Origin: Mobula hypostoma
Taxonomy: Eukaryota
DNA length: 64,000 nt
Reading direction: 5' to 3'
NCBI RefSeq assembly: GCF_963921235.1
Contig: NC_086097.1
Coordinates: 67,458,001 to 67,522,000, forward strand
Shown: positions 1-64,000 of the stretch, piece by piece
Layout: every line of letters begins with the position of its first letter
Numbering within the stretch: position 1 is the stretch's first letter
The notes under the pieces: generated by a model
What the model saw: the letters and a program-made list of their open reading frames with translations, nothing else
Databases searched by the model: none
Told to the model about the DNA's origin: nothing
Made by a program: the position numbers and the translations under genes

Positions 1-429
1 ACATCCAACTCAAGCTCTAACTCCTTGTCCTGGTCCTGCAGAGGTACCATCAGGGAAACTGTCAGGTATCCTGAATTCCCAGATCTGACAGGAGGAGTGT
101 TCCATCCTGACTACTCTATACCAAGAAAGAAAAAGGCTTGCCTCTTCTTAACTGTGCCTGTTCACATCGAAGGCTGTTAAGCCAAAGCCTTCATGCTCTA
201 TTAGTGGCACACTCTGACAATAGCTACTCCACTTAAGCATGCCCTGCTTTAATTCGCAACTGAGGCTAGGCCTCTGATGCTGATACTTTTCATGCCTGTG
301 CAGCTTAAAAGGACTGGCCTTATTCGAACCTGCTCCTTTTATCCTTTCTCTTGACATTTGTAGGGCTCTGACTAATACACACACTGTCTATGCCTGGTCA
401 ATACACAAAGCTTCCTGCCAGGGCTTTCA

Positions 430-1950
430 TTAGATTGATGCCTGGGTGACCACGGTGGAATTGTATCAGTATTTCTGGTCAGAATATTTGTGGAATTACT
501 ATTCCATCTCCAACCATTAGGCAGGAGTCCACAGTTGGGAGTGAAATATGTCAGGAAAAGGGTATGATATCTTCTTCAATTTTAACTGGCCACCTGTCAA
601 AGAGGTATCTGTAGATACGCTGAAGAAGAGGATCTGAGCTGTTTTTGCTCTGATCTTGTCGATTGTGACTGGAAGACCCTCAGCAGCATCCAATACAACC
701 CAGTGGACACTGTGGTCAACTGAAATTGCAGCCATGTTTTCAGTTTTCAGTAACCTGCTGATTCACAAGTCTGGAGAGGGCACCTGCCTAAATAGGGCAT
801 TGACTGGCACCCTTAGCCTGTACATTGTTGGGAGGAATGCCGAATAATGACTGATTATGCCCACATCTAATGGTGGAGGCATCTTTAAGACAGTAGTGGT
901 GTTTTCGGGATCTGGGCAACGACTGTGCTCTTCTATGATGCCTGAAATCTGGGCAACGACTGCATTCTTCATTTATCTGCCTGAAATCACAATCCAAAGT
1001 TTGTTGAAAATGTGGTTCGGGCATTGGAATAGTTCTGTTTGATCCAAGCCCATCACAATGATCTCATTGAGGTAAGTGGCAAAACAGCAACACTGTCAAT
1101 ACCACTGATCATAGTGTCAATAAGCCATTGGAAAATTGAAGGAGCTGCCTTTACCCTGAAAGGCAGACAAAGGAAGATAAATAAAAAATATGGTTGTAAG
1201 GTGGGCTTCAGGCAAGTCCAAATTTGCGAAGTAGTGATCACTGTTCAATTTAGCAAAGAGATCTGCCGGTACCAGCAATAGGTACATGTGTGTCTCTGGA
1301 GCCACACTGAGACAGTTGAGAAGTCTGCACACAACCTCACTGTACTGTTGGCTTTCTTGATGATGACTCCTAGAGGTGCCCAATGTGAGTAGTCGTCAGC
1401 CCTCACCTCACCAGCTTGTTGCAGGTGATCTAGCTCTTGCTCCACGATTGGTAAAGCTGTGTGTGGTGCCAGTCTTTGGGACAGAAGACTGGCTTCGCGT
1501 CTGAACGGAGATGGAGTTCTGCTTGCGGTTTGGTGCATTGACATAAACTATCTTGAAATACTGCTGTATAGCATATAGTTGTTGTCTCATGAAATACTGC
1601 TGTATAGCATTGTTGCAGATGTTGTCTCATACATCGATGGTGGCACGGCACCGACTGACTTGATTTGAATGAACAATGTCTTCGTACAGATCTCATCCAG
1701 AGATCAAGTTTGTCCATCCAGAAAATGCCTAGGACATTCAGATCATGCTGCTTTGTTAGGTAGCGCACACTGTTGACTTAGTGACTGTTCAGATTCACTA
1801 TGCAATGCAGTTTGCCAACCAGCTGGAGGTTCCACCTGAAGCACTGCAGGTGAAATGATGAGTTGTTTTGACTGATGGGGACCCAAGTGCCCACCATGTG
1901 TATTTGGAGATAATGGTGATGTATGTGTTGAGCTATAGCTTGATCCACTG
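430..1950 (-). mobile_element. Decayed Ty3/Gypsy (Mag/K02A2.6-like) pol remnant: RT and RNase H regions
   Basis: Minus-strand peptides HWAPLGVIIKKANSTVRLCADFST, VPADLFAKLNSDHYFANLDLPEAHL and IRCGHNQSLFGI resemble Gypsy RT/RNase H; many frameshifts; ends approximate. Confidence 0.8.
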
Positions 1951-2189
1951 ATTGTTGATAGATACATTTACTTACCGTCTCCTGGTGGCGAAATAAACCT
2001 TGAAAGTGACCATTAAACTCCTTGCAGATATTAATGGCTTTTGAAATTTCTTGCCCTTGTGTTTCGCTAACCTAGAATATAGTGAAAGATGACAAAGCCT
2101 TCTTTGTGACCATGGCATTGCATTTGCCGCAAATGTGGTTCTTATATTAGCTAGTGTAGATGTTATCAGTCTTTTCCTCAGCACTGGAG

Positions 2190-2460
2190 AGTACAAACCA
2201 GGGTGCATAGGTTTAGGGTGAGATGGAAAAGATTTAAAAGGAACCAGATGGACAACTTTTTTTACCTAGAGGGTGATGAGTATATGGTATGAGCTGCCAG
2301 AGGAGGTGGTTGAGGCAGGTATAATAGTGTCATTTAAGAAGCACTTGGATAGATTCATGGAGGGTTGGTGCTTGGAGGGATATGAGCTGAAAGCAGGAAA
2401 TTATAATTAGTAGGATGGGCACTATGGTTGGCATGGACTAGTTAGGACAAAGGGCCAGTA
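2190..2460 (+). mobile_element. CR1 LINE 3' end fragment
   Basis: Similar to the 3' end of the younger CR1 at 50030-50290 (GAGCTGCCAGAGGAGGTGGTTGAGGCAGG motif). Confidence 0.75.
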
Positions 2461-2651
2461 CTGCATCCAGTAGGAGTCTGAGAGGATTTAGTATGGCACC
2501 AAAGACTCTTACACATTTCTATTAATGTAGAGTGGAGAGCATTCTGACTGCTTGCATCACAGTCTGGTACGGAGCTCTGAATGCAAGAGGCTGCCGATGG
2601 TTGTAGACTCAGTCAGCTGCATCAGGGGCACAACACTCCCCACTATTGACG

Positions 2652-3695
2652 AACACACATCAAAGTTGCTGGTGAATGCAGCAGGCTGGGCAGCACCTCT
2701 AGGAAGAGGTACAGTCGACGTTTCGGGCCAAGACCCTTCGTCAGGACTAACTGAAAGAAGAGCTAATAAGAAATTTGAAAGTGGGAGGGGGAGGGGGAGA
2801 TCCAAAATGATAGGAGAAGACAGGAGGGGGAGGGATGGAGCCAAGAGCTGGACAGTTGATTGGCAAAAAGGGATATGAGAGGATCATGGGACAGGAGGCC
2901 TAGGGAGAATGAAAAGGGGGAGGGGGGAAAACCCAGAGGATGGGCAAGGGGTATAGTGAGAGGGACAGAGAAAAAGGAGAGAGAGAAAAAGAATGTGTGT
3001 ATATAAATAAATAATGGATGGGGTATGAGGGGGAGGTGGGGCATTTGCGGAAGTTTGAAAAGTCAATGTTCATGCCATCAGGTTGGAGGCTACCCAGACG
3101 GAATATAAGGTGTTGTTCCTCCAACCTGAGTGTGGCTTCATCTTTACAGTAGAGGAGGCCGTGTTTCGACATATCAGAATGGGAATGAGAAGTGGAATTA
3201 AAATGTGTGGCCACTGGGAGATCCTGCTTTCTCTGGTGGACAGAGCGTAGGTGTTCAGCGAAACGATCTCCCAGTCTGCGTCGGGTCTCGCCAATATATA
3301 GAAGGCCACATCGGGAGCACCGGACGCAGTATATCACCCCAGCCGACTCACAGGTGAAGTGTTGCCTCACCTGGAAGGACTGTTTAGGGCCCTGAATGGT
3401 GGTAAGGGAGGAAGTGTAAGGGCATGTGTAGCACTTGTTCCGCTTACACGGATAAGTGCCAGGAGGGAGATCAGTGGGGAAGGATGGGGGGGAACGAATG
3501 GACAAGGGAGTTGCGTAGGGAGCGATCCCTGCGGAATGCGGGGGGGGGGGGAGGGAAAGATGTGCTTAGTGGTGGGATCCTGTTGGAGGTGGCAGAAGTT
3601 ACGGAGAATAATATGTTGGACCCGGAGGCTGGTGGGATGGTAGGTGAGGACAAGGGGAACCCTATTCCTAGTGGGGTGACGGGAGGATGGAGTGA
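2652..3695 (-). mobile_element. Penelope-like retroelement, 5'-truncated: GIY-YIG endonuclease plus pseudo-LTR
   Basis: ORF 2900-3505 contains PCKRNKCYTC...GVIYCVRCSRCGLLYIGETRRRLGDRFAEH...HFNSTSH (GIY-YIG with Cys/His motif typical of PLEs); RVPLVLTYHP linker in an adjacent frame. Confidence 0.92.
2712..2749 (-). ncRNA. Minimal type-I hammerhead ribozyme motif in the PLE pseudo-LTR
   Basis: Minus strand reads TAGTC-CTGACGA-AGGGTCTTGGCCC-GAAAC-GTC-GACTG: CUGANGA and GAAA core, GUC cleavage triplet, stem I AGTC/GACT, palindromic ACGT stem III. Confidence 0.8.
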
Positions 3696-5829
3696 GGACA
3701 TCTTCAAGGGATGGTGCTTCAAGAAGGCGGCATCCGTCATTGAAGACATTTAGCATCCAGTACATGGGCTCTTCTTATTACTACCATTGGAAGATCATCG
3801 GTGAAGAAGTACAGGAGCCTGAAGTCACCTAAATGTTTTAAGAACAGTTTCTTCCCTATCACCATCGGGGATGGTAGTGTTCATGACCACTACCTCATTA
3901 TTTGTCTTTGGCATTGCTGTCGCAAAACAACAAATTTCATGACATGCCAGTGATAATAAACTTAATTATAACTCTATGACCTTCTATACTCCATGTCAGG
4001 GATTAGATCTTTTTGGATGTCAATGCCATTCTGTGAGATCAGCTCCAATGCTGTGCTTGGCCATGCTGAAATATTGGAAGTGAGATTCTCAATGCAAGAC
4101 CCAGCTAGGTCTATGCTGAAGGTGTATGGGTGTGCAGCCAGTGTTTGGGGAGCAGCGGAAGATGTGGCTGCATCAGTTATATACCCAAAATGCATATTCT
4201 GAAGTTTTGAAATTATAACAGTTATTACTGGAAATGCAGCACTCCAGACAGTATCTGTGAAGACATTAACAGTGTTGAAAGGAGGAAATTTGGAGGGCTT
4301 TGGTCAGCTGGAAGATGGAAAGGTATCTAATTTACATGGAACAAGGATCCTTCAAGATTTAATAGAGGCAGGATAGAGTTGGTTACTGATGGGGTGGAGG
4401 TTAAAAGTTAGGGTTGTAACCAAAGTGTTATAAAGAGAAAAGTTATTTGAAACTTTGGTTGTTGAAGTTGTATGCCTTCATTTTAGTGACATTTTCTTTT
4501 TCTTCTTTGATAGATTTGGACAGCGGCTGCTCAGGTTTCCTGCAAATTCTGAGAGTTGGGAGACAAATAAGATTAAATTGATAGGATAAGATCACAGAAA
4601 GAATCACTAAGAAATGAAGCAAGGCTAAATATTAATTAAGCATGAAAGGTGCAGCCCTAAATCTAAGACGTTAACTTTGTTTCTCTTTCACTGATACTGC
4701 CTGACCTGCTGAGTATTTTCCACATTTTCTGTTTTAAAAACATCTGCTGTTACTTTTTGTACTTGTAATTTCACTCCATCACAACTTTCATGCCATTTGC
4801 TACAAGTAATTTCGAACTCTAAACATCTCTAAATGGTTATAGTTCACATAATAAAGTGCAAATGTATTGCCTTTTGAGGTACTTTTTTAGGAAACAGTCT
4901 ATCTTTTTATGCATTTAAAAAATTTTTTTAATCAGGAAAGGTGAGGACTAAATTAAAGGAGGATGTAAACAGCAATAGAATAAGTAGTTTTAACATCTAA
5001 GTTTTAAAAGATGGTTGAAGAAATAACCACCGAGTGGAGAGCAAAACAATGATGGTTCAAAGCAATGTGATGACAGGTCAAGTAATTGTACAAAAATTAG
5101 ATCTATATACGTGTAAATGGTCACAGCAGAATGCAAGAATCAGAGATAAGTTGTTAATTACTCTCATAGGACATTCTATCAGGCTTTTCTTTTGTCCCTT
5201 TCCAGCCCATTTTGTTTGGCACTGCATACAATTCATAACTACTATAAAATTCAGCTGCATAGGTGAGGCTGGGGTTTTGAGGGAGTTGTTGGGCACAAAT
5301 TGATTCCAATATTGTATCTAATGCATACACATATTGGTATTTGTGACGTATATTATATCAGATGCCACATTGCTGATCCAATTAGCTAAAGCGTGCCAGC
5401 AAAGAGTAGGCACGTTGTCATGTCAACCAACATTGAATGCTGCTTTGTTGTCAGCATAACCATTTTAGATGTCTGTGGTGCAGCTAATTGATTCTCCTTG
5501 CCTTGCTGAACATATATGCAGCAGCATGAACAACAGCCACCATATGCTATTTAAAAGGATTATCAGCTGGTTGCAGGCTAACTTCTGATTAATTTCTGTT
5601 AACTATAATTCTAAAACTTCTTGGAGCACTCTGGAGTTGATATTGTCCTGTGAAAGTATGTTATTGAGAAATAAAAAAATATTACTCCGGTCTCCCTATA
5701 CATGCAGGAATTCACCCCTATTTTATACCTTCTGCATCATAATCTTTGTGCTCATTTTCAGTATCCGTCAAATCTTCCCCCTTCATTCTTTGAAAATTAA
5801 ATGTGCTTTGTGGGTAAAGAGAAGGTCGT

Positions 5830-6500
5830 GGATGTATTATAATTACAGCTCCAGAAGCATGGGCAAAGTGGCCACATCAAAGATTACAGTTGAAAGTAAA
5901 ATCTCATGGTGTAGGAGTTAACATTGTGGGGAAATAGAATATTGGCTGGCCAACAAGAAACAGAGAGTTGGCACAAATATGATTGGTTGGCAAGATATAT
6001 TGAGTATGGTGCTCAGTGGAGGCGAGGGGTCCTCATTTATATAAATGACTTTGATGATGGTACTGAAAGTATGGTTGCTAAATTTGCTGATGACATAAAA
6101 TTAGACAGGAAAGTATAGAGGCTAAGATCAGGCAAATGGAATATAATATGGGAACACGGCAAATCATACACTTTGGCAAGAAGTATATATAAAAGTATAT
6201 TTTGTAAATAATGAGGGATTGCAGATGCAGGAGGAGCTGGGTGCCCCAATCCATGATTTGCAAAAGAAGAGTAGGCAGGCACAGTGAGTAAGTAGAACAG
6301 CAAATGGATTAATATTGTTTATTAGTAGAGACATTAAATAAAAAATAGAAAAGTATTTTTAATGCTTCATTTATATAGGACATTAATGAAATGATATTTG
6401 GAGTACTGTATAAAAAATATTGACCTCATTATTTTAGGAAGGATACTAAGGCATTAGAAGCAGTTCAGAGAAGGTTTGGTGGACTACTACCTGTAACGCA
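5830..6500 (+). mobile_element. Old CR1 LINE RT/3' fragment
   Basis: IYINDFDDGTESMVAKFADDIKL peptide (CR1 RT) followed by decayed 3' coding region. Confidence 0.75.
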
Positions 6501-7010
6501 ATTTGAGGTCAGTGTCAATCAGCTATTATCATATTGCATGGCAAGGTAAGGCTTGGGTGGCCATTTGGCCTACTTGTGCTATTTTCTTGTGTTCTTGTGA
6601 CAGGTTACGGATTAGGATGGGACATGGAAAAGAGCAAATGTCAATGCAACCTTCAGTGTAAAGTCTTTCATTCTATTCAATACAAGGGGAATCAACCAAA
6701 GCAGCACAAAATGGAACAGGTGGTTGGTTATCCCAGAATGGCATGATTTCAAGGCAGAGGATTTTGTAGCCACAAAGAGAAACTGGGCAGGAAGCCATTT
6801 ACTCTGTCAGCTATGACAACTAATTTTACACATAGCATCAGAGACCAGTCAAACATTTTGGCACCATTTTTGGAAATCTCCTTTCATCATAAGCCGATGT
6901 GAGAACATGTGCATCATCAATTGGATCAAGAACATTTGATACTATATCTGATAAACCATGCGACTTGCATTCAACTTACTGTTGTTGCTGTACTGAATGT
7001 AAGAAATGAC

Positions 7011-8150
7011 TGTTGTGCATTTACTGTTGTGTCAGTAGTATGAGTAATATTGTAAACATTGTTTGAATAAGCATTCTTGTTTATTTAAATAATTCATTGT
7101 GGGTTAAAAGTAAAATTAAGTGAATCGCATGTATCATGATGCTGCCAATTGATAAGTGCATGCCTTGCTTAAAAGTAAAAACCAACTAAGATTCACATCT
7201 CTTGGCTCTCTTGTTTACCTTTTAATTTGTTTAATGTTTTGGAGTTACAAAACATAAGAGTGGCGATGAGGTATTTTTAAAATGAACCCAAGATGACTAC
7301 CTCCTTGTGGAAGCACAGCAAAACATATGAGTTTAAAAAAAGCACAGCTAGATGTTCACACTAAAAAAAAACACAGCACGTGTTCTTCTGAAGGACAGAA
7401 ATGTTCAAATTAAAAAGAAGACAAATAATCAAAGAATTCAAAGGTTCATAAACAGTGAATACCAGGTGATGATAACAAAGCTGAAGCAGAAATGGCTGGC
7501 TACATCAGAAAGATTGACATATTTAATTCCACAACAGATAAATTGTGTATTCTGAGCAAATTAAGCAGAATTTTGAAGCAAATGAAAAAACCAATGAGAA
7601 GTGAGCACCAGTTTTGCAGAGTGCATTAGATTTAAAGGCGTACAAGTCTGCTTAGATATTTTACTGTTCTAAACAAAATGACCTTTGTTGATATTGTGAA
7701 AGTAAATGCAGGAAGATCTAGAACTGAAACCATTGTTGATTGCAGAATGTTTTAGGTTTCGTAATAGGAGTTAAAAGGAAGGGGAGTCCATTTCAGCATA
7801 CATGCCTCAATTGAAGGGATTTCCTGAGCATTGTCAGTTCAAAGATGGACTGAATGATGCAGAGAGAAAGAGTTTGTGGAATCTGACAAGAAAGGATTCA
7901 AAAATGGCTCTTACTAGAAGCACTACTTACATTTAAAAGAGTAGTTGAAATTGCTATATCAATGGAAACAGCAGACAGAGATGCATCTGATTTGCAGTCA
8001 GGAATGAAAATGAGCATTAACAAAGTAGCTATATCTAAACAGAAACCAAACTGGCTGAAAAAATTGTGTTACCATTGTGGCAAGGGCTCACATACACCAG
8101 ACCAAAGCAGATTTAAAGGCAAAACTTGTAGAAAAGTATTAGGGTGAGAC
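7011..8150 (+). mobile_element. Gypsy LTR element 5' part: LTR (~7011-7258), PBS-like TGGCGATGAGG (7261-7271), decayed gag with zinc knuckle
   Basis: TG-initiated segment ending ...ACAAAACATAA, then PBS-like motif; gag-like start ATGGCTGGCTACATC and LCYHCGKGSH...KTCRK. Confidence 0.75.
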
Positions 8151-8619
8151 AAAACAATCTGCACCACGTGGTCAGCTAAAATCAATCCCAGGATGACTTT
8201 CACTGATTGGTCATTGTGCCAATCAAGGACTCAATTGTTCTGGGGTTAACTTTGAATGGTCATACTGGGGACTGTGAGTTTGAGTTTGAGTTTTGAGACT
8301 GGTGTAATTTTACTAAATAAAGGGTTAATTAAAATTCCAGTTTGTTCAATTCCTGGCTTTGGGTCTCATCAGTAGTTGTATGAGAGTGAACTCACTAAAT
8401 TGGTGATAACACGCTGTATTATAGTGCCATAGCAATGTCAGCAGAAGACTTATGCACAGCTCTGCAACAGCAGCAAGCTCAATTTGAGATGGCACAGCTG
8501 AAGTTAATTGAAATGTTAACCAGCAGGTTAACAGTGTCTCAATGATGGCAGTGTCAGACACTGAACAGAACTCATGTGAATCAATTGTCGTGTCCATTTC
8601 CAAGTTCTAGTTGATGCTG

Positions 8620-9005
8620 CTTTGAGGAGTTGTGTTTACATCATGGTTCAAGCACTACAAAGATATATTCAGAGTCCAGTTTGCCAGTAAAGATGCCTCC
8701 TGAAAAACATGCTCCGAAAATTGGGTACTGATGAACAGGAAAACTATTTCAACTTCATTTTGCTTAAGAACCCATGAGACCTGTCCTTTGATGAAACTGT
8801 CCAACAGCTAGCAAGGATTTTTGGAGAATAGTCATCTTTCTTCAGTGTTTGCTACCATTGCCTAAAGCTTGTTAAAAAAAGATCCCAATAACTTTGTCAC
8901 ATTTGCCGGTATCATCAATTGTGAATGTGAAAATTTTGAGCTGGGTAATATGACTGCATCACAGTTCAAACATCTGATTTTTTTATTTGTGGACTTCAGG
9001 CGCTT
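8620..9005 (+). mobile_element. Gypsy (Mag/K02A2.6-like) gag remnant
   Basis: Hand translation MLRKLGTDEQENYFNFILLKNP*DLSFDETVQQLARIFGE*SSFFSVCYHCLKL...NFVTFAGIINCECENF, with internal stops. Confidence 0.7.
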
Positions 9006-10967
9006 GGCAATGTAGATATTCACAAGTGACTCCTGGCCAGACTGGATGTGACTATATAAACTGTCATTCAGGAATTCCAACCTGGTTGAACAGACCAAGG
9101 TCAATGCAGTTTCCAATGGCCCAGACATCATTACTCAGCAGGTCTCCAAGAGTTAATGTATTTATCACCAATCCGTTGGTCAAGCTACAACTTGTCATGG
9201 CATCAGACATCGCCATTATTTCCAAATGCATGTGGTGGGAACTTGGGTCCTCACCAGTCAAATCATCTCCTCATTCGCTTGCAGTGTATTGGGTGGAATC
9301 CTCCAGCTGTACTGCATGGTGAAACTCAAACGTAACCAAGTCAATGGTGTGTGTTACCTAACTGCCTGGGCCATCCTTCAAATCAGCTTCTCCCCTGCTT
9401 GCTTCCTGATTGCTTGCAGTGATAGTTTACCACAATTTACTTCAGAAAAGATGTTATTAGTACTGTTTTTAGTCAAATTATTTGCCTTTTGAACTACCAG
9501 TGAGCTGTCACACACATCTGATAGTACCATCTTAAACTGGAAATATCTCTGAATCATATAAAATTAGTACAAAGCCAATGACGGGGAAAATTATCACAAG
9601 CCATCAGGGATTTCCTAGGAGTAGGCCTAGTACCTGTCTGGAGTCACTGTGGCCATGAAGGATGGCTTTTGGGTAAGATGGACAGCTAGCTCAATCCTCT
9701 ACATTTAGATTTTAGGCAGAAGGGCACTGTGGGTAGCTAATCCACGCAGTGGGCCGAATGTAGGCCCTAGCAATTCACAGAGCATGTTTGCATGCTGGAT
9801 TGCACTGAGACTCATCAACTGACGAAGACTTGCGGAGGGGAGTCACTTTCCCTTCACTTTAACCCTTCATCAATTCACCAGAATAAAACCCTTGTCGAAA
9901 GGTTTAATAACAATTTTGGAATTGGTTCTTAGTGAACAAGCTGCTGCTGCAGATTAGAGGGAATGGTGTTAGAATGAGCAAATGGAGCAGCACAACTGAG
10001 ATGATCAATGTCTTGCCAGCAGTTGCAATGTAAACATATAGCAATAATAGGAAATCAGGCATTTCAAAGTTCAAAAGAAAATAGAAAGGGTCCGAGGAAC
10101 AGCAGGAAAACTTCAATTAAGGATGTGTGCACTGAAGCAAAGATGAATGTCAAACTTAAAGTTATTAAGCTTGAAACATAAAACAATGGAGGTGAGCCCT
10201 CCACTGAGAATCAATCATCAGAGTCAGCAATAAGGTCACCAAAGATAGTGAAAACACTACAAGGAACAAAATTGTAGAAAGAGTTTGCATCAGTGGAAAG
10301 TCAGGAGGAAAAAAGATCTGGGGGAGTGATTGAATATACGAGTTGTTCAAGCTTGCAGCTCCTAATGCCAGACATGAAGAAACTTATTTTTTTGTTACAG
10401 CGCTGGATGAGGTGGAGGATGAAATGAAACTGTGGATCAGGGCAGCATTTAAACAAAATACCAAACAGAGAGATCACAAGCATGCATATGGAAACATATT
10501 TAATCTCAAGATTGGGTGAGAGTAATCTTCAAAGAAAGCAGATTATCTTGGAATCTTTTGTAATCATAGGTGCAATTTGTTCGTATTGAAGATCTATTGT
10601 CAGTAATATTTACGGATGCAAAAGCTTACTGTAAGAAGGTCATTGCCCCACAATCTCTATTCTTACATAAGAATAGATGCAAATCTGACACTCCTTAAGA
10701 AAGATGGCAGGCAAATTCCCAATGATGGCACAATTTATTATGTAAATATACACATGTTAAATACATACATACATATTCTATAAAATATAGATAATATGTT
10801 AGAATTCTACACAGGTGGATTTTGTATGATTACTTCCAAAAAATGGCACAAAAATGGTTGCAGGTTGGCCAAATGATTGCCACAAATAACCATTCTCCTA
10901 CTAAATAGGTAAAGACTGTAGCACACATAATGTTGGTTATATGTAACAATTGTGGTGCTGAGATATA

Positions 10968-11455
10968 CACTCAATGTCCACTTGATTGGGTACGGCCTGT
11001 ACCTAACAGAGGTTGCTACTGCGTGTATGTTTGTGATCTTTGGCTGCTGTAACCCACCCACTTTAAGGTTCAACATGTTGTGCAGTCAGAAATGCTCTTC
11101 TGCACACCACTGTTATAATGCGTAGTTATTTGAGTTACTGTTGCCTTCCTGTCAACTTGAACCAGTCTGGCCATTCTCCTCTGACCTCTCTCATTAACAA
11201 GACATTTGCTCCCACAGAATTTCTGCTCACTATATGCTTTCTTTTTTGTTTTTTGCACATTTCTCTGTAAACTCTAGAGACTGTTGTGTGCAAAATCCCA
11301 GGATATCGGCAGTTTCTGATGCTCAACATCCACTGAACCTCTTGACCATGTCTGCATGATTTTATGTATTGAGTTGCTGTCTCATGACTGGCAGATTAGG
11401 TATTTGCATTAATGAGCAGGTGTAGAACGGTACCTAATAGAGTAGCCACTCAGTG
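10968..11455 (-). mobile_element. Internally deleted Tc1/mariner DNA transposon
   Basis: Imperfect ~26-bp TIRs (CACTCAATGTCCACTTGATTGGGTAC / GTACCTAATAGAGTAGCCACTCAGTG) flanked by TA; transposase HTH peptide ERGQRRMARLVQVDRKATVTQITTHYN. Confidence 0.88.
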
Positions 11456-11489
11456 TAACTGCCTTAAGATTGTGCCATGTGACTAACTT

Positions 11490-11910
11490 TTCAGAATCAA
11501 AATCAGAATCAGGTTTAATATCACTGGCATATGTCATGAAATTTGTTAACTTTAAGGCAGTAGTACAATGAAATGCATAATAATAAACATAGAGGAAAAA
11601 ACAGAAGTACAGTTAAGTATATAAATATATAAAATAGTTGTTAAAATAAGAAGAGCAAAAACAAACAAACAAATAAGTAGTGAGGTTGTGTTCATGGGCC
11701 CAATAGCCATTTAGAAATCAGATGGCAGAGAGGAAGAAACAGAGAGAAATCACTGAGCATGTGCTTTCAGGCTTCTGCATCTCCTTCCAGATGGTAACAG
11801 TGAGCAGTGAGAAGAGGGCATGTCCTAGGTGGTGGGGGTCCTTAACGATGGATGCTGCCTTTCTGAGGCACTGCTCCTTGAAGATACCTTGGATACTACG
11901 GAGGCTCAAG
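11490..11910 (-). mobile_element. Rex1/Babar LINE 3' end
   Basis: QCLRKAASIVKDPHHLGHALFSLL peptide; (AGAATC)n-type tail at ~11493-11511. Confidence 0.8.
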
Positions 11911-12489
11911 GTTTCTCAAGGTTACAACATTTATAGGAAATTCCACAGATTTCATCTTAATGTACTAAATGTCTACACAACTCTATGATTTTATTGAGGT
12001 GGGTACAATGTTTAAAAGTCATGTAGACAAGTAGACCCTTATGGGCTAAATGCAGCCAAATGGATGTTAGGAATATACTGGCATTGCCAATCTTACAGCC
12101 TAAGTTGGCTGTTGGTGCTTTGCTTCAGACAGGACATATCTACATACTGGTTCATGTTTATCCTAATGCTTTAAAACAAGTTTCACAACATAAACCACGA
12201 ACTGCAGATGTATTGCATAATAGCAATGAGGTAATCTGGCTCTGTGTTTTTCTATTCTCATTGTCTTGTTTTCTTTCCTCTTGCATCATTTTGGCCCAGA
12301 AATATCATTTTTGTGGTGCTTCAATAGCTACACTCACATTAATTTTAACAAAAAAATTGATGGCTTGCAACTTCTCAAGCTCTTGTTGATATCACTGTTA
12401 CTTTTTCATGTTTTTTTTTAAAAAAACTTTCTTGCTCTGCCATTGTTTCTAATAAAACTCAAGCCCAAAAATTGCTCCTATACATCTAG

Positions 12490-13560
12490 ACTATAAAACA
12501 TAGAGCAGTACAGCACAGGAATAGGCTCTTGACGTCAATGGCGATCATAATGCAAAATTAAACTAAACCTATCTACCTGCACATAACCCATAGCTCTCCA
12601 TTCGCTGTATGTTCCTGTGCCCTTTTAAATGTATCTTAAACAATCACCATCATGTCTGTTTTTACCATCACTCCTGGCAGCATGCTCCAGGAAACTTCCC
12701 TTTTAACCTTCTTCCTTTCAGCTTAAGGCTACTAAAGTATTTGGAATTTTAACCGAGAAAAAGTCTCCCAATTATCTACCCTATCTATGCCTCTCAAAAT
12801 TTTATGAATTTCTATCATCTCTCCCCTTAGCCTTTGATGCTCCAGAGAAAACAACCTATGTTTGGCCAACCCATAATTATAGCTGATACTATCTAATCCA
12901 GGCAGCGTTCTGATTAGATTCCCATTAGAACTTCTTCTGCACCCTCTCCAAAGCCTTCATATCCTTTCTGTAACAGGGCATTTAGAACTGCACACAATAA
13001 TCTAAATGTAGCCTAAACACAATTTTATACAGCTGCAATGTGATTTCTTTACTCTTATATCAGTGCCCTATCAATGAAGGTAGATGCCTTTATGTTTACC
13101 ATCCTATCTAATTTTGCTACCTCTTTCAGAGAGCTATGGATTTGGATCACAAGAGTACTTTGTACCTCAATGTTCCAAAGGGTCCTGCAATTTATTATAT
13201 ACTTTCCTTTGACATTTGATCTCCCAAAATGCAATACCTCACATTAGCCCTATTTCAATTCTGTCTACCATTTCTCTGCCTATTTCTGATCTAAGTTGCT
13301 TCTCTATCCTTTGTCAACCCTTTTCACTATGCACAGCTCACAAATTTTTTGTATTGTCTGCAAGCTTACTAGTCAGTCCACCTTCATTTTTGTCTGCCAT
13401 TTATACTTGTCACTAATTACAGAGGTCCTAACCCTTATCATTACAAATCACCATTGGTTACAGACTTTGAGTTAGAATAACACCCCTTCACTACTACACT
13501 TTTACTTCAATGGCCAAACCAATTTTGAATTCAATACACCAAGTCACTATGGATCCCATG
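12490..13560 (-). mobile_element. Old CR1 LINE 3'/RT fragment
   Basis: Reverse-complement similarity to the 3' half of the CR1 at 49300-50290. Confidence 0.7.
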
Positions 13561-13599
13561 TATCAATCCTGTCATAGTACAAACTCCTAATCTGTCCTA

Positions 13600-15800
13600 A
13601 ATTCTTCTGCATCCTCCCTTCTTCCTCAACACTACCTACCCCTCCACTTATCTTCGTATTGTCTGCAAACTTGGTCACGAAGCCATCAATTTCATCATCA
13701 GAGTCATTGACATGTAACATAAAAATAAGAGGTCACAACCCCAACCCCCATAAAACACCAATTATCACTGGCAGCCAATTAGAAAAGGCTCCCTCTATTC
13801 CCACTCTTTGCCTCCTGCCAATGAGCCAATACTCTATGCTTGCTAATATCTTTCCTGTAAATCCATGGGATCTTATCTTGCTAAGTAGCTTCATGTACAG
13901 CACCTTGTCAAAGGCCTTCTGAAAATCCAAGTACACAACAACCACTGATTCTCTTTTGCCTATCCTGCCTTGTTCAATCCTCAAAGAATTCCAATAGTTT
14001 TATCAGGCAATATTTTCCCTTAAGGAAACCATGCTGACTTTGGCCTATTTTATCATGTGTCTCCAAGTACCTCAAAACCTCGTCCTTAGCAATCAACTTC
14101 CAACAACTTCCCAACCATTGAGGTCAGGCTAACAGACCTATGATTTCCTTTCTTCTGCCTTTCTTCCTTCTTGAAGAGGGGAGTGACATTTGCAATTTTC
14201 TAGTCCTCTGGAATCATGCTAGAATCTACTGATTCTTGAAAGATCACTACTAATGCATCCACAATCTCTTTAGCTACATCTTTCAGAGACGTGGGATGCA
14301 GATGCAGTGCATCTTATCCAGGTGATTTACCTAACTTCAGACCTTTCAGCTTCCCAAGCACATTCTCCTTAGTAATAGCAACTTCACTCACTTCTGCCCC
14401 CTAACACTCTTGAACTTCTGGTATACAGCTGGTGTCCTCCACCAAGAAGACTGATGCAAAATACTTATGTCCTCTTTCTATGGATTTGATTTCACTTTTT
14501 ACCAACACAGCCATTCTATCCCATTTGCCTTCCTGCCTGTCCCTTAGATACATGTATCATTGGATGTTATGTCCCCCAACTGGAATCTTCTTTCAGCTAC
14601 AACTCAGTGATGCCTATAACATCATACCTGCTGATGTCTAACTGCACTACAAGATCGTCCGCCTTATTCTGTACATAAGCTTTCAAATATGACATCTTCA
14701 GTCCTGTATTCATTACCATTTTCAACTTGGTCCCATTGCACTGTAACTCATACCACTTCCATGCAATTTTGCCCGTTCATCTGCCTATCTTCCTAACAGT
14801 CTCACCAGAAACTGGGTCAGCTAGTATACCAACTGCGTCATCCTCAACCCTTTCACTCAGTTTCCCATCTGCCTTCCAAATTTGTTTAAACCTTCCCTAA
14901 CAGATCCAGAAAACCTGCCCACAGGCATATTGGTGCCCCTTGGGTTCAGATGTATCCCGTCCATTTTGTGCAGGTCATGCCTTCCCCAGAAGAGATCCCA
15001 CTGATCAAGAAATCTGAAACCATGCCCCTGCACTAGTTCCTCAGCCATGCATTACTACCTTGGAGATCCTGATTTACACTTTTTCATCTAGCTCCCTAAA
15101 TTTCTTTTCAAGACCTCCTCCCTTTTCCTACCTATGTCATTGTTGCCAATATGTACCATGACTTCTATCAATACTGCAGTCCTTTTCTCCCCGCTTCCCT
15201 TCTGAGCCACAATGCCAGAGACCAGGTTGCTGCAGTTCTCCCCGGTAGGATGTCTCCCCTAACAGTATCCAAAGCGGTATAGTTGTTAATGAGGGGAATA
15301 TCCAAGGGGTATTCTGTACTGGCTGCCTATTTCCTTTCCCTCCCCTTAAAGTCTCCCAGGTATCAGCCTCCTGCCATCTTGGGTGTGACTACCTCCCTGT
15401 AGCTTCTATCCATCACCTCCTCACTTTCCTGTAGGATCTGAAGGTCATCGAGCTGCATCTCCATTTCCTTAGCATGTTCTTTGAGGAGCTGTAGCTTGGT
15501 GCATCTGGTGGAGGTTTCCCAGAATTCCCACATCTCACCCAAAGAACACAATACAGCCCCCGGAGCCATTCTCACTGCTCTTACTATGTACCAACAGACA
15601 CAGAATGTAGAATTAAGAAGAAGAAATTTACCAGATACATACCTCACACAAGTTTCTTCTTGCCAAAGCTTCCCCACTCTAACACTGGTCCACTCCAACA
15701 TGGGCGGTCCACTTATCCCTGCCTCATTTTTATCTGCCCTTGCTAATGAATTGTGATTTAATTGGGCTGCCGGGAAACACCAAAAACCCACAAACACTCC
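13600..15800 (-). mobile_element. Decayed CR1 LINE 5' half: ORF1 (zinc finger/leucine zipper plus SGNH-esterase-like domain) and RT N-terminus
   Basis: MWEFWETS...CTKLQLLKEH...QLDDL; GFRFLDQWDLFWGRHDLHKMDGIHLNPRG (esterase-like); VYLDFQKAFDKV (RT). Confidence 0.85.
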
Positions 15801-17944
15801 TTTTTAAATCTCTCTCAGGAATTGCTGGTAGGTGGGGAGCCAAAGAAACCATTATAACTTATTGGTCAGATTAGATAGACAAGCTGGTCTTTCCTTGACA
15901 TTTTTGTATGCTAACAAGTAAAAGACTATTTTATTTGTATCTCTATCAATTAAACTCAGTTGTTTACATGAAAAAAGAATGGAAGAGGACTTGTTAAATC
16001 AGAAATGTAGTGAACTCAAGGCAAAATACAGATTATGAAGATTGAGTGACACTATGCCTAATTTTAAATTATTCTGATGTATAGTTGCTATAAACAAACA
16101 AGAAAATGCCTGATTTACTATCTATGGTTAGATATACTTAATATAGGGCTTTCCCCTTTGTTGTTAAATTATGACATTAGAATTCTGAATGATAGTTATG
16201 AGACATGGACAATACAATGTTAGCCATTTATTTATTGCTAAACAAAACTACAAGAGAATTCCAGTGGCATCTGATTTCTCTATTACTTACAAGTACCTCA
16301 GTTAGTTCAAAAGAAATACTAAAATGTAACCAGTGTGATTTCCGACATGACGTCTAAATTCGATGCAGCTATCAATGAAGGGCAATATTCCTTAAACATA
16401 CACTCCTTTTGGCATACACACGTAAGCAATACGCAATTTAACAGAAGCTTCAGAGAAAAGCCACAGAGCTCTCAAATTTCCAGAAAGGTAATAGAGGTGC
16501 TCATCAGTGAACAATATGATAATAGGGAAGTTCAGTGTGTTGAGATAGAGGAAAGAGGGCCCATGAGGCGTGCCAGGCTCACCAGATACAAAGCTTGGCA
16601 GCAGCAGGTTCATTATTTCTTCCAGGATGGAGAAATTCCATTTAATTGAGCAATGTTCCAAGAAATTTCACAAACAAGCTATGTCAAGTTACAATCCATT
16701 AAAAATACTGCACTCTCATCCATACAAATATCCACAGTGAAACACATACATTTATACAAAAATGCTCACAGATTTTTACTCAAGCCACACCCATCAACCC
16801 ATTCCTCTCCAGTCCCATGCTCGCCCTCCACCACTGACATTTTAATCCCACAGAGACACGTAGGTGAGGCCTCCAAAGATAGGACTCAAATGGTGTCAGC
16901 AATCGGACCAGAGGCACCCACCCTTTGAATAATTATATGCTGTGCCAATTAGCCTTGCTTGTTCGAGCACACACTCTGAAGACTCTTAAAGATGTTTTAA
17001 CAGTACATACTGTAGCTGTTCTGGAGTTGTCTTGTGAAGTGTACAGATATCAGCATGGTGATCTTTTAAATCACAACTAATATAGAAACACAGGATTTTA
17101 TATATTTTTTTTCACATAGATGTTAGTAATAATCATTTTCTTGAGTTTTAAGCTCCAGTTTCAGTTGCACAATGACTGATATCATTTGATGCACATCTGA
17201 TGCTGAGAAAACACTGAATGTGCTAACATGGATCACAATCAGTAATACTGATCCAATTTTGTAATTGGCACAATTTCAGATTTACTCCAGGAGTAACTGA
17301 TTTTTAGGTTACATTGCATTGGGAAAAAAAGCACTCTTCAATCCAGTTCCCTAAAAACACACATTTCCAATCTTTACACTTACTTGCTGGCAATTAATCC
17401 ATAAAATCAGATTCTTTATCAAGCAGTTTTACCAACAGCATGTTTGTTGTGGTGTGTGCACGGGTTCACATACACCCATATTTTTAAGATACATGATACA
17501 TAACCTAAGACTGGACAGGTTTGAGTAGGAGCCTGGAGCAAATGTCCAAAGTGAAAGGCATGAATGAAATCAGTTTATCTTTATTCACTTCAGTAATTTT
17601 ACTAATATTTCCTGTTTAGCAGGTAAAAGCAGCATCTTGTGAACTTTCGTTCACAGTCCATAGAGCAATTTTGCCTCTGTGAACTGTGAACGTATGGTTT
17701 GAGAAACAAACATACAGTACATTTTTTTTCAGTAATACTGTATTTGCTTTTTGATACATCTTGTGTTGAAAAATAGACTTTTAATAATGAGGTAGAATGA
17801 CTGGTTTCTTTGCCAAGTAAAAGGTAACAACTGTATTGCACAGAAGTTTAGAATTTCAGATCTTTTTGAAATTAGATATTTATATTACGGTAATTGATAT
17901 TTTGTTTGGTACAGATAATCTGCATTAAATATATTTTTCTCATA

Positions 17945-20060
17945 TTATTTGATGAAGTCTCTCAGCCTGAAGTATCGACTGTTCATTTGCCTCCGTAGAA
18001 ACTGCCTAACCTCTTGAAGGTTAATTAATTAATTAATCAATCAATCAATCAATCTTTTCTAACCCTTTTGAAGGCTAGAGCTGCGGCTTTTAGGTCCGGG
18101 GATACCAGTTGCTACACGGAATCCAAGCGTGCACTCTGGAAAGCAATTAAGGGCGCCAAGGGGCAATATTGACCCAATTTGGAAGCCCAGACTAACCAGA
18201 GGGATGCAGGTAGACTACGGCAAGATTTAAATGAGATCACTGGGTGCAAAGAAAGGGCTGGGAATATCAATTACTGTGGCGCTTCTCTTCCTGACGAACT
18301 TAACGCATTCTACGCGAGATTTGAACAGAACAGGAGCGTCCTGCTCCCTCTGGATGAACCGGACCTGGTGGCATCGAGATTCATCGTCACCAAGGAGGAT
18401 GTTAGAAGGGCCTTCCTGAAGATAAATCCAAGGAAGGCGAGGGGCCCAGATGGCATTCCGGGACGGGTTCTCTGGGCCTCTGCAAGCGAGCTAGCTGGAG
18501 TGTTTGCTGACATCTTCAACTGCTCCTTGCTTCAGTCTAAGATCCCCTCGTGTTTTAAGAAGGCAACGATAATCTCGGTGCTGAGGAAGAGTAAGGTGGC
18601 ATGCCTGGATGAATATCGACCTGTGGCTCTGACATCAATTGCTATGAAGTGCTTTGAGCGATTGGTTATGGCACACATCAACCACAGCCTACCAGTCACC
18701 CTTGACGCTTTGCAGTTTGCCTACCAGAGCAACAGATCAATGGCAAATGCCATCTCTCTGGCCCTACATTCCTCATTAGAACACCTGGAGAATAAAAACA
18801 CATACGTAAGGCTCCTCTTCATTGACTACAGCTCTGCCTTTAATACCATAATTCCAAATAAACTGATTCCTAAACTCCAGAACCTGGGTCTTTGCACTCA
18901 GATCTGCAGCTGGATCTTCAACTTCCTCACAGCCAGGACCCAGGCTGTAAAAATAGGGGACAAGCTCTCCTCTACAATCACTCTGAGCACCGGTGCCCCA
19001 CAAGGCTGTGTACTCAGCCCCCTGCTGTACTCGCTGTACACCCATGATTGTGTAGCTAAGTTTACATTAAACTCAATATATAAGTTTGCTTATGACACCA
19101 CAATTGTAGGCCGTATCTTGGGTAATGATGAGTTTGAGTACAGAGAGGAAATTAAGAACCTGGAGGCATGGTGCGAAGACAATAACCTATCCCTCAACGT
19201 CAGCAAGACCAAGGAATTGGTTGTTGACTTCAGAAGGAGTAGCAGACCGCACAACCCAATTTACATCGGTGGTGTGCAAGTGGAACAGGTCAAAAGCTTT
19301 AAGTTCCTGGGGGTCAATATCACAAATGACCTGACTTGGTCCAACCAAGCACAGTCCACTGCCAGGAAGGCCCACCAGCACCTTTACTTCCTGAGAAAGC
19401 TAAAGAAATTTGGCCTGTCCCCTAAAACCCTCACTAATTTTTATAGATGCACCGTAGAAAGCATTCTTCTAGGGTGCATCACAACCTGGTATGGAAGTTG
19501 TCCTGTCCAAGACCGGAAGAAGCTGCAGAAGATCGTAAACACAGCCCAGCACATCGCACAAACCAATTTTCTGTCCTTGGACTCACTTTACACCGCATGC
19601 TGTTGACAGTGCTGCCAGGATAATCAAGGACACGACCCATCCAGCCAACTCACTTTTCGTCCCTCTTCCCTCCGGGAGAAGGCTCAGGAGCTTGAAGACT
19701 CATACGGCCAGATTTGGGAACAGCTTCTTTCCAACTGTGATAAGCCTGCTGAACGGATCCTGACCCGGACCTGGGCTGTACCCTCCAAATATCTGGACCA
19801 GCCTCTCGGTTTTTTTTTGTACTACCTTATTTTCCCTTTTCTATTTTCTACTTACGATTTATAATTTAAATTTTTAATATTTACTATTGATTTGTACTCC
19901 AGGGAGCGTGAAGCACGGAATCAAATATCGCTGTGATGATTGTACGTTCTAGTATCAATTGTTTGGCGACAATAAAGTATAAAGTATAACCTGCTAAGTT
20001 TCTCCAGTACTTCGTGTGCTAGCTGTTCAAGATTACTAGCATCTGCCAAACCTTTTGTTA
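17945..20060 (+). mobile_element. Old PLE-pLTR-derived short repeat (pieces ~17945-18012 and ~19987-20060) split by the Rex1 insertion
   Basis: The halves join as ...GAAACTGCC-TAACCT-GCTAAGTTTCTCCAG..., resembling the PLE pLTR 3' end; TAACCT is duplicated at 18007-18012 and 19987-19992. Confidence 0.65.
18013..19986 (+). mobile_element. Rex1/Babar non-LTR retrotransposon, 5'-truncated; RT ORF 18179-19606
   Basis: [48 protein letters not shown]; catalytic FADD is mutated to FAYD; AATAAA and (AAAGTAT) tail; TAACCT TSD. Confidence 0.95.
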
Positions 20061-20279
20061 TATAATGTTATGTTCTCTTTTTAATTAATTCTAAAAGAAT
20101 ATAATTTCAATTTTAATTAAATTATTCTGAATTAGACAATCTATGCACCCCTTTTTAAGAACAATATTACAGGCTGACGGAAATTACACAAGTAAAGCAT
20201 AGACAAATTCTGGTAATTAGTCAATAATTAGTGCTAAGGGGGAGTCATTGCGCTAAAAGAAATAGATCCATACATTACA

Positions 20280-23200
20280 CTTCCTCCCCCTTTAGATTAA
20301 TGTAACATAAAACTGTATATGTAACAAAATATTCAATTTCTCTTTAACAGATCATGTTCAAATAAACATGCTTTCACAATAACAGTTCATAACTAACTTC
20401 ACTGTACTAAAGATTCAGACTTTTGGGTGGCGCTCTGTTTCTTTCAGGGTAGTGCCTCTATGGAGTGGTATCAGGTTTGGCCAGTGTCTTGTCAAAAGCA
20501 ACTTTCTCCTTTGCAGGTGTCACATTGCTATTAGTGACATGATCATCACTGAGAGGTAAGTCCAGTAGCTGTAATGGGTCCATCTTGATGGATGCAGTCG
20601 ACTCGGGTGTGTTCTTTGGCTGAGCATCAAGTACATGGTCCACATGACATCTCCATGTCTGATCTCCAACATCCACTGTGTACATCAGTGGTCCCATTCT
20701 TGTAGCTATCCTATCAGGTGTCCACTTGTCTTCTCAGTAATCACATACTAGGACTTCCTGTCCAACCTCGAAAATCCTTGCTGATTTACTTGGCAACTGG
20801 CTGAACTGTTTATTCCGCACATCTGGTTTCAGAAGGTCCATGCAAGATCTCAGATTCCTGCTCATGAACAGCATTGCAGGTGTTTGATTTTTTGACACAT
20901 GAACAAAGTTAATAGACTTTAACGGACTTCTTGAAGGTTTGAATAAACCTTTCAGCTAACCCATTTGTTGCTGGGTGTTGAGGAGCTGACTTGAAATGTT
21001 TGATGCCATTTTTCTTTATGAATAGTCTGAACTCTTCTGACGTGTATTGTGGTCTGTTGTCACTCACAATTCGTTCTGGTAAACCATTTCTGTAGAAGAC
21101 TGTCTTCAGAGTGGAAAGTCTTTCCTGATGTGATTGACTTCATTGGTATTATTTCAGGGCAATTTGAATGAGCATCCACAGCCATCAGAAACATAGTCAT
21201 GAATGGCCAAGCAAAGTCAATATGCACTTTTTGCCATGGTGTAGACGGTCACTCCCATGCATGTAATGGAGCCTGTGGGGGTACATTTTGAACTTTGTGG
21301 CATCTTGAACAGCTTTTGGCAAAGTCTTCAATCTGTCTATCTATTCCCAGCCACCACATGTAGCTCCAGGAGAGACCCTTCATCTTGACTGTACGCAGGG
21401 GTCCTTCATGCAGATTTTCTTATACCTGGTGTGCACTTTAGAGGGAACCACAACACGAGATCCAATCATTAGTATTCTTTGACATGCAGACAGTTGGTCT
21501 CGTCTCACTGAGAACCCTGGAAGCATAGGATTACCATGAGCTGGCCATCCTTGCATGGTGATGTCATGGACTTGCGACAACGTCGTCATTCCTTGTCTCT
21601 TTGTATTTCAGAATTTGTTACTGGTAGCTGGTCCACTGGATCTGTGTAGAACACTTTTGCTGGGTCACAGAATGAAAACTTTTCTTCAGTTGCCTATAGC
21701 GGAAGACATGACAAGCCATCAGTGTTGCTGTGTTGTTTGGTACCCTTGAACTCTATGTCATAAGAGTGAGCTCCTCGGAAAAGTGCCCAAAGTTGCAACC
21801 AGGTAGCAGACATCACTGGGATTCCCTTCCTGGGATTGAAAATGGACACAAGGGGTTGGTGGTCTATCACTAGAATAAACTTTTGTCTATAGAGGTAGTG
21901 GAGGAACTTCTTTACTCCCCATACTAGACTAAAGGCCTCTCAGTCAATCTGTGCTTAGTTGTGTTCTGTGCTTGCCAGTGACCTTAAAGCAAATGCTATC
22001 AGGTGTTCAGATCCATATTTTGTAGTGCGTGACAAAATGGCACCAATGCCATAAGGGGATGTACTCACACCAGTATGATGGGCAGAGATGGTCATATAGG
22101 GTGAGCAGTTCATCTGATGTTAATAGTCTTTTCGATTCCATGAATGCTCTTTCACATCATTCTGACCGCTCCCACTTTTCTCATGTCTGCAACAGAGTGT
22201 TCAATGGATGCAATACCGTAGGAAGATTTGGAAGAAACTTAATAGTAGTAGTTCACAAGGCCCAAGAATGACCTGAATTGTGACACATTTTCAGTTTAGG
22301 TGCCTGCAACATAGCTTCAATCTTCTCTTGTGACTTGTTTAAGCCATGCTTGTCAATGACATGTCCGCATTATTAGATTTCATTCTTGAAAAAACACAGA
22401 GTTCTCTCTCTTTGCATGCAGACCATACTTACTCAGCCTGGTAAGCACTTTACCTAGATTCTGGAGGTGCTCCTCATCATTCTTGCCAGTTACAATGATG
22501 CCATCAAGCTAACAATGTTTTCCTGTGATATGTTGAAGCACTTGGTCCATTTCTCTTTGTCAAATTGCTGGAGCTGATGCGACACCAAAGACAAAATGAT
22601 TATACTGGAACAGTCCCTTGTGAATGTTGATCTGATGTGTGAGGAACTTGCTGCCTGACTCCTCATCTCTATTTGCAGATACACTTGTGACAAGTCAATC
22701 TTTTAAAACCTCTCTCCGCCAGCCAAAGATGCAAAAATATCTACTATTTGTAGCAGAGGATACTACATGGTTCACAGCACAGGGTTGGTGCTTACTTTGA
22801 AGTCCCTGCATATGCGAACAGCTCTGGCTTTTCCTTTCTTGATCACCAGGACAATGGGCATGGCCCAATCGCTCCACTCAACCTTGGAGAGAATGCCAGA
22901 CGCCTCCAAGCTCTGAAGTTCTGCATCCACTTTAGGACGTCGTATGTAAGGCACTAGATGCGCTTTATGGAATCCTGGTGCTGCTGCTTCATCCAGTTCA
23001 ATTCTGGCCTTCGTGTTTACCAATACCCTTCCGAAACACCTTCTCATTAGCATTAAGCAGCTGTGACAGTCTCTGGTTAGTGCTACTGCTTAGGATGCAG
23101 TTGTCTATTGGTGACACATTGAAAACTATGATTGTGTGGCAGTCTAGCTGGATTTTTCTCAATCATTCACTTCTGAAAAGTGCTAGTCCTCCACTTTTCA

Positions 23201-24380
23201 ACACATAAATCTATAACTGCTGTTTTCTCTCCATACGTCACATTCATTTTCAGTTTGCCTTAGGGCCTGTGTAGGTCTTTAGCATCACCAAGTTCTTTTC
23301 TAATGGTAGCTTAGTAAATAGTCCGCTGTAGTCAGCCCCTGAAATTACAGACAAAGGTGACCATGTATCAGGCTCCATTTTCAGGTTTATACCAGACGCA
23401 TCTGTTGTGATCCATATGATTTTGCGATCTGCTTCAGTAATTCTATGCAGTTCTAGGTATATCAGTTCACCTTTGTCAGACTCTGTGTTGTCTGATTCTG
23501 TTTCACATTCAGTCATTTTATACATTTGTTTGGTCTTGTGCTTGGAACTTTTCACTCTGTGGTTTTTCTCTTTGGTTGTGCTTTTTATCTGGCATGCACA
23601 CTCCCTCTATGTGGCCTTGTCTGTGACACTTCCAGCAAACTATTTCTTTGAATCAACAGTCATATGCATCATGGAAAGATTTACTACATTGATAACATTT
23701 TTGGCTTTTTGCACTATTCAGGAACATTTTGTGCATTTCACATTCTAATCTCTTTTTCTATAGTTCTGCAGTGTCCTTTGCCACGGTCTCCAATGAAACT
23801 GCAATGGTCAATGCCTTTTCTAAGGTTAGGACTCTTTCTGACAGTAGCCTCTTTTGAATGCTTTGACTATGTATGCCACATACAAGCCTATCCCTTAATG
23901 TGTCAGAAAGTCCATCTCTAAAGTCACAGTATTGGGAAAGTTTGCGCAGTTCTGCAATGCATTCAGAGGTCCTTTCATCTTTCGACTAGTTCTGTTGGGA
24001 AATCTAAATCTTTCAGCTACTACTTACAGTTTTGGGCTCAAGTGATTTTGCAAATTTGCAACTTTGTGGAACATCTTGCTTGCTGGCTTTTCAGGAGTTA
24101 TGATGTTGTGTAAGAGACTGTACTTACTAGTGTCCATTAAGTTAAGAAGCTTGAAGACTTTCTTCACCTCATCTACATCGTTAGCATTAAAATACAGTTC
24201 AACCCTCTTGATATACAATTCCCAGTCCTGATTAGCACTATCAAATTCATCAGCTTTCCCGACTAAGGCCACTGTTAAGTTATTTTTATTTTAGCTTTGC
24301 TAGTTATGAGTCTCTCACTGTGTACTGTTACTCACGCGTCCTTTTCTTGCATCTGTGACCACGTTCTCCATCACCCTACT
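20280..24380 (-). mobile_element. Decayed near-complete internal region of a Ty3/Gypsy LTR retrotransposon (gag, protease, RT, RNase H, integrase, PPT)
   Basis: gag MALVGKADEFDSANQDWELYIKRVELYF; protease-like LKMEPDTWSPLSVIS; RT SDWAMPIVLVIKKGKARAVRICRDFK; QGWP and YTVDVGDQTWRCHVDH downstream; PPT AAAGGGGGAGGAA (minus, 20281-20293) followed by TG. Confidence 0.9.
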
Positions 24381-24564
24381 AGTTCAGTTCACTCTTTCCT
24401 CTCACTATCTCTCTGCCTTTCTCTGAATTCTGTCATCTTGTAACTGTTGGTGCAGTTGGTGATATCTGCTGACATTCAGGTTTGTATTTGTCGCCAATTT
24501 CACAAATTCACAACATTAAAGCTGCCTATTTTCGATACTATAAAACCAAACTTACTTGATGTGA

Positions 24565-25345
24565 TCAAACAGAAAATGCTGGTAACACTCAGTAGGTCAA
24601 GTAGAATATGTGAACAAAGAAATAGAAGATAGAAGACACTTTGTTAGAACTGTGAAGGAGTAAAAAAACTTAGTTTAAAACTGTGGAGAGTGTGGCTGAG
24701 GTCAACAAAAGAACAGGAATATTTCTCATTGTGTGAGGATAGGTCTGCTGTGATAGCAAGCTGCTGGTGAATTCACCAGCTTAATGAAGATAGGTAAATT
24801 AAGAGAGAACAGAAAACAAAAAAAACATATGAAATATGTGAAAAGTAGGTCAGATTTACAGAAAATAGTCAGCAGAGTTAGTGAGGCAAGAAAACTGAGT
24901 TTATATTGCAGATGGTTAACCTGCTCAATATTGGCTGGTTCTGATGCAAACATAGAAAGCGAGTTACCTGAAATTGTTGAATTCACTATTAAGTATGAAA
25001 AGCCGAAATTTCAGTATTCAGTATGCATTTCCCGCAGCTCAGCTCTACTCTGTATATCACAGCTTTCACTAGTTGCTATCTTCCTTTACTTTCTGATCAA
25101 CCAGACAGCTTCAACAGCTTCTTACCATGTCAACAACTTCTTACCATGTCAACAACCCTTCCCTTTCACAATTAGTGATACTCCTTTTGTTTTATCCATC
25201 CTTCCCTCTTTTCAACGACTCTCTTTTCCAGTTCTGATGAAACATTTTGACCCTGAAACATTTTCTCTGTTTCTATTTCCACAGATGTTGCCTGATACTT
25301 TAGGTGTGCTCAGCAATTTCTTTTTTCTTTCAGATTTCTAGCAAT
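24565..25345. mobile_element. Old Penelope-derived element with inverted pseudo-LTR ends
   Basis: Minus-oriented pLTR end at ~24565-24650, GIY-ORF terminus LNSEFNNFR* on the minus strand near 24960-24990, plus-oriented pLTR end with degenerate CTGATGA...GAAAC at ~25230-25345. Confidence 0.6.
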
Positions 25346-25369
25346 GTATAATGAGTTCTACTTACTTCT

Positions 25370-25700
25370 CTAAAACAGATGGCCTTTATTGCCAGAGATT
25401 AAATTTAAGAGCAGTGAGTTTATGCTGAAACTGAACAGGGTAGTGGTGAAACCACAGTTGGAGTACTTCCTGCAGTTCTGTTCTCTTTACTTGAGGAAAG
25501 ACACACTGTCTTTGAAAGCAGTGCAGTGCAGGTTGATTCTGGAGATGAGGCTGTTAGCTTATGAGAAGAGACTGAGTTGCCTGGAACTATACTCAATGGA
25601 ATTCAGAAGAATGAGAGGAGATCTTACAGAAATATATAAAATTACTGTATGAAAGGAATAGATAAGACGGAGATATAAAGAGGGGTATCTAGAGAAGAGG
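25370..25700 (+). mobile_element. CR1 LINE 3' fragment
   Basis: VKPQLEYFLQFCSLYLRKD...RRMRGDLTEIYKI. Confidence 0.8.
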
Positions 25701-25919
25701 GAATGTGGAAAATGTTTTTAAATGTAATTATGTAATCTTCCTCATAGTGCTCTGTCTCTTGTGTTGGTCCCTCTCTCAGAGAAGGCTGCAATAATATTGT
25801 AAGACAGAAGAAATGATGTCTAGGAATCATGAGAAGTAATTAATTTCATATTGGTATCATCATTGCCAAAGTAGTACAGGAACTTTGGCACTAATGTCAT
25901 TAGAAAGCAATTGTGGTTA

Positions 25920-27150
25920 CCTACAGCAAGGGAACTACAGGGTGGTTAGCCTAACATCAGTGGTGGCGAAGTTATTGATGAGGGTTTTGAGATACAGCAT
26001 TTACCTGCTTTTGTCAAGGCAAGGTCTGATTAGGGATAATCAGCAAGGTTGTTTTTCTGAGAAAAGTTGCATCTCATGAACTTAACTGATTTTTTAAAAG
26101 ATGTGACCAAGAGGACTGATGAAGACAGAGTAATCTATATGAATTTTAGCAAGTTTTTGACAAGGTATTGCATGGTAGGCTGGTTGGGAAGGTTAGATCA
26201 CATGGGATCGACAGTGAGCTAGCCAATTAGATACGAACTGGATTGGTGGAAGGAGTCAGAAATTGATAGTGGTTCAGATTCAAGGCCTATGACCAGTGGA
26301 ATACCACAGAGACCAGGACTAGGTCCCTTACTGTTTGTCATTTATATTAATAATTTGGATGAGAATGTTGGTGGCATAATCAGTAAGGTTGTGGATGACA
26401 TCAATAAGATCTAGATCAATTGGGAAAATGAACGAAGAAATGCCAGATGAAACTTAATTCAGATAAGTGTGAAGTGATGCATTTTGTGAAGATAACCCTA
26501 GCTCCAACCTTGGCCTCTGCTAAGTTTACATTGTAAATAGCAAGACCCTGGTGAGAGTTGTAGAACAGAGACCATAGGAGCACAAGTCTGTAGTTCCCTG
26601 AAAGTGGTGACACAGATAAAATAATGGAGAAGGCACATGGCATGCTTGCCTTAATTAGGCAGGGCATCGCGTACAAGAATGGGTTGTCAGGTAACGGTTG
26701 TATGAGTGAGAACATTGGTGAGAATATTGTGGGAAGGATTGGGGGTCTTTGTCGGCGGAGACTGTTTTATCAAGAATGAAGGAGGTTGTTAGGGTGACTT
26801 TACTGAAGTTTATAAAATAATGAGGGACATAGATAAAGTAGAACAACACAGAATTCCCCCTAGGGTAGGGGAATCTAAAACTAGAGGGCACAGGTATAAA
26901 GTGAGAAGAGAAAGGTTTAAAGGGAACTTGAGAGGGCAATTTTTTTTACATAGAGGGTTGTGGATATATGGAATGAGCTAACATATAAAGAGATAAAGGT
27001 GAATATAATTAAAATTTTTAGAAGACATTTGGATACGTTCATGTATAGGAAAAGTTTAGAAGGATGTAGCCAAAATGACACCTTGGTTGGTATGGATCAA
27101 TTAGGCCAAAGTGCCAGTTTCTTTATGCTAAATAATGCTATAACTCTACA
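25920..27150 (+). mobile_element. Decayed CR1 LINE RT-to-3' end
   Basis: GNYRVVSLTSVVAKL and colinear similarity to the CR1 at 48918-50295. Confidence 0.85.
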
Positions 27151-29149
27151 CTGTTTAAGGGGTAATGATTACTCAATATCTATCCCCAGTCAAGTATAGA
27201 TGGAGCATGCTTATATGACATGTATAATGTTAGCAAACTTTCTAACTGACATATGGTAGCTGCAACATGAGGGTGATTTCTCTCTGTAAAATTATGTTAT
27301 TTTAATATGAACAGAAATTTGAACAATAGTATTGTTTTGATAATTGTTTATATCAAAACTGTAACAAATTGAAGAAAAAATATCACTAACCTATCAAATT
27401 GCAAACTTCAGTGCCTGTATGCTTCACAACTATCTAGGTGAAATTTGCTGTGCAAACACCATTGCAGTGTATCTGATGTGGCTGCAATCTAGCTGCTGAA
27501 AAAGCTGCGTCACTTTGAGTCAACACAGATGTTTTCAACCCACAAGAAGCTCTCCTTTTGGAAGGGCTGGCTACGAATTGGTGCCCAGAACCAACTGAAA
27601 GAACAATATGGGATGGCTAGCATTTGGTGCAAGTGAGTTTGCAGCCAGGAACTATATCATTGGAATTCAGAATGACAGATCTCACAGAAACAAGGTCTAA
27701 ATCTTGGTATGGTAGAGAAATGAGGAATTACAAAAACACCAATCACTAAAAGGTGTGTCACTCATTAGTAAAGTTATATATAAAAACACATCAATCAAAC
27801 GCAGGTTTATTTATAAAAGAGTAGAATAGAAAAGTAGATTTATGCAAAATCTTGTCTAAGCTACAATTAGAGTACTACATATAATTCTGGCTGTCACCTC
27901 ATAAAATGGTTATAGAGATTTAGTGATGTGCAGTCCACATTGACATATTTTGTATGATACTGAAACTTCTTTCAGTGCTGTTCCATGGTGTGGGTATTCT
28001 CATTACTGGAAGAAAGCACCCCAGCCACCTCTTGCCTGTGTTTTCCAACCAAGATTTGGGAGTGTCTCCTGCTACCAGCTAGCCACACTGTGCAAGATTT
28101 ACTTCTCCTCCCTGCATACAGTACATCACACACAAGGACTTTAATGTGAACGGGAAACTTGCTCTCACTGGAAGTGGTTGCCATAAATAGAATGGATGTG
28201 ACTGGACTAGCATAAGAGATTGAAGGGAACAAGGGTTATGCTGACAGATTTAGATGAAATAGGACAGAAGGAAGGTAAAGTGAAACAAAGATGGTGGCAA
28301 AGTCTGGTTGGATTGAATGTTGTTTTCCTATGCCATATATTCTACCTTGTATATTCTGTGAATCTGACATCTCTGTCTCTCCCACCTGCAACCTCTGAGA
28401 GAAAATAAACAATGTTCAATGTTTGTTATATGCAGCATTATTGTTTTCTGTGACCAAGGAGCTTAATGAAATTAATTGTGATCATTTTGACAGCTGTCTA
28501 CTTACTGTTCCTGGCTCAAAGGAAAAGGAATCTTTCTACTTTTTCTTGAACAGAGATAAAGAAGCCGGAGGGCATGTAAATTTTTGAGCATTGTGGGTTT
28601 CCTAAAGTTTGAGGCATGAATTGACTCTACTCATGTGTAATTAAGTCTTTCCTTTAGAAACCAGAGCTCTTCATGAATCACAAGAGCTATCATTCCCTAT
28701 ACGCACAGTGTGACCGACCATATGAAATTCATCTAGTCAATGTTATGTATTCGGGAGCTCAAATGATTTTTACCAAATCTGTGTTGCTTCCCATATTTGG
28801 ATGAGGTGCTGCTCATCCAAGGGCGAGAACTCAGGGTATATATATTTTCCCTTCTTTCCTTGGTTTTAGTTATGCTCCTGACTTCAGGAGTGCCACAAAG
28901 CCCTGCTATAACGATTGCCATGTGACCACCAGAATCATAATCATAATGGTGTCAGGTATTTCAAAATGCATTTCTGCTCTTCCTACTGCTCTAGTGGCAT
29001 CCATCAATACTCACCAAACAGGGCTTTGTACTTTGCTTTCATATGCTACATCCTTTGCAGTGCCTCTTGGGACGTGCCAGATTGTTTCCCATGGGAGCCA
29101 CACATCTTGGCATGTTGATTTTCCAGTGTGGAACCAACCACACTGATGT

Positions 29150-29760
29150 CACGTCCAAAAACTTTTCTCAGGAGGCTAAAGAAATTCACATGCACCCCTC
29201 AACTCTTACCAACTTTTATTGATGCACCATAGAAAACATTTTGTCTGTATGCATATCAGCTAGTTATGGCAACTATTCTGCATGTGACTGCAGGGAACTG
29301 CATAGAGTTGTGGACAGAACTCAGAAATCAGCCTCGCTTGTATAGGTTCTGTCTATACTTTTTGCCTTCTCAGTAAAGCACCTTGCATACTCAAAGATCT
29401 CACCCACCCCAGACATTCTTTCTTCTCCCTCTCCCATTAGGCAGAAGATACAATGGCCTGAAAGCATTTACCACTAGATTCAAGGACAGTTTCTACCCCA
29501 CTGTTATCAGACTTGAACAAACCTCTTTTACAATGAGATGGACTCTTGGCATCAGAATCTACCTCATTATATCTTGTACTTTATCATTTATCAGCACTGT
29601 ACTTTTTCGATAGCTTTTACACTTTATTCTGCATTGTTACTGTTTTACTTTATTCTAGCTCAATGCACTGTGTAATGATTTGATCTGTATAAATAGCATG
29701 CAAGCCAAGCTTTTCACTGTATCTAGACACACGTCACAGTAACAATCCACTACCAATGCC
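29150..29760 (+). mobile_element. Rex1/Babar 3' end
   Basis: LPLGRRYNGLKAFTTRFKDSFYPTVIRL followed by a 3' UTR-like segment. Confidence 0.8.
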
Positions 29761-31179
29761 AAGAGTCATGCACAGCGCCATTCCTAATCATTTGACAAGA
29801 GGCCATATAACACAGTCATTCTTCTCTTCAACTCCAGTGGTCTTACAGAACGCCTTCAATCATGTCTCCAGAGTAATGTTCAGAGAGATCATATATAGCT
29901 GGATATGATCTATGCAATTTTCAAACAAGGGATGAGACCTTACCATGCTCAAATGAACAATTAACAGGAATAGAGGGATCCATGTGGCAATTTACTATCC
30001 TGAAAAGTTTAGGGTGCCTCAGGATATTTTTGTGATGGTTTATCATACTTATTGATGACTAAGTTCCTTGCTCACAGAACACAATAATGCTGCATATAAC
30101 AAACATTCAACATTGCCTATTTTATCTCAGTAAGCTGCTGAAACTATGCTAGTTCAGATATTTAGAATGTGAACACCTTCTTACTGCTCTCTGTTGCCCA
30201 TCTTGAAACATAGTTACATTTTGTCTACTAAGAATGGAAGAAACACACGTCTCAAGGGATCAACATTTGAGTCCAAAATATGTGAAATTCTCCATGATTA
30301 GCCCTTTGCGAATCAGTAAAATATTACTGTAAATAATATTATTGGGGCTAATTCCATTTTTTTTGTGGAGATAAATTGAAATCTACCATAATTGAAAAAA
30401 AGTTTAGATTAACATTAACAAAATCTTTCAGCTTATTAACATTGCCTGAATTCACTTAGTGGTAGTTGAGAGCAAGAAAAAAGAAATTTTGTAAAGATTG
30501 TAGAAGAAGAACAGTAAGAAACTTAAAAATTATCAATGATACTTTGGATATCCATCCTTTTTGCAGCTAGCAGGAACTAAAAGAAAATGTGCAGTAATCC
30601 TAATGCATGGCACATAGTTTCAATGGACTATGCAGTAATTTTGCAGTACAGAAGTTAATCACTAAAATTGATGGCTGCTTTCATAGCATGCAATAGGAAA
30701 TTCTACCATAGTGATACATCTATGTACTGAGATTATTTGGTATGCAGAAGTAACATCAGTGAGCAGCACCTACCAATGCTGCTGTAAACAGTCAATTGCC
30801 CAGCCATGCTCAAAAACATGAATAGCCCACAAGTGCCACAACACGTCTTAGTTAGAATGAAGAGCCGCTCTCCCGTAGTTAGAAGACCTAGCCTGAGCAG
30901 CTAATATTGAAGGAGTCTGCCACTGGATCTGGCCAAAGTATCCGTACGAATGATTACAACGTATTTAATATTGCTGACACGGCTTTCCTTTATTGTCAGG
31001 AGTGGGGTGATGAAGAAGCCCATTGTTCCAGCTACCCACCTCCACCACGCAACGTTGCCTGGAGATACATGGTGGCCAATTCCATTTATAATACACTAGT
31101 TGAAAACAATATTGCCTCTGTTCAGTTCCACTACCTTAACTGGTGGTTTCCATTGTTTTATTATTATTTAAGATTGTTT

Positions 31180-32035
31180 GATGTTATTTCCAGTACACAA
31201 GTGTAAAGGAGAGGAAAATAATTGACAAAGAACACCATAATAAATATTAATACATATGACAGCTTATATACATAGATTGGTTGTATGCCCATTAGGTGAT
31301 ACTAGGGGTGTCTGTACATAAGGTGACTCTGACAAGAGAGAAAGTAGTAGTGGTGGATTAGTGAGTGGAGGTGTTGATCAGCCTTACTGTTTGGGGAGAG
31401 AATTGCTTTTGAGACTGGTGGTCCTACTGTGGATGCTACAATAGCAGCCTCACTGATGGGAATATGACAAATAGTCCATGAGCAAGATGGTGGGACCCTC
31501 CATGATGTTACTGGACATTTTCAGGCACCTTTCTGCATATATGCCCTTGATGGCAGTTAGCTGGTGCTGCTGAAGCACTGAGCTGCTTTGGCTACCTGTT
31601 GTAGAGCCTTCCTGTCCGTACTTTCTGTTCAGTTTCCGTACCATGCAGTAATGCAGTATGTTTGGATGCTCTCTACAATGCATCTGTAGGACATGAGTAT
31701 AGATGTGCATAGTCCAACTCTTTCCAGCCTCCTCAGAAAGTACAAGCATTGGTGAGTTCCTTGATTGTGTAGTATGTGTTCTGGGACCATGAGAGGTTTT
31801 GCGAGATGCGTGCTTCTAGTAATTTGAAACTGCTTGCCGTTTCTAAAGCTGTGCCACCAACGTAAAGAGGGGTGTGCGTGGTGTGAGTTCTCCTACAGAC
31901 GATGAACATCTCCTCTTGTTGACATTGAGGAAGAGATTATTTTGCCTGGCACCAGGCTTCTAGCTCTTCCACCTCCTCTCTGTAGGCCATCTTATCATTG
32001 TTGGTGATGAACCCCACCACTATCGTGTCATCAGT
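31180..32035 (-). mobile_element. Rex1/Babar 3' portion (RT C-terminus to tail)
   Basis: Minus strand begins near CTGATGACACGATAGTGGTGGGG (ADDTIVVG); AERCLKMSSNIM peptide. Confidence 0.8.
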
Positions 32036-34889
32036 GAAAAATAAAATTTTAAGAAATCAAACCATGGCCTTCACATACTGAGTTATTACATTGAATCTTG
32101 CAGAAAATTCGGAATTCATGACATGTTAGAGCACATGTTGTACAAAACTGACATAGATCTCTTGAACAACACCGATACAGTGCATGTTTTTAAACAAGCA
32201 AAGCTTCTAGACTAGTTCTTGTTGATTTGGTACTGATTAGTTGCAGCAAGAAGGAGGAAACAGATCTGCATCTATTAAAAAGCAAAACAGCCTCAGATGC
32301 TGGCAATGTGAATTTAAAAAAAAGATAATGTGGGAAATATTTAGCAACAACTTTGTAAAGACAAACAGACTTAACATTCCAGATCAACGACTAGATTAAA
32401 TCTGTTTCTCTTTCTGCAGATACTGTCAGAATTGGACAGATATTAGGTAGTTTGAAAACATGATCAATGCTGGTGGGTTGGAAGTGATGTGGTGGGTCGT
32501 GGAAGAGTGCTTTGATTGGTGAATTATTGTAAGAATAAAACTGAAAAGTTGGAAACAATTAGCATGATTTTTTAAATTGCCTCAATAAACTCTACAAAAT
32601 TTTAAAGAAATTTTCTGATTTAAGGAAATGAAATATGGTTAAGAAAGTTTAACTAATAAATGAATGGTACCATCATTCACACAATTATGAAAGTAGTATA
32701 AATGCAAGGAAACAGTTTTCACCAAAATATCTGAACTAAAAGCATCCCTCGTGTGATGCTAACATTACGCACAAAGATGATTGATTAGATATCACTCAGA
32801 AAACCAGCATATTATTCACCAGATTTATATAGACGTGTACTGTATATTAAATCTTGATTTCTTTTGAGTTAATCATTTAAATATATGGATCTGGCTTTGA
32901 TATGCCAACTGCTTCAGGTATAAAATAATGTATTGTAGACTCTATCTGAAAAACATGCCACTCTTCGCAAGATTTACAGCTGTTGTTTACAACTTTATTC
33001 TTTTCTTTCTTCTGTATTAACACTATCAAAAAATGAAGTAGGATTAGAGAAAACAATTGGCAGTGTTAACATTTATTTTGTGGAGCTTTTGGTTAGGATG
33101 AAATGTCTAAGGACAGACAGGTGATAATGTCGATAGTTTAACAGTAAACAATTTTGCCTCTGAGCTAGCAAGGAAAAGAATCAGTCAATTTGTATTAATA
33201 AGAAAATGAATAGGCTCAGGAATCATACCCCAAAGTTAAAATTGATCTTTATTTATAAAGGATATTTCTTAACTTCCAGATGTTATAAAGGAATTCACAA
33301 CTAACATATTTATTTTGTGTTGTAAACTTGCTGCATTATGTGAGAACCAGCCAACACTTGTGTTACAGATAGCATATCTATATTGTTTTATATCTAAACA
33401 ACCATAATCATATATTTATCTTTCAAGCATTAATGCTTTCATTTACGGGATGTGGTTGATGCAACTAAGGTTAGTATTTGTTGTTCACCCTCGAGAGGGT
33501 GATGGTGAACTACCTTCTGGTGAAGGTGCTCTCAGAATGCAACTAAAAGAGAGTTTGAAGATTTTCATTCTTGATGATGAAGAAATAGTAAAATATTTAC
33601 AAGACAGTATGTGATTTGAAGAGGGTGTGTGTATTGATGTTCCCATGTGTCTGTTGCTTTGTCCTTCTTGGTCAAGGAGTAGGTCAGAGTACTGAGAGTT
33701 GCTGTTGTTGTACAGTATATTTTATAGATGGGATAGACAAAATTCCAAGTGTACCAGATGTGAATGGAGTGTCAATAAAAATACAATTGATACCCTTCAA
33801 CGAAAGTTATGTAGTTATCACATACGTGGAATCAAACATTGAAGCTTTCTGGACTTTTAAAATTGATTCTCAATTATTTAAATGGGTTTTGGAGTTAGCT
33901 GAAACATCCATTGCTGGAAACACCAGAGCTTTTGAATTGAAGATTTTCAAAATGAATAGGCAGCACTACCTTTTGAGGTGAAGGTCACCGTTGACCTGAT
34001 TGTTGAAAACTCTGGATAAAAAAAGAAGCAACTCATTGTTTTACCATGCCTATTACCTCCCTGAATATTCAATGGAGCCCAGTATAGGACACTTCAGAAA
34101 TACCACTGATTTTGCTGTCCTTCCAGGAATCATTGCCTGGGATTAAGTAGCCAACTGGACTTTAGGGGATTTACCCCTGGGTTGTCAACTAATTTCCACT
34201 AATGTCCCCCTTCACCTCTATTCTGTCTTGAGGTAAAAAGAAACGCTTCACCATACAGGGATGGGTCTCTTTGCTGCTCCTGTCACAACACTTTTCATGT
34301 TTTAACCATCTCTCCTTTATTTTACAAATTGGGTTGGATAAAACAACTGCATTCCAAGTGTTACCTTAGAGTTTAGGGAAAATGGTGCGAGTCAGTGCTT
34401 AGTAAAATTGTTTTGTGGATGTGTAAACTGAAACAGGCTTTCTGGCCAGGAGAGTATACCCGTTTGTCCTCATCTGAATCTTCTAGAACTCTTCCTGGCG
34501 ATTAACTAAATTCAAATCTTTTCCCCACTGTCCATGAAGGGAACTGATGGACATGAATATCAAATCCTCTCTAAGTTATAAGCTGGATCTAAGTAGATGA
34601 TATTCCTTTGTTTGAAATGAGGAAACCACAAGGCCAATGAAATGATGAGGGAAGGAACAGGTAAAAGAATCATTTTTTTTCAAGCAATGTAAAGCAGAAC
34701 AGGAGGTAGGGGATTAGGGATAAACAGAAAGTGAGGAGGGTTATATCTGTTGTCTTGTCATCTTCAGCTCATTCTTTCCTGGCCACAGGCTCTGTGGTGG
34801 TTGGACCCATAAATGGAACACTGTCTCCTTAACAAGTGAGTGAAAGTGAAGAGTGGGAGTGAGATAGAAGAGAACTTTAGGCATTTCCA

Positions 34890-35390
34890 GTCAAGTCAAG
34901 TCACTTTTTATTGTCATTTCGACCATAAACTACTGGTACAGTACACAGTAAAAACAAAACAACGTTCCTCCAGGACCATGGTGCTACATGAAACAACACA
35001 AAACTACACTAGACTAAGTAAGACAACACAAGGCTAGACTACGTAAAACTACACTAGACTACAGACCTAGCCAGGACTACATAAAGTGCACAAAACAGTG
35101 CAGAGCAGCATAATAAATAATAAATAAGACAATAGGCACAGTAGAGGACAAATTGCAATATAATAATAAATGATGTAGATGTCAGTCTAGACTCTGGGTA
35201 TTAAGGAGTTTGATAGCTTGGCGGAAGAAACTGTTGCACAGTCAGGTCGTGAGAGCCCGAATGCTTCGGTACCTTTTGCCAGATGGCAGGAGGGAGAAGA
35301 GTTTGTATGAGGGGTGCGTGGGGTCCTTCACAATGCTGTTGGCTTTACGGGTGCAGCGTGTGGTGTAAATGTCTGTAATGGCAGGAAGCC
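34890..35390 (-). mobile_element. Young Rex1-type 3' end with (CAAGT)n tail and internal ACTAGACTA repeats
   Basis: Minus-strand KDPTHPSYKLFSLLPSGKRYRSIRALTT-like coding end; CpGs retained. Confidence 0.8.
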
Positions 35391-36234
35391 ACTAGTCTTT
35401 TTCCAATACCAATTACCTGCCCTTTGTAGAAAAATTTCTGTACTAAAATAGCTTTCATCAAAAATATATCAGGTTGGGAAAAGGGTAGGTGTTCTGAGCA
35501 GACTGTCAAAATCATGTGGCATGGTGCTTCATTGCCAGAGTTCATGGGAAAGCTCTGTGATCTCCCTTGGTTGGCTCTAAATGTGGATTCTTCATATAGG
35601 GTTGGAGTCTCACTCTCAATGTGCACTGCTCGTAAGAAGGCAGAGGTGCAGATGGCATAATCATCTACTCTTTACACGTAGTCCAAATGCCAATTAGATC
35701 TGCAAACAAAAAACCGTAGTGGTCTTTGTAAAGATTTGCCCAAGTACCTGCATACAAAGAACTTTGTGATTTATGGGATTTTCCCAGTGATGCATCAACT
35801 GCTGCTGGAAGCTCATCAACTCAGAGAAAAATGCACTTTGGCTGCCTCAAAACTTGTTGACCTTTCATTGTAAGAAGATATCCATCAACAAGTGCTGCCG
35901 ATTAGCAGATTCCAAGGTGCATAAGCACATGAGGAATGCCTTGGTGCAGTCATCACAGAGGTCTAGTCGGAAGTGCCACAGTCTAGGATCTTGTTACCAC
36001 TGCACACTGAGCAATGGTGACAGGATCCTATTATACAGTTCATGAGTGCAATGTTTAAAAAGGAATTATAAAGGGCATTAATATATTGTATGAGAATATA
36101 TTAATTTGACGACAGAATGAATAGTAAGAAATATATCCATCTGTACATTAATACAATAAAATACACACTCGATATATAACAAAATTTTTCCCAGTTTTGG
36201 AAACAAGCCCTTAAGAAATCACTCCTGGTATTAA

Positions 36235-37035
36235 ACGCAAACAACAGGAATTCTGCAGATGCTGGAAATTCAAGCAACACACATCAAAGTTGCTGGTGAA
36301 CGCAGCAGGCCAGGCAGCATCTCTAGGAAGAGGTACAGTCGACGTTCCAGGCCGAGACCCTTCGTCAGGACTAACTGAAGGAAGAGTGAGTAAGGGATTT
36401 GAAAGTTGGAGGGGGAGGGGGAGATCCAAAATGATAGGAGAAGACAGGAGGGGGAGGGAAGAAGCTAAGAGCTGGACAGGTGATAGGCAAAAGGGGATAT
36501 GAGAGGATCATGGGACAGGAGGTCCGGGAAGAAAGACAAGTGGGGGGGGGGACCCAGTGGATGGGCAAGAGGTATATTCAGAGGGACAGAGGGAGAAAAA
36601 AGAGAGTGAGAGAAAGAATGTGTGCATAAAAATAAGTAACAGATGGGGTACGAGGGGGAGGTGGGGCATCGTACCCCATCTGTTACTTATTTTTATGCAC
36701 ACATTCTTTCTCTCACTCTCTTTTTTCTCCCTCTGAATATACCTCTTGCCCATCCTCTGGGTTCCCCCCCCTTGTCTTTCTTCCCGGACCTCCTGTCCCA
36801 TGATCCTCTCGTATCCCCTTTTGCCTATCACCTGTCCAGCTCTTGGCTCTATCCCTCCCCCTCCTGTCTTCTCCTATCATTTTGGATCTCCCCCTCCCCC
36901 TCCAACTTTCAAATCCCTTACTCACTCTTCCTTCAGTTAGTCCTGACGAAGGGTCTCGGCCTGAAACGTCGACTGCACCTCTTCCTAGAGATGCTGCCTG
37001 GCCTGCTGCGTTCACCAGCAACTTTGATGTGTGTT
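36235..37035. mobile_element. Palindromic Penelope-like pseudo-LTR insertion with a 14-bp TSD
   Basis: Inverted arms ~36276-36653 and 36669-37035; ACTCCTGGTATTAA at 36221-36234 and 37036-37049; closely similar to the pLTR at 2652-3045. Confidence 0.92.
36938..36975 (+). ncRNA. Minimal hammerhead ribozyme motif (intact core)
   Basis: TAGTC-CTGACGA-AGGGTCTCGGCCT-GAAAC-GTC-GACTG; predicted cleavage after C36970. The mirror copy at 36336-36373 (-) has GAAA changed to GGAA. Confidence 0.8.
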
Positions 37036-37399
37036 ACTCCTGGTATTAAGTTACCTGGTCTCTTCCTTCCACCAGTGTTTTATCATGATCCTTTTGACTT
37101 CCTGAGCACCAGAGACTACAAGATCTTTCTTCAGATGCCCCAAATCTTCTACAAGGGTATCGACATTAACTCATGTGAAATTGGGCACCTACTCTAACGA
37201 TAATGTCTCTGTACACAGTGCTTCACAAGATGACAACTTTCATTGGTAATTCATTCATCAGTCATCATTTTTCCATTAAGAGGTTCAGGCACAGTGAGAA
37301 TTAATGAAGGTTAATTTCCACTTATGAGTGGGAGTTCTTGAAATACTTGCAGTCCATGTGTGCTTACAGTGAAGGGATTGGGATTGTTCAAGAACTTAA

Positions 37400-37720
37400 G
37401 TTTACAGTGTAGCACAACCGTGCAACTAATGGAGTGGTTGCCTTGCCTCACAGTTCCAGCTACCCAGATACAATCATGACCTCTGGTGATGTATGTACAC
37501 AGTTTGCTCATTCTCCCTGAATGTTTCCTCTGGATCCTCCAACTTCTTCCCACTTCTCAAAGCTGTGAAGATTGGGAGGTTAATTTGATCACTGAATATT
37601 GCCGCTAGTGTGCTGGATTTTGAAGGGAGTTGACATGTTGTGGGAAAAATAAAAATTGGTGGTCAATGTGGACTCATACTGGAATCTGCTTCTGTGCTAT
37701 TTGACTCCATGACCCTATAG
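37400..37720 (+). mobile_element. Old tRNA-derived SINE (HE1/V-SINE-like)
   Basis: GCCTCACAG...AGTTTGC...TTCTCCC...TTCCTCTGG...TTCCCAC core shared with the minus-strand copies at 43860-44500. Confidence 0.6.
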
Positions 37721-40299
37721 CTTTCCAGTCCTTCTGCAAGGTCAACATACTCAAGAAAAATGTCTATGAGGATCAAAGTTATTAAAGTAAATTGTTTCTA
37801 TTGTATAAAACACTAGTGAGAGATAAAGCATTCTATAGCGATATTCATTCTGCTAATTGTAAAACACAAGCATCTAAAATGAAATCAAAATTTTATTTTG
37901 CCTTTAGCTTCATTTATATGGTTAGCATCTTGTTTTAGCAATGGAAGAGCCAAGAATTAATTAACCTACTCTGTTTCCAATGTACATAGCAACAGTAAAA
38001 TGGTTCATTGTTTACTCAAGTACACTATGTCCTGGATATTGTATGCATAAGGTTACATTTCAGTTCATAAGGAATGGAGGATTGCATCTGAAAACTGACG
38101 TTTGCATTAGCTTCAATAAAAACAACTTGCTATGGACGATGACACAGAATGCATTGAGTGAGTAGATTAAGTGTACTTCATTTAAATGAATAAAATTTGA
38201 CAAGTAATATTTATGAAAAATGTAATATCATGATACCACAATGATCTAATCTTATAATTTCCACTCTTTTAAATGCCACAGAAAGCCTTGGACTATCAGT
38301 CAACAAGCAAATTAACAATAGAGAGCATTTCTGATAATCCAGCAGCTCAGGACTTTAGTGATGCTGGACTGTCAAAAATTTCTGGACTAATGAATGTTAT
38401 TCCATTAATACTCCTATACTTTTTTAATGCTGTGTTTATCTTAAGAGGTTTCACAGTACTGTAATAATTGTTCCAGTGAACACAGAGTTTAAAGCATGTG
38501 CTAGAACCACTGAATTTCAAGGGAGCTTAATAACATCATCTGTGAGCCAGCTGCCAAGCCACTGGGATCTTAAAATAGTTAGATAATGTACATCCATAAG
38601 ACATTTTGCTGCACAAACCTTTTGCTTATGATTGAAGTCATATTTAAATACTTCACAATAATTTTCCCCCAATACACAATTGAATAGATAGGCCTAAATT
38701 TCATGTGCGCATTTAGTCTAGATTGGTTAAAGAGTAGATGATGGTCAATATTACTACAATTTCTATCCACGTTTCTATCAGCAACCTAGGACAAGCAATT
38801 TCACCTCTTTACAAATAGTTAACCTTCATAGACCCTCCTCTATCAGTTCAGATCGTTTCATTAAATACTTACTTAGTACGCTTGCCATTTTCTCAACTGA
38901 CATGAATTGATTTGGCCGATTAGCTCCCCTTCTCCTCTTACTGCTTATATGTCAATAGAAAATTTTTGTTTATACTTTTCATTTTACTGCCAATCTTTTC
39001 CCACAACCCTCATTGCCATTATTTCCCTTTACAATTCTTATAAGAACTTTCTGTAATCAGACTGGCTGCATCTGGCATGCTGCTGCACATTCATATTAAC
39101 CTGACATACTGCCCTTCTGATTAAGTCTGTCTCTTTGGTTAGCTGCACAGATCTCTCATTAATTGCCTAGCTTTCTAGTGGAAGAACATATATCCCAACC
39201 TGAACCAGCTACTTAAACTCTTGGCAAAATCTGTCCAGTTTTTGATTTCATTTTATCTGGACATATCAACTCTTATCTTAATACAATTGATATTTCAATT
39301 GACTATTACTCCCATAAAGAGGTTCTCTACCAAGCTGACCCCTGGTAACAAATGGCTTCCATTTTTACAGAAATCCTGTTCATAAGTCAAAATATGCATA
39401 AAAATTACCCAATGTGGTAACCATATTAGAATGAATAGTAGCACAGGAGACTGGTAAGAAAGAACAATTACAGAAAAAACTTGTCCTGATGTTCATTGGA
39501 ATATATGAATTTATGTATGTTAGAATTTTGAGTTTAATATTATGGAAGCTCATTTGTATGTAAGGGTGTCCATATATCGGGCAGTCTTAACTCAGGACAC
39601 CTATTGTATAGCTGTTCAAAACACTTTGATACTATGATCACTTTTCCTCATGTTTTCACACTCACAGATGGTCTACTTGACCCTCCTTAATCCATCAAAC
39701 AAATTTAGCAAAGCTTTATTTCCCATTTGGCTTTAAAGCTTTCTCTCCCATTTGTTATATTTAATTTTTTTTCAGTAAGATTTTCCTGAACACACCTCAA
39801 AAATATCTCATCTATGACCTTATATTATTGACTATGTCAGTCTACATTAAGCTTTCTATTGTTTTTGCACATCTCTAAACTTTTCCTGCAGATTTGTGCC
39901 AATATATTCTTCACACAACTTGGCAGCATATCAAATACTCCTATTAGTGCAAAGTCATTCCTGTTTCTTAACTGAGTAGGTTTTGATCACTCCAGGACAC
40001 TTTCTCTCTAACACTAATATTCTCCTTATCAATACTGCCACCACCCTTTCTTTCTACTTTCTTACGTTTCCCGAAAACTCTGTTTTCTGACAAATTCAGT
40101 GTCAATTGTGACCCTTTAAACTGGACCACAACATCATAATCCCACTCCTGGCTCTCCAACCTGGCTCACCTCCACGACACCAAGGAATTTCAAGAGGACA
40201 TGGGTCCCAGCTCTCTTTATTAAATGCAAGCAAAGGTTTCTCCCAAACTCAAATGAATTTCATTCCCTACCAAATTTTTATCCTTTATATTCCGTAGAA

Positions 40300-40847
40300 A
40301 CTACATTCCACGTTTTTCTCTAAATAACACGCCGCCATCCTGATTTTGGTATTTATCACCATGTCCTCATCCTGCCAATGTCTAAATCCAGGAAATTTCA
40401 GTCGAAAAACAGCGGGCGGGAATAGCTTCATCCTAAAACTACATTGATTTAAGATTATGATTGTTCATCACCTTTGCTAGACAATCAGGGAAGAACAATA
40501 ATCAGTATTAATTTTGCCAGTGACTCCCACGACTAGTCCACGGATTTAATGAAGCACAACTATTCGTTTCCGAAAATAAATTGGTCACATGTCCAAGAGT
40601 ATAAATAAGAACAGCGTGGTGCAAATCCAGCGCAGTAATATACTTTCTGATAAGTATAACAAAACTTTTATTTAGCAATAACTCTGACAACTTCATGGAC
40701 TCGTCTATAGCGGGATGGCAGAAATCGTTTTAAAGGTTCGAACCAATGGAAAATGTTTCGAAAGCGCGTGCACGTATTATAAAGCGAAGGTTGATTCGGC
40801 TATGCAATATGCTTGACTTTAGAACGAATCATTGGGAATAGTTGAAT
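40300..40847 (+). promoter_or_regulatory. Putative promoter of exon 1A: GC box, CCAAT, inverted HRE dyad, TATA box
   Basis: GGGCGG 40414-40419; CCAAT 40743-40747; GCGTG-CACGTA 40766-40776; TATAAA 40778-40783, 70 nt before ATG 40848; CpG density rises sharply here. Confidence 0.7.
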
Positions 40848-42197
40848 ATGATGACACGGTTTGAGGAATGTAAAAAACAGCAACAGCAGCACGGTGGACG
40901 CGTGCAGGCGCGGCTGCAACCCGAGAACAGCTCGCGGCACCTCGACAGCTCCGAGCAAGAGGCGGCTGCGTGCACGCGCACCAGGTTCGAGGAAAAGCAG
41001 CCAGCGCAGGGTCGGGACTGTTTGAAGACCAACACAAATCTATTTGACTTTGGCGTGTCGGACTCTATGCTCCCTTGGCTAGAAAAGGGAAACGGAACTG
41101 CACAATGCAAACGAGTAAGTGACACGGAGCCAGCGAGTTTACCGGAGACTTGTTATCATGCTTCTGAAGTGAAAAACATGGAAAATAAACCCGATACCGG
41201 AGCCCACGATGCGGACACCACGCGCCAACTGAGACAGGTCGCTGCGGAACCTTACAGCGGCACGAGCGGGATTCGACAGCTCGCGCAAGGTGACAGCGCA
41301 GGCGGGTCGGTTACGGAACCTGACCGCGCGACTGAACTCGAACGGCTGTTTGTGCGAGCCGGCGGCGCGAGCGGGCTGGTGGTGGGACGCTCGGGGGCTC
41401 CTGACAGTTCGGGAAGCTCCAGCGCCAAACTATTCAGTGAGCTTGACAACTGCGAGGGCGGGAGCGCGCCCCCGGCAAACTGGGATTGCACGGAACCACC
41501 ACGCAAACGCCTGTGTTCCCAAGCACTCAACAAACACGCGGACATGTCGTTTGACACGTACAGCACGAACTCTCCACATGCCAGCACGGTTCGCAGTATT
41601 CCACTGGTGCCAACCCAAATGCCAACAATGCACGGAGATTCTTCTTTGGACCCCATGAATAAACTTCTCAGTGACAGCTCAAATAGTTTAGAAAATGACA
41701 AACTGAAAAGAAATGCAGATAGCGAGGATGAAGTACCAAAATGCTCCAAGGATATCTCGAATAACCAAGTAAAATGTGATTCACAGGTGGTATCTGATAC
41801 CTTGAATAAACATCGTTGCCCTAAAACAGCAACCAATAAAAGAATCAGTTTATCCAGGCTGGTGTTAGAGCACATAGCACCTTGTATGAATCAATACGGC
41901 TTATGTTTTGTAGATGACTTCCTGGGGCACAAAATTGGTGACAAAATATTACAAGAAGTCATTGCTCTTCATCAGAGTGGCAATTTTGAGGATGGAGCGC
42001 TGGCAGGTCAGAGTACCAATTCAGATAAAGAATTAACTGCTTCAACCAATAAAACAATTCGTGGCGACAAAATAATGTGGGTGCAGGGTACTGAGCCGGG
42101 CTGTGCATCTATAGGACAACTTCTACAGAGAATGGATAAACTTATATTGCATGCAGATGGGAAATTTGGGCACTACAAAATTAGAGGAAGACACAAG
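40848..42197 (+). CDS. HIF prolyl hydroxylase (EGLN/PHD) long first coding exon 1A: low-complexity N-terminus plus PHD1/PHD2-like N-half of the catalytic domain; probably an alternative first exon of egln3
   Basis: 450 uninterrupted codons; LVLEHIAPCMNQYGLCFVDDFLG...IRGDKIMWVQGTEPGC...GHYKIRGRHK aligns with PHD2 [23 protein letters not shown]...IRGDKITWIEGKEPGC...GSYKINGRTK; ends at AAG|GTTAGT, the conserved EGLN intron position. Confidence 0.9.
40860..41640. other. CpG island over the 5' part of exon 1A
   Basis: Dense CG dinucleotides and high GC in an otherwise CpG-depleted, AT-rich window. Confidence 0.8.
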
Positions 42198-43364
42198 GTT
42201 AGTAGCCAAAATTATATAAACCAGCATGAAAGCATTGAATACATATTTTACAAAATTAACATGTTTGATTTCAATAACAATAATGTCATGATAGTGATAA
42301 AAATTGTTCTTTTGCATTAAGTGCTCTTTAAGAGCTTTTAAAATACACTGTTACCAACAATCCAATAAAATTATCTAATATTAAGAATTATTGGCTAAAC
42401 TAGAAAATAGTACATGAGGAAACAAATTCATATACATGATTGAAAACAGTTTTCTTAACATGTAGAAGGTTCATTGAACATTAACAGATATTAATTTGCT
42501 TTTAGTTGTAAATTTATGATTTTCAGGTGAAGATTTGCTCCATATGAATTAAAAAGGGTAGCAATTTGTGTTCTCTTTTTATCTCTGGACTTTGATCTGC
42601 TAATCCAGGAATAAAACATAGGCATGAATGGGAAGAACCACAATACTATTGAAGAAATAGAAATTCTAGCTCTGAAAATCATTATATTGTATGAATTCTA
42701 CATCTTTGAACAGCAGCTTATCCCCAGAGTAACAAGAATCAATATTAGAGCTGAGATGCAAAAGGTGGGAGGGTTCCATCATTAACCAAGTAACAACAAT
42801 GACACAAAAGCAAAATACTGTGAACGCTGGCAATCTAAAATAAAAATGGGAAAATCTGGAAATTCTCTGCATGTCAGGCAGTATCTGTGGAGAGAGAAAT
42901 GCAATCAACATTTCAATGATCCTTCGTGAGCTGAAAAGTAACGAAAGATTGTTGTGAAGACTGAAGGAGACAGGGTGAAAAGTTTGAGCAGGAGCTGAGA
43001 ATTGGGGGATGTAAACTCCCAGCATCATGGTGTGAGAAAGAGTAATAGATGGGATGCAGCATGAATTAGGAAGAGAACACTGCAATCATAAGCTAAATGA
43101 GAGGGAAGATTATAACACTAGTTCACAAACAAGAGAAAATCTGCAGATACTGGATTTATCTTGCCATTAGTTATTTAGCTTGCCAATTATATCAGGATAC
43201 TCATAGAAGTATAGTCAGTGTTTGATACTGAGTTGTGTTTCTGGTCAAAGAGGTTAGTTTTAAGGAGTGTTGTAAAGTTAGAGAATAAAATGAGGAAGAA
43301 AGGAATAAGGGAGATGGAATTCCAAAACCAAGACAGCCCAAGACAAGACTCTAATAGTAGGATT

Positions 43365-43760
43365 ACTTACTTACTGTCCGTTATGCTGCTGGTGTTTACA
43401 GCAACAATGAATGTCCTTCATATCCGTCTGTCCTTGGCGGTGTTCAGGGTTTCCTTCATCGTGCCAGTAGCTTTCACTACTGTCAGCCATGCAAGTCCCA
43501 GGTGGAGACTCAGGAATACTACTGCACACAGGCGTTGAAGGATTTTGCAATGCTGTTTCTGTTACAGTTTTGTTTGACCAGTCAGGGTTGTCAGCCTGGA
43601 GGACTGCTGGACCACTCTTCATCTGGCCTCTACCTTTGGACTGGGTGACCCTACCAAGAGCCAAAGCATAAAGTGCTGACTCTAGCCAACATAACTATGT
43701 TGGGTCATTGAGGTACACAAGCCTCCAAACCATGGCAAGGTTATGGTCCTCTTGGAGGTC
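43365..43760 (-). mobile_element. RTE-like LINE/SINE 3' end with (TAAG)n tail
   Basis: TTACTTACTTAC tail at ~43363-43374 followed by an RTE-like 3' segment; family assignment tentative. Confidence 0.5.
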
Positions 43761-43854
43761 TAACGCTGGTATAAAGCAAAGGTAAATGAGAGGTTAAGAT
43801 ATGGAGGAACCATAAATTTCAGAGCACTATCTGATTTAAGAGCTTACACAATTT

Positions 43855-44500
43855 TATTTTATTTAGAGATACAGTACAGAATAGGCCCTTCAGGCCCTTT
43901 GAGCCATTCTGCCAGCAATTCACCGATTTAATGCTAGCCTGACCATGGGACAATTTACATTGACCAATTAACCCATTAACTGGTACGTCTTTGGGCTGTG
44001 GAAGGAAACCTGGGCACTCTGAGGAAACACATGCATTCATGAGGAGACGTACAAGCTCCTTATCGACAACGTTGGAAATGAACTCCAAACTCCAACACCC
44101 AAATTTTAACAGTGTTGCACTAACCACTATGCTACTGTAGTGTGGCACGGAAAGGATTATTCGGCTTGTCTAGTCTGTGTTGGCTTCCAGCAGAAAAAAC
44201 CCATCAATCATAAGCCCCCTTTTTATTTCCCTGCAGATCTGCAATTTATTCTCTTTTATGTGCCCACGAACTGTCCTTTGATTTATTTGCCTCTTGGGAA
44301 TACTGAAGGGGAATTTACAGTTGCTAATTAACTCAACAATCCAAACCTCATTTGGTTGTTGAAGAAAAAAGATTACATGGTTTAAATGCACATGCGCACA
44401 GGGAGAACAATACATGGACAGTGCTCGAGGTTGGGATCAAACACGAACAATGCTCGAGGTCATTCAAGCTGTTAGGCAGCAGTGTCAAGAACTGGGCCAT
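43855..44500 (-). mobile_element. Two adjacent tRNA-derived SINE copies (~43855-44140 and ~44190-44500)
   Basis: Minus-strand head GTAGCATAGTGGTTAGTGCAACACTG (A-box-like), GTGTGTTTCCTCAGAGTGCCCAGGTTTCCTTCCACAG core, CR1-like tail. Confidence 0.7.
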
Positions 44501-44599
44501 AGTATCATCCAAATGCAGGGTTGAGAAGTGATATGGCTACAAGGCAGAAGCGAGATTTGATCAAAAGGATGAAGGATTTAAATCTGAGGTTTTGCCACT

Positions 44600-45265
44600 T
44601 CCATAAGGTGCTTAGTCGCAGCAGCCTCTCCAAGACCAACAAATGGTGCAAATTTTTTGTCTTAAACGTTTTTCTTGTGATTGCAAAACCCTGTTAGATA
44701 TAGGTAATGCAAAATGTAGTAAGTCTGGTTCAATAGTTTATTGGCAAGACCAATGGCAGAGGAGCTGTGTGGCCTCAGGTTGTTGTGCGAACCAGACACT
44801 CATGGTGCGGCGTCATCTCTTGCAGCCACCCAGAGGCGGCGGCACTGGAGACGATGTGGGAGAGTACAGAGGCATGGTGGGTGCTCTTAAAATCTATGCT
44901 GAGTTGGGGGCTGGCCCCTACAGGCCGACTCTCCTATCAGTATTGCTCTCCAGTGTTCGCTCCCTGGAAGAAAAGCGGGATTGCCTTCGTCTGCAGCTGA
45001 CCCCAACTGGAACTTGCTGTGTGTTTATTCTTGCAGAAACATGGCTCCAAGATAACATCCCATGTACCACCAGTGTTCAGGCCAGGCCACTCAGGGAACT
45101 GAGCTAATATCATTTTGTGACTGTATGTGCTATTATAATTATTGTTATGTGCTGCATGAGGTGTGACTGTGTGCTACGTTTTGCACGTTGGCCCTGGAGG
45201 AACATTGTTTTGTTTAGCTGTATACAAAATGTATTGTTGAATGACAATTAAGCTTGAACTTGAAC
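44600..45265 (+). mobile_element. Non-autonomous Rex1-derived element (5' end, endonuclease start, 3' tail)
   Basis: LLSSVRSLEEK...CCVFILAETWL (APE N-terminus) joined to a 3' end with (TTGAAC)n tail. Confidence 0.6.
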
Positions 45266-45889
45266 GTCCTAAATGAGAACCAATATAAGTCAGCAAGCAA
45301 GGAAAAGGGTAAGCAAGACTAACTTTGCATGAGCTGAAATTTTATGTAATTCTTAAGATAACATATAACATAAAACAGGGCAGCACATGAACATGCTGTT
45401 TGACACAATGTCTGTGCCAAACAGAATGCCGAATAAAGGGGGTTAGAAATTAACAGACGCAGAGGCAGAGACGGAGATGGTGAAATTAGAGAGGTGGAGA
45501 TAGGTATCTTAGCTGATAGAAAGAAAAGTATGTAGATCTCAGTTTATTGTCATATATTATGTTGTTAACAATGATTCACATACAGCATTTTGAAAGACAT
45601 GGTTATAGAGATAGTGGTTAGTCTGGTTATCATCTTTATATAATTTCCAATAGATTGGAGGGTGACTACACTATTTAATAAGGAAGAGATAAAACATGGA
45701 ACTGATGCCAGTGCTAGAAAAATGCTACAATCTCTAATGAACGAAGCAATAGAAGCCTTGTAGAGAATAATAGCATTGAACAAAGTCAGTACGAATTTAT
45801 GAAAATAATGTATTTGACCAATATGCTGGAGGTGGTTGAGGATACGTCTTAAGGGTGAACCAGTGAATATGGTGCATTTGGACATTTAT

Positions 45890-47790
45890 ATAATCATAAA
45901 GTCATATAGCATGGAACAGGCCTTTAACTACTGGTCCATGCCAACCAAGGACTCCAATCCAAGTTAGTCCCATTTGCCAGAGTCTGGCCCCCAACATTCT
46001 AAACTTTTCCAATATGGATTTCCAATCCATGTGCCTGTCCAACTGTCTTTTAAAAGATAGTTACTGTACCTGCCTCAACCACTTCCTCTGGCAATTGATT
46101 CCACATAGATACCACCCTTTGAGTAAAAATGTTGCCCTTCAAGTTTCTCTTAATTAGTTTTCTGCTCACCTTAAAACTAGTTTTTGATACCCCAACTCCA
46201 GAAAAATAACTCACCCTATCTATGTCATTCATGATTTTATACACATCTAGAAGATTACCTCTTGATCTCCAATACTCTAAGGAGTAAAGTCCCAGCCTGT
46301 TAAAACTCTCCCAATAACTTAAGTCCTGGCAGTATCCACATTAACTCGCTTATGCACTCCTTCCTGTTTATACCAGGGTAACCACACCTGAACACAATAT
46401 TGCAAGCGTGGCTTCACTAGTGTCCTGTACTTTCACATTGTGACCTTCCAGCTTTTATGCTCAATGCTCTGACTTATGAGGCCAGCTTGCTAAGAGCCTT
46501 CATCATCACCCTATCTACCTGGACATTAAATGAACCATGAAACTGTGCTCCTGACCAAGGTTCCTCTGTTTTACAACACCCCTTATGGTCCTGTCAATTA
46601 CTGTAAAAGTGCTATCTGGATTTGACTTTCCAAAATACAACATCTTGCCATTATCCAAATTGAACTCCATTTGATATTCCTCAGCTCAATTACTTAACTG
46701 ATTAAGATTCCTCTGTAGTTTCTGATTATCTTCTTCATTGTCTGCTATACCACCTATTTGAGTGTCCCCTAAAAACTTACTAATCGTGCCTTGTACATTC
46801 TTATTCAACAGATGACAAATATCAATAGGCCCTGCAATGACCCCTGAGGCATACTACTAGTCAAGGGCCCTGAGTCTGAGAAAAAACCTTCTACCATCAA
46901 GCAACTCGTGTATCCAATTAGTCAGTTCTCTCTGGATTCCATGTGATCTAACTTTCAAGGGCAGCCTACCATATGGAACCTTATGAAAGGCCTTACTGAA
47001 GAGTATAAAAACTGTGTCTGCCACCCTGACTTCATCAACCTTCTTGGTCACCTCATCAAGATCTCAAGTTCATAAGACATGATCTCTCATGCACAAAGCC
47101 ATGCTGACTACTCCTGCCTTTCTAAATGCACATTTATTTTATTACTCAAATTCCTCGCCCCAGCTTACCTAACATAGATGTTAGATTTACTGGCTTAATC
47201 CCCAGGGTTATCTTTGCCAGCTATCTTAAATAAAAGCACAGCATTCACTACCCTACAGTTTACCTGAAAACAACAATGATACAAATAATTCAGCCAGGGC
47301 TCCCATAATTTCTTCTCTAGCATCCCACAGTGTTTATAAATAACCAGGTCGTGTCCTGGAGATTTGTCTACTTTTGTACCTTCTCTACTGTAATACAGAC
47401 TAACGCAAGGCCATCCCATTTAATTTTACTAGTTCTGAAGCCATCATGTCTTTCTCCACAGTAAAAACAGAAGAGAAATATTCATTAAGAACCTTGCCCT
47501 TCGACAGCTACACAGAAAGGAGTCCCCTCTGGTCTTTAAGGGATCCTGTTCCTTCTCCAGTTACTCTTTTTTTTCTTAACAATGCTTAAAAATTCTCCCT
47601 TGATTTTCCTTCATCTTCTCTGCAAAGCTACTGCATGCTCCCTTTTTGTCTACTCTAATTTCCCTATCAAGTACACTTTTGCATCTCCTACACTGTTCCA
47701 GGGATTCACTTGATCCCAACTGCTTGTAGCTGACCCATACCTCCTTCTTTATCTTGCCTAGGCCTCAATATCCCTCATCATCCAGCCTTG
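45890..47790 (-). mobile_element. Decayed CR1 LINE
   Basis: FSKAFHKVPYGRL...RSHGIQ; FTQRVVSMWNQLPEEVVEAG; VDKSPGHD. Confidence 0.85.
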
Positions 47791-47829
47791 CCTTGATTTG
47801 AATTGTTTTGATAAGAAATAGCCGGTTTG

Positions 47830-48770
47830 ACAATAAGGTTATAGTGTATGGAATTGGGAGTAATTACACAAATATTGATATAATCAGGCAAAAAGGAAAA
47901 ATCATCCACTTTGTGTCTATCGTGGTCCTGTAGAGATATTAGCTATTTGATTATTGATATATATCAGTGATTCGGTTGAGAAAAGTTAATGTCATAATTT
48001 CATTTTGCAGTCGACATTGTTTGCATGGAAAAAGAAGTAAAGAGGATTGGAGATGGGAGGATGGCAACATAGGTAAACTGGGGTAATGGATGAGAACACA
48101 GCAGATGAGTGAAAAATGTGAAGTCATGTATTTTGATATACAAGGAGAAAACCAGAGCATTTTATAAAATGATGACAGAGAGTATGTTGATGTTCCCAGG
48201 AATCTAGATATGCTTGCACACAAGTCACTGAAAGCCAACATACAAATGAAACAAGCAATTTGTAAGTAAATATAATGTTTGGCTTTAATATGAGATTTGA
48301 ATAATAGAGAAAGGATATATGGACATTGCATATGGAGTTTTGGTATCCCTGCCCAAGAAGGGAAGTAGTTGACATCGAGGGAGTGCAGGAATGACTGACT
48401 AGACTGTTTCTTGAGTGGCATGTTTGAGTAGACCAGGGCTGTTTTCTATAGTTTAGAAGATTGAGTGGAGAGCTCATTGAAACCTATGAAGTCCTCACAG
48501 GGCCAAACAAAATGAATGTATGCAGGATGTTATCCTAGAAACAGAGGTTGTAGTTTAAGAATAACATGCAAGCAAATTAGGACCACATTGAAGAAAAAAT
48601 TATCTCACTCAGGGTAGTTAATCTTAGGAGGTCTTAGAGTGCTGTAGACGCTCTGTTGTTGAGTTCATTTTCAAAAGAGAATTGATAGATTTCTGGATAT
48701 TAAGGGAATCATGCAATATGCAGGAAAATTGTGCTGAGGTACTAGATCAACTCCTACTCCTTATATTCAT
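47830..48770 (+). mobile_element. Very old CR1 RT/3' remnant
   Basis: Degenerate colinear similarity to 49200-50250. Confidence 0.55.
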
Positions 48771-48917
48771 ATACTGTATATCTGTCACACCATATCCACA
48801 ATTATGGTGCAAATGTAACCTGAATCCAGAAGATATATTGTATGGAGGAGTCTCATTCTGTTCCACAATGGAGTGATTTTAGGTGCTTTGTACCATATTT
48901 TATATGGTGCTTTGTAG

Positions 48918-50295
48918 TAGGGATAGTCCGGGTAATTATAGACCAGTGAGCCTCACGTCTGTGGTGGGAAAGCCATTGGAAAAGATTCTTAGAGATAGGA
49001 TCTATAGGCATTTAGAGAATCATGGTCTGATCAGGGACAGTCAGCATGGCTTTGTGAAGGGCAGATCGTGTCTAACAAGCCTGATAGAGTTCTTTGAGGA
49101 GGTGACCAGGCATATAGATGAGGGTAGTGCAGTGGATGTGATCTATATCGATTTTAGTAAGGCATTTGACAAGGTTCCACATGGTAGGCTTATTCAGAAA
49201 GTTAGAAGGCATGGGATCCAGGGAAGTTTGGCCAGGTAGATTCAGAATTGGCTTGCCTGCAGAAGGCAGAGGGTGGTGGTGGAGGGAGTACATTCAGATT
49301 GGAGGATTGTGACTAGTGGTGTCCCACAAGGATCTGTTCTGGGACCTCTACTTTTCGTGATTTTTATTAACGACCTGGATGTAGGGGTAGAAGGGTGGGT
49401 TGGCAAGTTTGCAGACGACACAAAGGTTGGTGGTGTCTTAGATAGTGTAGAGGATTGTCAAAGATTGCAGAGAGACATTGATAGGATGCGGGAGTGGGCT
49501 GAGAAGTGGCAGATGGAGTTCAACCTGGAGAAATGTGAGGTGGTACACTTTGGAAGGACAAACTCCAAGGCAGAGTACAAAGTAAATGGCAGGATACTTG
49601 GTAGTGTGGAGGAGCAGAGGGATCTCGGGGTACATGTCCACAGATCCCTGAACGTTGCCTCACAGGTGGATAGGGTAGTTAAGAAAGCTTATGGGGTGTT
49701 AGCTTTCATAAGTCGAGGGATAGAGTTTAAGAGTCGCAATGTAATGATGCAGCTCTATAAAACTCTGGTTAGGCCACACTTGGAGTACTGTGTCCAGTTC
49801 TGGTCACCTCACTACAGGAAGGATGTGGAAGCACTGGAAAGGGTACAGAGGAGATTTACCAGGATGCTGCCTGGTTTAGAAAGTATGCATTATGATCAGA
49901 GATTAAGGGAGCTAGGGCTTTACTCTTTGGAGAGGAGGATGAGAGGAGACATGATAGAGGTATACAAGATAATAAGAGGAGTAGATAGAGTGGATAGCCA
50001 GCGCCTCTTCCCCAGGGCACCACTGCTCAATACAAGAGGACATGGCTTTAAGGTAAGGGGTGGGAAGTTCAAGGGGAATATTAGAGGAAGGTTTTTTACT
50101 CAGAGAGTGGTTGGTGCGTGGAATGCACTGTCTGAGTCAGTGGTGGAGGCAGATATACTAGTGAAGTTTAGGAGACTACTAGACAGGTATATGGAGGAAT
50201 TTAAGGTGGGGGCTTATATGGGAGGCAGGGTTTGAGGGTCGGCACAACATTGTGGGCCAAAGGGCCTGTACTGTACTGTACTATTCTATGTTCTG
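48918..50295 (+). mobile_element. Young 5'-truncated CR1 LINE in the intron between exons 1A and 1B
   Basis: NYRPVSLTSVVGK, IDFSKAFDKVPH, GVPQGSVLGPLLF, KFADDTK; a single in-frame TAG at 49237-49239 splits the RT; CTATTCTATGTTCT tail. Confidence 0.95.
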
Positions 50296-51299
50296 TATTT
50301 ATACCAGATAAGAACTAGAACAATAACTATTATTCCAGTCAATTCCAAGGTGCATTATCAACTCAAGAATGATGCTTAGACAATGGAAAACTAATCAAGA
50401 CCATGGTCATTTTGGATGCTTTAAATGAAGGTGGAGAAGGGAGGCATAAACATTGATGAGTTAATGTTGCTGTTCAACTTAGTTTAAATGCACAGTTAAG
50501 TAATGATCTTATGTTCTTCTATTACACACATCACATAAACAAAAATTATAATTTTTTTTAAAGGTTATTAATGAATATTTCTCCTGTTTTTACTGTTGAA
50601 AAAGACATGAAGGCTTCAAAACTAGAAAATGATTTTGAGAAGTTATATTAGTGCTTAAGTTCATACATTATTAATGAAGCAACATAATCTTTAACTAATA
50701 ATTAACATACTGGAACATATTTGGTCAGCGAATCCATTGTTTTCCAGATATGCCGTATTTGCCTCTCATTCCTTAATTGGTCAAAAGTATGCTACTTTTA
50801 GTAAGTCATTCCGTTATAAACGAACAACAGAAATTGGAATAGGCCATTTGGCCCATAAGCTTGCTTTGTATTTGGGTATTTCTGAAAAGGCTTAATTAAA
50901 TTAATAATTAGATTTCAAACGATCACATTAAAACTATAAGATATACTCAGCTAGTTAAACGCCCTGAATAGAGGGCAACTGATGTAACGTTTCAAATTAT
51001 GACAGCTTATCAGAACTTGAAAAAGTTAAAGATAATCAAATGGGAAGGAAAAAATAAAAGTTTCATGATGATGTGGAAAGCAAAAGTTAAACAATGAAAT
51101 ATATATTGCTGTAAAGTGAAATAAAACTTAAATGTTTCTTCCTTCACCTTTCCGTGCCAGTCAGAATCACCAAGAAAAGTGACATTAATATGGCGAGGTC
51201 GTTGAATAATTCGCTTATTTTGATTGAAGAAATGACTAATATGGGGAATTTTGCACTACTGGGAGACTGGATGGAGGGGGTATTGTTTTTATCCACCTA

Positions 51300-51663
51300 T
51301 CTGATTGCTGTGCAAATCGACGCGATATTGCCTACATGCTGCGCTGGGATTCCTCAATGGCGACGAGGGCTGGGCCTACCCACAAATGTTCCCGGCACCT
51401 CCCACTCGCACACTGGGCACGTCGCATCTAGTGAGTAATGGCACGTCCCCCGTTCTCTGGTTTGAAGTAGTCCAGTGCGCAGCTGCCTTTAATTCCGGCG
51501 ACGTGGGTGGGTAGATCGGCGCCGAAGTGAGAAGGTTTTTGCGACCTATCTGGCTATGAGTAAGAAGCGGTTTATGAATTAACAAACATATCAGGTGGAA
51601 TCCCCGGTCAAAAGTTTCTTCAAATTGGCGACACATTCGACAAATAGCAAAAAATATAGCAGG
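51300..51663 (+). promoter_or_regulatory. Putative CpG-rich promoter/5' UTR of exon 1B with clustered HRE cores
   Basis: CACGT at 51418-51422 and 51442-51446, ACGTG at 51501-51505; local CpG enrichment. Confidence 0.65.
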
Positions 51664-52002
51664 ATGTTTTCAGACCTTGAGAAGCTGGCGAAAGAGTGTA
51701 TCGTACCTCGTTTAAACGAACATGGTTATTATTTCATTGACAACTTTTTGGGAAGAATGATCGGCGATTGTATTTTTGAAGAAGTACGAAATTTGCATTT
51801 TGTTGGAGAGTTACGGGATGGACAGTTGGCTGGTCGGAGAACTGGTTACTCCAAAAGACACCTGCGGGGTGACCAAATTGCATGGATCAGGGGCTCCAAA
51901 GACAATTGCAATGCAATAGACTTCCTTCTTTCATCACTTGATAAACTTGTAATGCTTTGTGGAGGGAAGTTGGGACATTATAACATAAAAGACAGATCTC
52001 AG
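51664..52002 (+). CDS. egln3: EGLN3/PHD3 first coding exon (1B)
   Basis: MFSDLEKLAKECIVPRL...IDNFLG...LRDGQLAGRRTGYSKRHLRGDQIAWI...YNIKDRSQ aligns with PHD3 [15 protein letters not shown]...LDNFLG...LRDGQLAGPRAGVSKRHLRGDQITWI...YYVKERSK; perfect donor CAG|GTAAGT. Confidence 0.92.
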
Positions 52003-53274
52003 GTAAGTTATCACCAACATTTGGCATTAGGCACGTCACACTTGATAAGAATTTGCTTTACTTAGTTTGACTAAGTTAGTAAGTATAGGTTATATTATTG
52101 AATTAGGTCAAACGTATCGGGTACTATCAGCAGATTTTTCAGCTCCAGCTTCAGAAGTTGACTTTTAAGAGTTATTTTCTGTATATTTCAGAATACTGTC
52201 AATTCAGTTTCTCTAATAATTGGTAGTGTTCTTTATTAGTTTACTTTGATAATTTAACAGTTTACTTTGAAGTTTCTTGGTTTTGAGTTTTAGTTGAGAA
52301 GAATGTACCATATCACAGCATCACAGTAAGTTAATGCTATTTTGCAAGCAACTTAATTGACGTGTATTTCTTCTAAAGTGCAAAATATCTTTAGCATAAT
52401 ATTTCCAGATCATGGTACTGCTAGCTATTTCATAGCTGCTGATTAGTTCAAAGTTTGTTGTGTTCTGGTTTGCTAGTTTAAATGTTCTGGGGGAGAGATT
52501 CTGCCATTGTGAATCAAAACAATGCTTTATGAATTGATTCCAAGTACTAGTAGCTGAAGTTTAGGGCCTTCATCTGCCCAAGGACCAAATTTAGTAATTA
52601 TTGCCATAAGTTACTCCACTCAGTTGCACTTGCCTCTTTTAAGGCATTTTTAAAAAATCTACCTACCTGATCAAGCCATCCTTATGTGATGTGCTGTCAT
52701 ATTTCGTTCATACCTTAATGTTTATACAACATTAATTGTGCCATTTAAACAATGCTTGTTCATTGTTATCGAATAGGTTAAGATTGTAGAAGGCAGTTGA
52801 GCCAATCATGATTTTTAAAAGACTGGACTTCTTAAAATGCATCATTTGTTTGGATTGTCTTTGAAAATCACCTTCGATATCTGGGTGAATTTGGATTAAA
52901 CTGTATGTGGTACCTTGAGAGTAGAGATGGGTGTGGAAGGTAGTTCTTCCATGAATGGCACACAGACATCCTTTGATGTTGGATGTGTTGATATAATTTT
53001 GGGTGGTTTTAGCATTGCTGAGTTCAAGGTGCCAAATTACAGTTACCAGCTTTAGTTTAATCAGGACTAATATCTACAGTTCATTTCCAAGAAGGAAGTA
53101 TGTTGTTATGTTACCTGAACAGGATGTTCATTTGTTAGATATCTATGTACTGATAATGTTCATAGGGCCCCTTTTGAATTGTGTAAACCCAATTTTAAAT
53201 TGCACTGGTCGTGCTCCTTCCATGATGACATTTTCAAAGCTGTAAGATGGCCATTTGAGATCCTATTCACTGTT

Positions 53275-53805
53275 ATAGAACACTACAGTACAGAAAAAGG
53301 TCCTTCAGCCCATCTATTCACTGCCAAACTATGAATTTGCCTTGTCCCATCGACATCCCATCAACCTGCACTGAGACCATAGCCTTCTTACTCCTCCCAT
53401 TCATATACCTATCCAAAATCTCTTAAATATTGAAATCGAATCAACAGCTGTCATTTCTGCTGGCAGCTCGTACCACACTCTCACCACCCTCTGAGTGAAG
53501 AAATTCCTTCTTGTGTCCCTCTTAAACATTTCACCGTTCATCCTTAACCCATGACCTCTGGTTTTAGTGTCACCCAACCTCAGTGGAAAAAGCTGCTTAC
53601 ATTTACCCTAGCTATATCTCATAATGTTGTATAACTCTATCATTTTCCTACGCTCTAGGGAATAAAGTCCTAACCAATTGGACCTTTCCATATAAGTCGA
53701 GTTTTCCGCTCCTGACAACATCCTTGTAAATTTTCTCTGTGCTCTTACAACCCTGTTGACATCTTTTATGCAGGTAGATGGCCAGAATTGCATAGAATAG
53801 TCTAA
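53275..53805 (-). mobile_element. CR1 LINE 3' fragment
   Basis: LDYSMQFWP...RAQRKFTRML...GLYSLERR. Confidence 0.8.
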
Positions 53806-54017
53806 ATTGTGGGACCGGACGGCATCCCAGGGCGAGTACTCGGGATGTGCACAGCACAACTGGCAGGTGTGTTTACAGACATTTTTAATCTCTCCCTCTC
53901 CCAGGGTAGAGTGCCCTCCTGCTTCAAATTATCCACCATTGTCCCTGTACCAAAAAAGACCAAGGTAACATGCCTGAACGACTGGCGTCCTGTTGCACTC
54001 ACCTCAATAATAAGCAA

Positions 54018-54248
54018 CACACATCAAAGTTGCTGGTGAACGCAGCAGGCCAGGCAGCATCTGTAGGAAGAGGTGCAGTCGACGTTTCAGGCCGAGACCC
54101 TTCGTCAGGTTAGTCCTGACGAAGGGTCTCGGCCTGAAACGTTGACTGCACCTCTTCCTACAGATGCTGCCTGGCCTGCTGCGTTCACCAGCAACTTTGA
54201 TGTGTGTTGCTTGAATTTCCAGCATCTGCAGAATTCCTGTTGTTTTTG
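54018..54248. mobile_element. Miniature palindromic PLE pLTR insertion with a 14-bp TSD and back-to-back hammerhead motifs
   Basis: Arms 54012-54109 and 54115-54212 with a 5-nt loop; TCAATAATAAGCAA at 54004-54017 and 54249-54262. Confidence 0.92.
54111..54148 (+). ncRNA. Minimal hammerhead ribozyme motif (GUU triplet variant)
   Basis: TAGTC-CTGACGA-AGGGTCTCGGCCT-GAAAC-GTT-GACTG; the mirror copy at 54076-54109 (-) has GTC but has lost the 5' strand of stem I. Confidence 0.7.
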
Positions 54249-54985
54249 TCAATAATAAGCAAATGCTTTGAGAATCTGGTCGAGGACGACATCTGCAGCT
54301 TGCTGCCACCCACATTGGACCCTCTACAGTTCGCCTACTGACAAACAGATCGATAGACAATGCAATAGCCACTGTTCTATAATGTCCTTACACATCTGGA
54401 GAAGAGGGATGCTTATGTGAGAATGTTGTTCTTGGACTACAGTTCAGCATTCAACACCGTAATTCTGTCTAGACTCGACAGGAAGCTCAGAAACCTTGGC
54501 CTTGACCCTGCCTTGTGCAGCTGGATCCTGGACTTCTTGTCAGATCGCCAGCAAGTGGTAAGAGTGGGCTTCCTCACCTCTATCCCTCTGTCTCTCAACA
54601 TAGGAGCAGCTGAGGGCTGTGTACTAAGTCCCCTCCTTTACTCCCTGAAAACCCATGACTGTGTCACTATCCTCAGCTCTAATCTGCTAATTAAATTTGC
54701 TGACGATACTACATTTATTGGCCTAATCTTAAACAGTAACGAAGTGGCCTACACAGAAGAAGTCAACTCTGACGCAGTGGTGTCAAGAAAACAGCCTCTC
54801 CCTCAATGTCGCAAAAACAAAGGAGCTGGTTGTGGATTACGGGAGGAATGGAGACGGGTTAACCCCTATTGACATCAATGGATCTGGAGTTGCGAGGGTA
54901 AACAGCTTTAAGTTCCTCGGCATCCACATCACTGAGGACTTCACTTGGTCTGTACACACCAGCTGTGTGGTGAAAAAGGCACAAG

Positions 54986-56400
54986 GACTGAGGGTATGAT
55001 TGTGTTGAATGCTGAGCTGTAATCAATAAACAGCAGCTTTACGTAGGTATTGCTATTGTCTAGGTGATCCAAGGCCGAGTGGAAAGCCAGTGAAATTGTA
55101 TCTGCTGTAGATCTATTGTGGTGATAAGCAAATTATAGCAGGTCCAGGTCCTCACGTAGGCAGGAATTGATTCTTGCCGTGACCAACCTCTCTAAACGTC
55201 ATACCAGATAAGGAGTGCTACTGGGTGACTTATTGAGGCAGCCTACCCTGCTCTTCCTGGGCACTGGTATGATGGTCGTCGTTTTGAAGCAGCAGGGAAC
55301 CTCCGATTTCAGCAGTGAGATATTGAAGATGTTCTTGAACTCTCCTCCCAGTTGGTTGGCACAGGTTTTCAGAGCCCTTTCGGGTATACCAGGGCCTGAT
55401 GCCTCGTGCGGATTCACCCCCTTGTAAGACGTTCTGATGTCGGATTTCAAGACAGAGATCACAGGGTCACCAGATGCTGCTGGGATTTGCACAACTGTAG
55501 TTATAGTCTCCCTTTCAAAGTTTGCATAACAGATGTTGAGGTCATCTGGGAGTGAAGCATCACTGATGTTCATGATGCTAGGTTTCACTTTGTAGGAAGT
55601 GATGGCTTTCTACAAAGCCAGAGCTGACGTGCATCCAAATCTCTCTCTAACCTCAAGTGGAATTTTTTTTTTTCACTCTTAAAGTAGCCTTCCATAGGTC
55701 TTACTTGTACTTTCTGTATAGTTCTGGATCACTAGTTTTGAATCTGCAGATCTACCCCTCAGCAGACTTCAATTCTCCTGGTTCATCCACAGCTTTTGGT
55801 TTGCGTATATCTGGTATATTCTCCAAGGCACACACTCATCCACACAGGTCTTGATGAAGTCAGTGACAACTCTGCTGTACTCATTCAGATTTAAAGATGA
55901 ATACCTGAATATTGTCCAGTTCACTGACTCAGAACAGAACAGTCCTGTAAACGATTATACGCCTTCCTTGATCATACCTTCTCAGTGCTCATCCCTGCTG
56001 CGGTCTTTAGTCTCTGCCTATATGCCGGGATCAGAAGTGCTTTCTAAAGTGTGGGTATTGGATGGTATGGTAAGGGTTCTTAGTGATGGTATAACAGTGC
56101 TTAAGTGTGGTTCCACTGGTAATGTGCTGGTGGTAGTTGACAGACTTCTTCAGGTTGGCTTGGTTGAAATCCTATGCAATGATAGGGAGAGCATCAGGGT
56201 GCTTTTCTGTGCCTGCTGATTACGGTGCTCAGCTCCTCCAGTGCCTGCTTGGTGTTAGTCTGAGGTAGAATATACACTACCAGGATGATATCGGAAAATT
56301 CCTTTGGCAGATAAAATGGACAACGTTTGACCACTAGATGTTCCAGATCTGTTGAGCAGGACTGAGACAGAACCATTGTATCTGTGCACCACAAGAATAT
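54986..56400 (-). mobile_element. Decayed Rex1/Babar endonuclease-to-RT fragment
   Basis: DLEHLVVKRCPFYLPKEFSDIILVVYILP (APE); SLPDDLNICYANFE...LKTCANQL...CFKTTTIIPVP. Confidence 0.85.
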
Positions 56401-57204
56401 TTGATAATTCCAATTGGAGCTGCATGCAGAATCGCTACTTATTGGTATTGCATGAATGAAGTCAACGGAGAAAAGTACTGGTAGATGTGAAGCAGCTTCT
56501 GTATTCGACCAAACAAGATGCAGCAGGCAACATAATGAGACACTTTTCATTGTAAGGTCTCACTGGGCTTGGTATTTTATGTGCTAAACATCAAAGGACA
56601 ATTCTGTATTTAGACTGCTTTCTTTGAAACTACACACAAACTTCACACTTCCTGATTTGCACCCATGCCACAGCTTTTGGGAAACTGTTGTTCATTCAAA
56701 TTAAATCCACAATTTACATTCAGATTTGAAGATTGGTGGCTGAGAAGTCACTTGCTAAATGTAAAGTAGTAAACACAAAATATGTTCTAACTGGTGTTAT
56801 TTTAAGATCTTAATGAATAAATAATAAAAATATATTGTGAAGGTGAGAGCAAGAATTAAAGTGGGATAAAATTATCATGCGCAGTCACTTACCATCACTA
56901 GCAAAGGCATTTCCCACTAATTTATTTAAACTGGTGCATAAATTTGCTTCGGGACCAGATCTTGATTATAAAGTGAATCAGAGTTTACATGCTTTCTCCA
57001 AGATAGATGAGCCAAAAAATTCAAAAAGGACACTGTAGAATCTGTTGATGGCTATCTTGGTGGAAATATGTTATTTTATTCAAAATTCAATCCTGGATTT
57101 TTCACAAAACGGATGACTTATTCAAAATGACAGTCAAATCTACTTTTCATTTATCTGTGTAGTTCTTTCATATAGAGATTGTTACTTTCATTTTTTGAAT
57201 TATT

Positions 57205-60200
57205 ATTTTTTTAAATACTTTATTTTCAAAATTTTCAAAAAAAATCAACAAAAACGTACCAACTCAGACATGTATAAAAAAGAAATAAATAAAAAGAAAG
57301 ACATAACATTAGAGGAATGCCTATTGTACAAAGTGCTCAAAAATACTAAACATTAAGCTGGGGGGGAAGTTGCTCATCCACCCCCGGCCTCGGCCAGGTA
57401 GGCAAGAAATAGATCCCAGATAGCCGAAAATTTTTTAATTGAATTGGTTCTCAAGAACCTAAGTTTCTCCATTTGTATGACTGAGATCATATCAGCCATC
57501 CATCTCCGAAAGGAAGGGGGAGAGAGTGATTTCCATTTCCTCAAGGTAAGTCTTTTGGCAACAATCATCCCCAGCATCAGAGACTGTTGTATGGCTGCAG
57601 GGAAACAAATAGTAGATTGCGAGCAGCCAATTATAGCGAGACCAGCTTCCAAGGGAAAGGATCTTTTATAGGCCTTTGAGTACCAGTGGAATATTTTGGA
57701 CCAAAATTCAGTCAGTAATGGGCAAAACCAAAAGGTGTGTGACAACGTAGCTTCCATCCCTTGGCATCTATCACACATTGGCGAGACAGAAGGGTAAATC
57801 CTGTGCAATCTAAGTTTAGAGTAATGGAGACGGTGGACAACTTTAAACTGGATCAGTTGGTGCCTGCTGTTAACAGAGCAAGCCTGTATCATAGACAAAC
57901 ACTTATCCCAGGCAGTTTCAGATAATTCAATGCCCAACTCCTCTCTCCAGGCGTCTCTAATCTTCACAGTAGATGCTACAGTGCAATTATCAAACAAACG
58001 TACAAACTTAGAAACGAGATGCCTGGAGTCAGGAGGGTTCTTTAAAATATCAAAAAAAACATATGTTTCCCTGGAAGGATTTCAAAATTACGAATCTTTG
58101 ATTGAATGTAGTGTCTAATTTGCAAATAATGAAAAAAGTGCGAATGAGGCAGCTCAAATTTCTTTTCCAGCAGACTAAATGTTGCAAACCGTCCCTCTAT
58201 GTACAGGTCTTCAGTAGAAACTAGACCCTTCTCCCTCCAAGCATGGTAGGTTTTATCTAACCATGAGGGTAGAAAGGAGTGATTGAAACAGATTGGTGTT
58301 TGTACAGAGGTCTCTGGTAAATTCAGAACGCTCCTAATCTGATTTAGAATTCTGACGAAATTTTTCAAAACAAAACTCAAACTTTTTGAACTTCCAGGCC
58401 CCTCTAACTTGAAGAACAGCATGGCTGGCAAGGAGGAATTGACAACAGAGTTGGACTCCATACATAGCCACAAGGGAGCCCCAGGGGCTAGGTTATCCGG
58501 AGTCCCCTGTTGCCAAAACATTAAAGCCCTAGCAAAGACAGCCCAATAATAGTGTCTAAATACAGGTAATTCCAGCCCTCCTTCAGACTCGGGCTTTTGT
58601 AAATGAATTTTCGAAATTGTGTGATTCTTATAATTCCAGATATAAGACAATATTATGGAGTCCAACTCTTTAAAGAAAGCTGATATAAGAAAAATGGGGA
58701 GATTTTGACAAAGATAGAGAAACCTAGGAAGGGAAACCATTTTAATTGAGTTTATACGACCAATCATGGACAGAGGTAGGGTTTTCCAACTTTCTATATT
58801 CTGTTTAAGTTTTGAAACTCGGCGAAGTTTAATTTGAATATTAATTTAGGATCTTTGGGGATTATCAAGCCGAGATAAGTAAAATGATCTTTAACCACTT
58901 TGAACGGGACAGTTTCCAAAAAACCCTGCGTGTAGTCGTTGGAGAGGGGCACAAAGTCACTTTTTGTCCAATTGATTGAGTATCCCAATATTCTGCCAAA
59001 AGAGGTGATTAAATCTAGAAGAGGGACTGACTTTTCTGAGTTTTGTAAGAGTATCACATCGTCAGCATATAAACTAATAAGTGTTTCAATACCTCCCACT
59101 TGCAAACCCAGAATATTTGGGTGACTTCTTATTTTTAAGGCAAGGGGCTCAACCGTGACGGCAAAAAGGGCCAGCGAGAGAGGGCACCCCAGCTGGACTG
59201 AACGGTGTAGGGGAAACAGAGTTGACTTGTCACCATTAGTTATAATACAGCACATTGGGCTGGCATATATCAGTTTTACCCAAGATACAAATGACTCGCC
59301 GAACCCAAACCTGTACAGTGACTCAGACATGTAAGGCCATTCAATCTGGTCAAAAGCCTTTTGTGCATCAAGGATAAAATTGCTGCCCCATTAGCTTTCC
59401 CATGATCAGCATATATAGTACTAAGGAGGCATCTGACATTGGAAAAAGAGAACCTACCCGGGACAAACCCTGTCTGATCAGGATGGATAATAACCATATA
59501 ACAATTTCAGCGTGGAAACAGGCCATCTTGGCCCTTCTAGTCCATGGCGAACTCTTACTCTCACCTAGTCCCATCGACCTGCAGTTAGCCCATAATCCTC
59601 CATTCCTTTCCTGTCCATATAGCTATCCAATTTAACTTTAAATGATAACATTGAACCTGCCTCAACCACTTCTGCTGGAAGCTCGTTCCACACAGCTACC
59701 ACTTTCTGAGTAAAGAAGTTCCCCCTCATATTACCCCTAAACTTTTGCCCTTTAACCCTCAACTCATGTCCTCTTGTTTGAATCTTCCCCCTCAATGGAA
59801 AAAGCCTATCCTCGTCAACTCTATCTATCTCCCTCATAATTTTAAATACCTCTATCAAGTCCCCCCCTCAACCTTCTACGCTCCAAAGAATAAAGACCTA
59901 ACTTGTTCAACCTTTCACTATAAGTTAGGTGCTGAAACCCAGGTAACATTCTAATAAATCTCCTCTGTACTCTCTCTATTTTGTTGAGTCATCATCTCTT
60001 TAGTATAGTCCGGGAAGATCAAGACCTTGTTTCCCTTGTACTGCATGGGTTGTAGTCTGCTGCGGTGCAGGATCAGCTCTTACACTTGAAAGTGATGGAT
60101 ACGTGCCAAGATGGTGCGCGGTTTCCTGCTGGCAGCCGGCTTCAGATAGAGAGAGTGATGCGCATGATCGACTTTAACCGGATATGGGAAATGCTCTTCT

Positions 60201-60812
60201 CCGAACAACTTGGGAATCAGTCTGGAAACAAATTCAGTGGGATTACCATCCTCCTCACCCTCTTGTATCCCTACAATCTTAATATTATGTCTCCGGGAAC
60301 GAGCCCCTAAGTCATGCACTTTAGCTTCAAGCTGGCTATTTTGTCTCATTAGCTCTGAATACCTAACTTCAAGCTCTTGCACCGGTGTTTCAAGGTCACT
60401 GGTGGTTAGTTCTTGATTAGCCACACGGGCTTGTAAGTCAGCCTGGGAGGCCCCAAGTGCCTCAAACTTGGTCTCAGAAACACCAAAGCGGTCGTTAATG
60501 CCGTGCAGAATTGACTCAGAAATCTCCTGACCTAATTCCTTGCACATGGCCTAAGTTTTATCGGGCGGTATCTCAGACGCGGAGAAGTGCTTTACCGACC
60601 CGTTGTTAGCACTAACTTCGGTAGTTTGGCAGTCGGCGGTCTTGGCCTTATTTGCCTTCGGCATTGTCAAACCTTTCCAGACACTTCGTTTAGACATACA
60701 CTGTTGGCCTATGAATGAATAGAACACGGTATAATAGTAATTTTATCGAGGCCTCGGAGAGGAGCACTGATCAAATGCGTCTAATCCATACGCATGTGCA
60801 CTAGCGCCCCCC
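57205..60812 (-). mobile_element. L1-clade LINE with both termini and a TSD, internally deleted and carrying a nested CR1
   Basis: ORF1 ARSRRHNIKIVGIQEGEE...KPRTILAR; RT IIHPDQTGFVPGR, GCPLSLALFA, SLYADDV; C-terminal CDRC...HTFWFC; G-rich 5' end; A-rich tail; TGAATTATT at 57196-57204 and 60813-60821. Confidence 0.92.
59491..59986 (-). mobile_element. CR1 3' fragment nested in the L1
   Basis: IEVFKIMREIDRVD...FFTQKVVAVWNELPAEVVEAG. Confidence 0.9.
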
Positions 60813-61164
60813 TGAATTATTTTTAATAAGCAGATTGTTTTCTGCCTTGTGTGTATTGATTTAAATTCTAATTTTTTAAACATATGATGGTATTCTCCAA
60901 AGAACATATGAAATTGCAAAATAATATTGAGGAGGATTTTAATTCAATTCTACCATCTGAACTAAGCTCTAGAGTCCTACAAGGAAACATAGTCTTTTTC
61001 AATTTTTTGATGGTGAAACATTTGACATGGATAACTGCAGGCATACATTTAAGGTGAGAGAGGTAAGTAACCATAGTAACATTACAGGCTGGGCCTGTAT
61101 TGGGTTTTTCCATGATACAAAGGGAGATCATCTGCACAAACGTCCAGAACTGAGTTAGTACGAT

Positions 61165-61795
61165 ACAGAGCAATAAACGCAGAATGCTGGAGGAACTCGG
61201 CAGATCAGGCAGCATCTATTGAAATGAACATAGTCGACATTTCTGGCCGAGACCTTCATGAGAACAGCAAAGGAAGGGGGAAGATGCCAGAATAAGAAGG
61301 TGGGGCGAGGGGAAAGAGGAAAAACTAGAAGGTGATAGATGAACCCAGGTGGTGGGGGGGTGGGGGTGGGGGAATGAAGTAAGAAGATAGCAGGTGATAA
61401 GTAGAAAAGGTGAAGGTGTGGAGAAGGAGGAATCTGATAAGAGAGGGGAGTAGAACATGGGAGAAGGGGAAGGAGGAGGGGCATCTGGGTGAGATGGTAG
61501 GCTGTTGAGAAGAGGCCAGAGTGGGGAAATAAAGAAGAGCAAAGAGGCAGGAGAAAAATATCAGAATTTGGAGAGTTCAGTGTTCATGCCATCAAGTTGG
61601 ATACTACCTCGAGAGAATATGAGGTGTAGTTCTTCCAACCTGAGAGTGGCCTCATTGTGACAGAAGAGGAGACTATGCACTGACATGTCAGACTGGGAAT
61701 AGGGATAGGAATTTAAATGGTTGGCCACAGAGGAATTCTGCTTTTTGCAGATGGAGCTGAGGTACTTGACAAAGCAGTCTCCCAATCTCCCTGTG
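61165..61795 (-). mobile_element. Older Penelope-like element: GIY-YIG C-terminus plus pLTR with degenerate hammerhead
   Basis: RLGDCFVKYLSSI...VANHLNSYPYSQSDMSVH...EATLRLEELHLIF; minus strand CTCATGA-AGGTCTCGGCCA-GAAAT-GTC-GACT. Confidence 0.85.
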
Positions 61796-61819
61796 TGTGT
61801 GTGTGGGGGGGGGGGGAGT

Positions 61820-63960
61820 AAATAAATGTGCCACATATCTCCTTTGAACTTGCCTCTCTCACCTTAAATGCATGTATTGAGATATTTTGACTCTTGGGGG
61901 GGGGGAGTGACCATTGTCTAGCCTACCTATGCCTCTTATAACTTTATAAAGTTCTATTGGGTCACTCATCAGCTACTGCTGCTCAAGAGAAAACAAGCCT
62001 AGTTTGTCCAAACTTTCCTTGCAGCACATGCCCTGTAATCTAGGCAGCTTTGTAGTAAATAACTTCTGCACCCTCTCTATAATCTCCATATCTTTCCTAT
62101 AATAGGACATCCAGAAATTAATGCAATACTTGAGGTGTAGCCTAACGGGAGGTTTATAAAGATGCAACATAATATCCTGACTCTTGAATTTAGTACCCTA
62201 TGTAATAAATGTCGTGCGCTATCTTTACCACTCTATTGACTTGTATGGCTACTTTCAGGGGACTGTGGACTTGGATCCCAAGATTCCTCTGTATATCAGC
62301 ACCTCAACCCCATTCTTCTCCCTTCTCCGATAACCTTTGAAACTCTTACTAATAAAGAACCTACCAATCTCCACTTTAAACATACTCAGTGACTCTCCCT
62401 CCACATATTCACTACCCTCTGGCTAAAGAAATTCTTCCTCATTTCTTTTCAAAAGCAATGCTTACATCACTTGTGTTTTGAGGCTGTACTGTCTGGTCCC
62501 AGATTCCCCCACTATAGGAAACACACCCTCCACATCCACTGAATCTAGGCCTTTAAATATTCAATAGATTTCCATAAGATCCCCCTTCATTCTTCCAAAC
62601 TTCAGTGAGTACAGGCCTAGAGCAATCAAATGCTCCTCATAAGTTAACCCTTTCATTCTTGAGATCATTCCCACGAACCTTCTCGGGACCCTCTCCAATG
62701 CCAGATGTTAGCCTTGCTGGTCTATATATCCCAGTTTTTTGTTTGCATCCCTCTTTAAATAAAGGCACAACATTTGCTACAGATGATGATGCAAATATCT
62801 CAGCTAGGGCTCCAAGAAATTCTTCTTGAAGCAAAATAATGTACTTGTTTGGTAATGATCACTTCTCTTACATGGAGGTCTGTGATTTAGCATATTTCAT
62901 ATGAAACATGTCACTTTTTGAGGATATCCTTGGCATTCCATGAATGACTCCCCTCCTCTACTCGGGAAATTAAACAACCTTTAGCTGGTACATCTTTCTT
63001 ACAGGTTCTGTTGTTCTCTTGCATCACTTTCTCTTATAGATATTCATGTTCAGTGGAGCTTTGGGTCTCATCGTGCTCTACATATAACTACAAAATAAGA
63101 GGCCAGTCATTTAAAATTGAGATACTGGGTAACTTCTTCTCAGAGGGCGGTGAGTGTCCCGAATTCTCTGTCCTGGATGAAAGCTGGATTACTAGAAGTA
63201 TTTAAAGTGGAGTTGGATAGACATTTAATAGATCACGGAATAGGAGAGTATGGAGAGGAGATGCAGAAGACAAGTTGACGTTAGCGTAGATCAGTCATGA
63301 TAGTAGTAAATGGTAGGGCAGGCTTGAAGGGCCTGATGACCTACTTCTGTTCCTATTATATTCATTGGGCACCCATCTATATTGATCCCCTCTTCCTGGA
63401 CTTGGTTCCTAGCCCTCTATGCCTAAGCGATTCTTTTTAAATGCTATTACTTTCTCTGCTAGTGAATTCTAGCTACTCACCATTCACTGGGTGAAAAAAG
63501 TCACTCTCCAATTTCCCCCCTAAATCTTTTATCCTATACTCTAAATCTGCCTCCTATAGTTTTATTCACTTCTAACAAGGTGATACTTTTTTACTGTCAA
63601 CCCTTCCTAAACCCCTCATAATTTTGTATTTATAGAACGTAGACCAGCACAGCATAGGAATAGGTCATCCGGTCCACAATGTGGTGTCAAACCAGTTTAA
63701 AAAGCAAATCAAAAACACCCAAACACTAATTCCTCCTACCTACATCATGTCCATGTTCCGCCATCTTCCTTATATCCATATACCAAACATCTCTTGAAAG
63801 CCTCTGATGTATTTGTCTCTACCACCATACCAGGCAGTGCATTCCTCAACTCTGTGAGTTAAAAAAAAAAATTACCCTTCACGTTCCCCATGAACCTAAA
63901 CCTCTCACCTTCAATGTGTACCACCTGGTAATAGACATTTCAACCCTGGGAACCCTGTCT
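61820..63960. mobile_element. Cluster of CR1 3'-end fragments (mostly minus strand; ~63090-63360 plus strand)
   Basis: LYKPPVRLHLKYCINFW...IERVQKLFT; ANVVPLFKEG...YRPARLTS; repeated CR1 3' motifs. Confidence 0.75.
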
Positions 63961-64000
63961 GCTCTACCTAGAAGAATTCTGGAAGATAGGCCATCAACTG

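Follow-up and report, generated by a model that had tools for sequence, protein, structure and literature searches.

The Drosophila fatiga locus produces long and short isoforms (FgaA, FgaB, and FgaC) from alternative transcription starts; in the accessible part of its description, exons 4–7, comprising the whole hydroxylase domain, are common to all isoforms, and FgaA additionally carries a MYND finger (PMC2928329). For the EGLN3 locus itself, the human variants PHD3-delta1 and PHD3-delta4 and an N-terminal extension of rat SM-20 have been described; the variants given in the available portion of that work are deletions within exon 1 or of exon 4 and a same-exon extension, none of which adds a paralogous N-terminal half of the catalytic domain (N-half) (PMC3963164). 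Substitution of tandem-duplicated exons, as outlined in the accessible sections of two reports, involves homologous tandem exons of equal phase and 3' boundary, one of which is seen per mRNA, and is achieved by internal splicing (PMC9741552; PMC8373072). Selectivity between NODD and CODD, the HIF-alpha degradation domains, has been shifted in engineered PHD2/PHD3 chimeras and point variants, with eight PHD2 selectivity residues (241, 242, 244, 251, 280, 281, 292, and 294) named in the excerpt at hand (PMC5007464).

The window analyzed here, a stretch of 64,000 nucleotides of the Mobula hypostoma genome (NC_086097.1, positions 67,458,001 to 67,522,000), contains two exons, 1A and 1B, which very probably are the two first coding exons of a single egln3 gene, driven by two promoters and both spliced in phase 0 to a common exon 2. 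The analogy with fatiga drawn in an earlier note on this DNA holds insofar as one PHD locus would yield a long and a short isoform via alternative starts. It fails in that the fly isoforms, according to the available text, share the entire hydroxylase domain (PMC2928329), whereas ray egln3 would swap half of the catalytic domain and ray 1A has no MYND finger. As in tandem-duplicated exon substitution, 1A and 1B are homologous neighbors of equal phase and boundary, with one exon seen per mRNA; compared with the cases covered by the accessible parts of those reports, the choice is made by promoter rather than by internal splicing, and the exon lengths are fourfold apart (PMC9741552; PMC8373072). 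The known human and rat variants resemble the ray locus in that isoform diversity touches exon 1 or the N-terminus (PMC3963164).

The coding part of exon 1A (40848–42197, on the forward strand like all exon features below) consists of 450 codons without a stop, from MMTRFEE to ...GHYKIRGRHK. Its first 334 residues (40848–41849) form an N-terminal extension without a Pfam family or MYND finger, which the orthologue model predicts to be disordered, and the remainder (41850–42197) encodes the catalytic N-half of the PHD domain, corresponding to human PHD2 as far as K297. An eight-codon insertion, KELTASTN (42027–42050), is placed by alignments in the beta2/beta3 substrate loop. The coding part of exon 1B (51664–52002), an open frame of 113 codons ending in ...GHYNIKDRSQ, encodes the canonical PHD3 N-half and is 100% identical to residues 1–113 of the 233-residue M. 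hypostoma EGLN3 isoform X2. In pairwise alignment, residues 335–450 of 1A and 5–113 of 1B are 41% identical (E 1e-29), and the alignments of both exons with human EGLN1 structures (E 4e-33 for 1A and 4e-27 for 1B) extend to the same residue, the N-half of the catalytic domain (human PHD2 residues about 181–297) being present in each. The earlier claim that two intact exons encode the same PHD catalytic segment is borne out by these open frames, mutual identity and EGLN1 matches. Neither exon alone was assigned to any Pfam family, MYND included, because the models need the C-terminal half of the domain (C-half). Since both coding parts comprise whole numbers of codons, both homologous donors are in phase 0, as had been claimed: AAG/gttagt for 1A (42198–42203) and CAG/gtaagt for 1B (52003–52008). 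Likewise, the expected in-frame stop is present upstream of each ATG, TAG at 40839–40841 for 1A and one just before 51583 for 1B.

1A and 1B are first exons and not internal spliced exons, each with a separate CpG-island-like promoter region and separate RNA contig starts. The first such region (40400–41650) spans the promoter of 1A together with the 5' portion of the exon, with a CpG observed/expected ratio of 1.08–1.56, and the second (51200–51663) covers the promoter and 5' untranslated region of 1B, with a ratio of 0.97–1.08; the ratio for the whole window is 0.29. The previously noted CpG-rich region upstream of each exon thus stands with regard to CpG density, but not to G+C content, which is 0.37–0.38 before the 1A ATG and reaches 0.58–0.63 only within exon 1A. 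Contigs starting at 40606–40665 run into the coding part of 1A and define the minimum extent of its 5' untranslated part (40606–40847); its true start is not fixable by contigs, none of which, in four runs, links this region to anything upstream. No other recognizable genes were found in the window, only retroelement fragments. A reverse-transcriptase fragment (48883–50235, forward strand) lies within the 1A intron, outside the gene proper, and matches RVT_1 in two adjoining frames (E 3.3e-15 and 2.7e-13). The summed RNA-contig depth over it is in the thousands, which is typical of a repeat family.

The window holds no exon encoding AMVACYPG or HVDNP, either between 1A and 1B or after them, in agreement with the earlier note; the best tblastn match outside 1A and 1B has an E-value of 0.32. 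Exon 2 (AMVACYPG...HVDNP), preceded by ttttcag, is located beyond the window at C1:67538928 (window-equivalent 80928), 38.7 kb from the 1A donor and 28.9 kb from the 1B donor. A search of the 3.48 Gb assembly with 1B as the query gave six matches, two of them at chance level, leaving four N-half exons (E <= 1.7e-17), of which C1 carries two and C2 and C40 one each. The corresponding C-half search gave 11 matches, two again at chance level, and the remaining nine form exactly three sets, one each on C1, C2, and C40. The C2 gene is EGLN1 and carries a MYND finger, seen by eye, and the C40 gene groups with EGLN2. With four N-halves and three C-half sets, 1A has no catalytic exon set of its own. 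This count bears directly on whether 1A and 1B belong to two tandem genes, 1A then being part of another EGLN paralogue that has a catalytic exon set to itself. Databases do name 1A as a gene of its own, as "egl nine homolog 1-like" in Callorhinchus, Amia, and Hemibagrus and as "uncharacterized LOC" in Scyliorhinus and Mustelus. However, there is no fourth C-half set in the assembly, and the window, including the stretch from 1A to 1B, contains none of the three. In annotation, 1A often carries the misleading name of a separate "EGLN1-like" gene.

Both 1A and 1B are transcribed. Four sequencing runs not recorded as RNA were treated as such, because their contigs follow the exon borders; intron depth is about 0. 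In all four, one contig extends from a start within 40606–40665 to 42198 and another from a start within 51420–51538 to 52003, each with 27 further letters. The overhang of the 1B contig at 52003, CAATGGTGGCCTGCTATCCAGGGAATG, is identical to the start of exon 2 and demonstrates the 1B–exon 2 junction. The 1A contig leaves the genome at its donor, and its overhang, also 27 letters long, matches nothing within 38000–52500, which again speaks against a separate 1A gene. The length of this overhang is as expected for a shared exon 2: the two exons have only their terminal AG in common, so that in a graph of 31-letter words both paths would break after 28 exon-2 letters, one of which coincides with the intron g and 27 of which are loose, as observed. 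From this identical break point, which is strong indirect evidence, we infer a 1A–exon 2 junction in M. hypostoma. No contig joins 1A to 1B, but mutual exclusivity cannot be deduced from contigs, and in some carp models a single protein contains both N-halves.

It could also be supposed that the 1A promoter mainly yields a truncated protein containing the N-half only, formed by intron read-through or an alternative last exon and acting as a regulator rather than an enzyme. Such models have been computed: Heterodontus X2 (492 residues) has a short foreign tail, and in those of Scyliorhinus canicula and Callorhinchus the frame continues into the intron. The frame of the window likewise remains open for 41 codons beyond the 1A donor, and one run contains an intronic contig (42207–42383) with a depth of 10.3 versus 87 for exon 1A. 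However, the main 1A contig (depth 22–87) exits exactly at the donor in all four runs, and three runs have no cover directly past it, so that a truncated protein is very improbable as the main product. Some 1A transcripts may fail to reach exon 2.

Splicing of 1A to the shared egln3 exons is also represented in related species. The earlier note left open whether annotations already list the arrangement. They do: it is present in computed models of dozens of species, and no mammalian or bird model appeared among them. RefSeq contains the 1A form as "EGLN3 isoform X1/X2" in sharks, rays, ray-finned fishes including zebrafish, lungfish, caecilians, turtles, and squamates. Examples of such Gnomon models, with a 1A-type first exon and the shared AMVACYPG exon, are those of Hemitrygon akajei (570 residues), Carcharodon, Lepisosteus, Danio rerio (XP_005169871.1, 271 residues), Malaclemys, and Sphaerodactylus. 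Compared with the bony-vertebrate form, the N-terminus of elasmobranch 1A is about 250 residues longer, and a beta2/beta3 loop insertion of about 8–11 residues is present in the three chondrichthyan 1A exons displayed. Seven of the 11 fetched proteins join a 1A-type ...GRHK directly to AMVACYPG, linking 1A to the EGLN3 C-half, and on two contigs from cypriniform-like fish (1065 and 1243 bases) full reading frames cross this junction, the contigs being too short to accommodate an intron. A further 23 contig-derived 1A-type proteins were rejected as junction support, all of them being genomic exon-only frames without the AMVACYPG junction. Taken with the exon counts and the RNA contigs, the models make two tandem genes extremely improbable; the same three lines support the earlier proposals that 1A and 1B share the egln3 Fe/2OG exons and that promoter choice swaps about half of the catalytic domain. 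As part of public gene models, the arrangement is no new finding. The RefSeq models are computed and come without a published analysis, and the literature searched, which did not extend to a Megalobrama PHD3 splicing paper (PubMed 26697748), yielded no description of a second first exon in EGLN3.

A tree of 71 N-halves, of the kind proposed in the earlier note, separated the two exons. The 1A clade comprises 37 rows (support 99/95), and the 1B clade comprises 13, including mammalian, frog, and chimaera EGLN3 (100/99). In the best tree, each clade parts into a chondrichthyan and a bony-vertebrate branch, a division that is weakly supported (97/58 for 1A and 94/54 for 1B), and 1A is weakly sister to 1B (84/74). 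The AU test rejected none of the alternatives: a grouping of 1A with PHD2 (p 0.33), a position of 1B outside all others (p 0.077), or such a position of 1A (p 0.33). 1A and 1B are two old, well-supported clades, and the pair predates the split of cartilaginous and bony vertebrates; the 1A isoform would be more than 450 million years old. By its N-half, 1B is an EGLN3 orthologue, while 1A falls outside the canonical PHD3 N-half clade and belongs to the EGLN3 gene via the shared exons, not by descent from a PHD3-type exon. Its earlier description as PHD1/2-like is apt for the retained ancestral residues, but not as a statement of orthology.

The conservation of 1A is relevant to whether it is a decaying relic of an old duplication, transcribed into a product that is no working enzyme. 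The exon seems dispensable, as no 1A-type models for mammals, birds, crocodilians, frogs, or salamanders occur among the 61 named of 84 listed annotated proteins; such annotated proteins, taken by themselves, suggest a loss of 1A in the mammalian and avian lineages. Its extension evolves fast, with 303/334 residues identical to Hemitrygon but 161–193/334 (48–58%) to sharks. Against decay, the 450-codon frame is intact and, at 93% overall identity to the Hemitrygon model, the catalytic half is identical at 116/116 positions in this second ray genus and at 99–102/116 (85–88%) in sharks. Moreover, branches within the 1A clade are short across its 37 rows from cartilaginous and bony vertebrates, the ancestral residues I251, I292, and G294 are kept in 36–37 of them, and the depth of 1A contigs, a poor measure, is of the same order as that of 1B in four runs. 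A non-functional relic is accordingly very unlikely.

The 1A form has about 570 residues, and the 1B form is canonical PHD3. In an AlphaFold2 model of a 93%-identical orthologue, residues 335–561 are folded as a PHD domain with pLDDT mostly 70–94, except for low confidence at residues 384–403, the region of the loop insertion; before residue 335, pLDDT is mostly <50 and there is no secondary structure. The protein combining 1A with the C-half is thus predicted to have the double-stranded beta-helix fold. H466, D468, H527, and R536 (orthologue numbering) are invariant in 39/39 aligned sequences, and we take them to be equivalent to PHD2 H313, D315, H374, and R383, which have the same spacing. 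The Fe-binding HxD...H triad, with HVDNP in exon 2, and the 2OG-binding Arg are encoded by the shared exons beyond the window. The 1A protein is presumably an active hydroxylase.

All eight selectivity sites described in the accessible part of PMC5007464 fall in the part encoded by exon 1, and the natural exon swap would therefore exchange all of them at once. At these sites, the 1A clade has I251 and I292 in 37/37 rows, G294 in 36/37, and I280 in 34/37, while in the 1B clade 12/13 rows carry L251 and 11/13 carry D/E294. At the published sites, exon 1A thus keeps ancestral PHD1/2-type residues and 1B the PHD3-type ones, and the substrate selectivity of the two forms may differ. The 1A exon of the window is a mosaic (A G S I I L I G), being PHD3-like at three of the eight sites (241, 242, and 281), and therefore clean PHD2-type selectivity is not predicted. 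While the proteins in the available text of PMC5007464 are engineered human ones, the 1A form is a natural mosaic known from sequence.

In the proposed arrangement, promoter 1A or 1B would each drive its own first coding exon, and both exons would splice in phase 0 to the AMVACYPG...HVDNP exon. The two mRNAs would thus give two enzymes with a common Fe(II)/2-oxoglutarate-binding half and different N-terminal catalytic halves, the exchanged part comprising helices alpha1–alpha3 and the beta2/beta3 substrate loop. In the 1A product, a 334-residue disordered extension would precede an N-half with ancestral PHD1/2-type residues. Such an exchange may alter the preference for NODD versus CODD, or the regulation of the enzyme. 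Rather tentatively, EGLN3 of non-mammalian jawed vertebrates could contain a functional fourth HIF prolyl hydroxylase that retains the ancestral half (Ile251, Ile280, Ile292, and Gly294), hydroxylates both NODD and CODD or is regulated otherwise than hypoxia-inducible PHD3, and has apparently disappeared from mammals and birds.

Among the three oxygen sensors, PHD3 counts as the short, CODD-selective, hypoxia-induced one, and zebrafish phd3 is routinely used to read out hypoxia. If EGLN3 of fishes and reptiles also makes an enzyme whose substrate-binding half is PHD2-like, any knock-out, reporter, or expression count that assumes one product would mix two enzymes. The exon pair would also be a natural experiment on whether substrate choice is governed by one or the other half of the PHD domain.

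The window contains two intact forward-strand exons, each coding for the first half (N-half) of the PHD catalytic domain, which precedes the Fe/2OG-binding second half (C-half). The coding part of exon 1A (40848–42197) is an unbroken frame of 450 codons from its ATG to the donor AAG|gttagt, and that of exon 1B (51664–52002) comprises 113 codons and ends at CAG|gtaagt; since both lengths are whole numbers of codons, both donors are in phase 0. An in-frame TAG (40839–40841) precedes the ATG of 1A, and the in-frame stop of 1B lies just before 51583. Residues 335–450 of 1A share 41% identity with residues 5–113 of 1B (pairwise alignment, E 1e-29), and both exons match human EGLN1 structures up to an identical last residue (1A, E 4e-33; 1B, E 4e-27); Pfam assigned no family to either exon alone. 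These data bear out the earlier note, which had described two N-half exons with homologous phase-0 donors, each with an in-frame stop 5' of its ATG. Its description of CpG-rich upstream regions held in part: CpG observed/expected is 1.08–1.56 at 40400–41650 and 0.97–1.08 at 51200–51663, versus 0.29 for the whole window, but the high G+C of 1A sits within the exon and not upstream of it.

The 3.48-Gb assembly, in which the window corresponds to G000:C1:67458001–67522000, was searched with both halves of the domain. With 1B as the query, six matches were obtained, comprising four true N-half exons (two on contig C1 and one each on contigs C2 and C40; E <= 1.7e-17) and two at chance level. A query of 120 residues, the C-half of an orthologue, yielded 11 matches: nine form three three-exon sets on C1, C2, and C40, and two are at chance level. 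The gene on C2, with a MYND finger, is EGLN1, and that on C40 groups with EGLN2. The genome thus has four N-halves versus three C-halves, and this genome-wide search revealed no separate catalytic exon set for 1A. Within the window, where the earlier note had seen no AMVACYPG/HVDNP exon either between 1A and 1B or further on, sensitive tblastn with the full orthologue likewise detected no C-half exon (best other match, E 0.32). On C1, exon 2, which codes for AMVACYPG, starts at 67538928 behind ttttcag|GCAATGG, equivalent to window position 80928 and 16.9 kb beyond the window end; exons 3–5 lie within ~13.6 kb after it.

All sampled words of 1A are present in four sequencing runs (X1–X4) from one organism. 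Contigs assembled from these runs and aligned to positions 38000–52500 end at exon borders, and the flanking intron bins have depths of 0 to ~3; from this layout the runs are read as RNA. Each run contains a 1A contig extending from 40606–40665 to 42198 (depths 31.5, 22.2, 87.1, and 61.5) and a 1B contig extending from 51420–51538 to 52003 (35.1, 30.4, 53.5, and 206.8); such depths cannot rank genes and show only that 1A and 1B are of a similar order of magnitude. Every one of these contigs carries 27 further letters matching nothing in 38000–52500. The overhang of 1B in X4, at 52003, is CAATGGTGGCCTGCTATCCAGGGAATG, the exact start of exon 2. At their ends 1A and 1B are identical only in the last two letters (AG), so that, if exon 2 is common to both, an assembly graph with words of 31 letters has to cut either path after 28 letters of exon 2; both contig types end after one coinciding and 27 loose letters in all four runs. 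The word length of 31, which agrees with the described index, is our assumption for these assemblies. Read from the length of the overhang rather than from its letters, the 1A contigs appear to splice into the same exon 2, and the 1A mRNA would then read ...GACACAAG|G followed by CAATGGTGGCC.... Among the joints listed, none leads from 42197 into 42198–52500; a weak contig within the intron (42207–42383, depth 10.3) occurs in one run.

Among 7999 candidate proteins scored with 1A, 18 matched at E <= 0.001: 13 elasmobranch models, a second-source whale-shark model, and proteins of Callorhinchus, a caecilian, and a gecko, as well as one fly PHD. Seven of the 11 models examined join ...GRHK straight to the AMVACYPG C-half, while the remaining four show donor read-through, a short foreign tail, or mis-joining. 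Two complete frames cross the 1A|exon 2 junction on contigs of 1065 and 1243 bases, which are too short to accommodate an intron. Window 1B is 100% identical to residues 1–113 of Mobula hypostoma EGLN3 isoform X2 (233 residues), and 1A matches Hemitrygon akajei isoform X1 at 93% identity, which places the genome with the myliobatiform rays; the RefSeq isoform models already show the arrangement, a point on which the earlier note had been uncertain. Exon counts, RNA contigs, and RefSeq models agree that 1A and 1B are alternative first exons sharing the downstream egln3 exons, as that note had proposed. The two-first-exon arrangement is real.

The N-half of the caecilian model retrieved 84 of 86 candidate proteins at E <= 1e-10, 61 of the 84 with an organism name. 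Named 1A-type sequences come, among others, from rays, sharks, caecilians, turtles, and squamates, from lungfish, reedfish, paddlefish, gar, and bowfin, and, among teleosts, from tarpon, eels, a mormyrid, anchovy, catfishes, knifefishes, characins, cypriniforms, and a salmonid; the 61 named rows include no mammal, bird, crocodilian, frog, or salamander. Cluster look-ups add Danio rerio (XP_005169871.1, 271 residues), Salmo, Oncorhynchus, Megalobrama, goldfish, and sturgeons. The mis-joined models of gecko, horned lizard, and carp contain complete N-halves of both types, 1A-type first, and that of the whale shark contains partial ones; the exon order is therefore the same in those genomes. The models of Cyprinus carpio (P0024 and its cluster, 397–405 residues) unite N-halves of the 1A and 1B types with the C-half in a single frame, being either a gene-prediction artefact or a transcript with 1A spliced into 1B; in the ray, none of the joints listed connects 1A to 1B. 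In Callorhinchus, Chelydra, Atractosteus, Hemibagrus, Amia, and Astyanax (P0017, P0027, P0057, P0064, P0075, and P0091) the 1A-type exon is named EGLN1- or EGLN2-like, so that a first exon of EGLN3 is repeatedly misannotated.

From 230 N-half segments, organism-named rows and others of at least 100 residues and < 80% identical to a kept row yielded a quick tree of 146 rows. For a careful tree, 75 invertebrate rows were dropped and four deuterostome outgroups kept (71 rows, 108 columns). Placed against PHD1/2/3 N-halves, as suggested earlier, the two exon types form separate clades, 1A-type with 37 rows (support 99/95) and 1B-type with 13 (100/99), with stem lengths of 0.23 and 0.55, respectively. 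In the best tree each clade divides into chondrichthyan and bony-vertebrate parts, with weak support (97/58 for 1A, 94/54 for 1B), placing both exons in the most recent ancestor shared by jawed vertebrates. The arrangement is thus old and conserved across a wide range of species. A sister grouping of the two clades receives only 84/74, and AU tests rejected neither 1A with the PHD2 group (p 0.33) nor 1B (p 0.077) or 1A (p 0.33) outside the other vertebrate N-halves. 1B may have arisen from 1A by duplication within EGLN3, or 1A may be what is left of a tandem copy of the gene.

The three chondrichthyan 1A exons displayed have ~8–11 extra residues in the beta2/beta3 loop. In a structure model of the Hemitrygon orthologue, built from a 39-sequence alignment, residues 1–330 have no secondary structure (pLDDT mostly < 50), and the folded domain spans residues 335–561 with an uncertain loop at 384–403. 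Between two ray genera the 1A extension shows 91% identity, and between ray and sharks 48–58%; the corresponding values for the catalytic half are 100% and 85–88%.

Eight human PHD2 residues, V241, S242, K244, I251, I280, R281, I292, and G294, influence whether the N-terminal (NODD) or the C-terminal (CODD) degradation domain of HIF-alpha is chosen; their equivalents in CODD-selective human PHD3 are A, G, R, L, V, L, V, and E, PHD2 I251L is ~5-fold CODD-selective, and PHD3 R65K and L73I gain NODD activity, according to excerpts of one study (PMC5007464). All eight precede K297 and therefore lie inside exon 1. In alignments, window 1A has A, G, S, I, I, L, I, and G at these positions, and 1B has A, G, R, L, V, M, I, and D. 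Across the 1A clade, I251 and I292 occur in 37/37 rows, G294 in 36/37, I280 in 34/37, and K244 in 17/37; in the 1B clade, L251 is found in 12/13 rows and D/E294 in 11/13. PHD1, PHD2, and invertebrate rows agree with 1A at 251, 292, and 294, indicating that 1A keeps ancestral states and 1B is derived. The two isoforms may differ in substrate selectivity or regulation.

Several other features were noted. Reverse-transcriptase fragments (RVT_1, E 1.5e-28 to 2.7e-13) lie at 48883–50235 (+), 18173–19606 (+), and 57374–59390 (−). The first, located in the 1A intron, has its frame broken at 49239/49240 and reaches summed RNA-contig depths in the thousands, as an expressed repeat family would; the frame at 18173–19606 also matches the 42-residue ALKBH8_N model (E 1.2e-11). 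The intronic stretches 42840–44291 and 45744–46227 (summed depth ~90–2300) and a joint 43875->48468, which recurs in all four runs, has non-canonical ends (AC..TG), and rests on 21 letters only on its shorter side, are most likely repeat-derived. The 221-residue open frame at 2900–3565 (−), with a weak GIY-YIG match under the curated cut-off (E 4.4e-4), may be a Penelope-like element remnant. Elsewhere in the genome, the EGLN2-like first exon (C40:6316729–6320040, minus strand) carries ~8 tandem copies of a ~16-residue unit, VTVSPGTQLDTSA(A/G)TR(L/W), in its N-terminal extension.

The RefSeq EGLN3 isoform models represent the same feature and are the closest known thing. The analogy to Drosophila fatiga drawn in the earlier note applies to the long and short isoforms from alternative starts; in the available text (PMC2928329), however, the fly isoforms have exons 4–7, the whole hydroxylase domain, in common and the long one adds a MYND finger, whereas ray 1A lacks MYND and the exchange affects the catalytic domain itself. 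No paralogous exon is involved in human PHD3-delta1 and PHD3-delta4 or in the rat SM-20 extension, as outlined in part of PMC3963164. Full-text searches, with subscription journals largely outside their reach, turned up no description of a second first exon of EGLN3, and a term search of a 2024 fish EGLN survey returned neither "isoform" nor "first exon". According to that survey, Rytkonen et al. in 2011 reportedly suggested three EGLN genes in fishes. Two PHD3 transcripts of Megalobrama, from a 2016 paper as summarised in an excerpt of PMC8772553, may or may not concern the 1A form. Since public annotation already lists it, the arrangement is not novel at the level of gene structure. Its meaning, a second PHD3 substrate-binding half of ancestral type in most jawed vertebrates other than mammals, zebrafish among them, appears not to have been examined.

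Follow-up and report, generated by a model that had tools for sequence, protein, structure and literature searches.

A conserved long finger loop in the alternative catalytic first exon of EGLN3 (PHD3) of cartilaginous fishes

Judged by identity to annotated proteins, the 64-kb window (the whole stretch of DNA that was analysed) is the devil-ray (Mobula hypostoma) EGLN3/PHD3 locus, with two alternative first exons that we term 1A and 1B. In our preferred reading, which we hold with modest confidence, the finger loop of 1A is a substrate lid lengthened by an old chondrichthyan insertion; 1A is likely to be better than 1B on NODD, and the insertion is likely to tune the lid rather than to set specificity.

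The coding part of exon 1A (40848..42197, forward strand) comprises 450 codons, which encode the N-half of the catalytic domain preceded by a long N-terminal region, and it is followed by a phase-0 donor GT at 42198. Its product is identical at 450/450 residues to EGLN3 isoform X1 of the same species (XP_062906242.1), and that of the coding part of exon 1B, the canonical PHD3-type first exon (51664..52002, forward strand, 113 codons, phase-0 donor GT at 52003), is identical at 113/113 residues to isoform X2 (XP_062906249.1); it is these matches that identify the locus. Motif scans and tblastn found none of exons 2–5 anywhere in the window, neither between 1A and 1B nor after 1B, and 1A is therefore not followed by exons of its own ahead of 1B. 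The metal-binding half, common to both isoforms, is encoded outside the window, and no neighbour of EGLN3 was identified within it. A separate promoter for each first exon is suggested by the CpG-rich stretches in which 1A and 1B each begin, namely 40500..41750, a likely promoter with an o/e of 1.06–1.33 (the window maximum, against a window median of 0.23), and 51000..52000, likely the second promoter, with an o/e of 0.78–0.98.

Several other elements of the window were noted. The N-terminal region of 1A contains a basic motif, PPRKR (41496..41510, forward strand), which is kept as P-x-RKR in 15/16 elasmobranchs in an otherwise divergent region; we take it to be a candidate motif of the nuclear localisation signal type, and isoform 1A may go to the nucleus. 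Four RCGTG cores, presumably motifs of the HRE type, lie around exon 1B (51418–51506 and 52032) and many more lie in the CpG-rich exon 1A, both being raw occurrences with no chance control. Retroelement-like ORF fragments, of reverse transcriptase or endonuclease type by eye, are found at 18173–19606 and 48883–50235 on the forward strand and at 2900–3774, 54369–55609 and 57374–60550 on the reverse strand, and the segment at 48.8–50.4 kb has a very high repeat depth in contigs.

Both first exons are expressed, in contigs of presumed RNA type. In 4/4 runs, which come from two studies, were picked because they contain 1A, are presumed to be RNA and in three cases may underlie the annotation, one contig lies over 1A and one over 1B, and each ends at its own donor plus exactly 27 further letters. 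The 1A contigs begin at 40621, 40665, 40644 and 40638 in the respective runs and all end at 42198, while contig cover in the flanking intron bins is at or near zero. In two runs the junction letters of 1B, read by eye, give AMVACYPGN, the start of the shared C-half, and 1B is spliced to exon 2. We infer that 1A joins the same exon 2, its junction being deduced and not read, because exons 1A and 1B end in the same 2 nt, the contigs were presumably built with k = 31, and 2 + 1 + 27 = 30 is the overlap expected of two 31-mer unitigs converging on one node. Furthermore, the 120-aa C-halves of the annotated isoforms are identical within species in 5/5 pairs (Pristis, Chiloscyllium, Hypanus and both Mobula), a sixth pair involving an isoform with an extra exon. 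The contigs and these pairs together bear out the proposal of a first-pass annotation, made from the letters of the window, that the two isoforms share the metal-binding half.

On translation, 41991–42068 reads DG-ALAGQSTNSDKELTASTNKT-IRGD, with 20 residues between the two anchors, and 51817–51873 reads DG-QLAGRRTGYSKRH-LRGD, with 13. The 1A loop, between beta2 and beta3 (41997..42056, forward strand), has a net charge of 0 and a variable middle (~42012–42047) that contains the chondrichthyan insertion, and the 1B loop (51823..51864, forward strand) has four Arg/Lys and zero acidic residues and precedes a Leu that occupies the Ile251 position of PHD2. PHD2 has 12 residues at the same place, with an 8-residue gap against 1A in the alignment; translation and alignment confirm the three lengths as first stated. 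The DGAL that was noted in 1A in place of the usual DGQL is also present, but it is not remarkable, the same position in 73 other 1A loops being E in 28, A in 18, Q in 15, K in 10 and V and R in one each. Across 130 further PHD-type representatives, two of which were mis-parsed (lengths 5 and 9), 126 loops have 11–16 residues, one has 18 and one, that of chimaera 1A, has 23.

The 1A loop spans 20 residues in 8/8 batoids and 23 both in 8/8 sharks and in the chimaera Callorhinchus. The 92 non-chondrichthyan sequences among 105 distinct 1A halves have 12 residues in 87 cases, 11 in one, 13 in one and 14 in three, and the chondrichthyan loop is 8 to 11 residues longer than that of the bony vertebrates compared. 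EGLN1 loops have 12 residues in 26/26 cases and 1B-class loops have 13 in 37/40, the 40 including two that were wrongly classed or parsed. A single 3-aa deletion is the sole loop indel in 17 chondrichthyan species; the check proposed at the outset, loop length across chondrichthyans, hence revealed no free variation. By parsimony, 11 residues were probably gained in the chondrichthyan stem and 3 lost in batoids. Between rays and sharks the identity is 77% over the whole loop and 70% over its middle, as against 53% for the N-terminal region of 1A and 86% for the core; among 199 overlapping 20-residue windows of the N-terminal region none reaches 77%, six reach 70% and 35 keep a stable length in both. 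When elasmobranchs are compared with chimaera, identity is 28% in the loop middle and so does not exceed that of the N-terminal region (31%). Given that the middle is 28% identical to chimaera but 70% identical between rays and sharks, the alignments indicate that the length of the loop is old and stable and that its sequence is constrained in elasmobranchs only.

1A-type halves were detected in chondrichthyans, bichir, sturgeons, gars, bowfin, many teleosts, lungfish, caecilians, axolotl, turtles and squamates. Among the matches listed (120 of 403), none of the named proteins with 1A came from a mammal, bird, crocodilian or frog, and repeated losses in these groups are possible. Some gene models fuse the two exons into a single protein, with 1A in front of 1B every time, and others name a lone 1A 'egl nine homolog 1-like', both being sources of mis-annotation. 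In the shared C-half, outside the window, the Phe of LRIFPEG seen in sharks and bony vertebrates is Ala or Val in batoids.

The first-pass annotation had also read a small internal duplication into two STN tripeptides of the ray 1A loop. Both are present (42012–42020 and 42042–42050), but the resemblance between them is at chance level and missing from 8/8 sharks, and a recent tandem micro-duplication was rejected. When the 60 nt are shuffled, an exact 6-nt repeat turns up in 21% of cases by codon and in 27% by base, and a repeated tripeptide appears by chance in 6% of shuffles; the two Ser codons, AGT and TCA, are from different families, and STN is present twice in just 5/8 batoids and 0/8 sharks. 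Most species have STS in place of the first STN, and the second owes its existence to the deletion in batoids. An ancient 11-codon duplication in the 1A loop is possible, with a weak hint in its favor. The shark loop can be set out as a pair of 11-mers, the first with S-D-K and the second with S-N-K at its end. In a profile test of the insert against 68 twelve-residue 1A loops (7 placements), which was devised post hoc and applied to shark sequences that are not independent, the shuffle p was 0.002–0.054 in 6/7 sharks, 0.07–0.17 in Mustelus and 0.02–0.72 in chimaera. The self-similarity of the loop at lag 11 is 0.68, not above that at lag 12 or 14.

By domain, fold and iron triad, both isoforms are probably EGLN/PHD HIF prolyl 4-hydroxylases. 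PF13640, taken as the mark of the 2OG-Fe(II) double-stranded beta-helix domain, is above cut-off in both (Pfam), and the iron triad and the 2OG Arg (H136, D138, H197 and R206 of the annotated isoform, encoded outside the window) are invariant in the alignment. The AlphaFold model of the 1A catalytic domain (pTM 0.80) keeps the PHD2 fold, with a TM of 0.83 to 5L9B, and the Foldseek top 50 are all PHD2. However, AlphaFold says nothing on the insert, because loop pLDDT is <50 in 1A (56–74) and equally in the 1B control (55–67). The MYND zinc finger (PF01753) is absent from the annotated isoform, and Pfam detected no family in the 450-aa 1A product. For want of this N-terminal finger the assignment of 1A to EGLN1/PHD2 was rejected, and 1A is 'PHD2-like' in resemblance without being a member of EGLN1. 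An assignment to EGLN2/PHD1 was likewise rejected, the EGLN2 rows (seven, of which name or cluster verifies three) forming their own group (93/89) without 1A. In the best N-half tree, for which the loop middles were removed and seven outgroup rows were used (five invertebrate by name, two assumed), 1A and 1B are sisters (93/86, unstarred), with a stem of 0.73 for 1B versus 0.19 for 1A; the AU test rejects neither 1A+EGLN1 (p 0.27) nor 1A+EGLN1+EGLN2 (p 0.20). With the 1A junction as deduced above, 1A would be an EGLN3 orthologue, having exon 2 onward in common with canonical PHD3 exon 1; the C-half tree places EGLN1 separately (support 94/96). A Pristis protein named 'egl nine homolog 1' groups with EGLN2 and has an odd loop start, R/K-V-V-S-P; with this alteration in the sawfish EGLN2-group protein, a second chondrichthyan PHD lid is also changed.

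The PHD2 loop closes over the LXXLAP motif, and Val241, Ser242, Lys244 and Ile251 of PHD2, together with the off-loop Ile280, Arg281, Ile292 and Gly294, shift ODD preference (PMC5007464). The NODD and CODD complexes of PHD2 differ chiefly at 243–250, the very segment that holds the insert in 1A. The published PHD2 kcat/Km values for CODD/NODD are 46.1/13.6 in wild type, 28.5/1.7 in I251L, 17.7/1.7 in R281L and 42.3/7.6 in S242G (PMC5007464), which gives CODD/NODD ratios of ~3.4, 17, 10 and 5.6, respectively; PHD3 L73I raises NODD hydroxylation from <10% to 25–30%, and G294E brings NODD down by 20–25% (PMC5007464). At the Ile251 position 1A has Ile (42057..42059, forward strand), which is NODD-permissive in PHD2/PHD3 mutants (PMC5007464), and its further selectivity positions (42144..42188, forward strand) are Ile280, Leu281 (PHD3-type), Ile292 and Gly294 in PHD2 numbering. 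The eight positions read A,G,S,I,I,L,I,G in 1A (four PHD2-type, three PHD3-type and one neither), where the Ser at PHD2 Lys244 hinges on the placement of the insert; PMC10952196 uses another register for PHD3. In 1B they read A,G,R,L,V,M,I,D, five being identical to PHD3. Of the PHD3 set Ala62, Gly63, Arg65, Leu73, Val102, Leu103, Val114 and Glu116, 1A has 3/8 (Ala, Gly and Leu103), and on this residue set it was rejected as a PHD3-type CODD-selective enzyme.

These differences extend beyond the ray. Position 251 is I in 100, V in four and Y in one of 105 1A halves and never L, and it is L in 29/40 1B-class halves; position 294 is G in 102/105 1A halves and E/D in 35/40 1B halves. The rule is not universal, since ten 1B-class halves, teleost-like by sequence, have Ile251 and the chimaera 1B has Gly294. 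From the published effects of PHD2/PHD3 mutants at the residues that 1A and 1B carry, 1A is predicted to be intermediate, still CODD-preferring and more NODD-competent than 1B, and 1B is predicted to be CODD-selective like mammalian PHD3. The loop net charge, which is 0 in 16/16 elasmobranch 1A and 6/7 EGLN1 loops and +3 on average in 24 1B loops, agrees in kind with this prediction. It should be noted that residue counting may mislead, because mutant effects are non-additive, S242G/K244R/I251L being less CODD-selective than I251L alone (PMC5007464). The earlier suggestion that the isoforms differ in substrate range stands as far as the residues go, in that they differ at those governing NODD versus CODD in PHD2 mutants, and is a prediction as regards function. 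This contrast would be independent of the insert, because bony-vertebrate 1A keeps Ile251 and Gly294 with a 12-residue loop.

The insert probably falls between the equivalents of Gln243 and Ile251, which would keep both anchoring ends of the lid, and it most likely modulates lid opening and closing; the available portion of PMC13151054 describes simulations that link this movement to minor O2 routes. It is fairly unlikely, in our estimate, that the insertion is only a spacer, tolerated where the loop tip is exposed to solvent and of no real catalytic effect, with the isoforms differing via promoters, N-terminal region and point residues. Such a spacer would fit the 28% identity of the loop middle between chimaera and elasmobranchs, the loss of 3 residues in batoids, a Ser/Thr content of 35–43% and the same two-exon system in bony vertebrates that have no insertion, but it sits poorly with a middle 70% identical between rays and sharks when the N-terminal region has 53%, with one indel in 17 species, and with the location of the insert in the stretch where the NODD and CODD complexes diverge. 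We hold it decidedly unlikely that the extra length is itself the main switch giving 1A another substrate range or O2 kinetics than 1B: the loop does enclose the substrate and is a selectivity element, molecular dynamics route some O2 through or past it, and the shorter loop of Trichoplax PHD has been proposed to be more rigid, yet the determinants that have been mapped are individual residues, which lie at the ends of the loop or beyond it, and 87/92 non-chondrichthyan 1A halves have 12 residues and nevertheless Ile251/Gly294.

S/T-x-x-D/E is the CK2-type consensus, and at least one such motif in 16/16 elasmobranch loops, all 16 with net charge 0, raises the idea that in cartilaginous fishes the insert is a regulatory segment, phosphorylated or bound by a partner, through which the lid is turned on or off. 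We regard this as very unlikely, as the motif is short and common in Ser/Thr-rich sequence, its count has no chance control, and the chimaera loop lacks it. That 1A is a remnant of a separate gene or an annotation artefact rather than an EGLN3 isoform is scarcely credible: some gene models do leave 1A alone or name it 'egl nine homolog 1-like', and its junction is deduced, but the contigs end at the 1A donor with the same 27 extra letters as at 1B in 4/4 runs, the C-halves are identical in 5/5 same-species isoform pairs, and the open frame is kept from rays to lizards.

Beyond the preferred reading of a tuned lid lies a bolder one, which we put forward tentatively and think doubtful, namely that most non-mammalian jawed vertebrates have a fourth HIF hydroxylase inside EGLN3. 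Here 1A would be the slower-evolving, NODD-competent half and CODD-selective PHD3 its fast-evolving tandem duplicate, and the chondrichthyan 1A lid, the longest among the PHDs sampled, would have been doubled by an 11-codon duplication and have a distinct O2 or ODD response. If true, the two isoforms would amount to a naturally occurring exchange of half an enzyme over a single catalytic core, and 'phd3-null' alleles that hit exon 1B in fish would not truly be null. The choice between NODD and CODD by PHDs is only partly defined, and two N-halves on an identical C-half, with loop lengths of 12, 13, 20 and 23, make the roles of length and of single residues separable. Studies of hypoxia in fish that target 'phd3' by qPCR, antibody or knockout may cover one isoform only. 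The zebrafish 'phd3-null' is, in the part of PMC10724695 available, an 8-bp deletion in exon 1 of a 243-aa protein. By length this is the 1B form; other cyprinids have 1A, and by analogy with them a 1A isoform may survive in the mutant.

Canonical vertebrate EGLN3/PHD3 (239 aa) is the same gene as the ray locus and has a 13-residue loop like 1B, which compared with its selectivity set is identical at 5/8 positions, similar at two (Met, Asp) and PHD2-type at one; however, it has no upstream first exon of the ray type that re-encodes the whole catalytic N-half. The variants of human PHD3 listed in the section of PMC3963164 available to us carry a deletion within exon 1 or lack exon 4, and rat SM-20 is an N-terminal extension. 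The finger loop of PHD2/EGLN1 resembles that of 1A in its anchors (G-x-L and IRGD), in Ile251, Ile280, Ile292 and Gly294, and in being neutral, and 1A differs from PHD2 in the absence of a MYND finger, in 20–23 rather than 12 residues in 1A-type loops, in Ala241, Gly242, Ser244 and Leu281, and in the replacement of Gln239. Both isoforms are already annotated as automatic RefSeq models. The RefSeq/UniProt 'EGLN3 isoform X1' models of non-mammalian jawed vertebrates, themselves automatic, are 1A-type, with loops of 11–14 residues in 92/92 cases outside chondrichthyans; we found no functional description of them. In the literature covered, which takes in few subscription papers, we found no account of an alternative catalytic first exon of EGLN3 or of the chondrichthyan loop. 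Two alternatively spliced PHD3 transcripts, both induced by hypoxia, have been reported in the cyprinid Megalobrama amblycephala (Chen et al. 2016, PMID 26697748, as cited in the part of PMC8772553 available). From that brief mention they may be the 1A/1B pair, and would differ from the ray in that a teleost 1A would have a 12-residue loop. Set beside these known systems, the long 1A loop is a real, conserved and apparently undescribed variant of a known enzyme element, with a function that is predicted.
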